Source: an uncultured Eubacteriales bacterium (GTDB taxonomy: Bacteria > Acidobacteriota > Aminicenantia > Aminicenantales > Aminicenantaceae). Taken from it: 64,000 nucleotides of DNA. Location of the stretch: assembly GCA_964440805.1 (NCBI GenBank), contig CAYTTR010000007.1, positions 9,795 to 73,794 on the forward strand. Reading direction: 5' to 3'. The position numbers and the translations under genes are program-made. The notes under the pieces were generated by a model, which saw only the letters and a program-made list of their open reading frames with translations, did no database searches and was not told where the DNA came from. Below, piece after piece: positions 1-64,000 of the stretch; positions within the stretch are counted from its first letter, which is position 1, and each line of letters starts with the position of its first letter.

Positions 1-1
1 A

Positions 2-385
2 TGCCGGCCTTTAGCTCCCATTAAACCTGGAGAAGCTGTTATAACCGGGGGACACGGACTGCCGAACCGCTATGTCATCCACTGTCTGGGACCTATCTAC
101 GGTGAAGACAAGCCCGAAGATGAACTTTTGGCCAGTTGTTACCGCAATGCTTTGAAACTTGCGGAACAGCACAAAATTGATTCCATTGCTTTTCCGGCTA
201 TTTCAACAGGAGCTTTTGGTTATCCCATGGAGGAAGCTGCCGAGATAGCCTTCAAAACCATTTTGAAGATTCTCCCGCAGCTTCGCCATGTCAAAAGGAT
301 TCGCTTTGTTCTCTACAGTAAAAGTGATCTGGAAATTCATGAGAAAAAGTTATCCCGATTGCGGGAGCAAGGTCAGGGAGTATAG
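2..385 (+). CDS. Macro domain protein (ADP-ribose / O-acetyl-ADP-ribose processing), 5'-partial at window edge
   Basis: Frame is open from base 2. Translation ...AVITGGHGLPNRYVIHCLGPIYG...IDSIAFPAISTGAFGYP carries the macro-domain core motifs (G-rich loop, VIHxxGP, AFPAISTGxxGxP). The given ORF 128..385 is the 3' part; no start codon lies in the window. Confidence 0.75.
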   Translation, partial: CRPLAPIKPGEAVITGGHGLPNRYVIHCLGPIYGEDKPEDELLASCYRNALKLAEQHKIDSIAFPAISTGAFGYPMEEAAEIAFKTILKILPQLRHVKRIRFVLYSKSDLEIHEKKLSRLREQGQGV

Positions 386-449
386 GCAGTAAATTTCTTG
401 CCGAAAATTAAAATTCGCACTGTTACCAACCGTAAGGATTTAGGTTCTT

Positions 450-1415
450 TTATTCCGTCCAATCAGGAAAGAGATCTCCCCCAGGGGAATCCAGCAGAAG
501 AGAAACTTTTCCTGTTTTTACCTCAACCAGATAGAGAGCCCAGTTTCCGGCTAAACGGCTGCCGTAGTCTTCGACTGAACTGAAGACTATGAACTTGCCG
601 TCCGGAGACCAGGCGGGAAAATACTCATGGGTTTCGTCCATAAAGGTCAGCCTTTTTTTGTTGCTTCCGTCCGGATTCATAAGCCAGATATCTGCTTTAT
701 CATTATTCTCGGTTGAAACATAGGCCAGTTTTTTTCCGTCCGGTGAGAAATGAGCCCGGCAGCTTTTGCCACCTTCCGCCAGAAAAATAGATTCATTGGT
801 CCGGAAATCATGCATGACTGCGTCCCAACCCCGGGTTCTCTTTCCGGTAAAGGAAAATAGAGGTTCAACCGGTGAGTAATCCGGAATTCCGTGGTGGCTG
901 GAAAAGTCCGGAAGAAGCCTTTTGGTTTCCTTTGTCCTGAGGTCTATTTCTTCAATCCAGTTTCTCTTGAAAATACCTTTTGAACGTTCTACGGTATAGG
1001 CAATTTTATTTCCGTCCGGCGACCAGGCGTGTCCGGCGTACCCGATAGGATTCTCCAATTTTTCGGTTATCTGGGTGAGAGTTCGGGTTTCCAAGTCCAT
1101 AATGAAAATCTCATATGTTCCTTGTGGGTTGGCAGCAAAAGCAATTTTATTTCCGTCCGGCGACCATTTGGGGCATTCGTCGTTCCAGGTGTTGTCGGTC
1201 AGTTTTTCCAGCCCTTTTTTGGTTAATAGATAGAGCTCTTCGTCGCCGTCCAGGTCGGAGTAGAAAACGATTTTTCCCTGGATAGGAACCTGAGGTTTCA
1301 AGGAGGATATATCAATTTCAGGCAGGTCTTCCGTGATTTCATTATCCCCGGGGCTACAGAATAATAGAAAAAATAAACTTGTAATGAGAATTAATAGAAA
1401 AATATTTTTTTTCAT
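450..1415 (-). CDS. TolB-like periplasmic beta-propeller protein (PD40/WD40-like repeats), probable signal peptide or lipoprotein
   Basis: N-terminus MKKNIFLLILITSLFFLLFCSPG is signal-like with a Cys. Repeated W/FSPDGxKIAF/Y motifs (WSPDGNKIAFAA, WSPDGNKIAYTV, FSPDGKKLAYVS, WSPDGKFIVFSS) are typical PD40 blades. Confidence 0.6.
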   Translation of the reverse strand: MKKNIFLLILITSLFFLLFCSPGDNEITEDLPEIDISSLKPQVPIQGKIVFYSDLDGDEELYLLTKKGLEKLTDNTWNDECPKWSPDGNKIAFAANPQGTYEIFIMDLETRTLTQITEKLENPIGYAGHAWSPDGNKIAYTVERSKGIFKRNWIEEIDLRTKETKRLLPDFSSHHGIPDYSPVEPLFSFTGKRTRGWDAVMHDFRTNESIFLAEGGKSCRAHFSPDGKKLAYVSTENNDKADIWLMNPDGSNKKRLTFMDETHEYFPAWSPDGKFIVFSSVEDYGSRLAGNWALYLVEVKTGKVSLLLDSPGGDLFPDWTE

Positions 1416-1535
1416 TGTTTTTTTAAAATAACATAGGATTGAAATATTGGCAAACTTCCCGTCAACTTGAAAAAATTTAAAAATCTTGAATAGAGCGAAA
1501 AAGATAAGACTTGTTATCTTAAAAAGAAAAAATTT

Positions 1536-2759
1536 TTACCAGCTCTTTCCCCGTTCATCCTGGAATTTAGAGATGTCGGTTAAAAGGCTTTTTTGCTGCA
1601 TCAGTTCCAGGTGGGTTTTTATAAAGCAGATATTTTTAAGAGAAGAACAATGGTGAATGGTATAACCGGGAGTATGACCGATAGCCAGCACTCCCAGGCC
1701 CGCCAGAACCACCATTTTATAGCGGGCGGCTTTGGCCACTATGGTTTCAGCTTTTTCTGTGGGAGAGACAATGGGCACAGCCGGATAAAAATAGCTTCCT
1801 TCTGCATCCACCGGTATAATCCGGTTATTTCCTTGGGAAAACAGTTTGAGCGCTTGAACCATAGCCCAGGGTGAGTGGGAAAATAGAGCGGATTTGGCGC
1901 TGGAGAAACGGTAAACAGCCTGATGGAGTTTCGTGAAAAAATCTTTTCTTTTTTCCTCAAGCCCAATTCTGAGGATATCCAAAGTTAATCCGTCCGGAGT
2001 TGAGAGACCCGGTGAATAAATCATCTCTCCGCCGTCTCTTACGCTGAGAGAACCGGTGTGAAAAGGGGAGAGTTCCAGTAAAAATACATCCGAGGCTGTC
2101 CGGCAGAACTGGCGGATAAGCTTGCGGTCTTCTGTTGCCTGCTTGTTTTCCGGAGGAGAATAGTCTGGAAGCAACGGGTAAGAGATGTTATTGATTTCCC
2201 GGAATCCAGCATCAAGGAGATTTAAGTAAAGAAGAATTTTAGCTGAGTAATCGAGAAGGCAAAGGAAAAAGAAGGCTTCTTCCAAAGAAGAGCCTCGGAC
2301 AAAAGGACCGTGGGATTTTACCATCATCGACGCCCGGATCTGTAAAATTTCAGGAATTTCTTTTTCCATCTCTGGGGAACCAACCGGATATTTGAATTCA
2401 ACGACCGGAATGTTTTGCAAAAATTTCCGGCCGAGACAATCAACAGGAATTATCTTATCGGTAATAAAGGAAAGAAGAATGGCCGGTAGGGAATGAGCGT
2501 GGATAGCGGAATGGGCGTAGCGGAGGATTTTCTGATGGGTACCGGTTTCAGAGGAGGCCTGGAAAAGGCCTGTCTTTGGCTCATCCAGCCCCACCAGAAC
2601 TATATCCCTGTCGTTTAAATGGCCTTTCATAGAGCCTGTTTTGGTTATTAATATATCCTCTCCCACCCTAAGGGATATGTTTCCGCTGTGGGTATTCTGG
2701 AGGCCGAGAGACAGCATGGCCCGGCCGATATCCCTGATTTTTTTTTTGAATTCTTCCAT
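1536..2759 (-). CDS. Tandem class II aldolase/adducin-domain protein (two fused fuculose-phosphate-aldolase-like domains)
   Basis: The N-terminal half has the GNISLR...HAHS pattern of the class II aldolase/adducin N-terminal domain. The second half repeats it (GSLSVRDGG...FSHSP). It is 407 aa, about twice a normal aldolase_II domain, and lies immediately downstream of AOR-1 on the same strand. Confidence 0.6.
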   Translation of the reverse strand: MEEFKKKIRDIGRAMLSLGLQNTHSGNISLRVGEDILITKTGSMKGHLNDRDIVLVGLDEPKTGLFQASSETGTHQKILRYAHSAIHAHSLPAILLSFITDKIIPVDCLGRKFLQNIPVVEFKYPVGSPEMEKEIPEILQIRASMMVKSHGPFVRGSSLEEAFFFLCLLDYSAKILLYLNLLDAGFREINNISYPLLPDYSPPENKQATEDRKLIRQFCRTASDVFLLELSPFHTGSLSVRDGGEMIYSPGLSTPDGLTLDILRIGLEEKRKDFFTKLHQAVYRFSSAKSALFSHSPWAMVQALKLFSQGNNRIIPVDAEGSYFYPAVPIVSPTEKAETIVAKAARYKMVVLAGLGVLAIGHTPGYTIHHCSSLKNICFIKTHLELMQQKSLLTDISKFQDERGKSW

Positions 2760-2776
2760 TTAGTACCCTGTTCCCC

Positions 2777-4552
2777 TCAGGTTTCAGAGCTCCAGTCACG
2801 GATTTCATAGTATTTCCGGAGCATATGATTGAATTGAGTTTCTTTATCAATAGCCCGATTTTCTCCTGAAATCATTATTTTTTCAGTGAAAAACCGGTCA
2901 GGTAAAGTATCCTCTCTGGTAGAAATCCCTGCCTTGATATTGAAGAAGCGCTCCTTTTCAATTATTCCTTTGGCTTTCTTTTTAAGCTCATGTGGACTTA
3001 GGTCGATTCCGGTGAATCCGGAGTAAATCCGGGAAAGTTCATTTTCGCTAAACGAAAAAAAGGCAAAACGGCAAATTCCCAGCATATCTGCTACACAGCC
3101 TGAATCCTGCTCATCCACTACGTGGTCGGCTACCGTATCCACCAGGAACCTGTCCACTTCCCTTGCTCCTCCAAAGAATCCAAGGGAAATCATATATCCT
3201 CCCTTGAGGTGGCAGCCCCCTCTGGTTGAAGTGGCGTAGCCAAGGGCCTGCATTAAGGTTGAGCGGGGATCATAAGCGGGAAGCTCTAAGCCTTTGACTA
3301 CCATGGCCAGCTCATCAGCACCGAATTTTCGCCCCAGCCTCAGAGCTCCGTCGGCCAGAAAATCGCCTAATCCTTCTCTCAAGCAGGTCAGGCGGGCAAG
3401 CTTTGGCAAATTTTGCAGCTTTCCAAAGGAAAGCCGAAGGCCGTTTGTTTTATTTTGTGTAATTATACCCTTATCGAAAAGTTCCATGGCCAAACCCAGG
3501 GTGTTGCCGAAGGAAATAGTGTCCAGTCCGTAATCATTGCAAACATAGTTGGCCAAGGCTATTTCTTGCAAGTTGTAGTTATCAAGATTGGCCCCCATCA
3601 TGGCCAGCGTTTCAAATTCAGGTCCTTCTCCTTTTTTTTCTCCTGTCCTGGTAATTCTGGTACAGCGAATACGGCAGTTGAAGCAGCCTCCGGGAACAGC
3701 TCCAAGGTTTTTTCTTAAAGATTCTCCCGATATTTTTTCGATGTCCTCTTGTTTGTGCCGGACATCCTGAAAATTGCGGTGAACCAGCATATCGTGCTGG
3801 TAAACAAGCTTGAGCAAGCCGGCAGTTCCCAGCAGAGGGAAAGCTTTGGCTGTAACCGGCAGGGAACGAAGAAGTTTGTTTGCTTGAAAGAGTCCGGTTT
3901 TATATGTTTTTTGATTAACCGGCCGGAATGTTTTAGTTCCTTCAACTACCACTGCTTTTAAATTTTTGGAGCCCATAACTGCTCCGCCGCCTCCCCGGCC
4001 GCAGGTGCGGCTGTAATCATTCATGATCGATGAAATTAAGGCTTTTTTCTCTCCGGCCGGTCCAATTCCCAGAACCCGGCCCCGGGGATATTTTTTCAAG
4101 AGCTTTCCGGTTATCTCAGAAACAGTGTAACCCCATAGCTCCGGGCATTCAATGATATTTGTTTCCTTCTCGGAAATATAAAGATAGACGGGAACAGCCG
4201 CTTTCCCTTTGACAATAAGCATATCGTATCCGGTCCGTTTAAAAGTGTTTCCCCAAAAACCTCCTGAGTTTGAACTGCATATGGTTCCGCTTAGGGGGGA
4301 TTTAAAAGTAACGGAGAATCGGCCTGATGTCGGAGCTGCACTTCCTACCAGTCCCCCCGGAGCGAATACCAGCAAGGATTCTTCTCCCAGTGGGGTGGTA
4401 GAAGGAGATAGATTATGGTTGAGGCAGATTACTCCCAACCCTCTTCCTCCGAGCCCATCGGTTATGAGATTTTGAGACAGGGGATGGCGATTAACTCTGC
4501 CTGAGGATAAATCAACTTCAAGAAAACAATTGTTGTACCCATTAACCGCCAT
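2777..4552 (-). CDS. aor: Aldehyde:ferredoxin oxidoreductase, tungsten-containing AOR family (AOR-1)
   Basis: 591 aa. The N-terminal domain (MAVNGYNNCFLEVDLSSGRV...) and the rest of the sequence resemble the AOR family, including a conserved Cys-rich region and EFETLAMMGANL / GLD motifs. Confidence 0.85.
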   Translation of the reverse strand: MAVNGYNNCFLEVDLSSGRVNRHPLSQNLITDGLGGRGLGVICLNHNLSPSTTPLGEESLLVFAPGGLVGSAAPTSGRFSVTFKSPLSGTICSSNSGGFWGNTFKRTGYDMLIVKGKAAVPVYLYISEKETNIIECPELWGYTVSEITGKLLKKYPRGRVLGIGPAGEKKALISSIMNDYSRTCGRGGGGAVMGSKNLKAVVVEGTKTFRPVNQKTYKTGLFQANKLLRSLPVTAKAFPLLGTAGLLKLVYQHDMLVHRNFQDVRHKQEDIEKISGESLRKNLGAVPGGCFNCRIRCTRITRTGEKKGEGPEFETLAMMGANLDNYNLQEIALANYVCNDYGLDTISFGNTLGLAMELFDKGIITQNKTNGLRLSFGKLQNLPKLARLTCLREGLGDFLADGALRLGRKFGADELAMVVKGLELPAYDPRSTLMQALGYATSTRGGCHLKGGYMISLGFFGGAREVDRFLVDTVADHVVDEQDSGCVADMLGICRFAFFSFSENELSRIYSGFTGIDLSPHELKKKAKGIIEKERFFNIKAGISTREDTLPDRFFTEKIMISGENRAIDKETQFNHMLRKYYEIRDWSSET

Positions 4553-4593
4553 TGAATACTCCGGATGAAATTGTACTATTTTACTGAGGTTTA

Positions 4594-4625
4594 GTTCAAT
4601 AGGGGTTCAATAGGGGAACGTCCCC
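4594..4625. promoter_or_regulatory. Candidate operator: tandem 11-mer GTTCAATAGGG x2 followed by the near-palindrome GGGGAACGTCCCC, in the divergent aor-1 / XRE intergenic region
   Basis: Perfect directly adjacent tandem repeat at 4594-4615, then a 13-nt imperfect palindrome at 4613-4625. It lies 42-73 bp upstream of the aor-1 start (4552) and about 50 bp upstream of the XRE regulator start (4676). Confidence 0.4.
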
Positions 4626-4675
4626 ATTGTATAAAAAAATTATTTGTGGTATTAATTTCATAAAAGAGAGCTGAA

Positions 4676-5026
4676 ATGGCTTTTACTCTTAATGATGTGG
4701 GAAGAAATATCAGAGCTATCCGTTTATCCAGGAATAGCCAATCAAGGCCGGAAAAACCCCTTTTGCAGTTCGAGCTGGCCCAAAAAGCAGGTATTCCTGC
4801 TTCCAGCCTGTGCAACATTGAAAACGGTAAGTACAGAAATCCTACCTGGGAAATATTGAGCAAAATTGCCGGGGCCCTGGAATGTGATGTCTCTGATTTT
4901 TTTGCCCCCCAGGTCAGACAAACTTCTCCTTCAGAGATTGCGCTCAGGGAGCTGGTGGAAACAATTGTCAAGGAAAAGCTGGAATCCCTGCTGCGGGAAA
5001 AACAAATCCGGCGGGTTGCTCCTTGA
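4676..5026 (+). CDS. XRE-family (Cro/C1-type HTH) transcriptional regulator
   Basis: LAQKAGIPASSLCNIENGKYRNPTWEILSKIAGAL matches the HTH_XRE signature (Q...G.S...IS..E.G...P.). It is divergent from aor-1. Confidence 0.7.
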   Translation: MAFTLNDVGRNIRAIRLSRNSQSRPEKPLLQFELAQKAGIPASSLCNIENGKYRNPTWEILSKIAGALECDVSDFFAPQVRQTSPSEIALRELVETIVKEKLESLLREKQIRRVAP

Positions 5027-5358
5027 AGATAAAATCCCCTCTGAAAGTCTATTCAGTTCATTAAGTCTATTCAGATTATTCAATTGATTCATTAAAATAA
5101 AAATAAAGGGAGATGGGCTGGAAGAGTTTACTGCGTTCATAGCGTTTATCTGGTTTGTTTAGTTTATTAAGTCCATCTGGTTTGTTTGGTATAACTGATT
5201 TGAATAAGGCGAGGCGAGCGAGATGGATGAGACTAAATGAACAAGATAAACGAGATAAACATGATAGAAGGGCGAGACGAGCGAAATGAGTAAAAAGAAT
5301 TTTTAGAAAGAAAAGATGAGCATTTTCATTGTTGGTGGGTGACAAAGTTACCAGGATA

Positions 5359-5521
5359 TTAACCTGAACTATTCATAAAAAAGGCCGATTTTAAATAAGA
5401 TTCAATGGAAGAATCAAATGAACTTAATTTCTTTACGTACGCCATGATAAAACCTCTTAACTCATAGATAGTATTTGTGATATAAAAAGTATCGGCCTTT
5501 TTTATGAATAATCCAGGTTAA
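5359..5521. mobile_element. MITE-like non-autonomous element, copy a (short form, about 155 bp) with TTAA flanks
   Basis: Terminal inverted repeat TTAACCTGAACTATTCATAAAAAAGGCCGAT (5359-5389) pairs with ATCGGCCTTTTTTATGAATAATCCAGGTTAA (5491-5521). The same termini recur at 23105, 43065 and 60843. The right TTAA also supplies the stop codon of the adjacent minus-strand kinase gene. Confidence 0.7.
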
Positions 5522-6942
5522 GTGTTGAGAGAAGGGATATTTATATTAAAGGCTGTTCCTTGACGGCGGTCCACCTTCAGACTTCCTTTCAATTGTTTGA
5601 CCAAGTCATTAACTATTTGGAATCCCAGTGATTGTGGTTGGTTAAGGTCTACTTTTTTTGGGAGGCCGATTCCTGAATCTTTGACCTGCAATTGATAGTT
5701 CCCTGCTTTATCCTGAAAAAATTTTATCTTAATTTCTCCCTCTTTCTTTCCAGGGAAAGCATACTTAAGGGCATTGGAAACAAGCTCACTCACCAGAAGC
5801 CCCAATGGAATGGCCCGGCTGAGGTCAAGCTCTATATCTTTTGTCTCGATGGCCATTTGAACCCGTTTCTGGTCGACCGGGTAGGCTTCCAAAAGGCGTC
5901 TGGTCAGGTTTCTTAGGTAAGAGCAAAAATTAACCGTACTGCAGGGAGGCAGGTGGTCTAATTCCTGATGTGAGCTGAGGGTTTTGATAAGCATTTCTCT
6001 TTGTTCTTGAGGATTTAACGATTGTTCTTTTTCCTCCAGGCATTGGGACTGGAGCCGGAGAAGCTTGTAAACGAGGTTCAGGTTCTGGTTAACAGTGTAT
6101 TTGTATTCTTCCATGTCTTTGTGTTTCTCCTTGAGAGCTTCTTCCAGTAAGGCCATTGACATTTTGCGGTCACTTATATCCTTAGCCAAAATTATGAATG
6201 AAAATTTTTCCTTTGTCTCCCAGGGAGTCAAGCATATCTCAATCGGAATTTCACTCCGGTCTTTTTTGCGGCCGATTGCTTCCACCCATTTGCCGGCGAT
6301 TTTTGAGCGGGTAAAAAGAAGGAGACGTTGAATTTCGGCCAGAAACCTTGGGTCTGGATGCTCGGCCAGCAGAATAGAGAACGGTCTTCCCGTTACTTCA
6401 TGCCGGGAATAGCCGAAAAGATTCTCGGCTCCTTGGTTCCAAAAGTAAATAACTCCGCTTCTTCTGGCCAGAATAACTGCTTCATTCATGTTTTCAGCCA
6501 GCTCCTGCCAGGTCCGGCTCGATTCTTTCATCAAATCATAGACTTCCTTGTTGTAAAGAGCGATCTGAAGGGTTGCTTTTATTTCATTGTCTTGGAAAGG
6601 TTTGATAATGTAACCGAAAGGTTCCACTTTCTTGGCTCTTTTTATCAAAGCATCATCACCATAGGCGGTAAGGAAAATGACCGGAATATCCATTTCATTT
6701 TTCAGAATGGAAGCAGCTTCAATTCCATCCAGTTCACCGGGCATTACAATATCCATAATAACCAAGTCAGGCTTAAAAAGACGGGCTTTAGCCACTGCTT
6801 CTTCTCCGGATGAAGCCCTTCCCACAACTTTATATCCCATGTGAGTTAGCCTGACTTCTAAGTGAGTGGTGATGGCAGCTTCATCATCCACTACCAGGAT
6901 TTTTTTCATCCTGAACCTCCTCGCTTGCAATTTTAAATTCAA
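5518..6942 (-). CDS. Hybrid response-regulator receiver + PAS + HisKA_2-type histidine kinase (likely true start at MKKILVVDDE, coordinate 6909)
   Basis: Receiver motifs (ILVVDDE, KPDLVIMD, FLTAYGDD...KPF), a PAS region (AVILARRSGVIYFWNQGAENLFGY) and a C-terminal HATPase_c region (ELVSNALKYAF, DSGIGLP). It overlaps the next kinase gene by 26-59 nt. Confidence 0.75.
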   Translation of the reverse strand: MNLKLQARRFRMKKILVVDDEAAITTHLEVRLTHMGYKVVGRASSGEEAVAKARLFKPDLVIMDIVMPGELDGIEAASILKNEMDIPVIFLTAYGDDALIKRAKKVEPFGYIIKPFQDNEIKATLQIALYNKEVYDLMKESSRTWQELAENMNEAVILARRSGVIYFWNQGAENLFGYSRHEVTGRPFSILLAEHPDPRFLAEIQRLLLFTRSKIAGKWVEAIGRKKDRSEIPIEICLTPWETKEKFSFIILAKDISDRKMSMALLEEALKEKHKDMEEYKYTVNQNLNLVYKLLRLQSQCLEEKEQSLNPQEQREMLIKTLSSHQELDHLPPCSTVNFCSYLRNLTRRLLEAYPVDQKRVQMAIETKDIELDLSRAIPLGLLVSELVSNALKYAFPGKKEGEIKIKFFQDKAGNYQLQVKDSGIGLPKKVDLNQPQSLGFQIVNDLVKQLKGSLKVDRRQGTAFNINIPSLNT

Positions 6943-8092
6943 TTAAAATAGAAGTCCCTTCATGCTGGGTGACATAAAACTTTCCCTTGAGCTGGTCTTC
7001 GACCAAATTTTTCATCAGTTTAAGTCCCAGGGTCCTGGTACTGTCAATGTCCAAGCTCTGAGGAATACCGCATCCGTCATCCTTGATGCGGAGAAAGACC
7101 AGCTCTTTTTCTGCTTTTTTTAGGGCGATTTCAAGTGTTCCTTCCTGGCCTTTCTGGAATGCGTGTTTGTAGACATTGGAAATGGCTTCACTGAGAATAA
7201 TAGCCAGAGGAAGGGCCTGATTTATATTGAGAAAAACCTTGGAATAATCGAGAACCGGGGTTATGAATCTCATTTTGTCGGAATAAACCTGGAAAAGATA
7301 ACTAACCAGATCCTTTATGTAACCTCCCATCTCGATTTGACTGAACCTTCCGCTCTGATAGAGGTGTTCGTGAATCAGGGCCATGGTGTGGATTTCGGCC
7401 CGGGCATCCTGACAAAGCTGCTTAACCTCCTGATAGGAAGGTTGGAGAGCCTTCATGTCAAGCAGGCCAGAAATTATCTGAAGATTGTTTTTGACCCGGT
7501 GATGAACTTCTCTTAGAAGGATTTCCTTTTCTTTCAAGGAGGACTTGAGCTCATCTTCGATTTTTTTCCTCTTGGTTATATCCCGGCAGGTAGAGATGAT
7601 TTGTTTAGGCCGGCTTTTGGCATCTTTAATCAAGGCGGAATTAATTTCCCCAGCAAATCTGGTTCCATCCTTCCGGAGGAAAGAATATTCTTCGTTTTTA
7701 AGAATCCCTCTCCTGAGGATTTTGAGCAGGTTTCTATTGGCCCGTGACCTGTCTTCTGGAGCAATCAGCTCAAAAGCAGATTTTCCAATAAGAGCTTCAG
7801 GTTCTTCATATCCGTGGAGTTTAAGTGTTTCTTCAGAGACATCGGTGATTATCCCTTTTAAGTCGGTAACGGTTACTGCTTCTGGGGAAGCCAAGACTAG
7901 TTTTCTGTATTTTTCTTCACTTTCCTTGAGGGCTTCATCTGCTAACTGGTGCCGGACTCTCCATTTTTCCAAATCATGGATTTTGGCCCTTAATCTCTCG
8001 TTTTCCTGGGTAATTTCTTTCATGGTAGGGAAAGAATTATTCTTTAAAGAGAAAAATGGATGATTAACCTTCTTTTCTTTCGGGAACTTCAA
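6884..8092 (-). CDS. PAS-domain sensor histidine kinase, HisKA_2 family (HRVKNNLQ H-box)
   Basis: Coiled-coil N-terminus, PAS (LVLASPEAVTVTDLKGIITDV...), the H-box EVHHRVKNNLQIISGLL typical of HisKA_2/HWE-type kinases, and HATPase_c (ILSEAISNVYKHAF, DDGCGIP). Confidence 0.75.
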   Translation of the reverse strand: MKFPKEKKVNHPFFSLKNNSFPTMKEITQENERLRAKIHDLEKWRVRHQLADEALKESEEKYRKLVLASPEAVTVTDLKGIITDVSEETLKLHGYEEPEALIGKSAFELIAPEDRSRANRNLLKILRRGILKNEEYSFLRKDGTRFAGEINSALIKDAKSRPKQIISTCRDITKRKKIEDELKSSLKEKEILLREVHHRVKNNLQIISGLLDMKALQPSYQEVKQLCQDARAEIHTMALIHEHLYQSGRFSQIEMGGYIKDLVSYLFQVYSDKMRFITPVLDYSKVFLNINQALPLAIILSEAISNVYKHAFQKGQEGTLEIALKKAEKELVFLRIKDDGCGIPQSLDIDSTRTLGLKLMKNLVEDQLKGKFYVTQHEGTSILIEFKIASEEVQDEKNPGSG

Positions 8093-8560
8093 TTGTTAGT
8101 CTCCCTGCTAACCCTTAATTTCCCCGCTTATAAAGTATAGTCATGTTTATTACTGTGTCAACACTCCTTCTATCTGAGGGGCAATTTTTTCTATTTTTTT
8201 TCTAAAAAATTATCTGTCAGATAAATAAATAATGAATAATTACATTTCCAGGGGGGATTTTTTTAAAATTTTTTTAATAAATTGACAAAAAAAACTTGAC
8301 TTCCTATATTTTATAGGGTTATAAAAAATTGGAACTATGGATAATAAATTATCTGGGGAAATAATTTTAAGTATTTAATGTACTTTTTCGGCTGAAATTG
8401 AAGGAAAGGAGGTAGCCTCCTTCGTGAGAGCCGGAAGAAATTTTAGTCAATCGAAGCCTGAAGATTTATTACCTCCTCTATACCCATCCTTAAAACAACC
8501 GCCATCCTGCCTGGATCAGGATCATATTTTCCATTCTTTAAAGATTACAAGTTTCAAAGC

Positions 8561-8653
8561 TAATTATCCATGGCGGCCTTGCCGCCCGCAAAGGATGAAA
8601 ACGTTCATTTGTCATTTCTGCGGATGCCGGTTGCTTTTCTCGCTTGTCTCGCA
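8561..8653. repeat. REP-B short intergenic repeat, copy 1 (about 90 bp)
   Basis: TAATTATCCATGGCGGCCTTGCCGCCCGCAAAGGATGAAAACGTTCATTTGTCATTTCTGCGGATGCCGGTTGCTTTTCTCGCTTGTCTCGCA is about 80% identical to 18972-19064 and partly to 42955-43034. Confidence 0.6.
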
Positions 8654-8751
8654 TTATTTAAATTTAAATAACGAATTTTCTCATCTGAATGGACGGAATA
8701 GGCTTTTTTATTTTAAAATTAATAAAAATAATTTTTAAAGAAGGAGGGAAT

Positions 8752-10701
8752 ATGAGAAGACGCATCGGTGTCTTTATTTGCCACTGTGGAATAAACATTG
8801 CCGGGACAGTGGATGTCAAAAAGGTGGCTCAAGAAATGTCTACTTATCCTGATGTCGTTCATGCTGAGGATTATGTTTATATGTGTTCAGATCCTGGGCA
8901 GAACCTTATCGTAGATACAATTCAGGAAAAAAAGCTGGATGGAGTGGTAGTGGCCTGCTGTTCTCACAATCTTCATGAATCCACTTTCCGCAATGCTACC
9001 AAATCAGCCGGAATAAATGCTTTTCAGTGTGAAATTGCCAACATAAGAGAGCAGTGCAGTTGGGTTCATAAAAACATGGATGAAGCTACTGCGAAATCTT
9101 TAAAAATAACCAGAAGCATTACTGAAAAAGTCCGCTGGAACGAGCCTCTTAAACCCATTTCTGTCCCTGTAACCCGGAAAGCTCTGGTTATTGGAGGAGG
9201 TATCGCCGGGATACAGGCTTCGCTGGATCTGGCTAACAGTGGTCTTGATGTAATCCTGGTGGAGAAATCACCTTCCATTGGCGGACGCATGATACAGCTT
9301 TCAGAAACCTTTCCCACCCTTGATTGTTCCCAGTGCATTCTGACTCCCAAAATGGTGGAAGTATCCAAACATCCCCAAATTAAACTAATGACTTACAGCG
9401 AAGTTCGAGAAGTCTCAGGGTATGTAGGTAATTTCCAAGTGAAAATATTGAAAAAACCAACCTATGTGGATCCGGAAAAATGTACTCTTTGTGATGAATG
9501 TACCAAGATCTGTCCTGTAGTTGTCCCCAATGAATTTGATCTCGGTCTTACCGGCCGACGGGGCATTTATATTCCCTTTCCTCAGGCCATTCCGGCAACT
9601 TATACCTTAGATGTGGAAGCCTGTCCCGGACTTCTTCCCATTGCCTGTGGAAAATGTGATGAAGTCTGTGAGCCAAAGGCTATTGATTTTGACATGAAAC
9701 CGCAGATCATCGAAGAAAATGTGGGGGCAATTGTGGTGGCCACTGGTTACGACCTCTATGGGAAAGAAAATATGGCAGAGTACGGTTACGGCAGGTATGC
9801 CGATGTTCTGGACGGACTGCAGTTTGAAAGATTGTGTTCAGCCAGCGGGCCAACCAGAGGAAAGATCCTCCGGCCCTCAGACCATAAAGAGCCGAAGGAA
9901 GTGGTTTTTATCCAGTGTGCTGGTTCCCGCGACCCAGAGCTCCATTGTGCCTACTGCTCCAAGATCTGCTGTATGTACACAGCCAAACATGCCAAGCTCT
10001 ACAAGCACCATGTCCATGACGGCCAAGCTTATGTCTTTTATATCGACATCCGTTCCGGCGGGAAAGGTTATGAAGAGTTCGTCAGTAAGACCATGGAAGA
10101 TGACGGGGTAATCTATCTCCGGGGAAAAGTCTCTAAGATATTCGAAGAAGATGGCAAGATCAAAGTCTGGGGAGTGGATACTCTTTCTGGAAAAAGTGTA
10201 GAAATTGCAGCTGATATGGTGGTTTTAGCCATGGCCATGAAGCCTTCGGCTGGAACCGAAGCTCTGGCCAAGATGTTAAAAATTTCCCAAGGCGAGGATG
10301 GATTTCTTTCCGAGTCTCATCCCAAGCTTAAGCCGGTGGAAAGTGCCACCTCGGGAATCTTTCTGGCGGGAGCCATCCAGGCTCCGAAAGATATTCCGGA
10401 GGCAGTGGCCCAGGCCGGAGGGGCGGCCATCAAAGTTGTCTCTATTCTCTTCCAGGAAGAACTGCTCCATTCGCCTCTTGTAGCCAGGGTGATATCTCCT
10501 CTCTGCACCGGTTGCGGGATGTGCGTTGAGGTTTGTCCCTATTCGGCCATAAGCCTGGATAACGGTGTCGCCCAGGTCAATGAAGTCCTTTGCGAAGGTT
10601 GCGGCACCTGTGCCGCTACATGTCTGAGAGCAGCAGTAGAAGTCCGGAATCTGACCCATCTCCAAATTCACGACATGTTGAATGCCTGTTTGGGAGGATG
10701 A
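8752..10701 (+). CDS. hdrA: Heterodisulfide reductase subunit A-like FAD/FeS flavoprotein (HdrA)
   Basis: Start MRRRIGVFICHCGINIAG is the classic HdrA N-terminus and is preceded by AAGGAGGG. There is a FAD-binding GGGIAG motif, several Cys clusters and a C-terminal 2x[4Fe-4S] ferredoxin region (CTGCGMCVEVCP, CEGCGTCAATC). The ORF-track start 8689 is upstream of the likely start. Confidence 0.85.
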   Translation: MRRRIGVFICHCGINIAGTVDVKKVAQEMSTYPDVVHAEDYVYMCSDPGQNLIVDTIQEKKLDGVVVACCSHNLHESTFRNATKSAGINAFQCEIANIREQCSWVHKNMDEATAKSLKITRSITEKVRWNEPLKPISVPVTRKALVIGGGIAGIQASLDLANSGLDVILVEKSPSIGGRMIQLSETFPTLDCSQCILTPKMVEVSKHPQIKLMTYSEVREVSGYVGNFQVKILKKPTYVDPEKCTLCDECTKICPVVVPNEFDLGLTGRRGIYIPFPQAIPATYTLDVEACPGLLPIACGKCDEVCEPKAIDFDMKPQIIEENVGAIVVATGYDLYGKENMAEYGYGRYADVLDGLQFERLCSASGPTRGKILRPSDHKEPKEVVFIQCAGSRDPELHCAYCSKICCMYTAKHAKLYKHHVHDGQAYVFYIDIRSGGKGYEEFVSKTMEDDGVIYLRGKVSKIFEEDGKIKVWGVDTLSGKSVEIAADMVVLAMAMKPSAGTEALAKMLKISQGEDGFLSESHPKLKPVESATSGIFLAGAIQAPKDIPEAVAQAGGAAIKVVSILFQEELLHSPLVARVISPLCTGCGMCVEVCPYSAISLDNGVAQVNEVLCEGCGTCAATCLRAAVEVRNLTHLQIHDMLNACLGG

Positions 10702-10702
10702 C

Positions 10703-11125
10703 ATGGAAAATCAATTTAATCCGAAGATTGTGGCTTTTCTTTGTAAATGGTGCTCTTCGGCAGGAAGCGACATGGCTGGTGTTTCCCGGATGGAATACCC
10801 GGCCAATGTTATTCCGGTCATGGTTATGTGCTCAGGCAGCGTCTCACCTTTGTATATACTTTCCGCCTTTAATTTAGGGGCTGACGGAGTGCTTGTTTCC
10901 GGTTGCCACCCGGGAGATTGTCATTATATTAAAGGAAATATGTATGCCCGCCGGAGAATGGCTGTCCTCAAGGAATTATTGCAATTCATCGGGCTTGAGC
11001 CGCAAAGGTTCCAGATGTCCTGGGTCTCGGCTGCCGAGGGATTGAAATACACTCAGATCATCAAGGATTTTGTAGAAGTTCTAAAGCCTTTGGGCCCACA
11101 ACAGCAGTTAAGAAGGAGTCTCTGA
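10703..11125 (+). CDS. mvhD: MvhD / FlxD-like methyl-viologen-reducing hydrogenase delta subunit homologue
   Basis: IVAFLCKWCSSAGSDMAG...VMCSG...GADGVLVSGCHPGDCHY matches the MvhD family (CxxC...C, GADGV, GCHxGDCH). The start is 2 nt after the hdrA stop. Confidence 0.8.
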   Translation: MENQFNPKIVAFLCKWCSSAGSDMAGVSRMEYPANVIPVMVMCSGSVSPLYILSAFNLGADGVLVSGCHPGDCHYIKGNMYARRRMAVLKELLQFIGLEPQRFQMSWVSAAEGLKYTQIIKDFVEVLKPLGPQQQLRRSL

Positions 11126-12162
11126 TGGTGGAGTTGGAAAAATTAAAGGATAAAGCAAGGGAGCTTCTGGAGAAAGAGAAAATCAGATTCCTTATCGGCT
11201 ATACCGAGGGAGCTGAGGGAAAAGGAGCAGTACCTGCCCGTTTCAGAAAACCGAAAGAAGTGGAAAAACTTATCTGGAATCCCGAATGCAGACACAACTT
11301 AGTTCTTTTCCTGGTTGAAGAGAAAAAGAAGGAGATTGAATCAAAAGAGGAAAAGAAAGAAAAAAAGCCTATAGGTTTATTGGTCAAGGGTTGTGACAGC
11401 CGGATTGTGAATGTTCTTCTCCAGGAAAAATTCATATCCAGGGAAGAGGTTTTTCTTCTGGGAGTTTCCTGTGAACAAGGAGGAATTATAGACCGGAAAA
11501 AAGCTTCATTGAAATTAAATGGAAAAAAAGTTGATAAGTGGGAGTTTGAAGAAGATGGTTCCGTGCTTGCCCATATCGGAGGTAAAAAAAATAAGATCCA
11601 AAGGGAGGATATTCTCTCTGACAACTGTTTAGTCTGCCGGTACAGTTATCCGGTTATTTATGATGTTATGTTCGGGGAGAAAAAAGAGAGGGAGGCAAGG
11701 AATTATTTTAACAGTGTGGAAGAGATAGAGAATATGTCTCGTGAGAAAAGACGGCTCTTCTGGAAGGAACAGATGGAAAAATGCATTCGTTGTTATGCCT
11801 GCCGCTCGGTTTGTCCTCTTTGCTACTGTCCTGAATGCGTGGTTGATCCCATTAGTTTCAAAATAACCCCGGAAACAACAGCCGAGGAAAAAGCCAAGAG
11901 GATAAAATGGATTGAAAAATCTCCCTTAATTTCTGAAAACTTAGTCTATCATTTAGTTAGAGCCATCCATCATGCCGGCCGCTGTTCTGATTGTGGCCAG
12001 TGCGAAATGTCTTGTCCTCAAAATATTCCTGTCCGCCTGCTGAACAAAAAGATTGAGAAGACAGCCCTAGAGATGTTCGAATATGTGGCCGGATTGGATC
12101 CAGAAAAATCCTCTCTTTTTTCCAGCTTCAGGGAAAACGACCCTGAGGATTTTATCAGGTGA
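11125..12162 (+). CDS. Iron-sulfur subunit with C-terminal 2x[4Fe-4S] ferredoxin domain (FlxC/FrhB-like electron-transfer subunit); exact family uncertain
   Basis: Two CxxCxxCxxxCP motifs (CIRCYACRSVCP, CSDCGQCEMSCP). The start codon overlaps the mvhD stop (ATGA). The N-terminal half has no motif I recognise. Confidence 0.55.
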   Translation: MVELEKLKDKARELLEKEKIRFLIGYTEGAEGKGAVPARFRKPKEVEKLIWNPECRHNLVLFLVEEKKKEIESKEEKKEKKPIGLLVKGCDSRIVNVLLQEKFISREEVFLLGVSCEQGGIIDRKKASLKLNGKKVDKWEFEEDGSVLAHIGGKKNKIQREDILSDNCLVCRYSYPVIYDVMFGEKKEREARNYFNSVEEIENMSREKRRLFWKEQMEKCIRCYACRSVCPLCYCPECVVDPISFKITPETTAEEKAKRIKWIEKSPLISENLVYHLVRAIHHAGRCSDCGQCEMSCPQNIPVRLLNKKIEKTALEMFEYVAGLDPEKSSLFSSFRENDPEDFIR

Positions 12163-12166
12163 AACC

Positions 12167-13207
12167 ATGGATAAAATAATTTTAAAAAAATCTATTCCAC
12201 GTTGGATTAAACAACTGGCTTCTTTCAGGATTTTCAGTCCTGTGGCCAAGGATGGTCTCTGGGAATATGAAGAAATCAAACAACTCGATGATTTTCCTAA
12301 GGAATATACCAATACCGTAGTCCCTCTGAAAAAATTTTTGTTTCCCCACCGTGAAGAACTGTTTGAGTTTGCCGACCCTCAAAACGGCGGTCCTGAAATC
12401 AAAGAAATTCTTCCTGAAGCAAAACCGATGGTTGTATTTGGGGTAAGACCTTGTGATGCCCGGGCTGCTCACCTGCTTTCCAAAGTATTCGGCGGAGATA
12501 TTCCGGATGTCTACTTCCAGAAGCACCAAGATCTGGTTTATCTGGTTGGACTGGCTTGTTCCTCTCCTCCTTCAGATTCATGCTTTTGTATTTCTGTGGA
12601 AGGCTCGCCTTTTTCAGAAGAGGGACTGGATATTCTTCTTATTGATTTGGGAGAGAAATATTTGGTTAGAATTTTAAGCGAGAAAGGCAAAAATCTGATT
12701 AAAGCCAATGGAGATCTTTTTGAAACGGCCTTGAAAAAAGATCAGGAAAGGGCTCAAGAACTTGAAAAAGAAGCCGAAAAAAAGATTTCAACAAAAGTAA
12801 AATCTGTAGACAAAATTCCCCCTAAGCTCAAGGATATGTTTGACTCTCCTTTATGGGAAGAAGAATCATTCAGATGTCTTAAATGCGGAATTTGTACTTA
12901 TCTCTGCCCGACCTGTCATTGTTTTGATATTTCTGATGAGCTTGTATCTACTTTTCCTTTAAGAGGAAAAAGGGTCAGAGTCTGGGATAACTGTCAGTTT
13001 CCGGATTTTACCATGCATTCCTCGGGACATAATCCCCGGCCGGATAAATCTTCACGGCTGAGGCAAAGGATATTTCATAAGTTTTATTATTTTGTGGAAA
13101 ATCAAAAGGATTACCTTTGTACTGGCTGCGGCAGGTGTGTGGCTAAATGTCCTGTGGGAATAGATATAGTTGAAATTTTAAATAAGGTGGAAAGCCATGG
13201 AAAATAA
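12167..13207 (+). CDS. AsrA / sulfhydrogenase-beta-like Fe-S protein (anaerobic sulfite reductase subunit A family)
   Basis: Start MDKIILKK at 12167 is just after the upstream stop. Cys motifs CLKCGICTYLCPTCHCFD and CTGCGRCVAKCPVGIDI, about 347 aa, directly followed by an AsrB-like partner, as in asrAB / hydBG pairs. Confidence 0.6.
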   Translation: MDKIILKKSIPRWIKQLASFRIFSPVAKDGLWEYEEIKQLDDFPKEYTNTVVPLKKFLFPHREELFEFADPQNGGPEIKEILPEAKPMVVFGVRPCDARAAHLLSKVFGGDIPDVYFQKHQDLVYLVGLACSSPPSDSCFCISVEGSPFSEEGLDILLIDLGEKYLVRILSEKGKNLIKANGDLFETALKKDQERAQELEKEAEKKISTKVKSVDKIPPKLKDMFDSPLWEEESFRCLKCGICTYLCPTCHCFDISDELVSTFPLRGKRVRVWDNCQFPDFTMHSSGHNPRPDKSSRLRQRIFHKFYYFVENQKDYLCTGCGRCVAKCPVGIDIVEILNKVESHGK

Positions 13208-14021
13208 TCCTTATATCCCTCGGGTTGCCAAAATAATACAGATAAAAGAAGAGGTGGGGGGGATCCGTCCGGTCAAGACCTTTCGCCTGCAGTTTTTGGA
13301 GGAAAATCATTTCTCATTCAAATGCGGCCAATGTGCCATGCTCTCTGTTTTTGGAAAAGGAGAATCCATGATTTCAATTTCATCTTCTCAGTTGGAGAAG
13401 GAATATTTGCAATTCAGTATCTTGAAGATGGGAAGAGTAACTACTGCCCTTCATGATATGAAGGAAGGGGATAAGCTGGGTATACGGGGGCCTTATGGAA
13501 ATGGGTTCCCTGTTGAGGAGTGGAAAGGGAAAAATCTTCTTTTTATCGGCGGAGGTATAGGCTTGGCTCCTATCTGGTCGGTCTTGCAAACAGTATTGAA
13601 GAAAAAGAAGGATTACGGCCGTTTGATTCTTTTTTATGGGGCAAGAAGCTCGGGAGATCTTGTTTTCAAGGATGAGCTGGAAAAGCTGAGGGATGAGATG
13701 AAAGTCTATCTTTCAGTTGATGTGGAAGAGCCGGAATGGAAGGAATACGTCGGATTTGTTCCTCAGAATGTCCTGGAGAAAAAGCCTTCTCCTGAAAATA
13801 CCATTGCTGTAACCTGCGGGCCTCCTATCATGATTAAATTCGTTATAAAAAATTTAAAAGAACTTGGCTTTAAGGACCGGCAGATTTATACCACCGTGGA
13901 GAATAAGATGAAGTGCGGCATTGGGAAGTGTGGCCGCTGCAATATTGGACCTGTTTACATCTGTCAGGATGGACCTGTTTTTTCTTGGGATAAATTAAAG
14001 GAGCTTCCCCAGGAATATTAA
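13197..14021 (+). CDS. AsrB / PyrK-like FAD-NAD(P)H-binding oxidoreductase subunit with C-terminal [2Fe-2S] (sulfhydrogenase gamma / NfnA-like)
   Basis: GPYGNGF, LLFIGGGIGLAP and CGPPIM motifs of the ferredoxin-NADP reductase fold, plus a terminal CGIGKCGRCNIGPVYICQDGPVF cluster typical of PyrK/AsrB/NfnA. Overlaps the upstream gene by 11 nt. Confidence 0.75.
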   Translation: MENNPYIPRVAKIIQIKEEVGGIRPVKTFRLQFLEENHFSFKCGQCAMLSVFGKGESMISISSSQLEKEYLQFSILKMGRVTTALHDMKEGDKLGIRGPYGNGFPVEEWKGKNLLFIGGGIGLAPIWSVLQTVLKKKKDYGRLILFYGARSSGDLVFKDELEKLRDEMKVYLSVDVEEPEWKEYVGFVPQNVLEKKPSPENTIAVTCGPPIMIKFVIKNLKELGFKDRQIYTTVENKMKCGIGKCGRCNIGPVYICQDGPVFSWDKLKELPQEY

Positions 14022-14076
14022 GCAGCAAGACTCAATGGTTTTGGCTGTGTAATAAAAACGAAAGAAAGGAGGGAAC

Positions 14077-14550
14077 ATGGTTCCGATCGAGGTTTTAAGA
14101 AGGTTTGACATATTCAGCGGGCTTTCCGACCCTGAATTGGAAAACATAAGTGAAATTGCTAAACTGGAAAAATACCGTCCCAATGCCCGGGTTTTCGAGG
14201 AGGATTCGCTGGCCGTGAAAATGTATCTGGTTCTTTATGGAAGAGTAGAAATCAGGCTGAGGAAGAGCCCCGAGAAGGATCCCTTGACAATCGATATTGT
14301 CGGCCCCGGTGAGATTTTTGGCTGGTCAGCAGTAACCAATCCTTACACCTTCACTGCTGCTGCCTGGACGGTGGAAGAATCTGAACTGGTAGCTATTGAT
14401 GGAGGAGTTCTTCTCAAGCTTTTCAAAATCAACAACCACCTCGGTTACAAGGTTATGACAAGAATTGCCGGGGTTATATCAAAGAGATTCCGCCAGTTAA
14501 GCCAGAAACTTGTGGACAATGCCTCTTTGGAGAAAGAAGTCCGGATGTAG
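14077..14550 (+). CDS. Stand-alone cyclic-nucleotide-binding (CAP effector) domain protein, no HTH
   Basis: FSGLSDPELENI...ARVFEEDS...MYLVLYGRVEI...GEIFGWSAV is the cNMP-binding beta-roll signature. At 157 aa there is no room for a DNA-binding domain. Confidence 0.65.
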   Translation: MVPIEVLRRFDIFSGLSDPELENISEIAKLEKYRPNARVFEEDSLAVKMYLVLYGRVEIRLRKSPEKDPLTIDIVGPGEIFGWSAVTNPYTFTAAAWTVEESELVAIDGGVLLKLFKINNHLGYKVMTRIAGVISKRFRQLSQKLVDNASLEKEVRM

Positions 14551-14591
14551 AACAATATCCGGGAGAATAAGGCTCAGGTTGTTTTCAGTCT

Positions 14592-16538
14592 TCAAAGAAG
14601 CTCTTCCGCCACCTTGCCGTTTTTCGACCAGCCTTGTTTTCGGTAGTAAAGATCGAGGATTTTGTGGTGCAGGTCCTTACGGACTGTTTTTCCCCGATGC
14701 GGACCGGAGGTAAGAGGAACAGTCAGCTTTTGGGGAATGAAAGCGTCATAAGAGCGGTCTCTTCCTTGAATGTTGTTTAAATGCCTTTCCAGAGTATAAA
14801 TTCTTCGGCCGCACTGGTTTAGAGTCTCCGGGGAATTTTCAAATCCGGTAAGAGTTTGGAAGAGAGATAGAAAAAGATCTGATGTAATATCGGCGCAGAA
14901 AAAATCACAAAGGCCGAGGGAATCAATGAGAGCTTTACTGTGCTGGGATTCAACCACATAAGCACTCAGGGCCTCTGCTTCTTTCAATCCTCCTTCTTCT
15001 GCCTGGATTGTCCAGGCATAGGTGTGGTCACCTCTTCCCCGGTTGGAGGTAGCATAGGCAGTGAACATGCCCGGAAAAACCTTAGGTTCGATACCGGCAT
15101 AACCCAGGCCGCCGAAGGTAGTGGTGGCGCAAAAAGCTATCTCATCTATACAAGAGCTCGGTATTTCAGAGGACAGTTTTTCAATAACCAAATCAGTGTG
15201 GTCAGCAAAAAGATTTCCCAATGGTTCTCTTCTGTAGGCAAGATCTTTTATAAAATCTATCATTCGTGGAGCATTACCGAATGTTAGAGAACTATCCCAT
15301 TTATCCAAGAACCCTTTTTCGGTCAACTCCATAACTGCAGCAGTTATACTGCCGAAGGTCATGGTGTCGATACCGAGCTCATTGGCCAGTTTATTCATGT
15401 GAAAGATAGCCTCTTTGTTTAAAATACAGCAATTTATCCAGAGAGCAATGGTTTCGAATTCGGGGCGAACTCCAGTTCCTGAATAGAGTGGTTTTGTCAC
15501 CTGGGCTTCTCTGGAACAAAAAATATGACGGCACCTGTTGCAGACATTGTGTTTTCCGGCCATCTCCAGGAAAGAGCCGGTAGAAACACCGGCATAATCC
15601 CTGGGAGAAAAATATCCTTCATCAAAGTTATGCCAGGGAAGGTACCCTCCTTTACTACCCAGGTAATTTCCGTTGAAAGCCCTATCCAGCCACCATGTTG
15701 TCCCGGTTTCCGGGCGAAAAGAGACTGTTTTCTGAGGATCAGCTACTGTGGATTTGACCAGTTCATCAAGTTGCCGGCTTAATTTTTGGAATGATTGAGT
15801 ATCAGCATAGCCTACTTTTTCTCTGCCGGAGGCTGTAACAGCTACCAGGTTTTTAGAGCCAAAGACAGCCCCGGCTCCGCCTCTTCCAAAATTCCGGTGA
15901 TAATCGGCGGTAAGACAGGCAAATTCTACCTGGTTCCAGCCCGCCGGTCCCGGGCAGACAGTGGAGGAGCCTGGATGCTTGCGGGAGAGAAAACCAATCA
16001 CTTCTGAGGTTCTGCGAAGAATCTTTTTTCCTTCTATTTCCTCAAATAGCTCATCTTCGGCCTTGATAATATGAGCCTTTCCATTCTCGAGGAGAAGGCG
16101 GACTGGTTGAGACGCCCGGTCATCGATTATGACCTGATCGAAGCCAGCCCTTTTTAGCCTGTTAGGAAATTGGCCTCCGCAGCTTGAATGAGTGATTAGC
16201 CCATAGAGAATTTTATGTTCCGGAACCCAGGAACAGGGTTTAAGAGACCGGGTCATGGGGCTGATGAAGGAACAAGATCCTCTTCCGGCGGTGGGGATAA
16301 AGGTATCATTGGGAGCTGATGTACCCAGAATTATCCGATTTTCCGGGCCAAGCGGATCCCGGACCGGACCATTGTTTTTGAGTTTCAGAAAGAGCAAATA
16401 TGCCTGAACCCCGCGGCCGCCGATATATTTTCTATATACTTCCGGGTCAGGGAGGCTGGTGGTGATTTTATTCTCCGAAAGGTCGATCCAGGCCCATTTG
16501 CCTGTGTAGCCATAAAAACCAGAAGTTTTTTGCTTCAT
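14592..16538 (-). CDS. aor: Aldehyde:ferredoxin oxidoreductase, tungsten-containing AOR family (AOR-2)
   Basis: 648 aa; N-terminus MKQKTSGFYGYTGKWAWIDLSENKITT...YIGGRGVQAYLL and the overall pattern of the AOR family; distinct paralogue of AOR-1. Confidence 0.85.
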   Translation of the reverse strand: MKQKTSGFYGYTGKWAWIDLSENKITTSLPDPEVYRKYIGGRGVQAYLLFLKLKNNGPVRDPLGPENRIILGTSAPNDTFIPTAGRGSCSFISPMTRSLKPCSWVPEHKILYGLITHSSCGGQFPNRLKRAGFDQVIIDDRASQPVRLLLENGKAHIIKAEDELFEEIEGKKILRRTSEVIGFLSRKHPGSSTVCPGPAGWNQVEFACLTADYHRNFGRGGAGAVFGSKNLVAVTASGREKVGYADTQSFQKLSRQLDELVKSTVADPQKTVSFRPETGTTWWLDRAFNGNYLGSKGGYLPWHNFDEGYFSPRDYAGVSTGSFLEMAGKHNVCNRCRHIFCSREAQVTKPLYSGTGVRPEFETIALWINCCILNKEAIFHMNKLANELGIDTMTFGSITAAVMELTEKGFLDKWDSSLTFGNAPRMIDFIKDLAYRREPLGNLFADHTDLVIEKLSSEIPSSCIDEIAFCATTTFGGLGYAGIEPKVFPGMFTAYATSNRGRGDHTYAWTIQAEEGGLKEAEALSAYVVESQHSKALIDSLGLCDFFCADITSDLFLSLFQTLTGFENSPETLNQCGRRIYTLERHLNNIQGRDRSYDAFIPQKLTVPLTSGPHRGKTVRKDLHHKILDLYYRKQGWSKNGKVAEELL

Positions 16539-16871
16539 TACTCCTCCTTAGTCTTTATCCGGGTTACTTGAAGAAAATGAGCTTATCATAGGCCGGAAGT
16601 CAGGGTCAATTGTTTAACCTCGACCTGCCTCGGCACGGAAGTTTAAATGGCTTATTAATTCTACCAATCTTGACAAGTTTTGCCATTTAGGTTTTTATAT
16701 AGGGCAATAAAGGAAGCTGGTTGAAGGAGGAAATCAAGGAATGGAAAGGGTCGAGTTAGTCATAGACTATTCATAGAAAATGCTGATACCAAAATTGTAA
16801 AAGATAAATAATTGTAAATTAAAATATCAGACTTTATGATTAAAAAATTATAGACTGGCTCAAGGTGAAAT

Positions 16872-18839
16872 ATGCTTCAGTTGAAAGATATATATTATTC
16901 TATTGGAGAAGCTGAGCTCCTTAAGGGAATTACCTGGATGGTTAATCCTGGCAAAAAATTGATTTTAACCGGGCCCAACGGGTCGGGAAAAACAACTCTT
17001 CTCCGGATTATTAACGGAGAAATTGACTCGCAGAAGGGAAGTATCATTAAGCCTCAGAACTACCGGATTGGGTACCTTCCCCAGGAAGAAGTTGTTACTG
17101 GAGAGGGGTCTGTTCTGGAAAATGTACTATTGGGAAAACCAAAGATTCTTGCCCTGGAGAAAAAAATAAAAGAACTCCATAAAGCCTTGGAGTTCCCTGG
17201 CCCTGAATATAACTCACTTCTGGATAAACTGGGGAGTCTGGAGGAGCAATATCAAGCCCTGGGAGGATATCAGGTTGAAGCATCGGCCAAAGCTCTTCTT
17301 TCCGGCTTGGGTTTTTCTGAAGATGAATTTGAAAAGGATTATTCTGAGCTAAGTGGAGGTTGGTGTATGAGAGCTTATTTAGCTCGCCTCCTTCTCCATG
17401 AGCCCGATCTCCTTCTCCTCGATGAGCCCACCAATCATCTTGATCTTCCCTCAATGGAATGGCTGGAACAGTATCTGCTTCAATTCAAAGGTACTATCAT
17501 TCTGGTTACCCATGACCGTTATTTTATAGACAGACTGGCCGATGAGATCTATGAACTTGACCGGGGAGAACTTTCCCGTTACCCAGGAAACTATAAAATT
17601 TTCCTTCAACAAAAGGAACAAAAAATTAACCTCCTTAGAAAAAAAAGAGAAGAGCAACTTTCAGAGAGAGAAAGATTAATCCGTTTCATCAATCGTTACC
17701 GGAGCGATAAAAAAAGAGCTGCCCAGGTGCAAAGCAGAATTAAGATGCTGGAAAAACTGGAGATTATAGATGTTCCTCCTCAACCGGAATGTCCGGAATT
17801 CAGTTTGTCTGTTCCAGTCCAAAGCTTCAAGGATGTTCTCACCATAGATAAAGTTTCTTTTCGTTATGATAAAGATTGGATTCTCAGAAAGACCAGCCTT
17901 TCACTGAACCGGGGAGACAAAGTAGCCCTGGTTGGACCCAATGGGGCAGGGAAGACCACTCTCACCCGGCTGATAGCCGGTGACCTTTCGCCTCGGGAGG
18001 GAATTATAAGACTGGGAGAGAGAACAGTTCTTGGATATTATGCCCAGCATCAGATCCTGGCTTTGAATCTGAATAATACCGTCTTTAGTGAGGTGGCTTC
18101 AACTGTTGCCCAGGAGCATATTCCCCGGATAAGGGATGTGCTGGGGATATTTCAATTCAGTGGAGATGAAGTATTCAAGAAGATTAAAGTTCTTTCAGGC
18201 GGAGAGAAAGCCCGGGTGACTTTAGCAAAAATACTTTTATCTTTAGTCAATTTTCTTATCATGGACGAGCCCACCACTCATCTGGATATGACAGCCCGGG
18301 AGGCGTTGGAAGAAGCTCTGCAGAAATATGAAGGTACTCTTATTTTAATTTCTCATGACCGTTACTTTCTTGACCAGATAGTAAACAGAGTAGTAGAGCT
18401 TCGAAACGGGCAGCTTGAGGAATACTATGGCAATTATTCTTATTATCTGGAAAAGAAAGAGAAAGAGAAGGAAGAACTGAAAGAGCAAAGCGAGTCGCAG
18501 GAGAAAGAAAAACTTGTGGAGAAGGCAGGCCCAAATTCCGGCCGAAAGACAAAGGAGCAAAAAAGAAAAGAAGCTGAAGCTCGCCAGGCAATCAGTCAGA
18601 AAAGGGCTCGATTAAGACGGGAAATAGGAGAATTTGAGAATGAAATAAAGCAGTTGGAAGAAAGGAAAAGAAACCTGGAAGCTTTTCTTGCCAGGCCAGA
18701 AACATACAAGGAGAAAGGAAAAGAAGTTGCCGGCCTTCAAAAAGATTATGCTTATGCAGGGAAAAGACTGGAGGAACTTTACCGAAGACGGGAGAAGGCC
18801 GAACATCAGCTCGAAGAACTGCTGGCTTCTCTTCCTTAA
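16872..18839 (+). CDS. ABC-F family ATPase (Uup/YheS-like; two ABC domains, K/E-rich coiled-coil C-terminus)
   Basis: Two Walker A sites (GPNGSGKTTLL, GPNGAGKTTLT), two signature motifs (LSGGWCMRAYLAR, LSGGEKARVTLAK), no TMD, and a charged KEKEKEELKEQ...C-terminal tail. Confidence 0.85.
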   Translation: MLQLKDIYYSIGEAELLKGITWMVNPGKKLILTGPNGSGKTTLLRIINGEIDSQKGSIIKPQNYRIGYLPQEEVVTGEGSVLENVLLGKPKILALEKKIKELHKALEFPGPEYNSLLDKLGSLEEQYQALGGYQVEASAKALLSGLGFSEDEFEKDYSELSGGWCMRAYLARLLLHEPDLLLLDEPTNHLDLPSMEWLEQYLLQFKGTIILVTHDRYFIDRLADEIYELDRGELSRYPGNYKIFLQQKEQKINLLRKKREEQLSERERLIRFINRYRSDKKRAAQVQSRIKMLEKLEIIDVPPQPECPEFSLSVPVQSFKDVLTIDKVSFRYDKDWILRKTSLSLNRGDKVALVGPNGAGKTTLTRLIAGDLSPREGIIRLGERTVLGYYAQHQILALNLNNTVFSEVASTVAQEHIPRIRDVLGIFQFSGDEVFKKIKVLSGGEKARVTLAKILLSLVNFLIMDEPTTHLDMTAREALEEALQKYEGTLILISHDRYFLDQIVNRVVELRNGQLEEYYGNYSYYLEKKEKEKEELKEQSESQEKEKLVEKAGPNSGRKTKEQKRKEAEARQAISQKRARLRREIGEFENEIKQLEERKRNLEAFLARPETYKEKGKEVAGLQKDYAYAGKRLEELYRRREKAEHQLEELLASLP

Positions 18840-18971
18840 ACATGGTGACTTGAAATATGCGGATAATTAATTTTGAAAAAAGAGTAAAAATCCTGTTTAG
18901 TTTTTGTTAGAATACCTTCTTATCTGTTGCCACTTAGTGATGGATAAAAGGATAAATGTCATTCATTAAGC

Positions 18972-19064
18972 TAATTACCCATGGCGGACTTGCCACACGC
19001 GACGGATGAAAATGATTATTTTTAATTTCTGCGAATGCCGGTTGCTTTTTTTGCTCGTCTCGCC
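18972..19064. repeat. REP-B short intergenic repeat, copy 2, followed by REP-C (GAATAGACT-type) repeats to about 19140
   Basis: TAATTACCCATGGCGGACTTGCCACACGCGACGGATGAAAATGATT...TTCTGCGAATGCCGGTTGCTTTTTTTGCTCGTCTCGCC aligns with 8561-8653. Downstream, CCGAATAGACTGAACAGACGGAATAGACTTAATAGAC is the reverse complement of repeats at 5050-5080. Confidence 0.6.
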
Positions 19065-19230
19065 CTATCTAAACTTAAAGCACATTTTGACTCAACCGAA
19101 TAGACTGAACAGACGGAATAGACTTAATAGACATTTAAGCTAATTTTTATGGACAGTATTTCCTCTTAATAGCAATGAAAATGCTCACTTTCAATCTAAA
19201 TAAACCGAATAAACTTATTATAAATATTTC

Positions 19231-20310
19231 ATGAGACTTGATACTCTGAAAAAGATACTTCTTTTAATTACTGTTCTTTATGTTTTCACATTTTCCATTC
19301 AGTTAATGAGTTCTTCTTTCAAGCTTATGGGCGAAGGTTTTGCCCAAACTCTTATTGAAACTACAGCCAATCCGATAGTAGGCCTTCTGATTGGAATACT
19401 GACTACAAGTATTATCCAGAGTTCTTCCACCACAACTTCTATTGTTGTGGGATGTGTAGCCGGCGGAGTACTTACTCTCCAAGGAGCAATTCCCATAATT
19501 ATGGGGGCCAACATTGGAACAACTATTACCAACACCATTGTCTCCATCGGCCATGTTACCAGGCGGAATGAATTTCAGAGAGCCTTTGCCGCCTCAGTTG
19601 TTCATGATTTTTTTAATATTATGGCTGTACTTATCATTTTTCCCCTTGAGATGGCTTTTCATTTTCTGGAGAAAATTTCTGTGGGGCTGGCTGATGCTTT
19701 TGAGGGAATTGGGGGGATGGAATTCCTCAGCCCATTGAAATTAATCACTGAGCCTCTAATTAATTTGGTACAGAGTATTTTGCCTGTTCCTTTTTTAATT
19801 GTCATTGTCTCCTTGGCTTTGCTTTTTTTCTCCCTTATCCAATTGGTTCGGATAATGAGGTCACTGTTGGTCTCTCAGATTGAAATATTTCTGGATAAAT
19901 ATCTCTTTAAAAATGATGCTACAGCCTTTCTGCTGGCCATTGTAGTAACCTCTATTATACAAAGCAGCTCAATTACCACCTCCCTCATTGTTCCTCTGGT
20001 AGGAGCTGGTTTGCTCACTGTAAGGAGGATTTTTCCTTATACCCTGGGGGCCAATATTGGAACTACTGTTACTGCTATGCTGGCTTCCTTTGCCTCCCTC
20101 AATCCGGTGGCTGTTTCAGTTGCCTTCACCCATCTGTTTTTTAACATATTTGGTATTATTATAATTTATCCTATCAAATTCGTACCTATCTGGATGGCCG
20201 AAACCTTCTCCGTAATAACCGCCAAATCAAAGAAAAACACGATCGTCTTTCTGATCTCGTATTTTTTACTTCACATAATTCCTTTAATTTATTTTTTGTT
20301 TGTGAAATAA
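19231..20310 (+). CDS. Na+/phosphate cotransporter family protein (Na_Pi_cotrans, NptA-like)
   Basis: Duplicated IQSSSxTTSxxV...GANIGTTxT motifs (IQSSSTTTSIVVG...GANIGTTITN and IQSSSITTSLIVP...GANIGTTVTA) characteristic of PF02690. Confidence 0.8.
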   Translation: MRLDTLKKILLLITVLYVFTFSIQLMSSSFKLMGEGFAQTLIETTANPIVGLLIGILTTSIIQSSSTTTSIVVGCVAGGVLTLQGAIPIIMGANIGTTITNTIVSIGHVTRRNEFQRAFAASVVHDFFNIMAVLIIFPLEMAFHFLEKISVGLADAFEGIGGMEFLSPLKLITEPLINLVQSILPVPFLIVIVSLALLFFSLIQLVRIMRSLLVSQIEIFLDKYLFKNDATAFLLAIVVTSIIQSSSITTSLIVPLVGAGLLTVRRIFPYTLGANIGTTVTAMLASFASLNPVAVSVAFTHLFFNIFGIIIIYPIKFVPIWMAETFSVITAKSKKNTIVFLISYFLLHIIPLIYFLFVK

Positions 20311-20352
20311 AGACAATGAGAATTATAATAAGAATATAAGCAGGGGAAGAAA

Positions 20353-21033
20353 ATGTTTAAAAAAATATTTGCTGTCTGGAAAAAAGAGGGATTGCTGAAA
20401 AAGGCTCTGGAGAACACCGAAGTAATGTTCGAGCTTGTGTCCAAGAATTTCGACCGGGCTAATGAGCAGCTAATCAAAGATATTGATGTCAAGCAAGCCA
20501 AAATCTATATGACAGATAAAGAAATAAATGAATGTGAAAAGGATGTCCGGCGCAGAATTCTGGAACATCTTTCCATTAATCCAAAGCAGGATTTGAGTTA
20601 TTCCTTGATCTTAATTACGGTGGTCAAGGATTTGGAAAGAATTGGGGATTACGTCAAGAATATTGTTGAACTGGCCCAGCACTATCCCCGTAAACTTCCC
20701 GAATCTCCCTATTCTTCAGAACTTATCAAAATTAGTGATAAAATGAGTCTTGTTCTTAAGGATTCGCTAAGAGTTTTCAGGGAAACAGACAAGCAGAAAG
20801 CCGAAGAATATTACAGATTTCACAGAGAAGTAACGGAAAAAACCGACAGTATGATTCTTCACATTATGGATGATGATACATTGTTGGTTCGGGAGGCGGT
20901 TGTTTTTGCCTTGTTTTCCCGTTATTTAAAAAGAATCGCAGCCCACCTGGGAAATATTCTGACTACTATTATCAATCCCTTTCATCTGGTTGGCTATGGA
21001 ATCGATCCCGGCAAAAATGAAGAAGTTGAGTAG
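20353..21033 (+). CDS. PhoU-domain protein (phosphate-transport regulatory partner of the Na/Pi cotransporter)
   Basis: Two PhoU-like helical repeats with ...DLERIGDYVKNI... and ...SRYLKRIAAHLGNI... It sits directly downstream of the Na/Pi transporter, a common pairing. Confidence 0.65.
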   Translation: MFKKIFAVWKKEGLLKKALENTEVMFELVSKNFDRANEQLIKDIDVKQAKIYMTDKEINECEKDVRRRILEHLSINPKQDLSYSLILITVVKDLERIGDYVKNIVELAQHYPRKLPESPYSSELIKISDKMSLVLKDSLRVFRETDKQKAEEYYRFHREVTEKTDSMILHIMDDDTLLVREAVVFALFSRYLKRIAAHLGNILTTIINPFHLVGYGIDPGKNEEVE

Positions 21034-21039
21034 CAGGAT

Positions 21040-22152
21040 TTATGTAACTTCGTTGTAAGCCCATTCCAGCCACCGGCAGACAATTTCAAGATCAGATTTC
21101 TCCACTGTTGCTCCACACCAGAATCTGAGACCCGGAGGTGCTTCCCGGTAAGAGCCGCAGTCAAAGGCAACTTTCTCATCGGCTAAGAGTTTAATCAGAT
21201 TATTAAGCTTTTCCTCGGGAAGGTCGACCGTGAAACAGACGCTGGTATTAGACCGAATTTCTTTGTTTTCTGCCAGAAAATCAATCCAATCATGTCTTGC
21301 CACAAAATCCTCAAAAACCTGGAGGTTCTGATTACTCCTCTCAATTAAGGCTGACAGTCCTCCAATGGACTCAGCCCAGCGCAGTGCAGTTAAGTAATCC
21401 TCATTGCAGAGCATGGAAGGAGTGTTAATAGTAGAACCTTCGAAGATTCCTTCTATAAGCTTTCCTTTTTTTGTCATCCGGAAGATTTTGGGCATAGGCC
21501 AAGGAGGTGAATAGGTCAGAAGACGTTCTACAGCCCGGCGGGATAGAATTAACATCCCGTGGGCAGCTTCTCCGCCCAGAACTTTCTGCCATGAATAAGT
21601 GATGACATCAAGTTTATGGTAAGGTATTTCCATGGCAAAGATAGCTGAAGTTGCGTCGCATAAGGTTAATCCTTCCCGTTCATCGGAAATCCAGTCCCCG
21701 TTGGGAACTTTGACTCCGCTGGTAGTCCCGTTCCAGACGAAAACCACATCGTTTTTAAAGTCTGTTTGAGATAGGTCTGGAAGCTTACCGTAGTCAGCCT
21801 GGAAAACTCTGGCCTTTTCCAGTTTAAGCTGGCCGGTGATATCAGTGGCCCATCCCTTACCAAAAGATTCCCAGTAAAAAACATCCACCCCTCTTGGACC
21901 CAATAGTGACCACATGGCCATCTCGAAGGCCCCGGTATCAGATGCGGGAACTATTCCCACTAAGTAATCCGGAGGGAGACCAAGAATTTCCTTAGTTTTC
22001 TGGATGGATTCAGCCAGCTTTGCCTTTCCCAGGCTGCTCCGGTGGGAGCGCCCCAGAGGAGCATCCTTCAACTCATCAAGGGTAAATCCTGGGTGTTTGG
22101 CACAAGGGCCCGAAGAAAAATTAGGGCATTTTGGTTTAACAGCAGGTTTCAT
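21040..22152 (-). CDS. serC: Phosphoserine aminotransferase (class V aminotransferase, short actinobacterial/archaeal-type SerC)
   Basis: N-terminal NFSSGPCAK, followed by a PLP-dependent fold sequence; about 370 aa, as in short-form SerC. Confidence 0.75.
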
Positions 22153-22472
22153 TTCTATTTCCTCCCTATGACTAATAATTCAAAAAAATAAAGGCAAATT
22201 TATTTTGACATAGAAAAAAAAGGTTTTCAACAGCTCATCTTCTAAGGAGTGTCCCCAGCTCATATACTGTGCTAAGTGATGGTTAATCATTTATATTTAT
22301 TTTCAATAGTTACTAAAAGAAAAATGATTATACTTGAATCTATTATCATTTAAATAAGTAGAAAATGTAAATATTGTTAACCGAAATGTAAATATATTTT
22401 ATTGATATTAAAATATTCAGAGTAAAATATCTGAAATACCAGAGCTTGTATTTAGATTTTTATTCCTGGATT

Positions 22473-22488
22473 TGGCATGAATAATGCA
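22473..22488 (+). promoter_or_regulatory. Candidate sigma-54 (-24/-12) promoter TGGCATG-N4-ATGCA
   Basis: TGGCATGAATAATGCA matches TGGCACG-N4-TTGCW at GG(-24) and GC(-12) with correct spacing. It is about 115 bp upstream of the Fis-HTH gene start (22602) in an AT-rich intergenic region. Confidence 0.35.
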
Positions 22489-22601
22489 GCACAATTTATT
22501 GGAAAAAAAATTGGAGCAAAGTGTGCGTCTGAGAAAAAATGGGGAAGAGATTCTTTTGAATCACGTGAGGGGAAATCTCAAAGAGGATTTGGAGGTTTTG
22601 A

Positions 22602-23048
22602 TTGATGACGAAATTAAATGAAGAATATCAGACAAAAGAGCCGAGACAGAGCGAAACAAGGAGAGAAAAACAAAATTCAGAGGCAGGTGAAAATATGTCC
22701 CCAGAACAAGAAAAATTATATGATTTTTTCCGGAAAAGCAGCCATTATTTCCAGGAGAGCTCCCCTCTTCCGGAATCCAGGAAGAAGGATCTAGGTGGAA
22801 TACAGGAAAAGATTTCCATCGATCTTCTTTCCCATTTCCTGGAATATTTCTGTTTTGAACAAAAAACACCCCTGAGAAAACTACTTTTAACAGTGGAAAA
22901 AAATATTCTTCTGAGAGTCCTTTCGCGGTGTAATGGAAATCAGAAGGAAGCAGCTAAAATTTTGAGAATGAATTATACAACCTTGAATGAAAAGATAAAA
23001 AGATACGGCCTAAGATTAAAAAAAGACATACCCATTTTGTTTAGGTAA
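22602..23048 (+). CDS. Small Fis-family HTH (HTH_8) DNA-binding protein with acidic/lysine-rich N-terminus
   Basis: C-terminus ...LRVLSRCNGNQKEAAKILRMNYTTLNEKIKRYGL matches the Fis/NtrC C-terminal HTH. 148 aa. Confidence 0.6.
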   Translation: MMTKLNEEYQTKEPRQSETRREKQNSEAGENMSPEQEKLYDFFRKSSHYFQESSPLPESRKKDLGGIQEKISIDLLSHFLEYFCFEQKTPLRKLLLTVEKNILLRVLSRCNGNQKEAAKILRMNYTTLNEKIKRYGLRLKKDIPILFR

Positions 23049-23104
23049 ATCCAGTGAGTGACAGAGCATCAAGTATGCTCTCCGCTCTTTTAAGTTAATA
23101 GCAG

Positions 23105-23472
23105 TTAGCCTGGACTATTCATAAAAAAGGCCGATACCTTTTATACAACAAATACTATGAATGACTTAAAAGATTTTCTCTTGGCGTCCGTAAAAAAGTG
23201 AGTTTAGTAAATTCTGCTATTAAATTTTATCTAAAAGCGGCCTGTTTTACCATTCAGGTGAACAGATTTGACGACAATTTTCTAATCAGATTGTCACGGC
23301 GATCGAAGCGAAGCCATCTCAACATAGTTTTCCCCTTAAAATCGCTTCATTCGCTTTACTCACTCGCGACAAAGTCTGCTTCGTTACAGGGCACTTGCGG
23401 TGGAGAGACCACAGCTGCGTGTCCTGTGCCTCGCATCTAAGACAACCTCGGCCGGTGAATAATAGAGGTTAG
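23105..23472. mobile_element. MITE-like element, copy b (long, degenerate, about 365 bp) with TTAG flanks on both sides
   Basis: Left end TTAGCCTGGACTATTCATAAAAAAGGCCGATACC and right end CGGTGAATAATAGAGGTTAG are divergent versions of the family TIRs. The interior shares AAATACTATGAATGACTTAA and the 55-bp hairpin core CTGCTTCGTTACAGGGCACTTGCGGTGGAGAGACCACAGCTGCGTGTCCTGTGCCTCGCA with copy c. Lies immediately upstream of csoR. Confidence 0.6.
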
Positions 23473-23554
23473 TACAAAATAATTTTATCTTCTTGCATGC
23501 CGTAGGGGGGTATGGTATAATAAAATGAAACTTGAGATTGGCAGGAAATAAAAC

Positions 23555-23860
23555 TTGATTTCAAAGGAGATAAGAATGAGTAATCAGATGACCACCCATG
23601 AAGACGAGCTTGTCCGGTTGAAAAGGATAGAAGGACAGATCCGGGGAGTCCAAAAAATGATCGAAGAGAAAAGGTATTGCATAGATATTCTTACCCAGCT
23701 TACTTCTATTGTAGGAGCTGTAAAGCGAGTAGAAGAAAATATCCTTAACCGCCATCTTAAGGGTTGTGTGCATCAGTCCTTTGCCACTGGAAGTAAAGAA
23801 GACAGAATAGAAAAAATCGCTGAGGTAATAGAGATATTAAGAAAATTCCGGAGATATTAA
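23555..23860 (+). CDS. csoR: CsoR/RcnR-family metal-sensing transcriptional repressor (likely start MSNQ at 23577)
   Basis: LKRIEGQIRGVQKMIEEKRYCIDILTQL...HLKGCVH matches the DUF156/CsoR signature with Cys and His ligands. Sits upstream of copA. Confidence 0.8.
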   Translation: MISKEIRMSNQMTTHEDELVRLKRIEGQIRGVQKMIEEKRYCIDILTQLTSIVGAVKRVEENILNRHLKGCVHQSFATGSKEDRIEKIAEVIEILRKFRRY

Positions 23861-23872
23861 CTGGAGAAAAAA

Positions 23873-26266
23873 ATGGTTAGCGACCCTGTATGCGGAATGG
23901 AAGCCAGGGAGAATGAGAAGGGAATAACAGCCTTATATAAGGGAAAAGCATATTACTTTTGTTCTCCTGAATGTAAGAAGAAATTTGAGTCTCATCCTGA
24001 AACTTATGTTCAAGGGCAAAATATTGAATTTAAGGTTAGTGCTGCTTCTGCGGAAATTCCTATTCAGGGGATAATGTGTGCGTCTTGTGTCCAAAAGATA
24101 GAAAAATCCTTGCTTAAGAGAAACGGAGTAATTAAAACTTCGGTTAACCTGGCTTCAGGTAAAGCGAAAGTAGAGTATTTGCCCTCAGAGACAAGCTTAA
24201 CCGAATTAAAAAAGGCCATTGAATCTACCGGATATAAAGTTTTGGAAATAGAATCTCCGGAAAAAACAGAAGATATGGAGGAAAGCTTCAGAAGGAAAGC
24301 ATATACCAATCTTAAGAGAAGATTTTTTATCGGCTTAATCTTGGGCCTTCTTATTTTTTTGGGCAGTTCCCGGCATTTATTTTCCTGGATTCCGGATTTA
24401 CTTAGCAATAATTTTATTCTTTTTATTCTGGCAACTCCGGTTCAGTTCTGGATCGGCTGGCAGTTTTATCAGGGAGCCTGGAGAGCTTTCCGTCATCGAA
24501 ATGCGGACATGAATACTCTCATAGCTGTAGGAACTTCGGCTGCCTATCTTTACAGCGTGACTGCTACTTTTTTCCCTTCTTTTTTTGTTAGTGGAGGCAT
24601 CAAACCGGCTGTCTATTTTGATACTTCGGCCCTTATAATAGTTCTGATTCTTCTGGGGCGGCTTCTGGAGGCAAGGGCCAAGGGGCAAACATCCGAAGCC
24701 ATAAAAAAATTAATAGGCTTGCAGCCGAAAACTGCCCGGGTCATTAAAGACGGCCGGGAACAGGATATCCCGGTGGAAGAGGTCTTAGTCGGTGATTTGA
24801 TTTTAGTCCGGCCGGGCGAGAAAATTCCGGTGGATGGTATAGTTCAGAATGGAAGCTCGGCTGTAGATGAATCCATGATAACCGGAGAGAGTATACCGGT
24901 TCAGAAAAAACCGGGCGATGAAGTAATTGGGGCCACAATCAATAAAACAGGAAGCTTTAAATTTAAGGCCGTCAAAGTGGGAAAAGAAACTGCCTTGGCC
25001 CAGATCATCAAACTTGTCCAGGATGCTCAAGGCAGCAAGGCTCCTATTCAGAGACTGGCCGATGTTATAAGCGGTTATTTTGTTCCTATCGTCATTTCAG
25101 TAGCCATTGCCGCTTTTATAGTCTGGTTTAACTTCGGCCCTTCTCCGTCTCTGACTTTTGCTCTCCTGAACTTTGTTGCCGTAATGATTATTGCCTGTCC
25201 TTGTGCCCTGGGATTAGCTACTCCTACAGCGGTGATGGTGGGAACAGGAAAAGGAGCGGAGAAAGGGATTCTCTTGAAAGGTGGAGAAAGCTTGGAGACA
25301 GCTCATAAGCTCGACACAATTGTCTTTGATAAAACCGGGACCTTAACTAAAGGAGAGCCCGAAGTCACTGATATAGTGCCGGGAAATGCTTTTTCCGAAG
25401 AGGAAATTCTTAGTTATACGGCCGGTGCCGAAAAAGTATCGGAACACCCTTTAGGAGAAGCCATTGTGAAGAAAGCTAATAAGAGGGGATTCAAGATTGA
25501 AGACCCGGTGGATTTCAAAGCGATTGAAGGTCATGGACTGGAGGCTGAAATCAACGAGCTTCCAGTTATTGCCGGCAATTTGAAATTAATGAAGGACAGA
25601 GGGATTGAATTTGCTGAACTAAGAGAGAAGTCAATGGTACTGGCCGAGGAAGGAAAGACTCTTGTTTATGTCGCCCTTGGCGGTAAAGCAGCCGGAATCA
25701 TTGCCGTAGCCGATACCCTTAAGGAGAATTCAATCCGGGTAATTAACGAACTAAAAGAGCTTGGATTGGAGGTTGTTATGTTGACCGGAGATACCCGGAA
25801 AACGGCCGAGGCAATTGCTTTAAAAGCAGGAATTGACAGAGTAATTGCCGAAGTGCTTCCTGAAGATAAAGTTCGCCAAATCCAGAAAATTCAATCCACC
25901 GGATCTCTGGTGGCCATGGTTGGTGACGGAATTAATGATGCCCCGGCTTTAGCCCAGGCCGATATTGGAATTGCTCTTGGCACGGGGACCGATGTGGCCA
26001 TGGAGGCTTCGGATATAACTTTGATTAAAGGAGATCTCCGGGGTGTGGTTTCAGCCATAAAATTAAGCAAAAAAACCGGCCGGGTGATAAAACAAAATCT
26101 TTTCTGGGCCTTTTTCTACAATACCCTTGGAATTCCCATTGCAGCCGGCGTCCTTTATCCATTTTTCGGCCTTCTTCTTAATCCGGTTTTTGCCGCGGCA
26201 GCTATGGCTTTCAGTTCCGTTTCAGTTGTTTCCAATTCCTTGAGATTAAGAAAAGCTAAGTTTTAA
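23873..26266 (+). CDS. copA: Copper-translocating P1B-type ATPase with N-terminal YHS/TRASH domain and HMA domain
   Basis: VCGMEA...[12 protein letters not shown] (YHS), [12 protein letters not shown] (HMA CxxC), the CPC motif [19 protein letters not shown] phosphorylation site, and [10 protein letters not shown]. Confidence 0.9.
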
Positions 26267-26285
26267 TATTAAATAGAGGTTAAAA

Positions 26286-26660
26286 ATGTGGGTAAAATTA
26301 GTAATAATAATAATCGGTATTATTTTGATTTTTTTAGTTAACTGGTATTTCTTTTTTTCCGAAAGAAGTGAAGTTAAAATTGAAGCCGAAGAGACGGGAA
26401 TTCAAGAAGTAAAAATTACGATTAAGGGCGGATATGATCCGGATGTAATTGTGGTTAAGAAAGGAATTCCGGTTCGGTTGAACTTTTACAGGGATGAAAC
26501 GGCCGAATGTTCGGAAGAGGTTCAATTCGGGGATTTTGGGATTCGGAAAAAGCTGCAGGCGTTTCAGACAACCAGCCTTGAATTTACGCCGGAAAAAGAA
26601 GGGGAATATGTATTCACCTGCGGCATGGGGATGTTGAGAGGGAAAATGATAGTGAGGTGA
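26286..26660 (+). CDS. Cupredoxin-like (plastocyanin-fold) small membrane-anchored copper-binding protein
   Basis: N-terminal TM helix then EVKITIKGGYDPDVIVVKKGIPVRLNF...FTCGMGMLRGKMIV, i.e. the cupredoxin_1-type domain commonly found next to copA, with Cys/Met ligands. Confidence 0.6.
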   Translation: MWVKLVIIIIGIILIFLVNWYFFFSERSEVKIEAEETGIQEVKITIKGGYDPDVIVVKKGIPVRLNFYRDETAECSEEVQFGDFGIRKKLQAFQTTSLEFTPEKEGEYVFTCGMGMLRGKMIVR

Positions 26661-26737
26661 ATTTTTTTTGGCCTTATAATCTACTTAATTGATGGGAATA
26701 ATAAAATTCTCAGAAAAATCCATCAAGGAAGGATAGG

Positions 26738-28039
26738 ATGAATAAAATATTTCTCAATTTTTTATTCCTTTTGATTCTGTTTAATCAATCGCCTCTTGCA
26801 GCAAATCAACAATCTGAAGAAAAGCCATCTTTATCCCTCTATATTGAGAAGGCACTAACCAATAATCCCAGGCTGGAAGCAATGGCTCAAAAAGTTCTGG
26901 CTGCGGAGAAAGCTGTGCCTCAGGCCGGAGCCTTGCCTGATCCTAAAATCACTTTAGGCCTGATGAACCTTCCGGCAAACAGCTTCGCCTTTGATCAGGA
27001 GCCGATGACAGGCAAACAGATTGGTGTGAGCCAGATGTTTCCTTTTCCGGGGAAATTATCTTTAAAAAAAGATCTCTCCGAACTCGAAGTAAAGGCCGTC
27101 ATGTTCCAACAGAAAGAGCTTATTAACCAAATAATTTTTATGATTAAAGAAGTTTATTACGATATCTACACTTCTGACCGGGCTATTGAGACTATTGAGA
27201 AAAATATGGAATTGATGAAGCAGATAATCCAGGTCGTAGAAACCAAGTATGCAACAGGAACAGGGCTTCAGCAAGACTTATTTCGAGCCCAGGTCGAGCT
27301 GATTAAGCTGGAAGATGACCTGCTTATGTGGCAACAGAAACGCCAAGTATTTACAGTGAGAATGAATGAAATTCTCAACCAGCCGGAAAACACTCCAATT
27401 GGAAAAATACCGGAGCTTCTTGAAGCTTCCGGGAAAGAAGAATCGTTTTTGGTGAGGGAACAAATTGAAAATCGAAGACCTTTACTCCTGGCCTGGAAAG
27501 AGAAAGTCCGCATGGCTGAGGTTGAAACCAGACTGGCTCAACGTGACTTTTGGCCTGATATTACCGTTAATGCCGCCTACAGCCAGCGCGATGATCTTAG
27601 AGGCGGGACTGAAATGACGGATTTTTTATCTGTTTCGCTTTCATTGGATATACCTCTTTATTTTAAAAATAAACAAAACCAGAAAATAGCTGCTAAGCAA
27701 CTGGAGTATAAAGCTTTAAAGGCCGACTATCAAAGTGTTCTCAATAGTGTTTTAAGTGAAGCTGAAAGCTTGAAAGCTGAGCTCAAGAGAAACCGGCAAA
27801 GAGTCGACCTTTATAAAGAAGGAATTATTCCTCAGGCTGAGAAATCTCTCCAGTCTGCTCAGGCCGGTTATCAAGTAGGGAAAGTTGATTTTTTGAATGT
27901 GGTGGACAACTGGATGAGGCTTTTTAACTATGAACTTCAATATCATTCGGCCCTGGCCGATTACTTAAAGACCCAGGCTAAATATGATTTGGCTGTGGGT
28001 AAGGAAACTTTTAAAAGAAACAGGCTTCAAGGGCAGTGA
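26738..28039 (+). CDS. cusC: Outer-membrane efflux factor, TolC/CusC family
   Basis: Signal peptide, then LYIEKALTNNPRLEAMAQ... and two OEP repeat halves typical of the outer membrane factor family. First gene of a cusCBA-like triplet. Confidence 0.8.
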   Translation: MNKIFLNFLFLLILFNQSPLAANQQSEEKPSLSLYIEKALTNNPRLEAMAQKVLAAEKAVPQAGALPDPKITLGLMNLPANSFAFDQEPMTGKQIGVSQMFPFPGKLSLKKDLSELEVKAVMFQQKELINQIIFMIKEVYYDIYTSDRAIETIEKNMELMKQIIQVVETKYATGTGLQQDLFRAQVELIKLEDDLLMWQQKRQVFTVRMNEILNQPENTPIGKIPELLEASGKEESFLVREQIENRRPLLLAWKEKVRMAEVETRLAQRDFWPDITVNAAYSQRDDLRGGTEMTDFLSVSLSLDIPLYFKNKQNQKIAAKQLEYKALKADYQSVLNSVLSEAESLKAELKRNRQRVDLYKEGIIPQAEKSLQSAQAGYQVGKVDFLNVVDNWMRLFNYELQYHSALADYLKTQAKYDLAVGKETFKRNRLQGQ

Positions 28040-29472
28040 TGGGAGAGAATAAAATGAAAGGAAAATTTTTTATCTTTCTTATTTTGGGAATTGTGATTGG
28101 CGGAGGAGGTGTCTATTTTTTCGGGCCTAAAGCCGAAGTAACCGGGGCAATGACAAACCAAACAGAACCCCAGCTTTACAGCTGCGGCATGCATCCGGAA
28201 GTTGTGTCAGAAGAGCCGGGAGATTGTCCCATTTGCGGAATGAAACTTACTCCCATAAGAAAAAATAACCAATCCGCTCCGGCTGAAAAGGAAAAACAGA
28301 GCCGGAAGATACTCTATTGGAGAGCTCCTATGGACCCGACTGAAATCTATGACAAACCGGGAAAATCCAAGATGGGGATGGATCTGGTTCCGGTCTACGA
28401 AGGAGAAGAGGCCGGGGGAGCGGGCAGCATTCTAATTGATGGAGCCGTTCAACAGAATATGAATCTGCGCTTGGGGTCTGTAGTCCGCCGGGATATAAGC
28501 CGCATTATCCGGGCCTTTGGCAAGGTAACTTATGCTCAGGATAATCAATATTCGGTCAACACTAAAGTTTCGGGCTGGATAGAGAAACTCCATGTTAACA
28601 ACGAAGGACAGATGGTAAAAAGAGGAGACTCCCTGCTTGAGATTTATTCACCCGAACTTGTTTCCACTCAAGAAGAATATCTGTTGGCCCTGAATAATTT
28701 AAAACAAACCGAAGACAGTCCTTATCGGAGCATCCGTCAGAACGCAGAAAAAATGGCCGATTTGGCCAGGAAAAGATTGGAGTATTGGGATATTCCTGAG
28801 ACCGAAATAGAAAGGATAGAGAATAGAGGGAAGATACGCCGGACTCTTGTTTTAAAATCTCCGGTTAACGGGATTGTTACGCATAAAGCTGTGGTTGAAG
28901 GAGACCGGGTTGAGCCGGGAATGAATCTATTTCATTTAGCTGATCTGAGCAAGATTTGGGTAGAGGCTGCCGTTTATGAGTCTGAGCTTGATTTGATTAA
29001 ACCGGGGCAAAGAGCTGAATTGGAACTGGATCAGCTAAAGGGAAGAAATATCACGGGCAAAGTTGATTTTGTTTATCCTTACCTTGACAGAAAGTCCCGG
29101 GCTAATAATATCAGGCTGGTTTTTTCTAATCCGGGGATGCAGTTGAAACCGGATATGTTTGCTACCGTTTATATCCAGGGTCCGGTTGCCGGGAATTCTC
29201 TGGCTATTCCGGCTGAAGCGGTGATCTATTCTGGAAAAAGGCGGGTTGTATTTGTAAGTAAAGGAGAGGGAAAGTTCGAGCCCAGGGAAGTGAAAATAGG
29301 GGTTGAGTCTGAAGACGGTTTTGTCCAGGTCCTTTCAGGGCTTTTTGAAGATGAAGAAGTAGTGGTTTCGGGCCAATTCCTCCTTGATTCAGAGAGCAGA
29401 ATGAGAGAAGCAATTGCCAAAATGCGCTCCCTTAAAGCTCAAGAGCAAAAAACAGAGGATAGAAACAATTAA
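28036..29472 (+). CDS. cusB: Heavy-metal efflux membrane-fusion protein (CusB-like) with N-terminal CxxC heavy-metal-binding domain
   Basis: YSCGMHPEVVSEEPGDCPICGMKL is the HMBD seen in CusB/SilB. It is followed by MFP beta-barrel/lipoyl-like regions. Overlaps cusC stop by 4 nt. Confidence 0.85.
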   Translation: MMGENKMKGKFFIFLILGIVIGGGGVYFFGPKAEVTGAMTNQTEPQLYSCGMHPEVVSEEPGDCPICGMKLTPIRKNNQSAPAEKEKQSRKILYWRAPMDPTEIYDKPGKSKMGMDLVPVYEGEEAGGAGSILIDGAVQQNMNLRLGSVVRRDISRIIRAFGKVTYAQDNQYSVNTKVSGWIEKLHVNNEGQMVKRGDSLLEIYSPELVSTQEEYLLALNNLKQTEDSPYRSIRQNAEKMADLARKRLEYWDIPETEIERIENRGKIRRTLVLKSPVNGIVTHKAVVEGDRVEPGMNLFHLADLSKIWVEAAVYESELDLIKPGQRAELELDQLKGRNITGKVDFVYPYLDRKSRANNIRLVFSNPGMQLKPDMFATVYIQGPVAGNSLAIPAEAVIYSGKRRVVFVSKGEGKFEPREVKIGVESEDGFVQVLSGLFEDEEVVVSGQFLLDSESRMREAIAKMRSLKAQEQKTEDRNN

Positions 29473-29493
29473 GGAAGATTACCGGGGAGAAAA

Positions 29494-32400
29494 ATGATTG
29501 AAAAAATAATTGAATGGTCGGTAAACAATAGAATTCTGGTTATAACGGGAGTGGCGGCTTTAATTCTGGCCGGGTTTGCCGCCATAAAAACTACTCCCAT
29601 TGATGCCATCCCGGATTTGAGTGATATCCAGGTAATCGTTTTTACTGAATTTCAAGGCCAGGGACCAAATGTGGTCGAAGACCAGGTCACCTATCCCTTG
29701 ACCACCGCCATGCTGGCCGTACCTAAAGCCAAGGTTGTCCGGGGATATTCCTTTTTCGGGCTTTCCATGGTTTATGTAATTTTCGAGGACGGAACCGATC
29801 TCTACTGGGCCCGAAGCCGGGTTTTGGAATATTTAAACTATGCTGCCGGACGTTTACCTCAAGGGATCACCCCTCAGCTTGGACCTGATGCCACTGGAGT
29901 GGGATGGGTTTATGAATATGTTCTTGATGGAGGAGACCGGTATGACCTGCAGCAATTAAGGTCGATTCAGGACTGGTACCTGCGTTATGAACTGGCCAGT
30001 GTACCGGGAGTTAGTGAACTGGCCAGCGTGGGCGGTTTCGTCAAACAGTACCAGGTTGAGGTTGATCCTCTCAAACTTCAGGCCTACAATCTGTCCCTTC
30101 AGCAGGTCACGAGAGCCATTCAGAGAAGTAACAATGATGTTGGGGGCAGGGTATTGGAAATGGGTGAAACGGAGTTTATGGTCAGAGGGCTTGGTTATAT
30201 TAAATCGATAAATGATTTAAAGAAAGTTTTGGTGGGTATGGGGCCCAACAATGCCCCTGTTTTTCTCGAAGATGTCTCCCATATTCATATCGGTCCTGAG
30301 CTCCGCCGGGGTATTGCCGACTGGAACGGACTGGGAGAAACCGTGGGCGGTGTGGTTGTTATGCGCTATGGTGAAAATGCTCTCAAGGTTATCGATAGAG
30401 TGAAAGAGAAACTTGAAGAGTTGAAAAAAGGTCTCCCAGAGGGAGTTACCATAAAAACAGCTTATGACCGTTCTTCCTTAATTAAAAGAGCGGTGGCTAC
30501 CTTGAAGGAAAAATTAGTTGAGGAAATTGTTATTGTGGCCCTGGTTATAGTTTTATTTCTTCTTCACCTCAGGAGTTCGTTAGTGGCGGTTATTACTCTT
30601 CCCCTGGGAGTTCTTCTCTCTTTTGTAGTAATGAGAGCCCAGGGATTGAATGCCAATATTATGTCTCTTGGAGGCATAGCCATTGCCATTGGAGCAATGG
30701 TTGATGCTGTGGTAGTGATGATTGAAAACGCCCATAAACACCTGGAAAGAGAAGATATAGCCGGCCGTAAGGATAGATGGTCGTTAATTATTCGCTCCTC
30801 CAAGGAGGTCGGCCCTGCTCTTTTTTATTCCCTTCTCATTATTACTTTTTCCTTTTTGCCTGTTTTTACCTTGCAGCAGCAGGAAGGCCGTCTTTTCAAA
30901 CCCCTTGCCTTTACCAAAACCTATGCCATGGCCGGTTCAGCCGTTCTGGCCATTACGGTTGTTCCGGTTCTGATGGGAATTTTTATCAGGGGAAAGGTCC
31001 GTTCCGAGAAAAAACACCCCTTGAGCCGGTTCCTGATAAAAATCTATCGCCCGGTGATTCAATTTGTTCTAGGGCACAAAGTGGCGGTTATCCTGGGAGC
31101 GGTGTTAATTATTGCTTTGACAGTGTTTCCTCTATCCAGGATAGGCTCTGAATTTATGCCGCCGCTTAATGAAGGTGATTTACTTTATATGCCCACCACT
31201 CTGCCCGGAATTTCGGTTACCAAGGCTAAAGAGCTTCTCCAGCAAACCGATAAAATTATTGCCGGTTTTCCTGAAGTCGAATCAGTTTTTGGCAAGATCG
31301 GCCGGGCAGAAACAGCCACTGATCCTGCTCCTTTAACCATGATTGAAACTACTATTACCCTTAAAAGCAAAGATAAGTGGCGGCCGGGAATGACCATGGA
31401 AAAGTTGATAGAAGAGCTTGACCGGGCGGTCCAATTTCCCGGCTTGACCAATGCCTGGACTATGCCCATAAAAACCAGGATTGACATGTTAAGTACCGGG
31501 ATTAAAACTCCGGTGGGGATTAAGCTTATGGGATCCGATCTCCAAACACTTTCTGATTTGGGCGAAGAGATTGAAGCTGTCCTGAGACAGGTTCCGGGTA
31601 CAGCCAGTGTTATCTCGGAAAGAGTTACCGGAGGGAATTATCTTGATTTTGAAATTAACAGAGAAGCAGCCGGCCGCTACGGTCTTTCGGTGGCAGATGT
31701 TCAGGAAGTAATTAAGTCTGCCATCGGAGGAATGAATGTCGCTACTACTGTTGAGGGATTGCAGCGCTATCCGGTTAATGTCCGCTATAGCCGGGAATTA
31801 AGAGATGATTTAACTTCTCTTAAAAGGGTATTGGTTTCTACTCCTACCGGTGCAGAAATTCCTTTGTCCCAACTGGCAGAGCTTCAAATTAAAAAAGGCC
31901 CGGCCATGATAAAAAGCGAGAACGCCCGGCGGACCGCCTGGTTATATATTGACTTGCGTGATATTGATGTCGGCTCCTACGTCAAAACGGCCAGGCAGGC
32001 CGTTTACTCTTCGGTAGCTTTTCCACCTGGATACAGTCTTGCCTGGAGCGGTCAGTATGAGTATATGGAACGGGCTCAACAACGTCTGCAACTGGTGGTG
32101 CCGGTGACCCTGCTTATTATTTTTCTTTTGCTGTATTTAAACTTTAAAAACATCACTGAAAGCTTGATTATTATGTTGTCCCTGCCGTTTGCCTTGGTGG
32201 GAGGAATATGGATGATGTGGCTTAGCGGTTACAATATGAGTGTGGCGGTTGGAGTCGGTTTTATTGCTCTGGCAGGAGTGGCGGCTGAGACGGGAGTAGT
32301 AATGCTGCTTTACTTAGATAATGCTTATAAACAAAGGCTTAAACTAAGTAAGATGAAATCGAAGAAAGACCTGCGGGAGGCTGTTGTTTACGGGGCAGTA

Positions 32401-32625
32401 GAAAGAGTGCGGCCCAAGCTAATGACGGTTTCGACTACTATCGCCGGGCTGCTCCCAATTATGTGGGCCAGCGGGACCGGTTCCCAGGTAATGAAGAGAA
32501 TTGCTACCCCTATGGTAGGCGGTCTCTTAACATCGACTGCTCTGACTCTTATAGTAATTCCCGCCATATATTACCTTTGGAGAGGCAGGAGACTATTAGA
32601 GCTGGATAGAAGCCAAGATGAATGA
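29494..32625 (+). CDS. cusA: Heavy-metal efflux RND transporter, CusA/CzcA family
   Basis: 1043 aa, 12-TM RND architecture and HME-RND-type motifs (e.g. ...AIGAMVDAVVVMIEN..., ...GGLLTSTALTLIVIPAIY...). Confidence 0.9.
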   Translation: MIEKIIEWSVNNRILVITGVAALILAGFAAIKTTPIDAIPDLSDIQVIVFTEFQGQGPNVVEDQVTYPLTTAMLAVPKAKVVRGYSFFGLSMVYVIFEDGTDLYWARSRVLEYLNYAAGRLPQGITPQLGPDATGVGWVYEYVLDGGDRYDLQQLRSIQDWYLRYELASVPGVSELASVGGFVKQYQVEVDPLKLQAYNLSLQQVTRAIQRSNNDVGGRVLEMGETEFMVRGLGYIKSINDLKKVLVGMGPNNAPVFLEDVSHIHIGPELRRGIADWNGLGETVGGVVVMRYGENALKVIDRVKEKLEELKKGLPEGVTIKTAYDRSSLIKRAVATLKEKLVEEIVIVALVIVLFLLHLRSSLVAVITLPLGVLLSFVVMRAQGLNANIMSLGGIAIAIGAMVDAVVVMIENAHKHLEREDIAGRKDRWSLIIRSSKEVGPALFYSLLIITFSFLPVFTLQQQEGRLFKPLAFTKTYAMAGSAVLAITVVPVLMGIFIRGKVRSEKKHPLSRFLIKIYRPVIQFVLGHKVAVILGAVLIIALTVFPLSRIGSEFMPPLNEGDLLYMPTTLPGISVTKAKELLQQTDKIIAGFPEVESVFGKIGRAETATDPAPLTMIETTITLKSKDKWRPGMTMEKLIEELDRAVQFPGLTNAWTMPIKTRIDMLSTGIKTPVGIKLMGSDLQTLSDLGEEIEAVLRQVPGTASVISERVTGGNYLDFEINREAAGRYGLSVADVQEVIKSAIGGMNVATTVEGLQRYPVNVRYSRELRDDLTSLKRVLVSTPTGAEIPLSQLAELQIKKGPAMIKSENARRTAWLYIDLRDIDVGSYVKTARQAVYSSVAFPPGYSLAWSGQYEYMERAQQRLQLVVPVTLLIIFLLLYLNFKNITESLIIMLSLPFALVGGIWMMWLSGYNMSVAVGVGFIALAGVAAETGVVMLLYLDNAYKQRLKLSKMKSKKDLREAVVYGAVERVRPKLMTVSTTIAGLLPIMWASGTGSQVMKRIATPMVGGLLTSTALTLIVIPAIYYLWRGRRLLELDRSQDE

Positions 32626-32663
32626 CAATCAGTTCCGTAGGTATTGCTTAAAGCTTTTAAGTT

Positions 32664-33238
32664 TTATTCGGTTTTCTTGGATTTTTTGCCTTCAAAAAGA
32701 GAGTAAACTACAGGGACAATAATAAGTGTGATCACGGTCGAGCTCAAAAGCCCTCCTACCACTGCCCTGGCCAAGGGTGATTGGGCTTCTCCTCCTTCCC
32801 CTAATCCTAAGGCCAGGGGAATCATTGCCATAATGATGGCATTGGTCACAGTCAGGTCGAGAATGTCTTGGTTCCAACTTCCATTTCTACGGTCACTCGA
32901 ACTTCTCCTTCATCGGTAGACGGCAAGAATTCACTCCCTACCAGCCGAACAAGAGCAATGCTTCCAGCTAAAATGGCGACGGTTATTCCTAAAACAAGTA
33001 TCCGGTGATTAAGGGCGTAGTGAAGAAAAGCTTTATAATTATTCTCTATACGGCTGAAAAAATTTTTTATTAAATCTTGAAATTTATTCCGCCGGGTTTT
33101 TCCATGAGGATTGGATGATTTTGATACTCTTAGAATTCGACCAGAAAGCATGGGGATTAAGGTTAGGGCGACAAAAAGAGAACATAAAAGGGAAAAACTT
33201 ACTACATAGGCCAGTTGCTTGAACATTATTCCCGACAT
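32664..33238 (-). pseudogene. Remnant of an RND (AcrB-like) transporter gene: two out-of-frame fragments (61 aa C-terminal end, 128 aa mid-section)
   Basis: 32664..32849 encodes ...AIIMAMIPLALGLGEGGE...LIIVPVVYSLF, an RND C-terminus. 32852..33238 encodes MSGIMFKQLAYVVSFSLLCSLFVALTLIPML, an RND mid-region TM. The two are in different frames 2 nt apart. About 850 aa of a normal RND are missing. Confidence 0.65.
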
Positions 33239-33253
33239 GCCTCGGATCTGGCA

Positions 33254-33577
33254 TCAAGTCAATGGAAAGGCGCTGGTTGTAACAGATGCTCTTTGGCCTG
33301 TTTGTAGCCTAAAATAATCTTTGTCGGTTACATGGATAACTGCCGTTATGGGTTGAAGGTCGATGATCGAAAGAATGGGAGTATTGGCTGAAAGCATTGT
33401 CCCTTCATCGACAAATCTTTCTCCCACGTATCTTACTTCGCTTCCCTTTTCCCAGGAAGCATGTATCCGGGTGTAGGATAAGCGAACCCTGGCAGCTTCC
33501 AAAGCTGCTTCTCTGTTGGCCAGTTGTTGGGCAACTGTCACTTTATACCTGCTTTCCTGAGCCGCGTATTGAGCCAT
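33254..33577 (-). pseudogene. Remnant of a membrane-fusion (periplasmic adaptor) protein gene, 107-aa fragment
   Basis: The 107-aa ORF has a periplasmic-adaptor-like character (I read IIDLQPITAVIHVTDKDYFRLQTGQRASV as MFP beta-barrel-like). It sits between an OMF fragment and RND fragments in the canonical OMF-MFP-RND order and is far too short (normal is about 350-400 aa). Confidence 0.45.
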
Positions 33578-34287
33578 TACTGCACCAGTTGTGAGTCAGA
33601 TTGAATACCCTTTTCATGAAGGGCTTTTTCCAGTCTTATATCATGCCAGGTTACCGAAGGGCTGTCCAAAGGTACAATCTTTATAATTTCAGCCTGTTCG
33701 GTGTCAGCTTGAAGATTAATGATTTTTTTTAGAAGGTCTTCGTTATTCTTTACCATAGCTTCAGCTTCCAGAATGTCTGCTTCTCTAGTAGCAACATCAG
33801 CTTGGGCTGTTAGGATTTCAATAGGAGGAAGGGTTCCGGCCTCAATTTCAGCCTTGTTTTTTTCCAGTAATTCTTGGGCTAATTTTAATGACTGCCGCCT
33901 TACGTTCAGGTTTTCTATGCTGTAAACGAGATTCCAATAGGCGGCTTCAGCGTTGTAAATAGTCTCATCCAGGGCCTCAGTGAACATGTTTTCAGAGATA
34001 TCTCTATTGTTTTGAGCGGTGATGATTTCCCGGCGGCTCATCTTTAATCCGAAATCTTTTAGTAATGGCTGATTGAAAGTAAAACGGAGAGTGTTTCCGT
34101 AGCGGGGATTTATGTTCTGAAACCTTCTATTTGTGTCCGTCATATAACCAGTCAATCCAAGAGTAAGGTTGGCTCCAGTTGGTATTATTTGAGAAAGCTG
34201 GAGTTCGTTATCTTCAGTTTGACCGTTTAGAGGGATGTAAAGTAAAAAAACAAACAATGGTAGCCATTTGAGTACTTTTTCAATCAC
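33577..34287 (-). pseudogene. Truncated outer-membrane factor (TolC-like) gene, N-terminal 236 aa only
   Basis: Signal peptide and the first OEP repeat (…LSQIIPTGANLTLGL…AQNNRDISENMFTEAL…LKLAQELLEKNKAEIEAGTL…), then an abrupt end. Full OMFs are about 430-480 aa (compare cusC upstream). Confidence 0.55.
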
Positions 34288-34615
34288 CTTTCACCTTCCG
34301 GATAAAAATTTTTCAAAATTTACTTTAATATAGAAAGCGTTACCTACGAATTACTTCAATTTATATAACTCCGTTTTGTTTTTTTTCCGATACAACAAAA
34401 TATAGACGATTAAAGACTGTTTTTCTTCCCTTTTCAACAGGTTTATTTTTAATAAAGAAAAATATTTTGTTCTTCATTTTTAACTTTTTTTAAAAGCATG
34501 GCTCGGATTTAAAAATTCAGGCTTATTGCTTTTTATAATTCTCTGCTTTACTATGGCCTCAGGGAAATATCTTGAGAATTCCAGGATATAAACATTACCA
34601 CAAGTTAAGCGAATA

Positions 34616-37600
34616 ATGAGAAATCTGATGAGAAATAAGAATAAAATATTTTTTCTTTCATTTTTATTTTTGTGGTTAATTGCTTTTTCAACCTGTCAGA
34701 AAGAAGAAGGAAAAGACCTGCCGGGTGCGGAGATGGAACCGGGCGGTAAACTCGAAGTGGTTTTCTTCAGTCCGGCAGAAAAAACCACCGCCCCTCATGA
34801 AGCTCGGTCGGTGCTGGTTGTTTTTGACCGGCCTATGGTTCCTTTGGGGGCATTCAGCCGAGAACAAGCTCCTTCTTTTCTAAGGTTTACTCCCTCATTT
34901 CCGGGGAAATACCGCTGGCTCAATCCCCGGACAGTTGAGTTTTCTCCGGAAAAGCGGTTTCCTTTTTCAACCGGAATAACGGTCACAATTCCCGAAGGGA
35001 CATCTTCTTATGACAGATACACGATGACTGAAGATTTTTCCTGGTCTTTTGAAACTGTAAGACCTCGCTTGATTGACCATTATCCGAAGGATGGTCAAAA
35101 ATGGCTACCGCCTGAGCCGTCAATTCTTTTAGTTTTTAATCAGCCTGTTCAAGCAAGGAAGGCAAGGGATTTCTTGGATGTATTTGAATTAAGAGAAAAA
35201 GGAGGAGAAACTTCGGTCGAGATTGATATTAAAACTCCGGCCAAGGAAATGCTTGAGGAGCACCGGATTGTTTCATCGCCGTCTGAGGTTCTCTTGGTTG
35301 TTCCCAAAAAAAGATTGTCATTTGGTTCATCCTGTCTGGTTTCTCTCAAGCCGGGATTTCCGGCAAAAGAAGGGAAATTGAGTATGGAAAAGGGTGTTTC
35401 TTTCAGGTTTGATATCTACGGTCCCTTCTGGTTTGAGGATTTTATAGTAGCGGAAGAACATAATCCCTATGATGCCCTTCAATTCCGCTTTTCCAATCCG
35501 GTTTTTTACAAAGAATTTGTTCAAAAAATTAAATTTCAGCCTTCCGTAAAAATTCCTGATTACTACTCAGAGTGGGAAGAGAGAAGCAGTAATCTCTGGC
35601 TCAGTCTGCCTTTGAATCCGGAAACCGAGTATAAGATTCAGGTTGATGCTTCTCTTCAGGATGTTTTCGGAAACAAGCTTAGTCAAGAGGTGGAAAAAAA
35701 GTTTCTGACAGCCTCCTTTCCGCCTTCTATTTCCGTGAGCACCGGCCACGGTATTATTGATGCTTCCGGTGAACCTAAATTTCATTTTACTGCAGTTAAT
35801 CTCAAAGAACTGGATTTTCAAGTAGCCCGCCTAAAAAAAGACGATATAATTCCTCTCCTAATTCAAGACAGATTTCTCTGGGCAAATTATAAGTTCAGTA
35901 AAAAAAATTTTTTCCAGGCAAAACAAAATTTGCATCCGGAATTAATCCGGAATAAAAAGGAAATTGTTTCTCTTGACCTTGGTAAATATTTGCCCGAGAA
36001 AAGAGGAATTCTTTTTATTCAAATGGATCCGCATCTTGATGAGAATGGGAGCCGTTATCCCAAAGCGTTTCTTCAAGTAACCTCCCTTGGTCTTTCGGCC
36101 AAGTTTTCTCCCGAGTCCACTCTTATCTGGCTTACGGGATTGTCTGATTCCGGTCCGGTTGCCGGGGCTTCTATAGAGCTCAGGGATGATAAGAACAAGC
36201 TCCTCTGGAAAGGAGTAACAGGTAAAGATGGTCTCTGCCGGGCACCGGGTTGGTACAACCTGAAATTGAAAAGCCCCAAACAATGGAGTCAGCCCCGTAT
36301 GTGGGTATTTGCCGAAAAAGAAGGGGATATGGTTTTTATTTCCTCGGAGTGGGAGACCGGGATTTACCCCTATCGCTTTGGAATAAATTACGACTGGAAT
36401 CCCCAGCCAGTTCCGATAACCGGATATATCTATACAGACCGGGGGATTTACCGGGCCGGAGAAACAGTTAATTTAAAAGGGATCATCAGGCAAAAAGAAA
36501 AAGGAGAATGGAAGCATCCTTCGGCCAAAACCGTGAAATGCGAAGTTTATGACCCGTTCCAGAAGATTATTTACAAGGAAAATATAAGGCTGGATGAATA
36601 CAGCTCTTTTTCTTTTAGCTTAGAAACAGACGTTGATGCCCCCTTGGGCAGTTATCAGGTAGTAGCCGATTTGCCTTTGGATGAAGGAAGCAGGGAACGA
36701 ACCAGTTTTTCTTCCTGGTTCAGAGTAGAGGCTTTCCGGCCGGCTGAGTTTGAGGTTCATATCAAGTCGGCAAAAGAAAGCTATACTTTCGGGGAAACAT
36801 ATAAGGCAGAGGTTAAGGCTTCCTATCTTTTCGGAGGGGCGATGTCTTCTCAGGAAATTGACTGGCATCTCCGGTTAAACCCGGCTTCTTTTTCCCCTCC
36901 GGGTTTTGAGGAGTACATTTTCGGCAATCTTATTGACCGCTGGCAGGAAGATGGGGAAAAAAGCAGATTGATTTCTTCAGGACAATCGAAGCTTGATGAA
37001 AACGGTAAAATAAGCTTATCAGCCGCGCTGAAACCTGAGAAAGAGAGAGATTCGGTTGTTGCTTCCCTGGAAGCAACGGTTAGAGGTCCCAGCCGCAGGG
37101 CTGTTTCAAGCCGCATCAAAACAATCGTCCACAGGGGAGATTTTTATATCGGTCTTAAACCGGAGACAACTTTTTTGGAAAAAGGGAAAAAGGTTTCAGT
37201 AAAAGTGGTAACGGTCAATGGTGAAGGCGAGATGGATCCGGGGAAAAAGATTGAGTTAAAGCTTTTTCGCCGGGAATGGCATTCTGTCCGCAAAGAAGGC
37301 ATGGGCGGAAGTTTTCACTGGATAAGCGAGAAAGAAGATATCGAACTTGAATCAAGAGTCTTGGAAACAGAGGAGACGCCGTCGGAAGTTTCTTTTATTC
37401 CGGAAAAAGCCGGATTTTATTTAATCAAGGCTGAAGGAAAAGACCGGCGGGGAAATACGGTTACAACAACAGCTTATTTTTATGCAACAGGCGGAGACTA
37501 TGTTCCCTGGGAAAGAAGTGACGATGACGTAGTGGAGCTTGTGGCCGATAGGTCTTCTTATTGTCCCGGCGACAAAGCCCGCCTTCTGGTGAAATCTCCC

Positions 37601-40288
37601 TACCGGAATTCCTTGGCTTTGGTTTCGCTGGAAAGAGAGAATGTCATGGATAGCTGGGTGGTTGAGCTTGAAGGCACTTCTGATTTTCTGACCGTTGCTC
37701 TTGACTCAAGCCATATTCCCAATGTCTTTGTCTCCGTGCTCCTTCTTCAGAGTAAAGCTGAGCTGGAAAAGGAAGGCATTGACGGCATGGGCGATCCTTC
37801 AATGAAAATCGGTTATGCCTCTTTGACCGTTGAGCCTGAAGAAAAAAGGTTGGCGGTTGAGATAGCGGAAATAAAACCTGACTACAGGCCGGGAGAAGAA
37901 GTCAGCCTTAAGCTTCGGGTAAAAGACAGTAAAGGCAGGCCTTCTCAAGCTGATTTATCTTTAGCTGTAGTTGATCTGGGAGTGCTGAACCTGATCGGCT
38001 TCCGGACACCTGATCCTTTCTCTGCTTATTACCGCCATCAATCTTTGGCTGTCCATACGGCCGATAACCGTCCTTACCTTGTCCGCCAGCCTGTTTTGGG
38101 CGAGAAGGGGGAAGAAGTTGGAGGCGGGAGCGGGGAGAGGTTGAAAGCTGCAGGGTTGTCATTGCTTTCAGAGGTGGAACTAAGAGGTGATTTCCGGTTT
38201 ACTGCTTATTGGAATCCGTCGATAGAGACAGATGAAGCCGGCGAGGCTTCAGTCCGATTTACACTTCCCGATAACTTAACCACTTTCCGGGTGATGGCTG
38301 TTGCCCAAACAAAGAATTCTTGTTTCGGCCGGGCGGAAAAAACCCTTAAAGTAAGCAAAACTCTTCTCCTTAGGGCTTCTTTTCCCCGCTTTGCCCGGGT
38401 GGGAGATGAATTTCAAGCAGGAGTGGTTGTCCACAATAATTCCGGAAAAAACGAGGAAATCATTCTTTACTGCCGGGCTGAGGGAATATCCCTTCTGGAT
38501 AAAGAAGCAGCCGGGAGTTTTATTCTTAAGGCCGGGGAAGCTGAAGAAATTTCCTTCTCCTTTCTGGCTGAAAAGCCGGGGGAGGCCCTGATTGAATTTA
38601 GAGGAAAAATGGGAGAAGAAACCGACGGTTTGGAGGTAAAAATTCCTCTTAAAAAACCGAAGCCGGCCGAAGCTGAGGCGCTTTTTGCCTCCACTTCAGA
38701 CACGGCTGAAGAATTAATTGAGATTCCCGAAAATATTGATCCTTCCGAAAGCAGGCTCGACATCCTGCTTTCTCCCAGTGCGTTGGCCGGTATAAAAGAA
38801 AGCTATGATTATCTGGCTGAATATCCTTATTTATGCTTAGAACAAAGACTATCCTCGGTTCTACCCTATCTTGTGGCTGGAGATATGCTCCTGGAATTTG
38901 GTTTAAGCAGGCTTGATGCTGAAAAAATGAAACAGTATGTCCGGGAAGAGTTGGACAAAATCAAGGAATACCAGAGAGAAAACGGAGGTTTCGGTCTTTG
39001 GCCGGATTCGGTCAAAGAATCCCCTTTTATTTCCTGCTATGCCGGTCTGGCTCTGACTAAAGCAAGAGCAAAGGGGATTGAAATAGATAGTCATGTCCTT
39101 AGCAATCTCATTGAATACTTGCAAGGCTTTCTCAGGAACAAAGTCAATAAAAACGATTTTCCCTACAGCGAGAGGTCCTGGAATACTGTCCAGGCCTTTG
39201 CCCTTTACATCCTGGCCCTTCTGGATAAGCCTGAACCGGGCTATAGTGAGAAACTTTTTACCAATCGGGAAGGTCTTTCCACTTTTGCCAAAACCCTTTT
39301 ACTGAAGGCTATCTATAGGGGAAACGGGGCTGATTCTGCCCGGGACATTCTGGTTCAAGAGCTTTTAAATATGGTTAAAATGGCTCCCACTACGGCACAT
39401 TTCGAAGATGATGAGGGAAGTCGAGGAGGATGGATTTACAGCTCCGGCCTTCGAACGACTGCCTTTGTTCTGCAAAGCCTTCTTGAGGCAGGTGAAAATC
39501 CTCCATTTCTTCCCGATATTGTCCGCTGGCTCGTTGAAAAGAAAAAAGCGGGGCGGTGGGCCTCTACCCAGGAAAACTTCTTTGTTTTTTATGCCCTGAA
39601 TGATTTCTATAAGAGACAGGAGAAAGAAAAGCCTGATTTTGCGGCTGAAATATATTTTGCCGGAAAGAAAATTCTGGAGGAGACATTTAAGGAAAGGGAT
39701 ATAATCCGGCAAACCGGTCAATCCTTGAATGAAGTTGAGCAAGGCAAGTTACTCCCCATGAAAATAAAGTTGACCGGAAAAGGGAATCTATACTATCAGG
39801 CTCGATTAGTCTATGTACCACTTTCTCCGCTTCCCGCCAGAGATGAAGGATTGGGAGTCTATAAGAAAATAATGAGTTTGGATGGAAAACCTTTAGATTC
39901 CTTGCAGGCAGGTTCTCTTGTAGTAGTTACTTTGGAGTTTGTTCTTCCTCAAGAAAGCTTGTTCTTAGTGGTCGACGACCCGTTGCCGGCCGGCCTCGAA
40001 GCCGTCAATACCAGCTATCTCACAGAAAGCGAAGAAGAACGGAAAAAACTGGAACAACTTACCGGTAAGCAGAGAAGATGGTGGGAAGGATTCAATCATA
40101 TTGAAATGCATGATGATAGAATTCTACTTTTTGCCGATTCTCTTTCTCCGGGCATTCACAGCTACAGCTATTTAGCCAGGGTTTTAACTTCAGGTGTTTT
40201 TAAGCTACCCGGGACGAAAATCGAAGAAATGTATTCACCTGAAGTTTACGGACGGAGTGAAGAGAAGATTATTAAAATTACTCGATGA
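34616..40288 (+). CDS. yfhM: Bacterial alpha-2-macroglobulin (YfhM/ECAM-type) lipoprotein with intact CLEQ thioester
   Basis: 1890 aa. The N-terminal lipoprotein-type signal (…LIAFSTCQKEEG), many MG-like repeats, and the thioester motif YPYLCLEQRLS at 38834-38845 all fit. It is directly followed by pbpC, the conserved A2M-PBP1C pairing. Confidence 0.85.
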   Translation: MRNLMRNKNKIFFLSFLFLWLIAFSTCQKEEGKDLPGAEMEPGGKLEVVFFSPAEKTTAPHEARSVLVVFDRPMVPLGAFSREQAPSFLRFTPSFPGKYRWLNPRTVEFSPEKRFPFSTGITVTIPEGTSSYDRYTMTEDFSWSFETVRPRLIDHYPKDGQKWLPPEPSILLVFNQPVQARKARDFLDVFELREKGGETSVEIDIKTPAKEMLEEHRIVSSPSEVLLVVPKKRLSFGSSCLVSLKPGFPAKEGKLSMEKGVSFRFDIYGPFWFEDFIVAEEHNPYDALQFRFSNPVFYKEFVQKIKFQPSVKIPDYYSEWEERSSNLWLSLPLNPETEYKIQVDASLQDVFGNKLSQEVEKKFLTASFPPSISVSTGHGIIDASGEPKFHFTAVNLKELDFQVARLKKDDIIPLLIQDRFLWANYKFSKKNFFQAKQNLHPELIRNKKEIVSLDLGKYLPEKRGILFIQMDPHLDENGSRYPKAFLQVTSLGLSAKFSPESTLIWLTGLSDSGPVAGASIELRDDKNKLLWKGVTGKDGLCRAPGWYNLKLKSPKQWSQPRMWVFAEKEGDMVFISSEWETGIYPYRFGINYDWNPQPVPITGYIYTDRGIYRAGETVNLKGIIRQKEKGEWKHPSAKTVKCEVYDPFQKIIYKENIRLDEYSSFSFSLETDVDAPLGSYQVVADLPLDEGSRERTSFSSWFRVEAFRPAEFEVHIKSAKESYTFGETYKAEVKASYLFGGAMSSQEIDWHLRLNPASFSPPGFEEYIFGNLIDRWQEDGEKSRLISSGQSKLDENGKISLSAALKPEKERDSVVASLEATVRGPSRRAVSSRIKTIVHRGDFYIGLKPETTFLEKGKKVSVKVVTVNGEGEMDPGKKIELKLFRREWHSVRKEGMGGSFHWISEKEDIELESRVLETEETPSEVSFIPEKAGFYLIKAEGKDRRGNTVTTTAYFYATGGDYVPWERSDDDVVELVADRSSYCPGDKARLLVKSPYRNSLALVSLERENVMDSWVVELEGTSDFLTVALDSSHIPNVFVSVLLLQSKAELEKEGIDGMGDPSMKIGYASLTVEPEEKRLAVEIAEIKPDYRPGEEVSLKLRVKDSKGRPSQADLSLAVVDLGVLNLIGFRTPDPFSAYYRHQSLAVHTADNRPYLVRQPVLGEKGEEVGGGSGERLKAAGLSLLSEVELRGDFRFTAYWNPSIETDEAGEASVRFTLPDNLTTFRVMAVAQTKNSCFGRAEKTLKVSKTLLLRASFPRFARVGDEFQAGVVVHNNSGKNEEIILYCRAEGISLLDKEAAGSFILKAGEAEEISFSFLAEKPGEALIEFRGKMGEETDGLEVKIPLKKPKPAEAEALFASTSDTAEELIEIPENIDPSESRLDILLSPSALAGIKESYDYLAEYPYLCLEQRLSSVLPYLVAGDMLLEFGLSRLDAEKMKQYVREELDKIKEYQRENGGFGLWPDSVKESPFISCYAGLALTKARAKGIEIDSHVLSNLIEYLQGFLRNKVNKNDFPYSERSWNTVQAFALYILALLDKPEPGYSEKLFTNREGLSTFAKTLLLKAIYRGNGADSARDILVQELLNMVKMAPTTAHFEDDEGSRGGWIYSSGLRTTAFVLQSLLEAGENPPFLPDIVRWLVEKKKAGRWASTQENFFVFYALNDFYKRQEKEKPDFAAEIYFAGKKILEETFKERDIIRQTGQSLNEVEQGKLLPMKIKLTGKGNLYYQARLVYVPLSPLPARDEGLGVYKKIMSLDGKPLDSLQAGSLVVVTLEFVLPQESLFLVVDDPLPAGLEAVNTSYLTESEEERKKLEQLTGKQRRWWEGFNHIEMHDDRILLFADSLSPGIHSYSYLARVLTSGVFKLPGTKIEEMYSPEVYGRSEEKIIKITR

Positions 40289-42552
40289 GAAAAATTAAGA
40301 CATTCTTGTTGTTGGGAGCAGTTGCACTTGTTTTTCTCCTTTCTGTTTCTCTTTATCTCCCGTTTCCCAGGGGAAAACTGAGTGCGGCTCCCCAAGTATC
40401 TTTTTCTATTCTGGACCGGGAAGGGATTTTGCTGAGGGAAGTGCTTTCCGATGAGGGAGGCCGCTGCCGCTGGCTCGGTCTTGATGAAATCTCACCGGAA
40501 TTAATCTGGGCCACGGTTGAGGCTGAAGACAAGCATTTTTTCCTCCATCCCGGGGTGGATTTTTTAGCTGTGCTCAGAGCTCTCGGGCAGAATTTAATTC
40601 ATGGTAGGGTTGTTTCCGGTGCTTCAACCATCAGCCAGCAGGTAGTGCGGAATATATTCAGATACAAAAGAAATTTGTTGGTGAAGATTAGAGAAATCTG
40701 GTTGGCATTGAGGTTGGAAAAGACATTGACCAAGGAAGAAATCCTCGTTCAGTATCTTAACCGGATTTCCTATGGAAACCAAGCCTATGGAATTGAGGCT
40801 GCTTCCCGGCTTTATTTTGATAAACCTGCCTGCGATTTGAGCCTGGCCGAAGCTGCTTTTCTGTCCGGTCTTCCCCGGTCTCCGACAGGGCTTAATCCTT
40901 ACCGCAGTTTCCCGGCCGCCAAAAAGCGGCAGGAGAAAATTCTTGATTTGATGCTGGCCCGGGACCGGATTACCCGGGATCAATGGGAAAGAGCTGTGAA
41001 CCAGGAATTGGCTTTGATCCCGGATTCAATTAAGTTCAAAGCGCCTCACTTTTGTGATTTTATTCTCAGCCGGATTCCTCCGGAAAAAAGGAGGAAACTG
41101 GTGGCTGTTCGAACAACCTTGAATGTTTTTATTCAGGAGAAAGTGGAAAAACTTGTCCGATTCCACCTTGATTTAATCAAAGAAAAAAACATAACCAATG
41201 CTGCTGTTCTGGTCATGGATAATGCTTTCGGGGAAATTTTGGCCATGGTCGGTTCCAGAGACTTTTTTGACGGCCGGAACAGCGGACAGGTTAACGGCGC
41301 TCTTGCGCTCCGTCAGCCTGGTTCGACGCTGAAGCCGTTCACCTATGCCTTAGCTATAGAGAATGGAATGACTCCTGCTTCGGTTATCCAGGATCGAAGC
41401 CTGCAATACCGGACTCCGGAAGGAAATTACAGGCCGCAAAATTACGATCAACGCTTCCGGGGACCGGTTCGCTTAAGGGAAGCTCTCGCCTGTTCCTACA
41501 ATATTCCGGCGGTTTCCGTTCTTCATCAGCTCGGTCAGGATAGGCTTTATTACAGATTAAAGTCGCTTGGATTTGAAAGCCTGGAAAAAGGGCCTGGTTA
41601 TTACGGAATAGGTCTTACCCTCGGTAATGGAGAAGTAACGCTGCTTGAACTTGTCCGATCCTATTCTGCTCTGGCCAGAGGCGGGTTTTTTCTCAAGGAA
41701 AAATATATAATCGAACTTCAAGGCCTTAAAGAGCAGTTGACTGAAAAATCCGGGAACAATGGGGAGATAAAACCGGCAAGGGTATTTTCTCCCGAAGTTT
41801 CTTATATTATTACCCATATCCTTTCTGATAATGATGCCAGAGTTCCTTCATTCGGATATCTTTCTCCAATGAACCTTTCTTTTGCCTGTGCAGCCAAAAC
41901 AGGAACGACCCGGGAGTTCAAGGACAATTGGCTGGTTGGTTACAGTCCCCGGTTTACGGTTGGTGTTTGGGTCGGCAATTTTGACGGTTCTCCCATGCAC
42001 AATGTTTCGGGAATTGCCGGCTGCGGGCTGCTTTTCAAAGATATAATGCTTCTCCTTGAAGCTAAAACAACTCAGGAGGAATTCAAGCGTCCCCAAGATC
42101 TAATTCAAGCCGAGGTTTGTCCTGTATCCGGGTTGAAGGCTTCCTCTTCTTGCCCCGGTTTTTTAGAGGAACTTTTTCTCCCAGGAACAGAACCCAGGGA
42201 AGAGTGCTTTGTTCATGAGAAAGAAGATTCCGGAGTTAACCTGGCGGATTTCATAAATCATCGGGAAGGATTAAACTTCGAAATAAGATCTCCGGTTGAA
42301 GGAGATGTTTTCCGGATGGACAATGTTCTTCTGGGTGAATATCAGAGACTGAAACTTGAAGTCTCTTTGCCGCCATGGTTGGAGACAGAAGAAGTAGAAT
42401 GGATAGTGGATGGACGGAAGATATCCCGGGTGAAATATCCGTTTTTTTCTTTCTGGAAGCTTGAACCCGGCCGGCACACAGTTGAAGCAGCAGCCGTTAC
42501 TCCAGATAAAACAATTTATTCCCAGACGGTTAGTTTTCAGGTTTTAAAATGA
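40285..42552 (+). CDS. pbpC: Penicillin-binding protein 1C (bifunctional glycosyltransferase/transpeptidase)
   Basis: GT51 motifs (EDKHFFLHPGVD, GASTISQQVVRN), transpeptidase motifs (STLKPF, SYN, KTGT) and the C-terminal PBP1C-specific domain. Overlaps the A2M stop by 4 nt. Confidence 0.85.
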   Translation: MRKIKTFLLLGAVALVFLLSVSLYLPFPRGKLSAAPQVSFSILDREGILLREVLSDEGGRCRWLGLDEISPELIWATVEAEDKHFFLHPGVDFLAVLRALGQNLIHGRVVSGASTISQQVVRNIFRYKRNLLVKIREIWLALRLEKTLTKEEILVQYLNRISYGNQAYGIEAASRLYFDKPACDLSLAEAAFLSGLPRSPTGLNPYRSFPAAKKRQEKILDLMLARDRITRDQWERAVNQELALIPDSIKFKAPHFCDFILSRIPPEKRRKLVAVRTTLNVFIQEKVEKLVRFHLDLIKEKNITNAAVLVMDNAFGEILAMVGSRDFFDGRNSGQVNGALALRQPGSTLKPFTYALAIENGMTPASVIQDRSLQYRTPEGNYRPQNYDQRFRGPVRLREALACSYNIPAVSVLHQLGQDRLYYRLKSLGFESLEKGPGYYGIGLTLGNGEVTLLELVRSYSALARGGFFLKEKYIIELQGLKEQLTEKSGNNGEIKPARVFSPEVSYIITHILSDNDARVPSFGYLSPMNLSFACAAKTGTTREFKDNWLVGYSPRFTVGVWVGNFDGSPMHNVSGIAGCGLLFKDIMLLLEAKTTQEEFKRPQDLIQAEVCPVSGLKASSSCPGFLEELFLPGTEPREECFVHEKEDSGVNLADFINHREGLNFEIRSPVEGDVFRMDNVLLGEYQRLKLEVSLPPWLETEEVEWIVDGRKISRVKYPFFSFWKLEPGRHTVEAAAVTPDKTIYSQTVSFQVLK

Positions 42553-42954
42553 GTAGGGGTCGATATAGTTGAAGAAAAAAAGAACAGCAGGTTTGCCCTT
42601 CGCTTTACTTCGGCGCTTTTTCGCCATTCTCTCACCGCTCTTCTCGGCGGCTGCGTAACTCCGCATAATTGATTCTTAAAAATCTATTTTATTGTTTTAA
42701 TCCTTATCTTAATCGATATGCCTGCGGCGTGCTCAATACATACTCGCCGTCCAACAAAGTCGGATTCCCTCGAATAGCGGCTCGAGAAGGCTAGCGCCTC
42801 AATGTCGCTCCGGGCAAACCTGTTGTTCTTTAAGTATTATGATTTTATCCTTATTAATTAACAATGGAGGAAAGCTTATTACAATTAATCATGGTTAGAT
42901 TTTAAATGACAACATGATAAAAGCTACGGTTAGATTTTTAAATGACTTGACAGG

Positions 42955-43034
42955 TGGAGGGCTTTTCATCCACGATGAATGAAAATGATCATGTTTAATT
43001 TTTTCGGTTGCCAATTACTTTTCTCGATCGTCTT
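42955..43034. repeat. REP-B repeat, copy 3 (partial), immediately upstream of MITE copy c
   Basis: CACGATGAATGAAAATGATCATGTTTAATTTTTTCGGTTGCCAATTACTTTTCTCGATCGTC aligns with the 3' half of REP-B copies at 8600-8653 and 19010-19064. Confidence 0.5.
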
Positions 43035-43064
43035 AATTATCTTCTTTTAATTACTTAACCTGAA

Positions 43065-43324
43065 CTATTCATAAAAAAGGCCGATACTTTTTATATCACA
43101 AATAATATGAATAAGTTAATAGAATTTATTATGGCGTACGTAAATAAAGTATGTTTATAAAACTCTGTCATAGGATTTTATCTTAAATCGGCCTTTTTTA
43201 CCCTATGGGCGAGCCGATCTCGGCGCATCTGCTTCGTTACAGGACACTTGCGGTGGAGAACCACAGCTGCGTGTCCTGTGCCTCGCAGCTGCACCAACCT
43301 CGACTCGTGAATAATCCAGGTTAA
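43065..43324. mobile_element. MITE-like element, copy c (best-preserved long form, 260 bp) with TTAA flanks
   Basis: Starts TTAACCTGAACTATTCATAAAAAAGGCCGATAC and ends CTCGTGAATAATCCAGGTTAA. It contains the 55-bp core CTGCTTCGTTACAGGACACTTGCGGTGGAGAACCACAGCTGCGTGTCCTGTGCCTCGCA, which can fold as a 9-bp stem ACAGGACAC/GTGTCCTGT. Confidence 0.7.
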
Positions 43325-43377
43325 TAAACTAAACAGACCAAATAGACTTTTTTTGAAAAATTTAAGGCAACCATTTT

Positions 43378-44901
43378 TTAACCCAGACTGCCGATCTCTT
43401 TTTCTACTTCTTCCAGTATTCTGCAGGAGCAGACTAATTCCATCATCCGGGTATGGTCGGGGTAGAGGGGCCGGTCTTCATCGAGATGCTCCACATGCTG
43501 TCTGATAATCCGGTGAGCTGCCTGAACTCCCCGGCCCGGTGTAAATTCCCTGAAATCAAGAGCCTGGGCAGCGGCCATAAACTCAATTCCCAGGATACCG
43601 TGGGCATTTTCCAATATCTGTCTGTTTTTGATGGCCGTGTTCATTCCCATGGAGACAAAATCTTCCTGGTCTGCTGCTGCCGGGATGGACTGAATGCTGG
43701 CCGGCAAGGAGAGGATTCTCTGTTCAACAATCAGGCTGTCGGCAGCGTATTGGCTGAGCATCATCCCGGACATCATTCCGGCTCCTTTGGTCAAAAAAGC
43801 GGGGAGTCCAACACTTAGGGCCGGATTAGTCAACCGGTTAAGCCTCCGTTCAGAGAGAACGCAGACCATGGTCACGGCCGCCCCGACCATATCCATGGGA
43901 AGACTGACCGGGGTCCCCTGAAAATTAGCTCCGGTTAGAGTCAGTTTATACTGGGGAAGGAAAAGAGGATTATCGGCTGCTCCATTGAGTTCTGTTTCAA
44001 CTTGTTTCCAAGCCCAGCCAACAGCATCATGGACAGCCCCGATTACCTGAGGTGATGAACGCATGGAGTAGGCATCCTGGACTTTTGTTTTTACTTTCCC
44101 CAAGAGAAGGTCACTGCCTTCTATGCACTTCATAATAGCCCGGGCCGCTCTGACTGCTCCGGGGAAGCCCCGCAGTTCATGAAGCCTGATATGGTAAGGT
44201 TTCATATTGGCAAATAGAGCTTCCAGACTCATGGCACAGGCGATTTCAGCTTGCTTGAGCCAGCGGTTTATATCGTAAAGATGAAGGGCACTCATTGCCG
44301 TAAGAAGATTGGAACCATTGATGCATGACAGTCCGTCTCTGGCCTTTAATCCTGGAATCGGAATCCCCGCTTTTTCCATGGCTTCTTTTCCGGGCAGCCG
44401 CTGGCCCTGGAAGTAAGCCTCACCTTCTCCCAGCATTAAGAGGGCAATCTGGGACATGGGAGCCAGATCACCGCAGGCCCCGACTGAACCTTTCTGGCAA
44501 ACTACCGGGGTAACTCCCTTGTTGAGCATTTCTACCAGAGTCATGGTAATTTCAGGACGGCAGCCGGAATAACCTTTAGCTTGAACATTAATCCGGCTGG
44601 CCATGGCACCCCGTACATACTCCTCCGGGGCCGGATCTCCAATGCCGGCTGCATGGTTGTAGATGAGATATCTTTGAAACTGCTTGACCTGGTCATCAGT
44701 TAGGACAACTTCCGAAAACTCGCCTATTCCGGTATTAACTCCGTACATTATTTCTTTGGCTTCAATTTTTTCCTCAAGCATTTTCCGGCAGGTTTTTATT
44801 CTTTCTATTGCTCCGGAGTCAAGCTCAACTTTTTCTCCATAACGGGCAATTCTGACAAGTTTGTCCACAGTAAGACCGGAACCGTTAAGTATTATGGACA
44901 T
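43378..44901 (-). CDS. hutH: Histidine ammonia-lyase family protein (aromatic amino acid lyase/aminomutase fold) with Ala-Cys-Gly at the MIO-forming position
   Basis: GSVGACGDLAPMSQIA aligns with the HAL/PAL signature GSVGASGDLAPLSHLA. Other conserved blocks are present (YGVNTGIG, NHAAGIG, ...DRPLY...). No hutU/hutI neighbours in the window. Confidence 0.75.
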   Translation of the reverse strand: MSIILNGSGLTVDKLVRIARYGEKVELDSGAIERIKTCRKMLEEKIEAKEIMYGVNTGIGEFSEVVLTDDQVKQFQRYLIYNHAAGIGDPAPEEYVRGAMASRINVQAKGYSGCRPEITMTLVEMLNKGVTPVVCQKGSVGACGDLAPMSQIALLMLGEGEAYFQGQRLPGKEAMEKAGIPIPGLKARDGLSCINGSNLLTAMSALHLYDINRWLKQAEIACAMSLEALFANMKPYHIRLHELRGFPGAVRAARAIMKCIEGSDLLLGKVKTKVQDAYSMRSSPQVIGAVHDAVGWAWKQVETELNGAADNPLFLPQYKLTLTGANFQGTPVSLPMDMVGAAVTMVCVLSERRLNRLTNPALSVGLPAFLTKGAGMMSGMMLSQYAADSLIVEQRILSLPASIQSIPAAADQEDFVSMGMNTAIKNRQILENAHGILGIEFMAAAQALDFREFTPGRGVQAAHRIIRQHVEHLDEDRPLYPDHTRMMELVCSCRILEEVEKEIGSLG

Positions 44902-44949
44902 AGAGCTCCTCCCTTAAGTTTAGTTTTCAGTTAAATATAACAAAGCATA

Positions 44950-45891
44950 ATGAAGAAAGCAGTATATGAAGATAACTATAAACCGTCAAATTATTCTATA
45001 ATAATTGAAGTCATGGTTTTAAGGAAAAAAGCTGTTTTACTGGGGATTGTTTTTTTGCTCCTTGAAAGCAGTTTTTTTGCTGGAGATATCGGGAAAATTT
45101 GTTCCCATAAAGAAAATCCGTTTTTTTTAAAAAATAACGGACAGGACATAGCTCGGACTTTAATAAAAAATGACACAGCGGAGACAATTTCCTACTCAAT
45201 TCTATTACTTAGCCCCGGTGAAGAGTCAAGAAAAAAGTTAATCAATCCGGGAGAAATACATTACTACCCCGGTTATTTTGCCCTGAAAATTACTTTTTCA
45301 AGAAACAGCCGAGAACTTATTTACAGGCTTAACCCAGGGAATGTCTATGCTTTTAAGCAGGATAGACAAGGGAAGTTGGATGTTTTTGTAAGCAGTGAAG
45401 TTCGAGCTGATTATGAATCATCGGTTCCTTTTGTGACCACTCCTTCGGATATTGTCAGGGAAATGTTAAGAGTATCGGAGGTGAAACCTGAAGATATTGT
45501 TTATGATCTCGGCAGCGGTGACGGCCGGATTATAATCACGGCAGCCCGGGAATTTGGAGCCGGAGGTATTGGAGTGGATATCGATCCGGAACTGGTTAAA
45601 CTGTCCAAAAAAAGGGCTCTTCAGGCAGGCGTGAGTGATAAAGTAGAATTCAAGGTAGAGGATGTCTTTAAAACCGATATTTCAAAAGCCACTGTAGTTA
45701 CTCTTTACATGTTGTGCGAAGTCAATGAAAATCTTAGGTGTTATCTTGATGATAATCTTCAGAATGGAGGCAGGGTAGTAACCCATAATTATCCAATACC
45801 GGGTTGGGCTGCAAACTTGATTGACACTGTTTCACTTAGATCAGAAGAGGACGGAGAAGAACATATAATTTATCTTTACCAAAAATATTAA
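44950..45891 (+). CDS. Secreted or membrane-anchored class I SAM-dependent methyltransferase with uncharacterised N-terminal domain (likely start MVLRKK at 45013)
   Basis: Hydrophobic N-terminal segment AVLLGIVFLLL. C-terminal half has SAM motif I VYDLGSGDGRIIITAA and motif-II-like GVDIDPELV...VEFKVEDVF. Confidence 0.55.
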   Translation: MKKAVYEDNYKPSNYSIIIEVMVLRKKAVLLGIVFLLLESSFFAGDIGKICSHKENPFFLKNNGQDIARTLIKNDTAETISYSILLLSPGEESRKKLINPGEIHYYPGYFALKITFSRNSRELIYRLNPGNVYAFKQDRQGKLDVFVSSEVRADYESSVPFVTTPSDIVREMLRVSEVKPEDIVYDLGSGDGRIIITAAREFGAGGIGVDIDPELVKLSKKRALQAGVSDKVEFKVEDVFKTDISKATVVTLYMLCEVNENLRCYLDDNLQNGGRVVTHNYPIPGWAANLIDTVSLRSEEDGEEHIIYLYQKY

Positions 45892-45934
45892 GTTTTTAAA
45901 GCAGAATGTTTCCTTTTAAGGAGAGAATATTGTC

Positions 45935-47548
45935 TCAATCAGTAAAAGATTCCAGGCGAGAGGAGAACTTAGATTTTCTTAATTTTCTGATGGCTTTGGC
46001 TTCGATCTGCCTTATTCTTTCTCTGGTAACATTAAAACGCTGTCCCACTTCTTCCAAAGTATGTTCATTACCGTTTTCTAAGCCGAATCTCATTTTTAGA
46101 ACTTCTGCTTCTCTTTCAGTAAGGCTGTCCAGAGCCTCTTCAATTTGTTCCTTCAAATTAATATGGACCACAGTATCCTGGGGCAAAGGAGCTTTTGTGT
46201 CCTGAATGAAGTCTCCCAGGAAACTATCTTCTTCTTCATTGAGGGGAGTATCTAAAGAAACAGACATCTGGGAGATTTTCATGATTTCTCTTACCTTGTG
46301 GACAGGAAGCTTCATTTTTTTGGAGATTTCTTCACAGGTAGGCTCTCTTCCTTTTTCTCTGACTAAATTATAAGCTGTTTTCCTTAGCTTGTTGATTGTT
46401 TCGATCATGTGAACAGGAATACGGATGGTTCGAGCCTGGTCGGCAATAGCCCGGGTAATAGCCTGTTTAATCCACCAAGTGGCGTAAGTTGAGAATTTAT
46501 ATCCCTTCCGGTAGTCAAATTTTTCAACTGCCCTCATTAAACCGATGTTGCCTTCCTGAACCAGGTCAAGAAACTTAACTCCTCGGCTGGTGAACTTTTT
46601 TGCCACAGAGATAACAAGTCTCAGATTGGCTTCCACCAGCTCCTTTTTTGCCTGGTCGATTAGTTTTTGTCCTATGGCTATGTCGCGGAGAACCTTTCTG
46701 AAAGTCTCTGGATCAAGCCCGATTTCGCGATGAATGGATTTTAATTCATTGTTGATTTGCTTCAGTTGCTTGTTGATATTTGCTTTTTCTTTTTTATCTG
46801 CTTTATCCAGTATTACTTTTCCTTCCTCCAGTTTTTCTTCAAAGAGGTTCATGGTTTTCAATTTTTCAAACAAATCAAAGATTACTCTCTGCCAGAATTG
46901 AGGTCTGAAGTCGAGCTCTCTTACTGCCCGCATGATAATTACAATCTGGCGTCTCCTGTTGAAGGAGGATTTTTTAGTGGCTTGAGCAAAGTCCAGATGG
47001 GAACTCAGATTCTTGATGCGGGCGATTTTATGGAGATAATAATCTTTTTTTTCCTCAATATTTCGGGTTTCTTCATCTCCCTGTTCAAAATATTCCTGGA
47101 TCTTCTGGGGATCGGACTTTATAATCTCTTTCAGAGCAAGAATGCAATCCAAAGCTATTTTTGTCTTGGATAAAGAATTTGTTATTAATCTTTTTCCTCT
47201 TTCGATCTGTTTCGCCAGAACCACCTCGCCTTCTCTGGAAAGAAGGCCGATATTACCCATTTCCTTGAAGTAGAGTTTGACTGGATCAGTGGTTCTTTCC
47301 AAACCTTCGTGGGTGTAATCCAGTTCTTCTTTTTTTCTTCCAGGTCCTTCTACTCCCATGGCTTCAAAATCGGGCAGAAATTCATCAGCACATTCTTCGG
47401 CGAAAAGCTTGCCTACCAGGGATTTAGGAATATCTTCAAGATCAAGATAACCTCCGTTTACTCCCTCAGAAATGAGTTCATAGATATATCCCTTTCTTTT
47501 CCGGGATCTCCATTCCTGGTTGTTTTTTGTTGTTTTTTGTAAACGCAT
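45935..47548 (-). CDS. rpoD: Primary RNA polymerase sigma factor RpoD (sigma-70)
   Basis: Regions 1.2 to 4 are present: [54 protein letters not shown] (2.1-2.4/3.0) and [28 protein letters not shown] (4.2). Confidence 0.9.
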
Positions 47549-47682
47549 CTCTATTAATTAAAACTATTTAGGTTTAAAAATAGTTGCAGATTTTTATTAT
47601 AAAAATATAGCTTTTTTTATTCTAACATAAAAAAATTAAAAACAAAATTTTTTTTTGCAATGCATAAGCTTTTCTGTTTCCG

Positions 47683-49191
47683 TTACTGAGTTTTTTTCTT
47701 TTTTTCCGGGAAAAACTTGGACAACACTTCTTTTTCCGGCGGTTTAGTGAAGAAGGAAATAATTACCAGGCTTAACAGAGCTACACCAAGAGCAGGATAA
47801 ATTATAGGAATACCAAACGGATCTCCGTTGGGATCGCCCACGGGAACCATGATAGAAGGCCAGATATAGCCTGATAACTTAAGAAAGACAGTAATTATTG
47901 TTCCCGAGACTATTGAAACCAGTCCGGCAACCCTGGTGACTCTTTTAGATGCCAGGGCTCCAATAAGGGCGGGAGTAATAGCTGCTCCATAGATGGTATA
48001 AGCAAAATAAGCGCTTTCCAGGACTGAAGCCATTCTGGTAGCCATAATGTAAGCCAAAATTCCCAGGACTATTATCAAGCCTTTCTGCAGAATGACTTTT
48101 TTTCTTTCCTGAGCTTGGGTTTTTTCTGTTTCTTTTCTGATATAACGTACGTAAATATCCCTGATCATTGTTGTGGTCGGGGAAAGCAGGTAATTCATTC
48201 CGGTTGAAATCACTACGGCAGTGGCTGCACCCAGAAGAAGAACCCCAACCGGAAGAGGAATCATTCTTTTGGCTGCCTGAATGATTACTTCGGCAGCATC
48301 CATGGTGCCGCTTTGTATTTCAGGCCAGAAGTGGGCTGCAGCAAAAACTGCGATTACGATGGCTACGGTTTCCACAATAATAGTTCCAAAAACCCATAAT
48401 CCGGCTGCTTTCCGGGCCTCCTTGGGGGATCTGGCAGCATAAAATTTCTGGTACATGCTCTGGACTCCCAGGAGCAGGAGCAAGGTGGATAAGCCTATGG
48501 CCGGTATTTTTAAATATGGATTTCCCCCGAATTCCGAGCTAAATACATGGAAATGCGACTCAGGCAGAATTGTTTTTAGGGTGCTCCATCCTCCGGCTGC
48601 CCACATTACCAAGGGGGTAGAAAGAATGGTTGATGTAAGAATGATAATACCGTTGGGAAGGTCGGTATTGGCAACAGCAATCATTCCCCCTATAGCGGTG
48701 AAAAGTGTTACAAAAAGGAAAGCCATGAAAGTTCCCTGCTCCTGAGATATTTTTCCATCAGAGATGGCATTAAGAATATAACCACCAGCCTTGAATTGAT
48801 AGCTGACGATCACCGTAAAGCTTATAATAATGGCAATAGCTCCTACTATTCGGGCCAGGCTTCCATAGCGAACTTCGAGGATGTCTCCAACTGTGTATTG
48901 ACCGAATGTCCTTATTTTAAAGGCCAGAAAATATATGATAATAATTCCTATCCAGGCTCCAGCTGGAAGCCACAGAGAACTCCAGCCAGCTTTAACTGCA
49001 AATTCAGCGCCGGCAATAAAAGTTCCACTTCCAATCCAGGTACAGATAAGAGTGAATACCATTTTGTAGATGGGGATACTTCTGCCGGCTAGCATCATGT
49101 CGTCACTATCTTTTACTTGCCTGGATTTCCAGAAGTTCATTATGGTTAAAGCGACTAAGTAACAGAGGATAATGATAATGTAAGTATTCAT
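47683..49191 (-). CDS. Sodium:solute symporter family (SSF) transporter
   Basis: About 13 TM helices and SSF-type N-terminal region ...NFWKSRQVKDSDDMMLAGRSIP...GSGTFIAGAEFAVKAGW; 502 aa. Confidence 0.7.
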   Translation of the reverse strand: MNTYIIIILCYLVALTIMNFWKSRQVKDSDDMMLAGRSIPIYKMVFTLICTWIGSGTFIAGAEFAVKAGWSSLWLPAGAWIGIIIIYFLAFKIRTFGQYTVGDILEVRYGSLARIVGAIAIIISFTVIVSYQFKAGGYILNAISDGKISQEQGTFMAFLFVTLFTAIGGMIAVANTDLPNGIIILTSTILSTPLVMWAAGGWSTLKTILPESHFHVFSSEFGGNPYLKIPAIGLSTLLLLLGVQSMYQKFYAARSPKEARKAAGLWVFGTIIVETVAIVIAVFAAAHFWPEIQSGTMDAAEVIIQAAKRMIPLPVGVLLLGAATAVVISTGMNYLLSPTTTMIRDIYVRYIRKETEKTQAQERKKVILQKGLIIVLGILAYIMATRMASVLESAYFAYTIYGAAITPALIGALASKRVTRVAGLVSIVSGTIITVFLKLSGYIWPSIMVPVGDPNGDPFGIPIIYPALGVALLSLVIISFFTKPPEKEVLSKFFPEKKKKTQ

Positions 49192-49541
49192 TGCACTCTC
49201 CTTCTATTAAATAATAAAGAATTATCCTTTTATTCTTTTGTATTTATTTTTTAAGAAGAAAGCAATCATTTTTTTATATAAAAACAACAAAAATTTTAAC
49301 TGGATTTAAATTTTAAGTACTTTCCCCGCCGAGCCAGAAGTTAAATCAAGAATATTCTATAAAGTAAAATCTAAAATTTCAAATATCAAGTAAATCTTTT
49401 TGATTATCTTCCATTTATTTCAAGTATACCCTCTCAGCCAGTGGTTTTATCCAAAAAATATGGAAGAGAAACATTTTTTATCATCTTAATTTGGAAAAAA
49501 ATAATGAAAAAGATAGTTCTATTGGATATAATTGTCTTAGC

Positions 49542-49570
49542 TTGACAGGCAGATATGTTCATCTTAAAAT
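49542..49570 (+). promoter_or_regulatory. Consensus-like sigma-70 promoter TTGACA-N17-TAAAAT upstream of the sdh/rieske/kor operon
   Basis: TTGACA (49542-49547), 17-nt spacer, TAAAAT (49565-49570), about 90 bp upstream of the sdhC-like start at 49659. Confidence 0.45.
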
Positions 49571-49658
49571 TAGATGTCTATAAAAACGATAGAAAATATG
49601 TAGATTGGAGATGGTTTATTATTCTAAAATGGCAGTAAAAAAATAGAGGGGAGTTTTC

Positions 49659-49967
49659 ATGTTTGTCTGGATATTTCACAGGATTTCGGGGCTGCTTTTA
49701 ATTGTTCTCCTGACCATTAAATTCTTGACTTCATTTTTCTTAATGACTAAGGGACAAAAACCTGACTGGGCTCTTGTCCTTCATACCAATCCTCTTTCCG
49801 ATACCCTGCTTATCATAAGTGGTGTTTTCCATGCCTTTTATGGTCTGAGAACAATCATCCTTGATATGGGAATTCGTAGGGAAAAAACTTTATTCTGGAT
49901 TTTCACTTTCCTGGCCGGGCTGGCAAGTGTTCTGTTGCTTTTGCTCTACTTCACCCGGGATTATTGA
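49659..49967 (+). CDS. sdhC: Succinate dehydrogenase/fumarate reductase small membrane anchor (cytochrome b-like, 3 TM, conserved His)
   Basis: 102 aa with three hydrophobic helices and His residues (FHRISG, HTNPL, FHAFYG), immediately upstream of sdhA. Typical position and size for an Sdh membrane subunit. Confidence 0.55.
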   Translation: MFVWIFHRISGLLLIVLLTIKFLTSFFLMTKGQKPDWALVLHTNPLSDTLLIISGVFHAFYGLRTIILDMGIRREKTLFWIFTFLAGLASVLLLLLYFTRDY

Positions 49968-49968
49968 G

Positions 49969-51666
49969 ATGCTTTCTCATGATGTGCTCATTGTTGGAGG
50001 TGGACTGGCAGGCCTGTCAGCAGTTCTGAATATCAGCCCCTCGCTTGATGTAGCGGTTGTTTCCAAGGTTCATCCTCTTCGTTCTCATTCAGTAGCGGCC
50101 CAGGGTGGAATAAATGCAGCCCTGGGAAATCATCCTCAAGGACATGATGACAGTTGGGAAAAACATGCCTTTGATACCATCAAAGGAAGTGATTATTTAG
50201 CTGACCAGACTGCAGCCGAAATTATGTGCCAGAGAGCTGCCTCTGTTTTATATGAGCTGGAACATCTTGGTGTGCCCTTCAGCCGTTTTCCCGGAGGTGT
50301 TATTGCCCAGAGGCCATTTGGAGGGGCCGGCTTTCCCAGAACCTGCTATGCCGCTGACAAAACCGGTCTTGTTTTGCTCCATACATTGTACGAACAATCG
50401 CTAAGAAAGAATGTCAAATTTTATTCAGAATGGCTGGTTACAGAATTAGTGGTCAAGGATGGCCGGTGTTACGGAGTAGTGGTTTTTGATATGAAAAGCG
50501 GAAGCATACTTCCGGTAAAGGCGCGGGCAGTAGTTTTTGCTACCGGAGGATACGGACGTGTCTACCTTAAGTCCACTAATGCTTTAATTAATTTTGGGAG
50601 CGGCATAGGCATGGCCTATAGAGCAAAAATTCCCTTGAAGGACATGGAATTTGTTCAGTTTCATCCCACTTCCCTGTTTGGAAAAAACATTCTTATTACA
50701 GAGGGAGCCAGGGGAGAAGGGGGTTACCTTCTTAACAAAAAGGGAAAACGGTTCATGGCTGATTATGCCCCTTCTTCCATGGAGCTGGCTCCGCGGGATA
50801 TTGTAGCCCAGGCTATTCAGACAGAGATAGACAAGGGCAACGGCTTTGAAGGGCAATATGTTCACCTCGATCTCCGGCACCTGGGGAAAGAGAAGATACT
50901 CAAAAGGCTACCTGGTATTCGCGAAATATGTATTTATTTCGGAGGATTTGATCCGGTGGACACACCTATTCCCATTCAACCAGCCCAGCATTATTCCATG
51001 GGTGGAATCGATGTGAGTGAGAATTGTGCTTCTCCTGTTGAAGGCTTTTATGCCGCCGGAGAATGTGCTTGTGTCAGTGTCCATGGCGCCAACCGGCTGG
51101 GAGGAAATTCCCTGCTGGAAGCAGTGGTGTTTGGCAAAGTGGCTGGAGAGTCGGTCTCGGATTATGTCGAAGGGAGTTATGAAGACGAAGAAGGTGAAAA
51201 AACGATCCAGAAAAAAGCTGTTTGGCTTAGCAGAAAAGTGGATATGCTTATGAAAAAGAGGAGCGGTGAAAATGTTTACCACTTGTTACGGCAGTTGAAA
51301 GACTTGATGAGTGAAAAAGTTTGTATATTCCGCAATGAAAAAACCTTGAAAGAAGCGCTAACTGAAATCCATCAGCTCCGGGAAAAGTACAGGCAGGTTT
51401 ATATTTGCAGCGACTGCCTGACTTACTGCCAGGAGGTTATTACTTTGATTGAATTCGAATCCATGTTGGATATCTCTGAGGTGATAACACTTGGTGCCTT
51501 GAAGCGCCAGGAAACTCGTGGTTCTCACTGCCGGGTGGATTATCCCAAAAGAGATGATCAGAACTGGCTTAAACATACTCTCATGACAGACAGAGAAGGC
51601 AAGCCGCAGGAAAGTTACAAAGAAGTAATTGTTACCCGCTATAAACCCAGAGAAAGAAAGTACTGA
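49969..51666 (+). CDS. sdhA: Succinate dehydrogenase / fumarate reductase flavoprotein subunit (true start MLSHDVLIVGGG at 49969)
   Basis: DVLIVGGGLAGL Rossmann motif, RSHSVAAQGGINAA (covalent-FAD His region), and HPT...GGY/CxRxDYP motifs. The ORF-track start 49861 is an upstream in-frame extension overlapping sdhC. Confidence 0.9.
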   Translation: MLSHDVLIVGGGLAGLSAVLNISPSLDVAVVSKVHPLRSHSVAAQGGINAALGNHPQGHDDSWEKHAFDTIKGSDYLADQTAAEIMCQRAASVLYELEHLGVPFSRFPGGVIAQRPFGGAGFPRTCYAADKTGLVLLHTLYEQSLRKNVKFYSEWLVTELVVKDGRCYGVVVFDMKSGSILPVKARAVVFATGGYGRVYLKSTNALINFGSGIGMAYRAKIPLKDMEFVQFHPTSLFGKNILITEGARGEGGYLLNKKGKRFMADYAPSSMELAPRDIVAQAIQTEIDKGNGFEGQYVHLDLRHLGKEKILKRLPGIREICIYFGGFDPVDTPIPIQPAQHYSMGGIDVSENCASPVEGFYAAGECACVSVHGANRLGGNSLLEAVVFGKVAGESVSDYVEGSYEDEEGEKTIQKKAVWLSRKVDMLMKKRSGENVYHLLRQLKDLMSEKVCIFRNEKTLKEALTEIHQLREKYRQVYICSDCLTYCQEVITLIEFESMLDISEVITLGALKRQETRGSHCRVDYPKRDDQNWLKHTLMTDREGKPQESYKEVIVTRYKPRERKY

Positions 51667-52397
51667 TGATTTTTAGGTTTCATGTGTTCAGGTACAATCC
51701 GAAGAGGGACCGGCATCCTCGCTTTCAGATTTTTAATCATGAGGCCAGACTGGAAGATTCGGTCCTGGAAGCATTGATGTCTATCCGGGACCATCAGGAC
51801 TCATCCCTTTCCCTGCGCTATAGCTGCCGAGCTGCAGTTTGCGGCTCTTGCGGAATGGTAATCAACGGCCGGATTACTCTGGCCTGCCGGACAACTCTCG
51901 AATCCTTGAAAACAAATGAGATCACCGTGGAACCTCTCCCGAATCTTGAAGTCCAGAAAGATTTGATGGTAGATATGGAGCCATTCTGGGAAGCCTTGAA
52001 ATATGTTGAGCCATATCTTTTTTCCAGAAAAAAAAGACCGGAAAAAGGATACCGGATAGAGGAAGAAGAGATGGAGAAGATCTATCAGTTCATAAACTGT
52101 ATTATGTGCGGTTGTTGTTATAGTTCCTGTCCAGTGGTTACCCGGGATGATAGGTACATAGGTCCTGCCTCCTTAGCTAAATTGTTTCGCTTTATCAGGG
52201 ATACCCGGGATATCCGGCCTTTTTCCCGATGGTCAAAAATAGACCGTCCTGAAGGCGTTTGGAGCTGTGACACTGTGTTCCGTTGTAATGAGGTCTGCCC
52301 AAAGGAAGTTAGGCCGGCCGATGGAATTCAGGCTCTGCGAAGAAAATTGATAACTGAAAAAATAAAAGAATTATTCAGGAAAAGTAATGAAGATTAA
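51666..52397 (+). CDS. sdhB: Succinate dehydrogenase / fumarate reductase iron-sulfur subunit
   Basis: [2Fe-2S] motif SCRAAVCGSCGMVINGR, [4Fe-4S] CIMCGCCYSSCP and [3Fe-4S] CNEVCPKEV. The start overlaps the sdhA stop. Confidence 0.9.
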   Translation: MIFRFHVFRYNPKRDRHPRFQIFNHEARLEDSVLEALMSIRDHQDSSLSLRYSCRAAVCGSCGMVINGRITLACRTTLESLKTNEITVEPLPNLEVQKDLMVDMEPFWEALKYVEPYLFSRKKRPEKGYRIEEEEMEKIYQFINCIMCGCCYSSCPVVTRDDRYIGPASLAKLFRFIRDTRDIRPFSRWSKIDRPEGVWSCDTVFRCNEVCPKEVRPADGIQALRRKLITEKIKELFRKSNED

Positions 52398-52854
52398 ACA
52401 TTCTCTTTTCACCAGACGGCGTTTTTTGAACAGCTTGATTGGTGGCTGGGCGGCTGCCTTAGCGGCATCTTTTCTTCAACCGTTGCTGAAATTCGTTTTT
52501 CCTCCTTATAAGGAGCCAGATGAAGTTAGTTTGCCTTTAGCTGATTACCAGCTTCTCGAACCTAATTCATTTAAGAACTTTGCCTGGGGAAGCAAACCGG
52601 GAATTCTTCGCCGGAAGGAGGATGGAACATTTTCAGCCTTTGTAGGAGTCTGCACACATCTGGATTGCAATGTTACCTATCTCCCAGAGCAAAGAAAGTT
52701 CTACTGTGCCTGCCATGATGGCTGGTATGATGAAAGCGGCAGAAATATTCAGGGTCCTCCTCCTAAGCCCCTCCGTACCTTGCAGGTGGTTATTGAAGAA
52801 GAATTTATTCTAATCAAAAAAGAAGCAGCCAAGGGAAGTTCAAGTGGCAATTAA
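52387..52854 (+). CDS. Rieske [2Fe-2S] protein with Tat signal (bc/b6f-complex type)
   Basis: Twin-arginine leader FTRRRFLNSLIGGWAAAL; Rieske boxes CTHLDCNV and CACHDGWY with correct spacing. Confidence 0.85.
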   Translation: MKIKHSLFTRRRFLNSLIGGWAAALAASFLQPLLKFVFPPYKEPDEVSLPLADYQLLEPNSFKNFAWGSKPGILRRKEDGTFSAFVGVCTHLDCNVTYLPEQRKFYCACHDGWYDESGRNIQGPPPKPLRTLQVVIEEEFILIKKEAAKGSSSGN

Positions 52855-53908
52855 AAGTATCGGTGACTGGCTTGATGAACGGGCAGGTTGGGAACAAATC
52901 CTTCGCTTTTTAAGAAATAAAGAGGTTCCTCAACACAAGCACACTATCTGGTACTATACGGGAAGCGCCATTCTTGTTTTTTTCTTTATTCAGGTAATTA
53001 CCGGTGTTATGCTTCTTCTTTATTATAAACCGACTCTAAACCAAGCTCACCAGAGTGTGGAAAGGATTATGACCGAGATTCATTTTGGTTGGATTATCCG
53101 TTCCATTCATTCCTGGTCAGCCACTTTTATGATTGCTTTTGTCTTTGTTCACTTGTTAAGTATATGGCTTATGAAAGCTTACCGGAAACCAAGAGAGTTG
53201 ACCTGGGTGAGTGGAGTGTTTTTGCTGGTTGTATCCTTGGCCTTTGGTTTTACCGGTTATCTCCTTCCCTGGGATGAGTTATCACTGGCTGCAACCAAGG
53301 TGGGGACTGATATTCCCAGAACCATTCCCACAGTAGGAGACTGGGTGACCAAGTTCCTGAGGGGAGGAGAGGATGTTACTGGTGAGACCTTGACCAGGTT
53401 TTTCGGTTTTCATGTGAGTGTTTTACCTTTGCTTGTATTTATATTTATGGCCTTCCATATTTATCTTGTCCAGAAACACGGAATGAGTGTTCCTATTTCT
53501 GATGAATTAAAAAAGAAGAAAATTCCGTCTCTTCCCTTTTGGCCTAATTTTGTCTTCCGGGAGATGGGTTTCTGGCTGGTATTAATAGGATTTTTGGTGA
53601 CGATTGCTGTCCTTTTACCTCCAGGGCTTAGACCAGAGGCAGACTTAATGGCTCCCACTCCTGAAGGAATAAAACCTGAATGGTATTTCCTTTTTCTTTT
53701 CCAGACTTTGAAGCTTTTTCCAGCCAATGTCTTATTTATGTCCGGGGAGACTCTGGCCGTCCTGTTAATACTTTTGGGCGGGATGCTTTTCTTTCTTCTG
53801 CCTCTTATTGATAATAAGCCTGAAACAAAAAAAGGGAAAATCATTACTGCCCTGGCTTATATTTTTGTCTTTTACGCTGTAGTAATGTCTATCTGGAGTC
53901 TTTTGTGA
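52844..53908 (+). CDS. Cytochrome b of a Rieske/cytochrome b complex (fused cyt b6 + subunit IV-like)
   Basis: 354 aa multi-TM protein; cyt b N-terminal block ...YYTGSAILVFFFIQVITGVMLLLYYKP...IHFGWIIRSIHSWSATFM...VHLLSIW with conserved heme-ligand His positions, and PEWYFL motif in the C-terminal part. Confidence 0.8.
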   Translation: MAIKSIGDWLDERAGWEQILRFLRNKEVPQHKHTIWYYTGSAILVFFFIQVITGVMLLLYYKPTLNQAHQSVERIMTEIHFGWIIRSIHSWSATFMIAFVFVHLLSIWLMKAYRKPRELTWVSGVFLLVVSLAFGFTGYLLPWDELSLAATKVGTDIPRTIPTVGDWVTKFLRGGEDVTGETLTRFFGFHVSVLPLLVFIFMAFHIYLVQKHGMSVPISDELKKKKIPSLPFWPNFVFREMGFWLVLIGFLVTIAVLLPPGLRPEADLMAPTPEGIKPEWYFLFLFQTLKLFPANVLFMSGETLAVLLILLGGMLFFLLPLIDNKPETKKGKIITALAYIFVFYAVVMSIWSLL

Positions 53909-54213
53909 AACGGCAGAATATTTTCATCTGTTTCCTGATGATAATTATTTTAATACCTTCTGTTCTTCAGTCCGTGTCCTTTCAGGGCGTGACAAAGCAG
54001 GAAGTAATTAAAGAAAACAAAGAAGAAAGCAAAGAGGTTCAAGTTGGGCCACAGGATATTCAGGAGAAAACTTCGGTTTATTTTTTTCTGGGTTGGATGT
54101 GGTTTTCAATTGGCATTCTTGTCTATTTCCTCCGGATGAAAATAAAGGAGCTTGACAGGCTGACAAGCTACGGATACCAAGCAGGCCAAGGTGGTATAGA
54201 TGACAAAGAATAA
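53905..54213 (+). CDS. Small two-TM membrane protein of unknown function, translationally coupled within the sdh/rieske/kor operon
   Basis: Start overlaps cyt b stop (ATGA). N-terminal signal or TM then a second hydrophobic helix FFLGWMWFSIGILVYFL. No CxxCH heme-c motif. Confidence 0.4.
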   Translation: MKRQNIFICFLMIIILIPSVLQSVSFQGVTKQEVIKENKEESKEVQVGPQDIQEKTSVYFFLGWMWFSIGILVYFLRMKIKELDRLTSYGYQAGQGGIDDKE

Positions 54214-54517
54214 GGCGGTTAACGAGGCCAGAAGAAAAAAGATAGACCCGGTTATCACCTGGGCTCCTGAATACTGCAAACATTGTTTTACCTGTATCAA
54301 TATCTGTCCGGTGGATAATTTGAAGTTTGAAGGTGATGAGATGGTAAGTTTAAACAAATGCATCCAATGCCAGTTATGCATGAAATACTGCCCGGATTTT
54401 GCCATTGAAGTTCCCCCCAAAAAGAAGCCCCGGGAAAAAGTGATAAAAAACAAGGCAAAGTCAAGTGAAAATAAAGCATCCCAGACAACCAAGAAAAGCA
54501 TGGAGGCAGGTTCATAA
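54200..54517 (+). CDS. korD: 2-oxoacid:ferredoxin oxidoreductase delta subunit (2x[4Fe-4S] ferredoxin)
   Basis: CKHCFTCINICP and CIQCQLCMKYCP motifs, 105 aa, directly upstream of korA/korB, i.e. the typical delta-alpha-beta-gamma order. Confidence 0.75.
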   Translation: MTKNKAVNEARRKKIDPVITWAPEYCKHCFTCINICPVDNLKFEGDEMVSLNKCIQCQLCMKYCPDFAIEVPPKKKPREKVIKNKAKSSENKASQTTKKSMEAGS

Positions 54518-55533
54518 TGAAACGCCTGATTATGGGGAACGAAGCAGTTGCCCGTGGAGCCTTGAAGGCAGGAATGGATTTCTTTGCTGCCTATCCTATT
54601 ACTCCAGCTTCGGAAATAATGCATTTTTTGGCCGAAAAGGAGGGCGAAATAGAATTTGTCCATGCCGAAGACGAGATTGCTTCCATCCACATGGCAATCG
54701 GAGCAAGCTTGGCCGGGCGAAAAGCCTTGACCTCCACTTCAGGGCCGGGAATGTCTCTTAAACAAGAAGGGATCGGCCTGGCTCATATGATGGAAGTTCC
54801 TCTGGTCGTAGTTAATGTTCAGAGAGTTGGCCCAAGTACTGGTATGCCCACCCTTCCTTCTCAGGGAGATCTTCTCCAGACTCATTACGGGAGCCATGGT
54901 GATTATAATCCTATTGTCTTTTATCCGGCCTCTGTGGAGGAATGTTTTCGCTATACCATGGAAGCTTTCAATGTTTCTGAAGAGTCAAGAAGTCCGGTGG
55001 TTGTTCTTTTGGACGGATTTCTGGCCCACCTTTCAGAAACAGTGGATTTGACGAAGATTAGAGTTAAAGTTAAGCCGAAAGTCATTCCTCCTCTTAGCCG
55101 GGGGAAAAGGCATTTTACCGGTTTGCTGGCTAAAGATGGAGTACCGGTAACTGATGATACAGCCTATTACAGGGAATGGTATAATAGAGTTAAAAGCAAA
55201 ATTCATAGAGCGGTCAGGAATTGCCGTTTCTATGAATATCTTGAGAATAAAAGAAGCAACACAATGCTTATTGCCTATGGTATTACCGCCCGGGTCATCC
55301 GTCCTCTTAAAGAAAAATATTCTATTTTCCGGCCCATCCGTATGTTTCCTTTTCTCTCAGAGGAACTCGAACAAGCTGCCTCTAAACACCGGAAAATTGT
55401 GGTTGTGGAAATGAACGACGGCCAGTATGCAGGACAAGTGCAGAAAACACTAAAGAGGGAAGTCGTGTCTATTCCGGTGCTTGGTGGAAAAATTCATCTG
55501 AAAGAAATAAAAGAGGCTCTTAATGAACTATAA
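54517..55533 (+). CDS. korA: 2-oxoglutarate/2-oxoacid:ferredoxin oxidoreductase alpha subunit
   Basis: MKRLIMGNEAVARGALKAG...AAYPITPASEI...SGPGMSL...VPLVVVNVQRVGPSTGMPT is the conserved KorA/PorA N-terminal region; 338 aa. Confidence 0.85.
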   Translation: MKRLIMGNEAVARGALKAGMDFFAAYPITPASEIMHFLAEKEGEIEFVHAEDEIASIHMAIGASLAGRKALTSTSGPGMSLKQEGIGLAHMMEVPLVVVNVQRVGPSTGMPTLPSQGDLLQTHYGSHGDYNPIVFYPASVEECFRYTMEAFNVSEESRSPVVVLLDGFLAHLSETVDLTKIRVKVKPKVIPPLSRGKRHFTGLLAKDGVPVTDDTAYYREWYNRVKSKIHRAVRNCRFYEYLENKRSNTMLIAYGITARVIRPLKEKYSIFRPIRMFPFLSEELEQAASKHRKIVVVEMNDGQYAGQVQKTLKREVVSIPVLGGKIHLKEIKEALNEL

Positions 55534-56257
55534 AGATTATATCAAGTGGGAGAGGATGCCTACTACCTGGTGTGCCGGTTGTTCCATTGGTATTGTTTTC
55601 AAGCAGCTTGCTTTTTCTCTTGAACATATGCTAATCCTTAGAGATAAACTTACAGTAATTTCCGGAATCGGTTGCAGCGGCCGGGCAGCTGGATATTTCG
55701 ATGTAGACAGCGTTCATGTTACTCATGGACGAGCCCTGCCCGTAGCTGAAGGCATAAAAAGAGGAAACAAGGAACTGAATGTCATTGTTTTCAGTGGAGA
55801 TGGGGATCTGGTCGGCATAGGAGGCAACCATCTCCTTCACACTTCCCGCCGCAACATTGATATGACTGTCATCTGTATTAACAATGAAATCTACGGCATG
55901 ACGGGAGGACAGATGGCACCAACAACCAAAGAAAAAGCCAAAACCTTGACCAGTCCCCATGGGAATATTTACAGCCCGTTGAATCTGCAGGGAATCATTA
56001 CTTCCAATGCCAGATATTTTTATGCCAGATGTTCGGCTTTTAATCTCAATCATCTGCAAAAGGCTATTAAAGAAGCCATTGAATGGAAAGGCTTTGCCTT
56101 TCTTGATGTGGCCTCTTTTTGTCTTGAAAATTATGGGCGAAGACTGGGTTTCAAAAATGGTTATGAAATGCTCTTTCAATTGAAAAAAGATTTCAAGCTT
56201 AACCGTAATCCGGAAGGCTTATTGAAAGACAATGAATTGGGGATTTTGAAAAAATGA
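55523..56257 (+). CDS. korB: 2-oxoacid:ferredoxin oxidoreductase beta subunit (TPP-binding)
   Basis: WCAGCSIG... GIGCSGRAAGY...GDGDLVGIGGNHLLHTSRRN...MTGGQ includes the TPP-binding GDGD motif and the Cys cluster ligands. Confidence 0.85.
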   Translation: MNYKDYIKWERMPTTWCAGCSIGIVFKQLAFSLEHMLILRDKLTVISGIGCSGRAAGYFDVDSVHVTHGRALPVAEGIKRGNKELNVIVFSGDGDLVGIGGNHLLHTSRRNIDMTVICINNEIYGMTGGQMAPTTKEKAKTLTSPHGNIYSPLNLQGIITSNARYFYARCSAFNLNHLQKAIKEAIEWKGFAFLDVASFCLENYGRRLGFKNGYEMLFQLKKDFKLNRNPEGLLKDNELGILKK

Positions 56258-57264
56258 AAATTCGGCGTGCAAAACCTGAAGAATGTAAGCCTGTTAACAA
56301 GCTTATGGAAATGGTGATTGATGAAATCTATGCCCGGGAACCGGAGAAGGTGAGGAAAACTCTAAAGGCAAATTTTACTCAGGAGGCTCTAAAGGAGCTC
56401 TGTAAAGAAGAGCAGTCATTACTCTATGTGGCAGAAGAAAAAGAATTAATTGTTGCCTTTCTCTTTGGCTGGTTTTTTCATAATATTTTCACTATTTATT
56501 GGATTTATACCCTGAAGGAATACCGGGGCAAAGGGATTGTTAAAGAATTGATGGGATATGCTGAAAAAGAGGTTCTTAAAATGGGCTGTTACAAAATTGA
56601 AATGTATGTCTATGCTGAGCATAACCGGTTTCTAAATTTCTGTTCCAAGCTGGGATTTAAAAAGGGACCGCTGCTTAGGAAAAACATGTTTGGAGTTAAA
56701 ATACGCCATATTTATAAATACATCGGTGATTACCAAAAGGCTCAAAAAGAGAAAAAAATAAAGATAATAGGAGAAGCCGGCCAGGGCGTAAAGCTGCTAT
56801 CTTTTACCCTGGCCTCAATTCTTTCCCAACTGGGAAATGAGGTTTCTCTTAACCTCGAGTATGATGCTGCTGTCCGCAGCGGAACCATCAGTGCTGATTT
56901 GATTTATTCTGATGAAAAGATCGAGAATCCAATTATTGACGAAGCTGATGTTCTCATTAAGTTCACCCGGACCAGGGACTGGTTTCCAGCTAGGAGTCTG
57001 GTCATTGATGAGAGTATATGTGAGCCTGAGCCTCTGAGCTGTGAGATTAAAAGTTGGAAAGGGACCTTCTATGGTTTTGAGAATGTAGCCATTACCAGGT
57101 TCGGAAGCAAGATGTATATTAATATGATTGCCCTGGGAAGGATTCTCCGCTATATTGGGATAAATATCATGATTATAAACATCAAGGACCTGCTTCCTCC
57201 CAAAACCTTAGAGAAAAACCTGGCTGCAATAAAGTACGGATTCAACTATCGTGACGCAGTTTAA
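56254..57264 (+). CDS. korC: Fusion protein: N-terminal GNAT acetyltransferase domain + C-terminal 2-oxoacid:ferredoxin oxidoreductase gamma subunit
   Basis: Residues about 1-155 have GNAT motif A (YRGKGIVKELMGYAEKEVLKMG) and a Q/R-x-x-G-x-G/A-like arrangement. Residues about 165-336 (KIKIIGEAGQGVKLLSFTLASILSQLGNEVS...) match the KorC/PorG gamma subunit. Start overlaps the korB stop. Confidence 0.65.
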   Translation: MKIRRAKPEECKPVNKLMEMVIDEIYAREPEKVRKTLKANFTQEALKELCKEEQSLLYVAEEKELIVAFLFGWFFHNIFTIYWIYTLKEYRGKGIVKELMGYAEKEVLKMGCYKIEMYVYAEHNRFLNFCSKLGFKKGPLLRKNMFGVKIRHIYKYIGDYQKAQKEKKIKIIGEAGQGVKLLSFTLASILSQLGNEVSLNLEYDAAVRSGTISADLIYSDEKIENPIIDEADVLIKFTRTRDWFPARSLVIDESICEPEPLSCEIKSWKGTFYGFENVAITRFGSKMYINMIALGRILRYIGINIMIINIKDLLPPKTLEKNLAAIKYGFNYRDAV

Positions 57265-57849
57265 TCAATAAGATAAATTTGAAAGCACAGCGTTTTCCGT
57301 GATAGAGTTTCTTTATTTAAAGAGAGGAAGGGTATGGAATTCGTTACCCGCTCGATTCCTTAGTGAGGAATCTTGCTCCCGCTCGGGTTTCGCTCTCCTC
57401 TCCTCCGGAGAGGAACCATACCCGCTCATCCCTCACAGTGGATTTCTCATCCCTTGCCATTCCTCTCCTCACGGTTTTGGAATTGCTTTCCATAAATCTT
57501 ATTAATTGGATGATTTAGTATATAACTATAAAATAATATGATTATTGAAAAATATATTTTGCTTGACAATCTCCGATAAATACAGATATTATGAAGCCTT
57601 ATTTGCTTTTATGAAGGATAGAAAGTTCAGTTAAAAGGAGATATCGCTCTTTATATTAATGGCTGGACTGAGCTTGAGCTTATTGTGATATAAGTATTCT
57701 GCCTGTTTGTTTTGACTTCTCCAGGAATCTTTGTTATACCATTTCCTCATGTCAATGGTCACTATCTCTTCAGGTGACACCCATCCCCTAAAAGAAAGCA
57801 GCGTATTTAACAATTCGTTTTTTATTCAATTTATAGCGAGGAGGTTTTC

Positions 57850-60624
57850 ATGAGTTTTCACAAAAAAATAATTTTTCATTTTTTCTTAGTTTTATTACTT
57901 TCAGCAATTCTCTATTCATCTGAGGATATTACCACTCCAGCTGACTTTTTCGGCCATTCTATAGGCGATGATTATTTTCTGGCCAATTATACCCAGATGA
58001 TATCTTACTGGGAAAAGTTAGCTCAGGAGTCTGAACGGTTGGAGCTTTTTTCCATTGGAAAAACAGCTGAAGGCAGGAAGATATGGATGGCAGTGGTTAC
58101 TTCTGCTGAAAACCACAAAGAACTTTCCCTCTACCAGGAAATATCAAAAAAACTGGCTTTGGCCGAAGGCTTAAATGACCAGGAAGCACGAAAATTGGCT
58201 TCTCAAGGCAAGGCAGTAGTCTGGATTGACGGCGGACTTCACGGCACTGAAGTACTTGGTGCTCAGCAGCTTATTGAGCTTGTCTATCAAATGGTAAGCC
58301 GCAATGACCCGGAAACTCTGCGCATTCTTAATGATGTAATTCTCTTAGCGGCCTGTCCCAATCCGGATGGAATGGAGCTTGTCTCCAACTGGTACATGCG
58401 TCAGCAGGATCCACAAAAAAGAACAACTCGAGGACTTCCCGTGCTCTACCAGAAATATATCGGTCATGATAACAACCGTGATTTCTATATGGTTACCCAA
58501 CCCGAGACAGAAGCAGTCTGCCGGGTTTTTTACCACCAATGGTTTCCTCAAATAGTCTATAACCATCATCAGACCGGTCCTTCAGGAACAGTTCTTTTTG
58601 CTCCTCCTTTCCGTGATCCGTTTAACTATGTCTATGACCCTCTTGTTCCGGTGGGAATAGAGGTGGTGGGAGCAGCCATGCACAACCGTTTTGTGTCTGA
58701 AAATAAGCCGGGAGCCACTATGCGTTCCGGAGCCGGCTATTCTACCTGGTGGAATGGAGGATTAAGGACTACCGTTTATTTCCATAATATGATAGGAATT
58801 TTAACCGAAACTATCGGCAATCCAACTCCCATAGAAATTCCTTTTCTTCCCCAGAAGCTACTCCCTTCATTTGATCTTCCTTACCCTATAATGCCCCAGA
58901 AGTGGCATTTCCGCCAGTCGGTTGAATACGCTATAACTGCCGATAAAGCTATTCTGGATATTGCCTCAAGACATAAAGAAGGGTTTCTTTACAATATCTA
59001 CCAGATGGGCAGAAATTCCATTCGGAAAGGGACGCAGGACACCTGGACTATTATTCCGGATTTTATCAAAGAGGTAGAAGATGCTATTAAAAAGGACAAA
59101 GCCGAAATGATCGGCTCGGGAAGGCAAAGAGGATATCCTCTGGAATACCTGAAGACTATCCGGGATCCTGACAAACGGGATCCCCGGGGATATATTATTC
59201 CTTCAAATCAGCCGGATTTTCTTACTGCTGTAAAGTTCGTCAATGCTCTTATCAAAACCGGAGTCAGAGTTCTTAAAGCCCCCAATGATTTCCAGATAGA
59301 AGAGAAGAATTACCCTACCGGCTCTCTTGTTGTTATGACCGCTCAAGCTTTCCGGCCGCACATTCTTTCCATGTTCGAGCCCCAGAATCATCCTGATGAC
59401 CGCTTATATCCAGGCGGTCCTCCCAATCCTCCCTATGACAGTGCCGGCTGGACTCTTGCTTACCAGATGGGGGTTGAATTCGACCGGATTCTTGATGGAT
59501 TTGAAGGTCCTTTTGAAAAAATAGAAGGATTGATAGAGCCACCGGCTGGAAAAATAAGAGGAAAAGAGAGTGTTTCCGGCTATCTTCTTGACCACCGGGT
59601 TAATGATTCTTTTGTGGTTGTAAACCGCCTTCTTAAATCTGGAGCGGAGGTTTATTGGTTGAAAAATGGGATTTCTGTGGAAAACACATATTTTCCAACG
59701 GGTACAATTTATATTCCCGCCAAAGATTCTCTAAAACCAATTATAGAAAAAGCGGCCGGGGAATTAGGCCTCAATTTTACCGGAGTAAAAAACAAACCTG
59801 AGGGTGAAGCTTTGGAGTTAAATAAAGTGAGGATAGGCCTTTGGGACCGTTATGGGGGATCTATGGATTCCGGCTGGATAAGGTGGATTTTGGAACAATT
59901 TGAATTTCCCTATGAGCTTGTTTTTGCTAAGCGTTTGGATGAAGGGAACATCCGGCAAAAATATGATGTTTTAATTTTTGTTAATAGAGCTATCCCGGAG
60001 AAAGATAGAAGAGAAGACGAATGGTCCCGCTACTTCCAGCCTCCCAAACCCGAAGAAGTACCCCCTGAATATAGAGATCGCCTGGGTGAAATCACTATAG
60101 AAAAGACTGTTCCTCAATTAGCTGAGTTTCTAAAGGAGGGAGGGACTATTCTCGCTCTGGGAAGTTCCACTTGCCTTGCTTATCACCTTGGCCTGCCGGT
60201 AAAAGATGGCTTGACGGAAGTCTTAGCTGATGGAACTGTAAGGCCGCTTCCCAGAGACAAATTTTTTATTCCTGGTTCTGTTCTTGAAGTAAGAGTAAAT
60301 AATTCCAGCCCTCTGGCTTATGGCCTGCCGGATAGGGTCGATGTTTATTTCAACCGCAGCTCTGTTTTTCACTTGACTCCTGAGGCTTCAGTTAAAGAAC
60401 TTCAACCAGTTGCCTGGTTTGATAAAGACAAACCCCTGCGCAGCGGCTGGGCCTGGGGCCAGCATTACTTGAAGAACGGAACCGCAGTCTTGGAATGCAA
60501 GGTAGGAAAAGGAAATCTTTTCCTTTTTGGACCAGAGATAACCTTTAGGGCTCAGCCCCATGGAACTTTCAAGTTCCTGTTCAATGGCATTTACTACGGA
60601 CAGGCTTCAGAAAAAAGGTTTTGA
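57850..60624 (+). CDS. Secreted M14-family zinc carboxypeptidase with about 550-aa C-terminal extension
   Basis: Signal peptide, then an M14 catalytic core with Zn ligands HGTE (WIDGGLHGTEVLG), NPDG and a downstream His (YNHHQTG). Total 924 aa, far longer than the roughly 300-aa catalytic domain. Confidence 0.7.
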   Translation: MSFHKKIIFHFFLVLLLSAILYSSEDITTPADFFGHSIGDDYFLANYTQMISYWEKLAQESERLELFSIGKTAEGRKIWMAVVTSAENHKELSLYQEISKKLALAEGLNDQEARKLASQGKAVVWIDGGLHGTEVLGAQQLIELVYQMVSRNDPETLRILNDVILLAACPNPDGMELVSNWYMRQQDPQKRTTRGLPVLYQKYIGHDNNRDFYMVTQPETEAVCRVFYHQWFPQIVYNHHQTGPSGTVLFAPPFRDPFNYVYDPLVPVGIEVVGAAMHNRFVSENKPGATMRSGAGYSTWWNGGLRTTVYFHNMIGILTETIGNPTPIEIPFLPQKLLPSFDLPYPIMPQKWHFRQSVEYAITADKAILDIASRHKEGFLYNIYQMGRNSIRKGTQDTWTIIPDFIKEVEDAIKKDKAEMIGSGRQRGYPLEYLKTIRDPDKRDPRGYIIPSNQPDFLTAVKFVNALIKTGVRVLKAPNDFQIEEKNYPTGSLVVMTAQAFRPHILSMFEPQNHPDDRLYPGGPPNPPYDSAGWTLAYQMGVEFDRILDGFEGPFEKIEGLIEPPAGKIRGKESVSGYLLDHRVNDSFVVVNRLLKSGAEVYWLKNGISVENTYFPTGTIYIPAKDSLKPIIEKAAGELGLNFTGVKNKPEGEALELNKVRIGLWDRYGGSMDSGWIRWILEQFEFPYELVFAKRLDEGNIRQKYDVLIFVNRAIPEKDRREDEWSRYFQPPKPEEVPPEYRDRLGEITIEKTVPQLAEFLKEGGTILALGSSTCLAYHLGLPVKDGLTEVLADGTVRPLPRDKFFIPGSVLEVRVNNSSPLAYGLPDRVDVYFNRSSVFHLTPEASVKELQPVAWFDKDKPLRSGWAWGQHYLKNGTAVLECKVGKGNLFLFGPEITFRAQPHGTFKFLFNGIYYGQASEKRF

Positions 60625-60842
60625 TATTTAAATAACACTTTTTTCTTTCCTTAATTTTATATTTTAAAAATTAAAAATTTAAAAAGAAAAATTAGTGGCG
60701 GTTTTATCCATTTACCCAATTTTTCGGTAAGTTCTCAATAAATAGAGGTAAGTTCCGATAATGGATTCATTGGAATTATGGTGGGGCAGACGCCATTTTT
60801 CGCCCTTAATTTATCTTTTATCAAAGTGTTGTCCGTTATCAA

Positions 60843-61063
60843 TTAACCTGGATTATTAACGAGTTGAGGTGGCTGCAGATGTGGCAAGATCGGCTCGTCC
60901 AAAGGGTAAAAAAGGCCGTTTTTTTAATAAAAATTGATGACAGAGTTTAAGAAACTTGCTTTCTCTTTGTACGGCTTGAGAAGTTCTCTTAAGTCATTCA
61001 TAGTCTTTGTTATCTTTTGTTATATTATATGTATCGGCCTTTTTTATAAATAGTTCAGGTTAA
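60843..61063. mobile_element. MITE-like element, copy d (inverted orientation, 221 bp, lacks the 55-bp hairpin core) with TTAA flanks
   Basis: Starts TTAACCTGGATTATTAACGAGTTGAGGTGGCTGCAGATG (reverse complement of copy c right end) and ends GTATCGGCCTTTTTTATAAATAGTTCAGGTTAA (reverse complement of copy c left end). Interior GATCGGCTCGTCCAAAGGGTAAAAAAGGCCG is the reverse complement of the CGGCCTTTTTTACCCTATGGGCGAGCCGATC in copy c. Ends 6 nt before the sppA stop. Confidence 0.7.
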
Positions 61064-61068
61064 ATTAC

Positions 61069-62034
61069 TCAATACTTAGGCAGCCAGAGGTAGTAGAATC
61101 CGGCTTTAAAGCTGGAGAGGAAATCATCCAGTCCGCTTCTTGGAGGGAAGGGATTGGGCTCCAGAGCCGAGGCATAAATATCGGTTTTTTTCTTAGGATA
61201 GTAAGTATAAGAAACTACATCAGCCTCTTTCAGGGAGACAAGAGAAAGGATTTTTTCTAAAGCATCAGGAAAATATCCAATTTGATCAATTAGTCCATGT
61301 TCTAAAGCCTGGTGCGCGGTTAGAATTCTGCCGTCAGCTATTTTTCTTAATTTCTCTTCTGAAATCTTTCTTTGACGGCCTTTCAGAACAATTTCCAGGA
61401 ACTTTTCATACATTTCGTTAATAATATTCTGAAATACTGCTTCTTCTTCAGAAGTGAGTTCTCTGAAAGGACTGCCGGCATCTTTCATCCGGCCGGATTT
61501 AATCACTTTAACTTCTACTCCCACTTTGGCGAGAAGCTCTTCAGTGCTGGGAAAAATGGAAATAACACCGATGCTTCCGGTAATAGTTGAAGGATGGGAG
61601 ATTAAATAATCGCAGGCTGAGGCTATATAATAGGCGCCTGAGGCAGCTGTCCCCATGGTTAGACCTACTACCGGAAACCCTGTTTTTTCTTTGAAGAGAA
61701 GAATTTCATGATGGATGATATCGGAGGCAGTGACTTCTCCGCCCGGCGAGTCGAGACGGAGAATAATACCTCTTATTTTTTCATCCCGGGCTGCCTTTTC
61801 TAATCTTGTGTAAATCTGGGAGGCCAGACCAGCCTCTCTTTTCAGAAGTCCAGGCTCAATTTCTAAGCCTATGATTCCAGTAACATCGAGGAGAAGGATT
61901 TTATCTCTGGCTGGGCTCTGGATAAGAACAACCTCGCTTAGTTCATCTTTTCCCAGAAGATCGAAATGAAAGTGAGGAAAACATGAAGATAAAAATATAG
62001 AAATAATTGCCAGAAAACCAATGTATTTTTTCAT
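61069..62034 (-). CDS. sppA: Signal peptide peptidase SppA (S49 family, 36K type)
   Basis: N-terminal TM, then ...IRGIILRLDSPGGEVTASD... and ...GLTMGTAASGAYYIASACDYLISHPSTITGSIGVI... (catalytic Ser/Lys region of S49). Confidence 0.85.
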   Translation of the reverse strand: MKKYIGFLAIISIFLSSCFPHFHFDLLGKDELSEVVLIQSPARDKILLLDVTGIIGLEIEPGLLKREAGLASQIYTRLEKAARDEKIRGIILRLDSPGGEVTASDIIHHEILLFKEKTGFPVVGLTMGTAASGAYYIASACDYLISHPSTITGSIGVISIFPSTEELLAKVGVEVKVIKSGRMKDAGSPFRELTSEEEAVFQNIINEMYEKFLEIVLKGRQRKISEEKLRKIADGRILTAHQALEHGLIDQIGYFPDALEKILSLVSLKEADVVSYTYYPKKKTDIYASALEPNPFPPRSGLDDFLSSFKAGFYYLWLPKY

Positions 62035-62046
62035 CTGGTTTCTCCT

Positions 62047-63012
62047 TTAGTTATTATTTCTTCTTTTTCCCGAATCAGAGAGAGTTCTCAATTCTTCAGG
62101 AAACGGTTGGAAATAAACCTGATTTTTCAAATTAGATTCATCGAAACGAATTATCCAGGATTTTAAAAGTGTGGCTGGTACGCTGAGGGGAATTTTTCCT
62201 AATCGGTAGTGCTGAAGAATATCCAGAAAATGAGCTTTTTCTGGGGAAGAGAGTTTTTTGGAAAAAAACCCCAGGGCCTGCATAAGTACATTAATGTTTG
62301 AGGTTGAACGAGATGGGTTGGATAAAATCTTTTCCAGCAATCTCCGATAGGCGGAAATAACTTCTTCAAATGTTTTCTTTTCGTGATTAGCTACTATTTT
62401 ACCCATCTTTCTGAATACCTTCTGATTATAGGACATTAAAAGCAGTTTGGGTTGAGTGTGGAATTGTATTAGGTTGGATATGGATAAGGCGCTTTTCCGG
62501 AAACTGGCGGTGGTGAAAATTTTGGTAAAGAAATGTTCTCTTATCCTGAAGTTGGTTAACCTTTCATCCTCTTCAATGGCAGTGGCAGGAAAAAAGTTTA
62601 AAACTTCCCTACCGAAAAATCCTTTTCCTTTACATTTTGGTTTAATATCATGGGAGCCATTGTAAATATTTACATTTTTTATTCCACAAGAAGGTGACCG
62701 GCTCTTAAGAATCCATCCATCGACCTCAGGTACTGAATTGAGATAATCATGGGAAAATTTAATCATATCCTTGGTTAAATTCTTTCCGGAAGCAGGCTGG
62801 ATAAGCTGATAATTTTTCTTCTGGTCTAAAAGTCTAATGGGATGTCGGGGAACACCAAGACCTATTTCAAGCTCGGGACAAACTGTTTGAAATTCTACAA
62901 ATGGCTTAAGGTTTTCTATTGCCTCGGAAAAAATCATCTTTCCATTCCAGCGGCAAGGAGCAAAACCGAGACATTTACTGACATAAACTAAGGGGCGCTG
63001 ATATTCAGTCAC
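62047..63012 (-). CDS. DUF523 (TudS-like Fe-S, 2-thiouracil-desulfurase family) + DUF1722 (YbgA-like) fusion protein
   Basis: N-terminus VYVSKCLGFAPCRWNGKMIF...VCPELEIGLGVPR... matches the Cys-containing DUF523 core. The C-terminal half is alpha-helical, resembling YbgA/DUF1722. The family assignment is from memory of the motif, not a search. Confidence 0.5.
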   Translation of the reverse strand: MTEYQRPLVYVSKCLGFAPCRWNGKMIFSEAIENLKPFVEFQTVCPELEIGLGVPRHPIRLLDQKKNYQLIQPASGKNLTKDMIKFSHDYLNSVPEVDGWILKSRSPSCGIKNVNIYNGSHDIKPKCKGKGFFGREVLNFFPATAIEEDERLTNFRIREHFFTKIFTTASFRKSALSISNLIQFHTQPKLLLMSYNQKVFRKMGKIVANHEKKTFEEVISAYRRLLEKILSNPSRSTSNINVLMQALGFFSKKLSSPEKAHFLDILQHYRLGKIPLSVPATLLKSWIIRFDESNLKNQVYFQPFPEELRTLSDSGKRRNNN

Positions 63013-63430
63013 GCAGTAGACCTTTTTTTGATTTGAAGAAGAATTTTATTAGTACCAAAATGCATATCATCGCAGGTGAGCGAAGCGAGTGTAGTGATCT
63101 CTTTTTCATCCACCGTGGGTGTCGAGACCGCCATGGGGAATTAGCAGATAAATATGAAGGCATTTCAGGTAGGAGATATTTGACCATAAAAGAATTTATC
63201 CCACTTGAGAATCTATACCACAGGAAAGAAAACCAGTCAAAACAATCCGCACTTTATATTGCCAAATAAAAGTTTCTAATGTAAAATTAATTTACAAAAG
63301 GGAAATCAATCGGGCAGGTTTTTGCTTTCAGGAATCAAAAAGGAAGGGCATTTTGTTTGGTACAAAATTTGCTGTTTTTAATTTGAGCAGGTTAAATGGT
63401 AATTAGCATGTGGAACTTTAAAAATAGTAA

Positions 63431-64000
63431 ATGGGGGCTGTTTTGAAGAACAAAGCTTTTAGCCGATTGCTGTTGGGATTGATAGTTACTTTATCTATTT
63501 TTATCGGTTCATTGTTTGCTCAGTCCCGGGAACTTGGTCCTGGGGAAGTGCTGGAAAAGCTGGAGCAAGCCCTAATAAGCAGGGATATAAAGCTTTATGC
63601 CTCTTTTTTCTCCTCCCAGCTCAGGGTTAATGAAAAAGAAGCCATGGAGAGTTTCCTTAAGACCAACAGAATAACTCAAATCTCAGTTTTTCAAGCCTCT
63701 AACACCATTCTGTCAAATGATGAAGCAGAGATTTATCTTCGAGTTTTATTTGACAGCCAGGTGAGGGTCTTTCTCGAAACCTGGCACTTGACTTTTTCCC
63801 ATGAGACATCGGGCTGGGAAATAAAGGAAAAAATAATTACCAGTGATTTGGGTGCTTTGTACCGCCTATCTATTCCCTCTGACAATATTGAGCATGTTCA
63901 TAAGCTTGAGTTTGAACACACCGACATCCAATTCTCATTTAATGATGCCGTCTGTTTCTATGATAATCTTCCCGAGGCGAATACAGCCATGGTAATCATA
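63431..64000 (+). CDS. Hypothetical secreted protein, 3'-partial (runs off window end)
   Basis: ATG at 63431 opens a frame that stays open to base 64000 (about 190 codons). N-terminus MGAVLKNKAFSRLLLGLIVTLSIFIGSLFAQS is a signal peptide. Not in the ORF track because no stop lies in the window. Confidence 0.45.
   Translation, partial: MGAVLKNKAFSRLLLGLIVTLSIFIGSLFAQSRELGPGEVLEKLEQALISRDIKLYASFFSSQLRVNEKEAMESFLKTNRITQISVFQASNTILSNDEAEIYLRVLFDSQVRVFLETWHLTFSHETSGWEIKEKIITSDLGALYRLSIPSDNIEHVHKLEFEHTDIQFSFNDAVCFYDNLPEANTAMVII

Follow-up and report, generated by a model that had tools for sequence, protein, structure and literature searches.

An HdrA-FlxDCBA operon with a cNMP-binding-fold gene and no neighbouring hdrBC: a putative variant of the Flx-Hdr system in an Aminicenantes-type bacterium

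We analysed a 64-kb stretch of DNA (64,000 nt, hereafter the window) and found an operon that, in the reading we prefer and to which we assign a probability of roughly 0.6, would encode a soluble HdrA-FlxDCBA complex, in which an NAD(P)H-oxidising Flx module is joined to a complete bifurcating HdrA and the acceptor is reached via a CCG-type partner encoded elsewhere. Judged from its gene content, the locus is a variant of the already known Flx/Flox-Hdr system, unusual in that it lacks HdrBC and carries a small sensor-like gene. The following genes make up the unit:

8752..10701, plus strand: hdrA, 649 aa, full-length HdrA flavoprotein with FAD and six [4Fe-4S] motifs
10703..11125, plus strand: flxD (mvhD), 140 aa, MvhD-type [2Fe-2S] connector
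11125..12162, plus strand: flxC, 345 aa, N-terminal domain of FdhB/FrhB fold and C-terminal 2x[4Fe-4S] domain
12167..13207, plus strand: flxB, 346 aa, sulfhydrogenase beta/AsrA-like (HydB-like) FeS subunit
13197..14021, plus strand: flxA, 274 aa, AsrB/HydG-like input subunit with FAD, NAD(P)H and [2Fe-2S] sites
14077..14550, plus strand: cNMP-binding-fold gene, 157 aa, without HTH, the sixth conserved gene of the stripped variant

The first five genes had been called in a first-pass annotation, and Pfam matches and gene positions confirmed their coordinates and stop/start junctions, with hdrA and flxD 1 nt apart, flxD and flxC overlapping in TGATG, 4 nt between flxC and flxB, and flxB and flxA overlapping by 11 nt. 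The sixth gene (14077-14550) had been missed; it starts 55 nt downstream of flxA and has its own RBS. The hdrA start at 8752 is preceded by the RBS GGAGGG and agrees with 649-aa gene calls in the related loci L085, L086 and L134. The six genes form a real, tightly coupled operon and are not chance ORFs, because the comparison with L085 gives dN/dS values of 0.02-0.10 at dS >1 for the five genes where the ratio could be computed; the cNMP-fold gene (pS 0.76, pN 0.04) yields no ratio because of saturation at its synonymous sites. The operon genes are thus under strong purifying selection, as computed for five of them.

The domain and PDB matches agree with the identities that had been proposed for all five subunits. 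For HdrA the best NCBIfam match is HdrA2 (818 bits), and from residue 3 to residue 647 the protein aligns at about 700 bits with two HdrA chains of known structure (8rvu_a, 5odc_A), all Cys motifs being in register; this flavoprotein is the presumed site of bifurcation. FlxD matches Pfam FlpD (E=2.4e-50) and aligns to positions 643-775 of the HdrA2 model, which form its C-terminal MvhD part. FlxC contains two CxxCxxCxxxCP motifs, and between residues 200 and 330 it resembles the C-terminal part of the FdhB subunit of Fdh-Hdr complexes (7bkb_E, 65 bits). The N-terminal part of its predicted model gave structural matches to FrhB-family folds only, the model being weak in the C-terminal half (mean pLDDT 60.7), and FlxC shares 21% identity with FlxB (E=4e-7). 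FlxB matches Fer4_22 (E=7e-33) and scores 198 bits against the beta subunit of P. furiosus sulfhydrogenase I (9nez_B). In FlxA the domains NAD_binding_1, FAD_binding_6 and DHODB_Fe-S_bind were found together with the motifs GGGIGLAP and CGxGxCGxC; it scores 202 bits against the sulfhydrogenase I gamma subunit (9nez_C), compared with 54-60 bits against NfnA. The matches therefore describe what had been proposed, a full-length bifurcation-type HdrA to which an MvhD-type protein connects an FeS and FAD/NAD(P)H module.

The likeness of FlxB and FlxA to AsrA and AsrB could suggest that they are components of an anaerobic sulfite reductase or of a sulfhydrogenase, with the catalytic subunit encoded at another site, and indeed the AsrA, AsrB, ShyB, HydB and HydG models all match at 144-254 bits (for FlxB about 205 bits with ShyB and HydB and 144 bits with AsrA). 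All of these scores are far under the curated cut-offs, however, both genes are fixed in the flxDCBA context by MvhD and HdrA in hundreds of genomes, and Pfam, tblastn and an iterated HdrB HMM detected no hydrogenase, AsrC, HdrB or HdrC gene in the 64-kb window. We regard this assignment as effectively refuted. The same search bears out the earlier statement that the operon has no hydrogenase and no local HdrBC. The NAD(P)H-binding AsrAB-like pair, which the first-pass annotation had placed in the position of a hydrogenase, is homologous to Pyrococcus sulfhydrogenase beta and gamma.

The architecture equals that of the published Flx(Flox)-Hdr system, so that the first-pass annotation had effectively re-derived a known complex. 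FlxABCD-HdrABC of Desulfovibrio vulgaris, an NADH dehydrogenase/heterodisulfide reductase encoded by hdrCBA-flxDCBA, is attributed to Ramos 2015 in PMC10084766 and PMC12125255. The window locus encodes HdrA and the four Flx proteins in the order known from that system (hdrA-flxD-flxC-flxB-flxA), is collinear with locus L084 of a Desulfovibrio MAG and shares with that system Flx subunits homologous to the Pyrococcus sulfhydrogenase beta and gamma subunits without the hydrogenase subunit. It differs in having no hdrC/hdrB upstream or elsewhere in the 64-kb window, in the cNMP-fold gene added downstream, in the absence of an adjacent adh gene and in its host, which is of Acidobacteriota/Aminicenantes type; evidence of DsrC or sulfate reduction was not found in the window. 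With the methanogen complexes MvhADG-HdrABC, Fdh-Hdr and Elp-Hdr (PDB 5odc, 7bkb, 8rvu) it shares an HdrA that is about 55% identical along its entire length and retains all cluster and FAD motifs, the MvhD connector, and in FlxC the fold and C-terminal clusters of the FdhB that feeds MvhD/HdrA. In place of the hydrogenase, formate dehydrogenase or F420H2 module of the methanogens, the donor is predicted to be an NAD(P)H flavoprotein; the locus does not encode HdrBC, and a bacterium would not be expected to contain CoM-S-S-CoB. The HdrA2B2C2 complex from Methanosarcina acetivorans (PMC5296606) is similar in that FlxD matches the MvhD part fused to HdrA2; here HdrA and MvhD are separate, and the donor would be NAD(P)H via Flx instead of F420H2.

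Relatives of FlxC, used as marker, form 2472 homologue clusters. They were found in no fewer than 594 species genomes, and in nearly all cases MvhD, HdrA, FlxB and FlxA are adjacent. The nearest clade (Aminicenantes and Alphaproteobacteria MAGs; HdrA 67-80% and FlxA 61-78% identical to the window) has the layout hdrC-hdrB-kor(OFOR)-hdrA-flxDCBA-tfrBA, the last two encoding an FeS protein and a flavoprotein. Such kor-tfr-flx-hdr clusters have already been described near reverse-TCA or succinate genes, in tubeworm symbionts and Chromatiaceae (PMC6315080) and as the 'succinic acid operon' of Pseudoclostridium thermosuccinogenes (PMC7282089). In contrast, hdrCB, OFOR and tfr-like genes are not found at the locus in the window and its sub-clade, which lost them there or never had them. 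The stripped six-gene unit is kept in two sub-clades (HdrA 80%, cNMP-fold protein 73%), and the window operon is best described as a stripped derivative of the hdrC-hdrB-kor-hdrA-flxDCBA-tfrBA cluster, with the cNMP-fold gene present instead.

As kor and tfr-like genes are interleaved with hdr and flx in this closest clade, the module might still serve the same pathway, providing a 2-oxoacid:ferredoxin oxidoreductase with reduced ferredoxin and a fumarate reductase with electrons, both partners now being encoded at a distance (49.9-57.3 kb), and the window does contain sdhA-sdhB (49861-52397) and an OFOR (54517-57264). This is nevertheless very unlikely. The window SdhA is of the classical type (Succ_DH_flav_C) and shares no more than 34% identity with the tfrA-like flavoprotein of the sister clusters, the OFOR subunits reach 36-45%, and no CCG subunit was found that would link Sdh and OFOR; moreover, the Sdh is membrane- and quinone-linked, as genes for a Rieske protein and cytochrome b belong to its operon.

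PF00027 is the only Pfam domain of the cNMP-fold protein, and orthologues with 73-92% identity lie directly after flxA in L001-3, L006, L085 and L134. Within the family the stretch GEIFGWSAVTxPxTFTAAAWT is invariant, with Phe in place of the phosphate-binding Arg of cNMP binders. Candidate regulatory elements were also found upstream of hdrA:

8134..8438, no strand assigned: divergent control region with sigma-70-like promoters, palindrome and leader hairpin, putative function
6884..8092, minus strand: PAS-HisKA_2 sensor kinase (Pfam), divergent from hdrA, candidate regulator
5518..6942, minus strand: Receiver-PAS-HATPase hybrid sensor (Pfam), candidate regulator, conserved in L134

The promoters match a sigma-70-like consensus at 11/12 positions on each strand. 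The perfect palindrome TTATCTGTCAGATAA at 8210-8224 is kept in L086 and L134 (0.34 expected by chance), and the leader hairpin at 8384-8438 is conserved (-22.9 kcal/mol, z=-2.1). The PAS-HisKA_2 kinase gene is found at the equivalent position in L086 and L134, and L001-3 likewise have kinases of this type upstream, with 30% identity. Regulation of the unit is the probable role of the cNMP-fold protein and of the divergent PAS kinases.

The absence of hdrBC raises the possibility that the six proteins are a complete enzyme that uses another acceptor or simply brings NAD(P)H and ferredoxin into equilibrium; in this case the cNMP-fold protein would be a subunit with a regulatory or adaptor role. 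The stripped arrangement is indeed old and maintained by purifying selection, and about one fifth of well-flanked Flx loci (8/37, the other 29/37 having one) are without a nearby CCG gene. Members of the cNMP-fold family also adjoin hdrA directly in three cluster architectures, two of them of further types, and would bind a different ligand, since the canonical phosphate-binding Arg is replaced. Against this, two family members sit in non-Hdr contexts, a lack of hdrBC over 10-50 kb does not bear on the rest of the genome, and by established bifurcation thermodynamics a substantial reduction of ferredoxin by NAD(P)H requires a coupled exergonic branch. To our knowledge, all characterised HdrA enzymes operate with HdrBC. 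We therefore consider a self-contained enzyme unlikely. A partner in trans is suggested by L123 (contig 1), where hdrC-hdrB occur with merely a 283-aa HdrA fragment, in a metagenome whose contig 3 (L003) has the stripped module; the assignment of both to one genome comes from composition (tetranucleotide r=0.97) and the shared sample alone, and is suggestive.

The operon is flanked by two genes of the aldehyde:ferredoxin oxidoreductase (AOR) family, to which the first-pass annotation had proposed the module to be wired:

2777..4552, minus strand: AOR1, canonical AOR with AFOR_N and AFOR_C, judged outside the unit
4676-5026, plus strand: XRE regulator gene, which with two sensor kinase genes separates AOR1 from hdrA
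14592..16538, minus strand: AOR2, divergent AOR family with AFOR_N and AFOR_C, convergent neighbour, judged outside the unit

Both AORs are present where they had been reported, although on the opposite strand, which had been overlooked. AOR1 (394-411 bits, 394 to 1aor and 411 to the WorL chain 9mqx_D) lies 4.2 kb from hdrA and forms a separate operon with a class II aldolase-like gene (1536-2759, 17-nt gap), and AOR2 (199 bits to 1aor) is monocistronic and convergent to the module. A dedicated partnership, in which bifurcation or confurcation would tie the oxidation of aldehydes, or the reduction of acids, directly to NAD(P)H and ferredoxin, would fit the flanking of the module by AOR1 and AOR2 in the window and in L134/L085, diverged at dS >1. 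In distant Desulfobacterota some AOR genes do lie beside flx; a canonical AOR is found within 10 kb of a flx module in 6/80 distant genome loci, and in L076 it begins 13 nt past flxA on the same strand. In class II benzoyl-CoA reductase BamBCDEFGHI, a tungsten subunit of the AOR family occurs together with subunits resembling HdrA and MvhD and with an NAD(P)H module. Here, however, AOR2 reaches only 61 bits to BamB (4z3w), in the N-terminal domain only, equivalents of BamC, BamD, BamG, BamH and BamI are missing, and AOR2 is not co-transcribed with the module. An electron-bifurcating tungsten AOR working with NAD and ferredoxin is also known in WorABCSL (PMC12318220; PDB 9mqx), but that enzyme has BfuABC-type subunits instead of HdrA and is co-encoded with WorS and its other subunits; no WorS-type polyferredoxin connector gene was found beside AOR1 or AOR2. 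In Desulfovibrio, according to PMC10084766, Flx-Hdr is required for ethanol oxidation with Adh and Aor.

Retention of both AORs in L134 is uninformative, because this locus is collinear across the whole 16 kb, including unrelated genes for an ABC-F ATPase and a 370-aa protein. In the next sub-clade (L001-3, L006) no AOR was found within 10 kb of the six-gene unit, the AOR2/ABC-F pair is located elsewhere in L123 and L097, and among 42 metagenome loci with AOR2 orthologues (55-67% identity) none has the module within 10 kb and no widely conserved neighbour is common to them. Synteny with the AORs is thus not conserved in relatives, and the proposed wiring is not supported; the earlier reading as a whole is partly supported. 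We judge the AORs to be ordinary neighbours, neither subunits nor dedicated partners, a direct coupling being very unlikely. Sharing of a ferredoxin pool is possible.

Returning to the HdrA-FlxDCBA complex with a partner elsewhere, its most likely function would be a reversible bifurcation between NAD(P)H, ferredoxin and a third, high-potential acceptor. Flx-Hdr bifurcation itself is presented in PMC10084766 as a genetic and physiological proposal and not as an activity of the purified complex. By analogy with homologous solved complexes, NAD(P)H would deliver a hydride to the FAD of FlxA. Single electrons would then leave via the [2Fe-2S] cluster of this subunit, cross the [4Fe-4S] clusters in FlxB and then FlxC, and reach the HdrA FAD by way of the [2Fe-2S] cluster in FlxD. 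At that flavin the pair would be split, one electron going via the HdrA ferredoxin domains to low-potential ferredoxin and the other to the high-potential acceptor; the terminus of this second branch is most likely a CCG-domain (HdrBC-like) protein with its gene at another site in the genome. As the reaction is expected to run in both directions, ferredoxin reduced by AORs or 2-oxoacid oxidoreductases could, together with a thiol, be used to regenerate NAD(P)H, and a looser link of the module to the AORs via shared ferredoxin and NAD(P)H pools is plausible.

The module under study consists of six plus-strand genes (8752-14550). Gene calls, Pfam/NCBIfam assignments and junction sequences bear out the five genes and the coupled junctions described in the first-pass annotation. 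The sixth gene was absent from that list; it encodes a cNMP-fold protein and starts 55 nt past flxA.

Genes of the six-gene unit
hdrA, 8752-10701, plus strand: 649 aa; NCBIfam HdrA2 818 bits; ~700 bits and ~55% identity over the full length against 8rvu_a and 5odc_A from methanogen Hdr complexes
flxD (MvhD-type), 10703-11125, plus strand: 140 aa; Pfam FlpD E=2.4e-50
flxC, 11125-12162, plus strand: 345 aa; two CxxCxxCxxxCP motifs
flxB, 12167-13207, plus strand: 346 aa; Fer4_22; 198 bits to 9nez_B (sulfhydrogenase I beta of P. furiosus)
flxA, 13197-14021, plus strand: 274 aa; NAD_binding_1, FAD_binding_6, DHODB_Fe-S_bind; 202 bits to 9nez_C (sulfhydrogenase I gamma)
cNMP-fold gene, 14077-14550, plus strand: 157 aa; PF00027 only; own GGAGGG ribosome-binding site

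hdrA and flxD are 1 nt apart, flxD and flxC overlap at TGATG, flxC and flxB are separated by 4 nt, and flxB overlaps flxA by 11 nt. All Cys motifs of HdrA (N-terminal, inserted-ferredoxin, CCMY and C-terminal ferredoxin) align with the solved structures. Compared with the related locus L085, the first five genes show dN/dS values of 0.02-0.10 with synonymous sites near saturation; in the cNMP-fold gene these sites are fully saturated (pS 0.76, pN 0.04) and no dN/dS is computable. By these measures all six are working genes. The idea that FlxB and FlxC evolved unusually fast in the window lineage was rejected, both being the fastest-evolving subunits in every lineage. An Rfam scan and a tRNA scan of the window gave no matches.

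The five proteins, encoded in the order hdrA-flxD-flxC-flxB-flxA, have their counterparts in the same order in the hdrCBA-flxDCBA cluster of Desulfovibrio vulgaris (PMC12125255). This cluster was first reported in D. vulgaris and later found widespread among anaerobes. According to PMC10084766 and PMC12125255 (both citing Ramos et al. 2015), the Flx subunits are homologues of Pyrococcus soluble hydrogenase subunits, without a catalytic hydrogenase subunit, and are joined to HdrABC. The features of Flox-Hdr recur in the window: a FlxA that is a FAD/NAD(P) protein with a C-terminal [2Fe-2S] cluster and homologous to sulfhydrogenase gamma, two sulfhydrogenase-beta-related FeS proteins (FlxB and FlxC, the fold of FlxC being FdhB/FrhB-like), an MvhD-type FlxD, and a full-length HdrA adjoining flxDCBA. 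In contrast, the HdrB (CCG domains) and HdrC of the Flox-Hdr cluster were not detected in the 64 kb by tblastn, iterated HMM or Pfam CCG searches. The general first-pass reading, an HdrA-centred, NAD(P)H-fed bifurcating module, appears right as far as sequence can tell, and such a module is already known as Flx/Flox-Hdr.

Other known systems differ from the locus. The MvhA and MvhG hydrogenase subunits of MvhADG-HdrABC were not found, none of the window ORFs scanned having a hydrogenase domain. Against the AsrABC models the AsrA-like protein scores 144 bits (cut-off 323) and the AsrB-like protein 200 (cut-off 289), and the window has no AsrC. For NfnAB, no GltD-like (NfnB) ORF is present in the window and FlxA reaches 54-60 bits to NfnA versus 202 to sulfhydrogenase I gamma. 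In WorABCSL the WorS polyferredoxin and BfuABC are co-encoded with AOR, which is not the case here, and NuoE-/NuoF-like genes are lacking. Altogether, Pfam ORF scans, tblastn and iterated HMM searches of the 64-kb window found no hydrogenase, AsrC, HdrB or HdrC genes. The earlier statement that hydrogenase subunits and HdrBC are missing holds throughout the window, and neither an AsrC nor a hydrogenase in the operon, which the first-pass annotation had named as findings that would weaken its proposal, turned up within it.

The best marker of the family is FlxC, although there is no NCBIfam model for this 345-aa subunit. Its homologues form 2472 clusters at E<=1e-10, and at least 594 relatives were confirmed when one genome was scanned per species; in 80 loci from that scan flxC almost always lies between the MvhD gene and the genes for FlxB and FlxA, with HdrA alongside. 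FlxB and FlxC are distantly related paralogues (21% identity, E=4e-7). The C-terminal cluster domain of FlxC resembles the corresponding end of FdhB from the Fdh-Hdr complex (65 bits to 7bkb_E), and the confident N-terminal half of its predicted structure matches FrhB-family flavoproteins only (FdhB of Fdh-Hdr and Elp-Hdr, FrhB, Fsr, HCAR); the model is usable for residues 1-165 only, and the C-terminal FeS domain with its pLDDT <50 was left out of inference. Because of these two likenesses FlxC looks like an FdhB-type subunit, which in methanogen complexes passes electrons to MvhD and HdrA.

The window belongs to an Acidobacteriota/Aminicenantes lineage, and near-identical members of its protein clusters bear the names of Acidobacteriota MAG proteins. 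The nearest clade (HdrA 67-80%, FlxA 61-78% identical) is made up of Aminicenantes together with a set of alphaproteobacterial MAGs. In this clade the cluster is very stable, with the layout hdrC-hdrB-(four-subunit OFOR)-hdrA-flxDCBA-(FeS protein)-(FAD_binding_2 flavoprotein). It matches the korABCD/tfrAB/flxABCD-hdrABC genes found beside reverse-TCA genes in tubeworm symbionts and Chromatiaceae (PMC6315080) and also the 'succinic acid operon' of Pseudoclostridium thermosuccinogenes (PMC7282089). We noted strong conservation of the order hdrC-hdrB-korDABC-hdrA-flxDCBA-tfrBA-like in the related loci L004-L038 (e.g. L004 3343-15386) from Aminicenantes and Rhodomicrobiaceae/Rhodospirillales MAGs, which suggests that the published reverse-TCA-associated Flx-Hdr cluster has spread horizontally into new phyla. 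The OFOR and tfr-like genes interleaved in these loci are absent from the window locus. This stripped variant, hdrA-flxDCBA and the cNMP-fold gene without hdrCB, kor and tfr, occurs in two sub-clades, one comprising the window, L085, L086 and L134, the other L001-3 and L006, between which identity is 80% for HdrA and 73% for the cNMP-fold protein. As the arrangement is common to two diverged sub-clades, it is old and has been maintained.

Further along the window, SdhAB (49.9 kb onward) and an OFOR (to 57.3 kb) are unlikely to be displaced tfr and kor partners, with identities of 34-45% and a classical Sdh accompanied by Rieske and cytochrome b. The genes sdhA-sdhB-Rieske protein-cytochrome b (49861-53908) form an apparent operon that unites catalytic subunits of succinate dehydrogenase/fumarate reductase with complex III-like subunits where a membrane anchor is usual, and at 54517-57264 the OFOR alpha and beta genes precede one for a gamma subunit to which a GNAT acetyltransferase domain is fused N-terminally. 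The bacterial alpha-2-macroglobulin gene (1890 aa) and the following class A penicillin-binding protein gene at 34616-42552 are an ordinary example of the usual periplasmic defence pair.

Judged by homology and motifs, FlxA provides an NAD(P)H/FAD/[2Fe-2S] entry, FlxB and FlxC multi-cluster wires and FlxD a [2Fe-2S] connector to a complete HdrA. The Flx-Hdr model and the solved structures of Mvh-, Fdh- and Elp-Hdr suggest by analogy that NAD(P)H would deliver electrons to the HdrA FAD, where the pair would be split reversibly between ferredoxin and a high-potential acceptor. To our knowledge no Flx/Flox-HdrA complex has been purified and characterised, and the acceptor has been assigned by inference only (DsrC in sulfate reducers).

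For the acceptor branch we prefer a CCG-type partner encoded elsewhere. An iterated HdrB/CCG profile found a CCG gene nearby in 29 of 37 well-flanked Flx loci and none in the other 8; a missing CCG gene is therefore a minority state among Flx loci and not unique to the window. Flox clusters with HdrD in place of HdrBC have also been described (PMC5947623). In one metagenome the stripped module L003 lies on contig 3 and the hdrC-hdrB locus L123 on contig 1, with a tetranucleotide correlation of r=0.97; as a hint in favour of a partner in trans, composition and the shared sample suggest that they may belong to one genome, in which the hdrC-hdrB genes of L123 would complement the stripped module. 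The alternative, a different acceptor with no HdrBC whatever, we consider unlikely. In L123 (1967-6467) and in the locus L097, hdrC-hdrB are followed by a 283-aa HdrA fragment and by DRTGG, HATPase and HydS-like sensory [FeFe]-hydrogenase genes, and in both the cluster adjoins a pair formed by an ABC-F gene and an AOR2 orthologue.

The first-pass annotation had also suggested a functional link between the module and the two aldehyde oxidoreductase (AOR) family genes that flank it.

AOR-family genes flanking the module
AOR1, 2777-4552, minus strand: AFOR_N and AFOR_C domains, [4Fe-4S] Cys motif CxxCxxxC
AOR2, 14592-16538, minus strand: AFOR_N and AFOR_C domains, [4Fe-4S] Cys motif CxxCxxxxC

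This is not borne out. Both genes lie on the strand opposite to the module and in separate units. AOR1 is located 4.2 kb upstream of hdrA, with a plus-strand XRE regulator gene and two sensor kinase genes in between; 17 nt separate it from a tandem class II aldolase-like gene, and these two are probably one operon. AOR2 is monocistronic and convergent with the cNMP-fold gene. Among the neighbouring genes of either we found no WorS-type polyferredoxin, the protein that physically couples AOR to the bifurcating module in WorABCSL, the sole known bifurcating AOR (PMC12318220). AOR2 orthologues (55-67% identity) were examined at 42 metagenome loci, and at none of these does the module lie within 10 kb; nor do the orthologues have a conserved operon partner, the commonest neighbour occurring in 8 of the 42. 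In L123 and L097 the AOR2/ABC-F pair occupies another place. Both AORs are kept in L134, which is uninformative because its collinearity with the window extends over 16 kb through unrelated genes (an ABC-F ATPase gene and a 370-aa gene). Conservation of the AORs beside the module in relatives, on which the proposal was to be judged, fails in the sister sub-clade L001-3/L006, where no AOR is present within 10 kb. It is not plausible that this locus encodes a new AOR-coupled complex.

A BamB-like reductase fed by HdrA was rejected for AOR2, which scores 61 bits to BamB 4z3w_A (N-terminal domain only) versus 199 to 1aor and has no Bam partner genes; AOR1 scores 138 bits to 4z3w_A, and both proteins are much closer to AOR. 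The stretch 1536-4552 (minus strand) holds, 17 nt downstream of AOR1, the gene of a 407-aa protein in which the class II aldolase domain occurs twice, which suggests that the aldolase releases an aldehyde, e.g. from deoxy-sugar phosphates, that AOR1 oxidises.

A looser connection is plausible by analogy, with AOR and module sharing ferredoxin and NAD(P)H pools. This rests on the physiology of D. vulgaris, where ethanol oxidation needs Flx-Hdr, Adh yielding NADH and Aor reduced ferredoxin (PMC10084766), and on canonical AOR genes at <=10 kb from a large-HdrA/flx module in 6 of 80 distant loci, from Desulfobacterota and Dehalococcoidia. At L076 the AOR gene begins 13 nt past flxA, effectively in the same operon. 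In two of the Desulfobacterota loci (L073 5585-8683, L076 6459-9527) flxDCBA follows an HdrA/HdrL-type protein of ~1020-1030 aa, with canonical AOR genes adjoining; these were rejected as Bam clusters, the AORs scoring 565 (L073) and 382 bits (L076) to 1aor.

The most original element of the locus is the cNMP-fold protein. It has no DNA-binding domain and belongs to a small family of 29 clusters, from Aminicenantes or Acidobacteriota wherever a source name is given, with the invariant motif GEIFGWSAVTxPxTFTAAAWT, in which a Phe occupies what we take to be the position of the phosphate-binding Arg of cAMP/cGMP binders. Members stand directly beside hdrA in a Flx-type unit (window 14077-14550), an HdrABC/HdrL-type cluster (L132, 10001-10474) and an HdrABC/NuoEF-like cluster (L135, 8001-8459), and two others were found in non-Hdr contexts. 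Since the pairing with hdrA recurs in three cluster architectures, we regard the protein as a putative regulator of HdrA systems that senses a ligand, or as an accessory factor to them. The same pairing could be carried further, to a self-sufficient hdrA-flxDCBA and cNMP-fold unit that has no HdrBC, uses another high-potential acceptor and employs the cNMP-fold protein as a subunit dedicated to HdrA-type complexes, where it would sense a ligand and act as regulator or adaptor; this we hold to be quite improbable, and the CCG-type partner encoded elsewhere remains our preferred reading.

Upstream of hdrA, three elements were noted in the region that PAS sensor kinase genes adjoin.

Elements upstream of hdrA
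Divergent promoter region, 8134-8310: hdrA versus PAS kinase gene; near-consensus sigma-70-like promoters in each direction
Perfect 7-1-7 palindrome TTATCTGTCAGATAA, 8210-8224: between the divergent promoters; kept in L086 and L134
Leader hairpin, 8384-8438: in the ~400-nt hdrA leader; -22.9 kcal/mol, z=-2.1; no Rfam match

Palindrome and hairpin are conserved in relatives diverged at dS >1, and in L134 the hairpin is nearly unchanged although coding dS exceeds 1. The palindrome is probably a transcription-factor site, with XRE regulator and response-regulator genes nearby.

While the Flx/Flox-Hdr module is known, a conserved form of it that lacks HdrBC and is accompanied by a cNMP-fold protein, as in these Aminicenantes-type bacteria, is mildly new. 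For annotation, the lesson is that AOR genes lying next to the module here should not be taken as a sign of a novel bifurcating enzyme coupled to aldehydes. Few putative flavin-based bifurcating systems are as widespread in anaerobes as the Flx/Flox-HdrA modules, and a conserved, selected variant without HdrBC in non-sulfate-reducing Aminicenantes/Acidobacteriota offers a simple test case for partners supplied in trans versus another acceptor. The cNMP-fold protein, as a recurrent companion of hdrA operons, may represent an unrecognised layer of control.

Follow-up and report, generated by a model that had tools for sequence, protein, structure and literature searches.

MITEs are common in bacteria, and the discovery of a further family is unsurprising in kind. 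Correia elements (CREE) of Neisseria, RUP and ERIC resemble the elements described here in their size (~100–300 bp), their strongly palindromic sequence, their intergenic location, often at gene 3' ends, and their occurrence in many copies. Many bacterial MITEs, including Correia and RUP, are of the IS630/Tc1-mariner type; Correia elements duplicate TA and carry 26-bp terminal inverted repeats (TIR) that are unrelated in sequence to those reported below, and we know of no transposase identified in the host for Correia and similar bacterial MITEs. Promoter, terminator and RNase III roles have been shown experimentally for Correia elements, whereas the elements presented here are known from sequence alone. 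A 4-bp target-site duplication (TSD) combined with CC-initiated ends points to another group, the IS1380 family, whose ends are 'CC' with direct repeats of 4–5 bp. Among eukaryotes, piggyBac, with termini of the form CCC...GGG, and its MITE derivatives share with the elements described here a 4-bp TSD, a favoured TTAA target, 5'-CC termini and short TIRs. IS1380-like elements represent the prokaryotic counterpart of piggyBac (PMC5718144), and IS1380 serves as its outgroup in phylogenies (PMC10813416).

Here we analysed a stretch of 64,000 nucleotides (hereafter the window) from an uncultured Eubacteriales bacterium (GCA_964440805.1 CAYTTR010000007.1:9795-73794), in which one repeat family occurs in four copies. 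These four repeats form a genuine MITE family with IS1380-type termini, and we consider it highly probable that an IS1380-family transposase, acting in trans, has been responsible for their mobility. The copies, and the parts of copy c on which the analysis was centred, are listed below, T1 and T2 being the two types of element end.

5359..5521, minus strand: MITE copy a, short T1/T1 form of 155 bp (5363-5517), with a TTAA TSD at 5359-5362 and 5518-5521
23105..23472, plus strand: MITE copy b, T1/T2, 360 bp (23109-23468), with a TTAG TSD at 23105-23108 and 23469-23472
43055..43324, plus strand: MITE copy c (the flagged copy), T1/T2, 262 bp (43059-43320), with a TTAA TSD at 43055-43058 and 43321-43324
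43059..43085, plus strand: T1 terminus of copy c, CCTGAACTATTCAT, an IS1380-type terminal repeat
43211..43306, plus strand: long G+C-rich imperfect hairpin in the T2 half of copy c, with its tip at ~43234-43290
43307..43320, minus strand: T2 terminus of copy c, the minus strand reading CCTGGATTATTCAC
60843..61063, minus strand: MITE copy d, inverted T1/T2, 213 bp (60847-61059), with a TTAA TSD at 60843-60846 and 61060-61063

The preliminary description of this DNA had recognised four copies with the same termini, and all four are indeed present. A profile made from full-length family members (nhmmer) detected exactly these copies within the window, with E-values from 1e-36 to 1e-86, and no others, while the 27-nt T1 terminus occurred five times in the window with at most three mismatches, against no occurrence in 100 shuffles. 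The interiors align to one another in both orientations, as had been claimed, and the T1 half of copy c can be aligned with copy a in reverse complement. Family members are non-coding and range in size from 155 to 360 bp. The element proper opens with 5'-CCTGRAYTATTCA, the terminal repeat being written 5'-CCTGRAYTATTCA(Y), and its ends are of two types, T1 (CCTGRAYTATTCATAAAAAAGGCCGAT) and T2 (CCTGGATTATTCACGAGTCGAGG). Copy a has T1 at both ends and a TIR of ~27 bp (31 nt with the TTAA, 94% complementary); copies b, c and d have unlike T1/T2 ends and a true TIR of 13–15 bp, so that the ~27-bp TIR initially ascribed to the whole family holds for copy a only. The boundaries of copy c also needed partial revision: its end at 43324 stands, but its start lies at 43055 with the TSD, or 43059 for the element itself, and not at 43065, 10 nt away. 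The flanks read TTAA/TTAA for copies a, c and d and TTAG/TTAG for copy b, exactly as initially reported. Copy b, whose TTAG duplication is non-palindromic, has a degenerate T2 terminus and an extra internal segment of 98 nt (23277-23374) that is absent from every other family member examined.

All copies lie next to or between genes. Copy a directly follows an RR-PAS-HATPase kinase gene (5518-6942, minus strand), whose TAA stop (complement of 5518-5520) is located within the right TTAA of the copy. Since this stop falls in the right TSD copy, the TTAA present before insertion already held it, and the element did not create the kinase stop, contrary to what had been proposed; the HATPase domain of the kinase reaches residue 470 of 474. 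Copy b is bordered by a Fis-type HTH gene and by a gene for a copper-type P-type ATPase, while copies c and d each separate convergent genes, encoding PBP1 and an aromatic ammonia-lyase around copy c, and an M14 peptidase and an S49 (SppA-like) peptidase around copy d. The right TTAA of copy d (61060-61063) ends 5 nt, and not 6 nt as previously counted, before the stop of the S49 peptidase gene (61069-61071). The ammonia-lyase beside copy c has a counterpart of 100% identity among NCBI proteins, encoded by an 'Acidobacteriota bacterium' MAG, and its close homologues are labelled Aminicenantes.

The family extends well beyond the window. Scanning a single genome of each GTDB species for the exact pattern recovered 19 loci in MAGs labelled Candidatus Aminicenantes/Aminicenantales, 'Bacterium GSL_GB14_3', 'uncultured Eubacteriales binchicken_co360_50' and, unclassified, 'MAG: bacterium' (isolate b3.sp2_bin.56), and a scan of JGI metagenomes added four more, for a total of 23 further loci outside the window (loci and contigs are designated below by L numbers). 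At least five MAGs of Acidobacteriota/Aminicenantes type carry the family, at positions unrelated to one another. Carriers include the assemblies of the window source (SRR7048220 and SRR15699983), JAGXKI01 (GSL_GB14_3) and CAYZDV01. None of the 23 outside loci has flanking DNA in common with the window, which excludes segmental duplication as the source of the copies.

Alignment of the copies revealed direct 4-bp duplications at their borders. Among the 13 complete elements (both ends present), nine have identical 4-bp flanks and four lack matching flanks. Five of the nine identical pairs are non-palindromic direct repeats, namely TTAG (window copy b), CCAG (L005), TGAA (L007), CTAA (L008) and CTAT (L014), and none is an inverted match. 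These non-palindromic direct repeats, together with the lack of any inverted pair, place the 4 bp outside the TIR and identify them as a TSD, in line with the preliminary description. The duplicated sequence is also strongly biased: YTAR, with a background frequency of 0.8%, was found in 20 of 37 flanks (binomial p ~1e-32), and over positions -4 to -1 the 37 flanks have Y in 33, T in 30, A in 31 and R in 33 cases, respectively. The insertion target is YTAR, with TTAA its most frequent form (9/37 flanks) and TTAG, CTAA and CTAG also occurring.

This target has a bearing on the IS630/Tc1-like enzyme that had been envisaged as one of the possible mobilising activities. An IS630/Tc1-mariner-type MITE would duplicate TA only, the outer T and the inner A/G then belonging to the flank and the TIR, and such a reading agrees with the central TA of most flanks. 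However, the direct repeats comprise the whole of the 4-bp flank, also where TA is lacking (TGAA/TGAA in L007, CCAG/CCAG in L005), and the termini have no CAG-type start of the kind found at IS630/Tc1 ends. Contradicted by these 4-bp non-TA duplications, this reading is scarcely credible and the least probable of those weighed here. IS200/IS605-derived palindromic elements (PATE/REP), which have neither TIR nor TSD and insert beside a fixed tetra- or pentanucleotide, were likewise considered and rejected, the present elements having TIRs and variable duplicated flanks.

The locus of copy c provided a filled site and its empty counterpart. The neighbouring ammonia-lyase has a homologue of 91% amino acid identity (P0122) on contigs L038–L040, which belong to a relative, derive from three independent Logan assemblies and are collinear with the window on both sides of copy c, at 80–85% nucleotide identity. 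At the site of copy c, the relative reads GGTTATTAA directly joined to GCGACTAAAAG in all three assemblies, with a single TTAA, a sequence beginning GCGAC after the junction and no element. The window at the same site reads GTTTATTAA, followed by the 262-bp element, a second TTAA and GTAATTAAAAG, i.e. TTAA-element-TTAA. A search for empty sites of copies c and d by exact protein look-up returned only the same strain with the same insertions, the insertion of copy d being also found in two Logan assemblies. A further filled and empty pair was observed within the family itself. The member located at 7510-7962 of L007 (TSD TGAA) contains a nested, related element of 187 bp between duplicated TTAA, where its sister copies in L016, L004 and L018 have a single TTAA. 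The termini of this nested element (CCTGGATTATTCAT...ATGAATAATGCAGG) are related to those of its host copy and its hairpin interior differs, indicating that several MITE subfamilies have these ends in common. The preliminary description had conceded that a simple segmental duplication would be the better explanation if the termini were confined to the four loci, with no TSD pattern beyond chance and no empty and filled sites; for the loci, the TSD and the empty sites alike, the results favoured transposition.

Truncated solo ends are numerous and tiny derivatives occur (73 bp in L005, 53 bp in L020), as expected of decaying transposons. With copies that are 70–88% alike, the family looks old in the window and may be inactive there. 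In MAG GSL_GB14_3, three identical T1 halves were found at different loci, and their sequence identity suggests a more recent activity in that genome.

Several side observations concern the termini. Palindromes of 26 bp, made of two termini abutted end to end with nothing between them (CCTGGAYTATTCAYRAATARTCCAGG), were found at 2658-2683 of L001, 4733-4758 of L011 and 7715-7740 of L007, and may represent either minimal derivatives or the footprints of ends that were joined. At 3558-3900 of L021, the gene for a bacterial large SRP RNA (Rfam RF01854, 179.5 bits, 3580-3847, minus strand) is immediately adjacent to a T1 terminus, and beyond the gene comes another, partial T1 (CTATTCATAAAAAAATGCCGATAC); when read on the strand of the SRP RNA, A6GGCC of T1 becomes GGCC-T6 directly past the RNA 3' end. 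In the sister MAGs represented by L011 (3810-3885) and L001, a degenerate member with a T1 end and then a different interior is located ~60 nt from a sequence that looks tRNA-like by eye.

Other repeats are present in the window. A second family, with a core of ~80–145 nt (TGGCGGCCTTGCCRCCCGC...GATGAAAATGATCATTTTTAATTTCTGCG...CTCGCTCGTCTCGC), occurs at 8557-8701, 18968-19112, 42929-43035 and, on the minus strand, 5269-5345, two of its copies abutting MITE copies a and c. It has no obvious TIR or TSD and no Rfam match. Its copy beside copy c (~107 bp) is missing at the orthologous locus of L038, where ACG and ATTAT are contiguous, and this second family also behaves as an inserted element. Runs of 8–9-nt motifs (GAATAGAC / GAACAGAC / AAACAGACC) lie beside it at 5144-5195, 19084-19128 and 43321-43347, and the flanks of copies a and c match each other through these motifs in inverted orientation. 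Within the ORF at 450-1415, a direct repeat of 26 nt (GCAATTTTATTTCCGTCCGGCGACCA) occurs at 724-749, 1000-1025 and 1141-1166; two of its copies, spaced by 141 nt, are identical and the remaining one is at 77%, repeated modules in the protein being the probable reason.

The MITE itself has a composite architecture, with a T1 half of ~145 nt and a T2 side of ~110 nt. In copy c, the T1 terminus is followed by AAAAAAGGCCGAT, which pairs over a long range with ATCGGCCTTTTTT at 43187-43199, and this pairing closes the T1 half. A small ACCC-N3-GGG hairpin comes next, followed by the G+C-rich imperfect hairpin, with the T2 terminus at its end. Among family members, this hairpin has an optional or variable, replaceable tip (43234-43290 in the window): a GGACAC...GTGTCC version is found in window copies b and c (Wb and Wc), L007 and L008, an unrelated perfect hairpin of 45 nt occupies the same position in L013, L014 and L016, and the module is missing from window copy d, between direct repeats CATCTGC. 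In L022 (7829-8059), the tip arms differ in sequence yet stay complementary.

Such structures raise the question of a host function. The copies might represent a non-mobile structured RNA or regulatory repeat of the host (a terminator or small-RNA family) spread by segmental duplication or recombination, as could be argued from the strong folding of copy c relative to shuffles (z = -7.1 and -9.1 on its two strands), from the intergenic position of the copies at gene 3' ends and from the hairpin of L022 that keeps its pairing despite a different sequence. However, any element built of nested inverted repeats can be expected to fold well, as a trivial consequence of its architecture, so that strong folding alone is no evidence of RNA function. 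Rfam gave no relevant match, at the gathering threshold across the whole window or in E-value mode on copy c, and a scan around copies a and c detected no terminators and no intrinsic terminator motif, while promoter-like matches around the same two copies were not convincing. Moreover, the TSDs, the precise empty site, the nested insertion, the solo ends and the short derivatives are hallmarks of transposons, and we regard a host RNA family as extremely improbable. More tentatively, and as a secondary role of transposon-derived DNA, the conserved hairpins inside the elements may have been recruited to form RNA 3'-end structures of the convergent genes on either side.

Regarding coding potential, open frames occur in several copies, that of L016 being open across the whole element, with first 25 codons that look protein-like. 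Variability is flat across codon positions (0.28/0.24/0.29), ORF frames are inconsistent between copies, and a chimeric query of all element ORFs had no match among 5.8 billion proteins. A conserved peptide of the T1 half (MNDLREFLKAYVKK...), a candidate transposase N-terminus, was rejected owing to this flat variability, the differing frames and the lack of protein relatives. The elements are non-coding and have no real ORF, which bears out the earlier statement that no copy encodes a transposase.

The termini provide the link to a known family of transposases, that of IS1380, whose members include ISEcp1, IS1247, IS1678, IS1380A and uncharacterised relatives. They match the ends of IS1380-family insertion sequences in register over 13–20 nt, with up to 20 of 20 terminal bases identical. 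The IS1380 element annotated on plasmid pLAC2 of Ligilactobacillus acidipiscis has CCTGAATTATTCATACTTTTC at both ends, identical to T1 at 14–15 of 16 positions, and the left end of L043 (CCTGAATTATTCATAAAAAATCGATGATAC) agrees with T1 of L021/L022 at 20/20 and with copy c at 19/20. T2 resembles a Bradyrhizobium IS1380-family element, which ends in CCCGCCTTATTCGCGAGAG and CCCGATCTATTCACGAGAG and is flanked by a CTAG/CTAG duplication, the 16 terminal bases of T2 in copy c having 12 in common with CCCGATCTATTCACGAGAG. Enterococcus IS1678 (IS1380-like in PLSDB) ends in CCTGAATAATTCATA, and ISEcp1 in CCTAGATTCTACGT and CCTAAATTCCACGT, with 9–10 of 16 bases shared in CCTAGATTCTACGT. Seven environmental IS1380 relatives were also compared, and the six with recognisable termini share these ends; among these relatives of the Ligilactobacillus transposase, L034–L036 and L042 end in CCTGAATTATTCAC/T (L034, L036 and L042), CCTAGATTATTCA or CCCGAATTATTCA. 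The assignment of these sequences was assessed with the NCBIfam model NF033539 ('IS1380 family transposase', cut-off 180 bits), which the five transposases tested (L029, L033, L034, L042 and L043) pass with 346–412 bits. Like the MITE, members of the family start with 5'-CC, in the form of CCTGAATTATTCAT (Ligilactobacillus, L036, L043), CCTGAATAATTCAT (IS1678) or CCCGATCTATTCACGAG (Bradyrhizobium), and have a short TSD (4–5 bp). They also have long non-coding ends, comparable to the T1 and T2 halves, with 110–207 nt at each end of the elements examined; a T1 half joined to a T2 half is what would be expected to remain of such an element after deletion of its transposase gene.

Differences from the IS1380 family nevertheless exist. 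Its autonomous members are ~1.6–1.7 kb long and encode a transposase, whereas the present elements measure 155–360 bp without one and have interiors that are not homologous to the IS examined. Their TSD is strictly 4 bp with a YTAR target, while four of the relatives make 5-bp AT-rich duplications (ATATA for IS1678, TTTGA for an IS1247-like element, TATAT for L034 and TCAAA for L042), in keeping with the 5-bp direct repeat of IS1247 (PMC3281130, Table 2). Among the autonomous elements examined, a 4-bp duplication of YTAR type (CTAG) was found in Bradyrhizobium only, and the flanks of the Ligilactobacillus copy do not match. The TSD is not uniform among the IS1380-family elements nearest to the MITE in their termini (L029 773-2412, L034, L042, L030). 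Hosts differ as well, Acidobacteriota/Aminicenantes for the MITE against Bacillota or Pseudomonadota for the IS, the closest relatives by terminus being those of Bacillota. The transposase of L043, the closest of all by terminus, clusters with Bacillota sequences, P0120, the nearest of the environmental IS1380 relatives, belongs to a Bacillota clade, and local alignment of L043 with the MITE is confined to the terminal 20 nt.

Two other groups of transposases deserve consideration in view of the 4-bp duplication. The IS5 group (IS5 family) produces a 4-bp TSD of motif (C/T)TA(A/G) (PMC5009759), and IS5 and IS5-derived small elements have the target and the duplication length seen here (PMC5009759), in favour of an IS5-group enzyme as a candidate for the mobilisation of the MITE. 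IS5-type termini (GG/GA...) are nonetheless unrelated in sequence (GGAAGGTGCG...): the IS5-like element checked begins with GGAAGGTGCGAACAAG (end GGAAGGTGCGAAC), as against the CCTGRAYTATTCA start that the present elements have in register with IS1380 ends, and no IS5 transposase was seen near any copy. We hold an IS5 origin to be quite improbable. Mobilisation by an IS701-family or other transposase generating 4-bp duplications appears very improbable; members of IS701 have target duplications of exactly 4 bp (PMC2266710), but their end consensus, ---YACT-Y--YR (PMC2266710), is out of register with CCTGGACTATTCAT when compared by hand (GGAC against YACT at positions 4–7), and the match with IS1380 is far more specific.

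The preferred reading remains an IS1380-family enzyme, and the 'piggyBac-like' activity of the preliminary description proves right insofar as the termini are IS1380-family ends and IS1380 is related to piggyBac. In contrast to the strict TTAA target of piggyBac, the target of the MITE is looser (YTAR, with TTAA in 9/37 flanks); its termini read CCT... and its host is prokaryotic. The 'IS630/Tc1-like' alternative offered alongside is at odds with a 4-bp TSD that includes TGAA and CCAG and is not TA.

A parental element was sought along several lines. The window, loci L001–L023 and the IS1380 relatives examined contained no cognate autonomous element in which the subterminal sequence of T1/T2 could be recognised, and no locus had a pair of TIRs 1–4 kb apart enclosing a transposase; the search for a transposase gene bounded by the same TIRs, as suggested in the preliminary description, was thus negative in the window and the fetched loci. 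Searches of the window and loci with the ISEcp1 and Ligilactobacillus transposases (tblastn) were negative, neither end had any match in viral contigs, and plasmids gave no match.

From these comparisons, we infer that the elements arose by internal deletion of an IS1380-type parent and are mobilised in trans. The enzyme would be a DDE transposase of the IS1380 family whose gene lies elsewhere in the genome or was once present; it would bind the 13–20-bp termini, excise or copy the element and insert it at YTAR (mostly TTAA) with a 4-bp staggered cut, whose repair would generate the 4-bp TSD. The element body would correspond to the two non-coding ends of the parent IS (T1 ~145 nt, T2 ~110 nt) left by the loss of the transposase gene, in agreement with untranslated ends of 150–200 nt in the IS1380 elements examined, and would later have been remodelled by internal deletions and small palindromic additions. 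If the elements excise as precisely as piggyBac does, the empty site of the relative could itself be an excision product.

At the scale of genomes, the family fragments short-read assemblies of uncultured Aminicenantes-type bacteria. Contigs of MAGs and Logan assemblies often end inside a copy (L004, L010, L016, L018, L019, L024–L026), and same-strain contigs from two Logan assemblies are interrupted within copies c and d. The family also provides a marker for strain-level insertion polymorphism.

In the searchable literature, we came across no account of MITEs derived from IS1380, which does not prove their absence. The combination of CC termini, a 4-bp TSD and a TTAA-centred target links IS1380 to piggyBac in target-site behaviour, beyond the sequence of their transposases. 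More tentatively, and with some doubt, the elements may mark an undescribed IS1380 subgroup in Acidobacteriota/Aminicenantes, characterised by a 4-bp stagger at YTAR/TTAA and a piggyBac-like target geometry; if so, this subgroup would offer a prokaryotic model for the origin of the TTAA specificity of piggyBac.

Follow-up and report, generated by a model that had tools for sequence, protein, structure and literature searches.

Several known systems resemble parts of the locus described here. In E. coli, succinate dehydrogenase (SDH) is co-transcribed with the NAD-dependent enzyme oxidizing 2-oxoglutarate (sdhCDAB-sucABCD). Green sulfur bacteria possess Rieske/cytochrome b operons (petCB) without a cytochrome c1 gene, and the acceptors are encoded elsewhere. 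In anammox bacteria, Rieske/cytochrome b operons reportedly include extra flavoprotein subunits, and electron bifurcation is said to have been proposed for them. The oxidation of succinate by menaquinone is endergonic, which is a known problem; the potentials are about −74 mV for menaquinone and about +30 mV for fumarate/succinate. We found no paper describing an arrangement of SDH, Rieske/cytochrome b and kor genes, the latter encoding 2-oxoglutarate:ferredoxin oxidoreductase (KOR, also OGOR). Such an arrangement is present in a Candidatus Aminicenantes bacterium, an uncultured anaerobe, on the 64-kb stretch of DNA that was analysed as a whole (the window).

An earlier note on this DNA had read the array as ten genes in which every start overlaps or abuts the previous stop. 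All ten open reading frames and all nine junctions agree with this, the stop-to-next-start distances being +1, −1, −11, −11, −4, −14, −1, −11 and −4 nt (Table 1); the pair it gave as 54254/56257 is a typing error for 56254/56257. The mechanical ORF call had placed the sdhA start at an upstream TTG (49861), which we rejected in favor of the ATG at 49969, one base past the sdhC stop. The gene order and domain assignments of the note were borne out by Pfam and NCBIfam for all genes save orf6, which belongs to no family. Coordinate 49542 marks the first hexamer of a putative promoter, the best promoter-like site in the region 49000-58000, downstream of which lie a leader of ~88 nt and a strong Shine-Dalgarno sequence (AGAGGGGAG). 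In the intergenic region upstream, the final ~160 nt share 74% identity with the closest relative (L004). The same gene order recurs with different flanks in 37 of the 40 informative related loci, which is far beyond chance. We conclude that the ten genes almost certainly represent one conserved operon, as had been claimed.

Table 1 Coordinates and family matches of the operon, its putative promoter and its ten genes
Feature	Position	Strand	Length (aa)	Basis
Ten-gene operon	49659-57264	+		all ten ORFs present
Promoter-like site TTGACA-17-TAAAAT (putative)	49542-49570	+		11/12 positions match
SdhC-like haem-b membrane anchor, three predicted TM helices	49659-49967	+	102	Pfam Sdh_cyt, E 3.6e-9
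SdhA/FrdA flavoprotein	49969-51666	+	565	TIGR01812, 769.7 bits (cut-off 567.3)
SdhB/FrdB iron-sulfur subunit	51666-52397	+	243	NF004616, 266.3 bits (cut-off 228)
Rieske [2Fe-2S] protein	52387-52854	+	155	Pfam Rieske and TM_PetC
Cytochrome b (b6 and subunit IV fused)	52844-53908	+	354	Pfam Cytochrome_B and Cytochrom_B_C
orf6, small conserved membrane subunit	53905-54213	+	102	no Pfam family
KorD/OorD-like delta subunit	54200-54517	+	105	Fer4 families
2-Oxoacid:ferredoxin oxidoreductase alpha subunit	54517-55533	+	338	POR_N, E 1.2e-58
2-Oxoacid:ferredoxin oxidoreductase beta subunit, TPP-binding	55523-56257	+	244	TPP_enzyme_C, E 8.5e-29
GNAT and oxidoreductase gamma subunit fusion	56254-57264	+	336	Acetyltransf_1, 45.9 bits (cut-off 20.7); POR, 47.9 bits (cut-off 27.4)

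The unit that is inherited, and presumably also the functional one, is smaller than the ten genes of the note, and very probably comprises the first six: the SdhC-like anchor, SdhA, SdhB, Rieske protein, fused cytochrome b and orf6. This block was present in all Aminicenantes-type loci examined, with cytochrome b identities of 61-80% (orf6 is lacking in L009), as well as in two Syntrophus-like/Proteobacteria MAGs (46-47%); here and below, locus counts from the genome collection are samples and at-least figures, no census. The kor genes are dispensable, since the block is complete without them in L001, L002 and L007-L013. Conversely, GNAT-type kor genes occur without the block at stand-alone loci, where they are followed by sucC and sucD (both above curated cut-offs). 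These two findings argue that KOR is an accessory soluble neighbor and no required partner in a supercomplex.

The last four genes would encode a soluble ferredoxin-dependent 2-oxoglutarate oxidoreductase with a GNAT domain on its gamma subunit, outside the membrane complex. The delta subunit matched PorD_KorD and OorD only weakly in strength; it contains two CxxCxxCxxxCP motifs for 2x[4Fe-4S] (nt 54275-54310 and 54359-54394) and a lysine-rich C-terminal tail. The alpha subunit scored 335.9 bits with PRK08659 (below the cut-off of 411) and matched the structures 1yd7, 8ys5 (2-oxoglutarate synthase alpha) and 6n2n. For the beta subunit, with its GDG motif at aa 92-94, the best NCBIfam model was PRK09628 (2-oxoglutarate ferredoxin oxidoreductase beta; 211 bits, below the cut-off of 364). 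The fusion protein consists of a GNAT domain at aa ~30-140, in which RGKGI (aa 91-95) is the CoA-binding motif, and a gamma domain (aa ~165-333); its homologues are nearly always 336 aa long and 64-99% identical among the 120 listed of 272. No membrane or docking features were detected in the KOR subunits in a Pfam domain search.

The operon contains no sdhD, and the SdhC-like gene is its sole SDH anchor gene. One Sdh_cyt gene with three TM helices was likewise found per locus in the relatives' loci read; this single small anchor subunit had gone unnoticed in the earlier note. Both SdhA and the anchor are closest to the dihaem, menaquinone-dependent Sdh2 of M. smegmatis: its SdhA is the best PDB match of the window SdhA (E 3e-147), ahead of the E. 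coli protein, and its SdhC (6lum_C) is the best solved relative of the anchor. The flavinylation motif RSHS is at aa 38-41 of SdhA (nt 50080-50091). SdhB also matched TIGR00384 (242.3 bits, cut-off 88) and has the cysteine motifs for the 2Fe-2S, 4Fe-4S and 3Fe-4S clusters, namely CRAAVCGSC, CIMCGCCYSSCP and C-x6-C-x3-CP, the third of which was read off the translation. In the anchor, H58 aligns with His87, the haem bP ligand of M. smegmatis SdhC, whereas the place of His47, the helix-I ligand of the distal haem (bD), is taken by an invariant lysine, K21. Because of this replacement, a membrane-spanning haem wire is not assured. The residues invariant across 34 unique homologues are H7, R8, K21, PDWA35-38, H42, H58, G62, R64 and T65. 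The outer-face loop KPDWALxLH is invariant in the window family and missing from the SdhB::Rieske fusion family considered below, where cytochrome c is kept.

The Rieske gene shares its first 11 nt with the end of sdhB. Its product carries RRRF at aa 10-13 as Tat motif and has a PetC-like TM anchor; the cluster motifs are CTHLDC (aa 89-94) and CACH (aa 107-110), and the best PDB matches are PetC proteins of b6f complexes. In cytochrome b, a TM scan predicted seven helices, and the haem ligands H89/H103 and H190/H205 as well as the Qo motif PEWY (aa 278-281) are present. No variation occurs in the alignment at the PEWY motif, the four histidines that bind the haems or the Rieske ligands. Cytochrome b contains no cysteine, and therefore no covalent haem ci; its best solved relative is cyanobacterial b6 (E 5e-60, residues 5-218). 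The product of orf6 consists of an N-terminal signal/anchor helix, a variable acidic/lysine-rich stretch, a conserved TM helix and an RxKIKExDR tail; it has no histidine, and its one cysteine is located in the signal helix. The gene comes after cytochrome b in nearly all of the window-type loci that were read, L012 and L013 among them, and L009 has no orf6-like ORF. Its homologues (126 cluster representatives at E<1e-3, all 64-255 aa) align via the C-terminal TM part. Judged by this conservation, orf6 is a family-specific subunit, which the earlier note had not recognized.

The note had further stated that no CxxCH is encoded. Indeed, none of the ten proteins contains CxxCH, CxxxCH, CxxxxCH or CxxCK, and the sole real CxxCH ORF in the window encodes a Fer4_22 iron-sulfur protein (12083-13207). 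Within 4 kb of cytochrome b, none of 13 window-type loci has a CxxCH ORF on the same strand, compared with a CxxCH ORF near cytochrome b in ~65 of the 73 other Rieske/cytochrome b loci. A c-type cytochrome gene of any kind was detected in one of the 71 window-type loci sampled (834 kb of fetched neighborhood), namely L100, where five multihaem cytochrome genes begin 145 nt past the operon. In a neighbour-joining tree, the window-type cytochrome b sequences form one clade adjoining cytochrome-c-bearing clades; multihaem cytochromes are flanking genes in the sister clades. The missing c-type cytochrome is a property of the whole window clade and no local accident.

A covalent link between the two modules is found elsewhere. 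In L039, L072 and L076, which belong to a separate, distant cytochrome b clade, SdhB, a linker, an RR motif, a TM helix and a Rieske domain form one polypeptide, an architecture present in at least 120 protein clusters. Here, the cytochrome b polypeptide also includes a monohaem cytochrome c, sdhD is likewise absent, and the TfrA-like flavoprotein is without the flavinylated histidine. This fusion argues that SDH/fumarate reductase (FRD) and Rieske/cytochrome b can form one complex, and it lends independent support, from another clade, to the earlier suggestion that they may be tied directly to each other. With its different clade, TfrA-like flavoprotein and retained cytochrome c, the fusion is an analogy for association in the window type, and no homology of that association. 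A physical SDH-Rieske/cytochrome b complex is somewhat favored, and we infer such an association for the window's own family.

We propose that the six proteins may assemble into a single enzyme of the membrane, part respiratory complex II and part complex III; such a hybrid, if true, is so far undescribed. The tight junctions, the lack of CxxCH, the six-gene conservation, the single anchor, orf6 and the fusion clade suggest this, as do the invariant Qo, haem and Rieske residues, the likeness to menaquinone-dependent Sdh2 and the outer-face loop of the anchor. The host appears to be an anaerobic, peptide-fermenting bacterium; the window also carries two aldehyde:ferredoxin oxidoreductases, a histidine ammonia-lyase and peptidases, no oxidase genes were found within its 64 kb, and nuoLMN adjoins the array in four relatives. 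Through the Qo (quinol-oxidizing) and Qi (quinone-reducing) sites of cytochrome b, the hybrid would link succinate/fumarate with the menaquinone pool, which would couple it to the proton motive force. An anchor dimer, presumably a homodimer, would hold haem b across the membrane or towards its outer face, and the Rieske center would have this haem as its partner instead of cytochrome c1/f. Electrons could pass between succinate, FAD, three FeS clusters, SdhC haem(s), the Rieske center and Qo, with the second electron moving via haems bL/bH to or from Qi. As the passage of two electrons would entail the movement of about four charges, only the direction from succinate to menaquinone would be possible at normal membrane potential, at the expense of the proton motive force. 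Such a "reverse Q cycle" might be the answer to endergonic succinate oxidation. Its price of about four protons per succinate, compared with about one needed, would count against the hybrid, as would the fusion clade being only an analogy, the invariant lysine, the multihaem cytochromes of L100 and the petCB precedent. Of the possible wirings this one is the likeliest; the specific electron path and its direction are nevertheless tentative, at well below even chances. For the overall reading, a II/III hybrid on menaquinone with OGOR co-transcribed as the neighboring TCA step, we see about even chances.

A possible but fairly unlikely alternative is a co-regulated TCA/respiratory operon encoding a separate complex II whose anchor is an unusual homodimer, a separate Rieske/cytochrome b complex and OGOR. 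The Rieske protein would then reduce an acceptor encoded elsewhere in the genome, soluble or membrane-anchored, for instance a HiPIP, a cupredoxin or a cytochrome c with one or several haems. Operons with both TCA and respiratory genes are common, that of E. coli being an example; petCB of green sulfur bacteria has no cytochrome c1 gene, and the nuoLMN genes beside the array in four relatives fit too. The cytochromes directly downstream in L100 and those flanking the sister clades fit as well, the latter meaning that such partners exist in the history of the lineage. The Rifle Aminicenantes genome paper, as cited in PMC4897734, listed simply "Complex I, II and III". However, co-regulation leaves the absence of sdhD in both SDH-linked families unexplained and accounts neither for the loss of cytochrome c in exactly the clade that gained sdh nor for a new co-conserved small subunit. 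Nor does it explain why SDH joined Rieske/cytochrome b twice, once as a covalent SdhB::Rieske fusion, and 70 of 71 sampled neighborhoods have no c-type cytochrome.

A quite improbable reading is an energy-conserving menaquinol:fumarate reductase for fumarate respiration, in which Rieske/cytochrome b would be the quinol-oxidizing anchor, both electrons would reach fumarate, and a compensating proton path would leave a net gain of at most about two charges per two electrons. The host looks like an anaerobic amino-acid fermenter with complex I nearby, a setting where fumarate classically serves as electron sink. The buried lysine of anchor helix I could serve the proton path, and flavoproteins without flavinylated histidine, as in the fusion family, are typical of enzymes that only reduce. 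The window SdhA, however, retains the RSHS histidine, which permits succinate oxidation; the menaquinol-fumarate gap of ~105 mV barely covers one or two charges for each electron pair; and fumarate-generating genes (aspartase, fumarase) are absent from operon and window. The hint of the note at reductive TCA or fumarate respiration goes further than the sequence, from which the direction is not readable. Very improbable is a supercomplex of all three modules, as hinted at in the note, or a bifurcating device that would drive a reductive-TCA segment from fumarate to 2-oxoglutarate, with one electron of the Qo quinol passing to fumarate via SDH/FRD and the other via the b haems to ferredoxin/KOR. 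It would fit kor following the block in the 37 of 40 loci, the 14-nt overlap with orf6, the unusual lysine-rich KorD tail and the reported anammox precedent. Yet the kor-free blocks, the stand-alone kor genes beside sucCD and the KOR subunits without membrane or docking features make such a supercomplex unnecessary, and the electron on the low-potential branch would get no lower than about −180 mV (calculated from textbook potentials, with menaquinol at −74 mV and fumarate at +30 mV as high-potential acceptor), far above ferredoxin or the 2-oxoglutarate couple.

In the proposed hybrid reading, kor would be co-transcribed because KOR catalyzes the neighboring redox step of the TCA cycle. The earlier note had called the co-transcription of a quinone-level module with a ferredoxin-dependent 2-oxoglutarate oxidoreductase unusual, but joining SDH to a 2-oxoglutarate-oxidizing enzyme is in principle not so, as sdhCDAB-sucABCD of E. 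coli shows. In this reading, the window operon is the anaerobic counterpart of the E. coli operon, in which the 2-oxoglutarate-oxidizing enzyme is ferredoxin-dependent instead of NAD-dependent.

The window carries ten plus-strand genes in a tight array at 49659-57264, as the earlier note had described, and both the ORF list and a check of every junction bear this out. The distances from stop to start are, in order, +1, -1, -11, -11, -4, -14, -1, -11 and -4 nt, and a purine-rich stretch precedes every one of the ten starts. The junction coordinates reported earlier were mostly right, with the exception of 54254/56257, which should read 56254/56257. The start of sdhA is ATG 49969, one base past the sdhC stop, and not the upstream TTG 49861. 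Pfam and NCBIfam searches agree with the gene assignments in the note, that is, an sdhC-like gene, sdhA, sdhB, a Rieske gene, cytochrome b, a small ORF (orf6), korD, korA, korB and a GNAT::korC fusion. Internal promoters or terminators dividing the array had been named as evidence against a single operon. Our scan, which is a weak one, gave no sign of such splitting: 22 promoter-like matches were found inside the operon versus 16.7 ± 4.2 in shuffled sequence, and 8 terminator-like matches versus 8.8 ± 2.9. Since the genes overlap, intergenic terminators have no room. Upstream, position 49542, from which the note had counted the region, is the best sigma-70-like site there, and conservation with the closest relative (locus L004) extends over the final ~160 nt ahead of sdhC. 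An Rfam scan of the whole window matched no RNA family, and the 467-nt upstream region contains no known riboswitch or leader.

A non-coding gap of 585 nt (57265-57849) follows the operon. Within it lie a G+C-richer stretch (about 57330-57500) and, at 57563-57592, a second strong site resembling a promoter. At this position L004 has MEDS/PAS sensor genes, and the gap is weakly conserved with L004 only in its last ~140 nt, ahead of an M14 peptidase gene. The G+C-richer stretch may be the remnant of a deleted regulator.

The catalytic subunits are those of a succinate dehydrogenase or fumarate reductase. SdhA scored 769.7 with TIGR01812 (cut-off 567.3) and contains the FAD_binding_2 and Succ_DH_flav_C domains. 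Covalent FAD is attached to the histidine of an R-S-H-S/T motif, and this histidine is present (RSHS, residues 38-41). L-Aspartate oxidase and soluble flavocytochrome were discarded as assignments, because the SdhA/FrdA cut-off was passed, whereas the scores for the other two families lay far below theirs. SdhB scored 266.3 with NF004616 (cut-off 228) and 242.3 with TIGR00384 (cut-off 88), and has all three cluster cysteine motifs. The anchor is a single Sdh_cyt protein of 102 residues with three transmembrane helices; no second anchor gene was found in the window or in any relative read. It matches none of the described classes of complex II anchor, which consist of two proteins with three helices each (types A, C and D), one protein with five or six helices (B and F), or SdhE/F (E). 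Its closest solved structure is SdhC of Mycobacterium smegmatis Sdh2, followed more weakly by SdhD of the same enzyme. The haem ligands in Sdh2 are His C87 and D107 for the proximal haem b (bP) and His C47 and D65 for the distal haem b (bD) (PMC7447783). H58 of the window anchor aligns with the bP ligand His87 of SdhC and is invariant in 34 sequences, and the position of the bD ligand His47 is occupied by an invariant lysine, K21. A loop on the outer face, KPDWALxLH, which includes H42, is also invariant and has no counterpart in Sdh2.

Cytochrome b (354 residues, seven predicted helices) is a fusion of b6 and subunit IV. It is b6-like, matching cyanobacterial b6 with an E value of 5e-60 over residues 5-218. 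The haem ligands H89/H103 and H190/H205 (13/14 spacing, with the helix-D histidines 14 apart) and the PEWY motif of the Qo site (278-281) are invariant. Features specific to b6f are absent; the protein contains no cysteine and therefore no covalent haem ci. With PRK03735 (cytochrome b6) it scored 231.7, below the cut-off of 325, and the Rieske protein likewise did not reach the NCBIfam cut-off for PetC. The latter has the cluster motifs CTHLDC...CACHDG, an RRRF Tat motif and a PetC-like anchor (TM_PetC match). In CACHDG, a glycine stands at the position of the potential-raising serine. A serine at this place raises the potential in Rieske proteins that oxidize ubiquinol or plastoquinol, and glycine is what menaquinol-type centres, with potentials near +100 mV, typically have.

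The product of orf6, a membrane protein of 102 residues, is built of a signal/anchor helix, a variable acidic stretch, a conserved transmembrane helix and an RxKIKExDR tail. A library of 1.8 billion proteins contains 126 cluster representatives of it, all of them small, and orf6 appears from its sequence to encode a real, conserved subunit. It offers no possible haem ligand. We rejected its interpretation as a degenerate cytochrome c or SdhD, since it has no histidine and no usable cysteine; a weak NCBIfam match to cytochrome c550 spans the signal helix only.

The absence of a c-type cytochrome from the operon, noted earlier, holds: the haem-c motif occurs in none of the ten proteins. The only real CxxCH ORF in the 64-kb window (12083-13207) encodes an iron-sulfur protein, and no cytochrome c or oxidase genes were found in this stretch. 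Among the listed Rieske/cytochrome b loci without sdh, about 65 of 73 have a CxxCH ORF fused to cytochrome b or lying within 4 kb of it, versus none of the 13 listed loci of the window type (sdh-linked Rieske/cytochrome b loci of the clade of the window). When 71 window-type loci and the window itself were searched on both strands (834 kb), c-type cytochromes appeared in one locus only, L100, where the first of five multihaem genes begins 145 nt past GNAT::korC on the same strand. The protein it encodes is NrfH-like at the N-terminus and at the C-terminus resembles the cytochrome b FdnI; to judge from these parts, it looks like a stand-alone quinol dehydrogenase. WGxxWxWD, the tryptophan-rich motif of haem-c maturation, had no match in 80 related loci, which cover operon neighbourhoods only. 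The note had also proposed a phylogeny of the Rieske/cytochrome b pair. In a neighbour-joining tree of the b6-like part (190 columns), the sdh-linked sequences form one clade beside clades that bear cytochrome c. Because this clade without CxxCH adjoins cytochrome-c-bearing ones, cytochrome c was lost at the same juncture as sdhCAB and orf6 were gained.

All four subunits expected of a 2-oxoacid:ferredoxin oxidoreductase are present: alpha (POR_N), beta (TPP_enzyme_C), gamma (POR) and delta, the last with two [4Fe-4S] clusters indicated by two CxxCxxCxxxCP motifs in KorD. The best NCBIfam scores remained below the cut-offs (alpha, 335.9 versus 411; beta, 211 versus 364; gamma, 41.2 versus 235). 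An enzyme of the Oor/Kor type is indicated by the best matches and by the gene order D-A-B-C; most likely it is a 2-oxoglutarate:ferredoxin oxidoreductase. Indirect support for 2-oxoglutarate as the substrate comes from sucC and sucD, which adjoin GNAT-type kor genes standing alone in other genomes. In the GNAT half of the tenth gene (Acetyltransf_1, 45.9 versus 20.7), the CoA-binding motif is RGKGI (residues 91-95; family pattern R/Q-x-x-G-x-G/A), with R91 and G94 invariant in the alignment. An AlphaFold2 model of GNAT::KorC, made from a 10-sequence alignment, reached a mean pLDDT of 56.7, with the gamma half below 50, values too low for a comparison of folds. KorD (54200-54517) ends in a lysine-rich tail of low complexity at about residues 72-105 (PPKKKPREKVIKNKAKSSENKASQTTKK); the protein varies from 76 to 112 residues among relatives, and the tail is therefore not conserved.

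Conservation of the operon in relatives, another check proposed at the outset, was followed in contigs with cytochrome b relatives and in a scan of one genome per species, the latter scored with the ten proteins of the window. The ten-gene array does recur: it is complete, with different flanks, on three contigs at 84, 71 and 66% identity. As a description of the basic unit, the ten genes did not stand, since the block from sdhC to orf6 occurs without kor, and GNAT-type kor without the block. This six-gene block is present in every Aminicenantes-type locus, both in the contigs read and among the loci listed in the genome scan, and also in L012 and L013, two loci from metagenome-assembled genomes labelled Syntrophus sp. 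and Proteobacteria, with cytochrome b 46-47% identical. CP070825.1 is an example of a complete or near-complete genome with the block. In several of these loci, including one in a complete genome of 4.4 Mb, the genes after the block are unrelated to it (RadC, FTHFS). Homologues of the GNAT::gamma protein number 272, and nearly all of those listed are 336 residues long. Cytochrome b and orf6 lie directly upstream of GNAT-type kor in 37 of 40 informative loci, the metagenome scan included. The other three are stand-alone korD-A-B-GNAT::korC loci with ~60% identity to the protein of the window; where the contig continues (L141 and L142), sucC and sucD follow directly, both above curated cut-offs. 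From these loci we conclude that the GNAT::gamma fusion is older than, or independent of, the link to sdh-Rieske/cytochrome b. The idea that the ten-gene form is confined to a narrow subclade was dropped in view of the wide spread of the GNAT::gamma homologues and kor loci. Six genes thus form the core, and the ten-gene form is a widespread, stable extension.

Respiratory genes cluster further in some relatives. In L090 (1-3360), nuoL/M/N, which encode antiporter-like subunits of complex I, lie in tandem just upstream of the array, and in L108, L119 and L133 they are convergent with the sdh-Rieske-cytochrome b-kor array and downstream of it.

A second association of this kind was found in a distant cytochrome b clade, at three of the loci listed in the genome scan (L039, L072 and L076), from Desulfobacterota and Acidobacteriota. 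The order at these loci is an SdhA-like gene, an SdhC-like gene, a gene for a protein of 413-458 residues with Fer2_3, Fer4_8 and Rieske domains, and cytochrome b fused to a monohaem cytochrome c. The SdhB::Rieske protein consists of SdhB, a linker, an RR motif, a transmembrane helix and the Rieske domain, a layout in which SdhB would lie on the cytoplasmic side and the Rieske cluster on the outer one. This architecture is common to at least 120 protein clusters (52-88% identity), whose annotations read only 'succinate dehydrogenase iron-sulfur subunit' or else 'Rieske domain protein'. The anchor is a single SdhC-like protein with histidines at both the bP and the bD positions and without the KPDWALxLH loop. 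The flavoprotein is TfrA-like and, as read from its sequence, has a cysteine in place of the flavinylated histidine. Genes similar to class I fumarase/mesaconase and to glutamate mutase are neighbours of these loci, a hint that the family may belong with the methylaspartate pathway or act on some substrate besides fumarate. Because the fusion family and the family of the window lie in separate cytochrome b clades, SDH/FRD-type enzymes seem to have joined Rieske/cytochrome b at least twice, once covalently.

Homologues of the window cytochrome b number thousands at ~70% identity, and the named ones belong to Candidatus Aminicenantes. Two genes for aldehyde:ferredoxin oxidoreductase (AFOR) lie on either side of a two-component sensor pair and of iron-sulfur flavoprotein genes clustered at 8689-14021 (HdrA-like, Fer4_22, NAD_binding_1/DHODB-type), and this region is a second ferredoxin-level redox island of the window. 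Besides the AFORs, the part of the window outside the ten-gene array encodes HdrA/Nfn-like flavoproteins with iron-sulfur clusters, histidine ammonia-lyase, a sodium:solute symporter, copper efflux systems and several peptidases. The overlapping genes for alpha-2-macroglobulin and a penicillin-binding protein represent the known A2M-Pbp1C pairing. This gene content fits the anaerobic, peptide- and sugar-fermenting life proposed for Aminicenantes. An earlier genome paper simply listed 'Complex I, II and III' (via PMC4897734).

Location of additional features in the window and in related loci
Feature	Locus	Coordinates	Strand	Remark
Stand-alone kor locus	L141	5492-9558		lineage seemingly different from that of the window
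Stand-alone kor locus	L142	1125-6039		lineage seemingly different from that of the window
Stand-alone kor locus	L147	4711-7478		lineage seemingly different from that of the window
Five multihaem cytochrome c genes	L100	11153-20712		4 to 15 CxxCH each; directly downstream of the ten-gene array
Two AFOR genes	window	2777-4552 and 14592-16538	-	within 14 kb of each other
Copper/silver resistance island	window	23873-32625	+	P-type ATPase (YHS and HMA domains), then outer-membrane factor, CusB-like adaptor with heavy-metal-binding domain, RND pump
Alpha-2-macroglobulin (1890 aa) and class A penicillin-binding protein	window	34616-42552	+	alpha-2-macroglobulin overlaps the start of the second gene, which encodes transglycosylase and transpeptidase
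SdhB::Rieske fusion locus	L039	2012-6790		Syntrophaceae; distant cytochrome b clade
SdhB::Rieske fusion locus	L072	6430-11410		Desulfotignum; distant cytochrome b clade
SdhB::Rieske fusion locus	L076	660-5627		Acidobacteriota; distant cytochrome b clade

We consider that the six proteins probably form one membrane enzyme, and the strongest available argument for the coupled sdhB and Rieske genes of the window acting as one complex is, by analogy, the SdhB::Rieske fusions. The simplest alternative is that the operon encodes two ordinary complexes, merely co-regulated, with a Rieske acceptor encoded elsewhere. The multihaem cytochromes directly downstream of the array in L100, the nuo genes beside it in four relatives and the existence of Rieske/cytochrome b operons without c1 all speak for separate complexes; the covalent fusions argue for physical integration. 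The earlier note had gone further and suggested a supercomplex of three modules including kor. To us this seems improbable: the kor enzyme is soluble, its genes can be missing from the block or stand by themselves, and the potentials fall short of ferredoxin.

How electrons would move through an integrated enzyme is a more speculative matter. In the six-protein enzyme, the Qo and Qi sites would serve to connect succinate/fumarate with menaquinone. If the module is self-contained, the Rieske cluster needs a partner on the outer face, and the sole candidate encoded in the block would be haem bound by the SdhC-like anchor in dimeric form. The invariant outer-face histidine is present in the family without cytochrome c and absent where cytochrome c is kept; this pattern is suggestive, though no proof, of such a partnership. 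The textbook potentials are about -74 mV for menaquinone and about +30 mV for fumarate/succinate. In a full Q cycle whose electrons come back on the cytoplasmic face, every two electrons would carry about four charges across, and the fumarate-reducing direction offers only ~0.2 eV. At normal membrane potential the wiring would therefore run from succinate to menaquinone and consume proton motive force. A further, less probable alternative is an energy-conserving fumarate reductase. The boldest reading is a self-contained hybrid of complexes II and III, in which succinate/fumarate, via SdhAB and the haem or haems of a homodimeric anchor, would replace cytochrome c as the partner of the Rieske protein, with a Q cycle running directly between succinate/fumarate and menaquinone; in reverse, this cycle would spend proton motive force to push electrons from succinate into the low-potential quinone pool. 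The fusions of Desulfobacterota would be a second, independent version. As a whole this reading is tentative, and we would sooner expect it to need revision than to hold; the specific electron path, taken separately, is equally doubtful. The proposed wiring recalls the Q cycle as Mitchell first drew it, with electrons passing straight from succinate dehydrogenase into the b-cytochrome complex (PMC5600118).

If the loss of half the SDH anchor, the loss of cytochrome c and the parallel, membrane-spanning SdhB::Rieske polypeptide hold, the conserved module would show that widespread anaerobes have built a dedicated enzyme by recombining respiratory complexes. Complex II and the Rieske/cytochrome b complex are thought to communicate via the quinone pool only. 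This would bear on how menaquinone-using anaerobes and syntrophs manage the energetically difficult succinate/fumarate step, and on whether a cytoplasmic dehydrogenase can drive the Q cycle in reverse, or receive its electrons. A reverse Q cycle, if true, would be a new solution to the classic bioenergetic problem of pushing electrons from succinate into a low-potential quinone pool. Annotation would be affected as well, since 'complex II and III' in genomes of Aminicenantes and Desulfobacterota is now read as pointing to aerobic respiration. With its six genes, or four where fused, the module is compact enough to be a practical target for heterologous expression and cryo-EM.

In the full-text literature searched, which lay mostly outside subscription journals, neither an sdh-Rieske/cytochrome b operon nor an SdhB::Rieske fusion is described, and the fusion family appears to be undescribed so far. 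The dihaem, menaquinone-dependent succinate:quinone reductase of Bacillus subtilis draws on the membrane potential when it reduces menaquinone with succinate, an endergonic step. The same is known for M. smegmatis Sdh2, another enzyme of this kind (PMC7447783). Of the solved structures, Sdh2 (PDB 6LUM) comes nearest to the SdhA and the anchor of the window, and the anchor shares the bP histidine with it. However, Sdh2 has SdhC, SdhD and SdhF with two bis-His haems, whereas the window has one anchor of three helices with a lysine at the bD ligand position, and Rieske, cytochrome b and orf6 in the same translationally coupled block. Mycobacterial Sdh1 (class F, PDB 7D6V) is a complex II with a membrane-embedded Rieske-type cluster (PMC8054011, PMC10238741). 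There, the cluster sits inside a six-helix anchor and a bc-type cytochrome b is missing, whereas the window encodes a separate, Tat-exported PetC-like Rieske protein and a bc-type cytochrome b; the window SdhA also matches that of Sdh1 far less well than that of Sdh2.

On the side of the Rieske/cytochrome b complexes, the window shares with b6f and with the b6c complexes of Firmicutes and heliobacteria a b6-like N-terminal part, the 14-residue spacing of the helix-D histidines, PEWY and the PetC-like Tat Rieske protein; unlike them, it has no cytochrome f or c subunit and no cysteine for haem ci, and its b6 and subunit IV are fused. The petCB operon of green sulfur bacteria also contains no gene for a c-type cytochrome; its acceptors are known cytochromes whose genes lie at other sites, and it has no linked sdh; in the clade of the window, the loss coincides with the acquisition of sdhCAB and orf6. 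Co-encoding of Rieske/cytochrome b with a specific oxidoreductase, which replaces or supplements a conventional cytochrome c1 and suggests a dedicated route, is known from the R/b-2 and R/b-3 operons of anammox bacteria and the haloarchaeal nar operon (NarB/NarC). The partners in these cases are NAD(P)-linked flavoproteins, HAO-like proteins or nitrate reductase; no case with SDH/FRD as the dedicated partner was found in the searchable literature. Two anammox-type Rieske structures are among the PDB matches of the window Rieske protein.

The kor genes have the same order, D-A-B-C, as oorDABC of Helicobacter pylori. Their co-transcription with sdh mirrors that of succinate dehydrogenase with the 2-oxoglutarate-oxidizing enzyme in the sdhCDAB-sucABCD operon of Escherichia coli, and requires no physical coupling. 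In contrast to E. coli, the window has a ferredoxin-dependent enzyme of four subunits with GNAT fused to gamma, Rieske/cytochrome b between sdh and kor, and no succinyl-CoA synthetase in the operon. Compared with complex II, the assembly is without a second anchor subunit or a long anchor, and compared with bc and b6f complexes it is without a c-type cytochrome; it fails the defining features of both parent complexes, and all of its parts come from known families.
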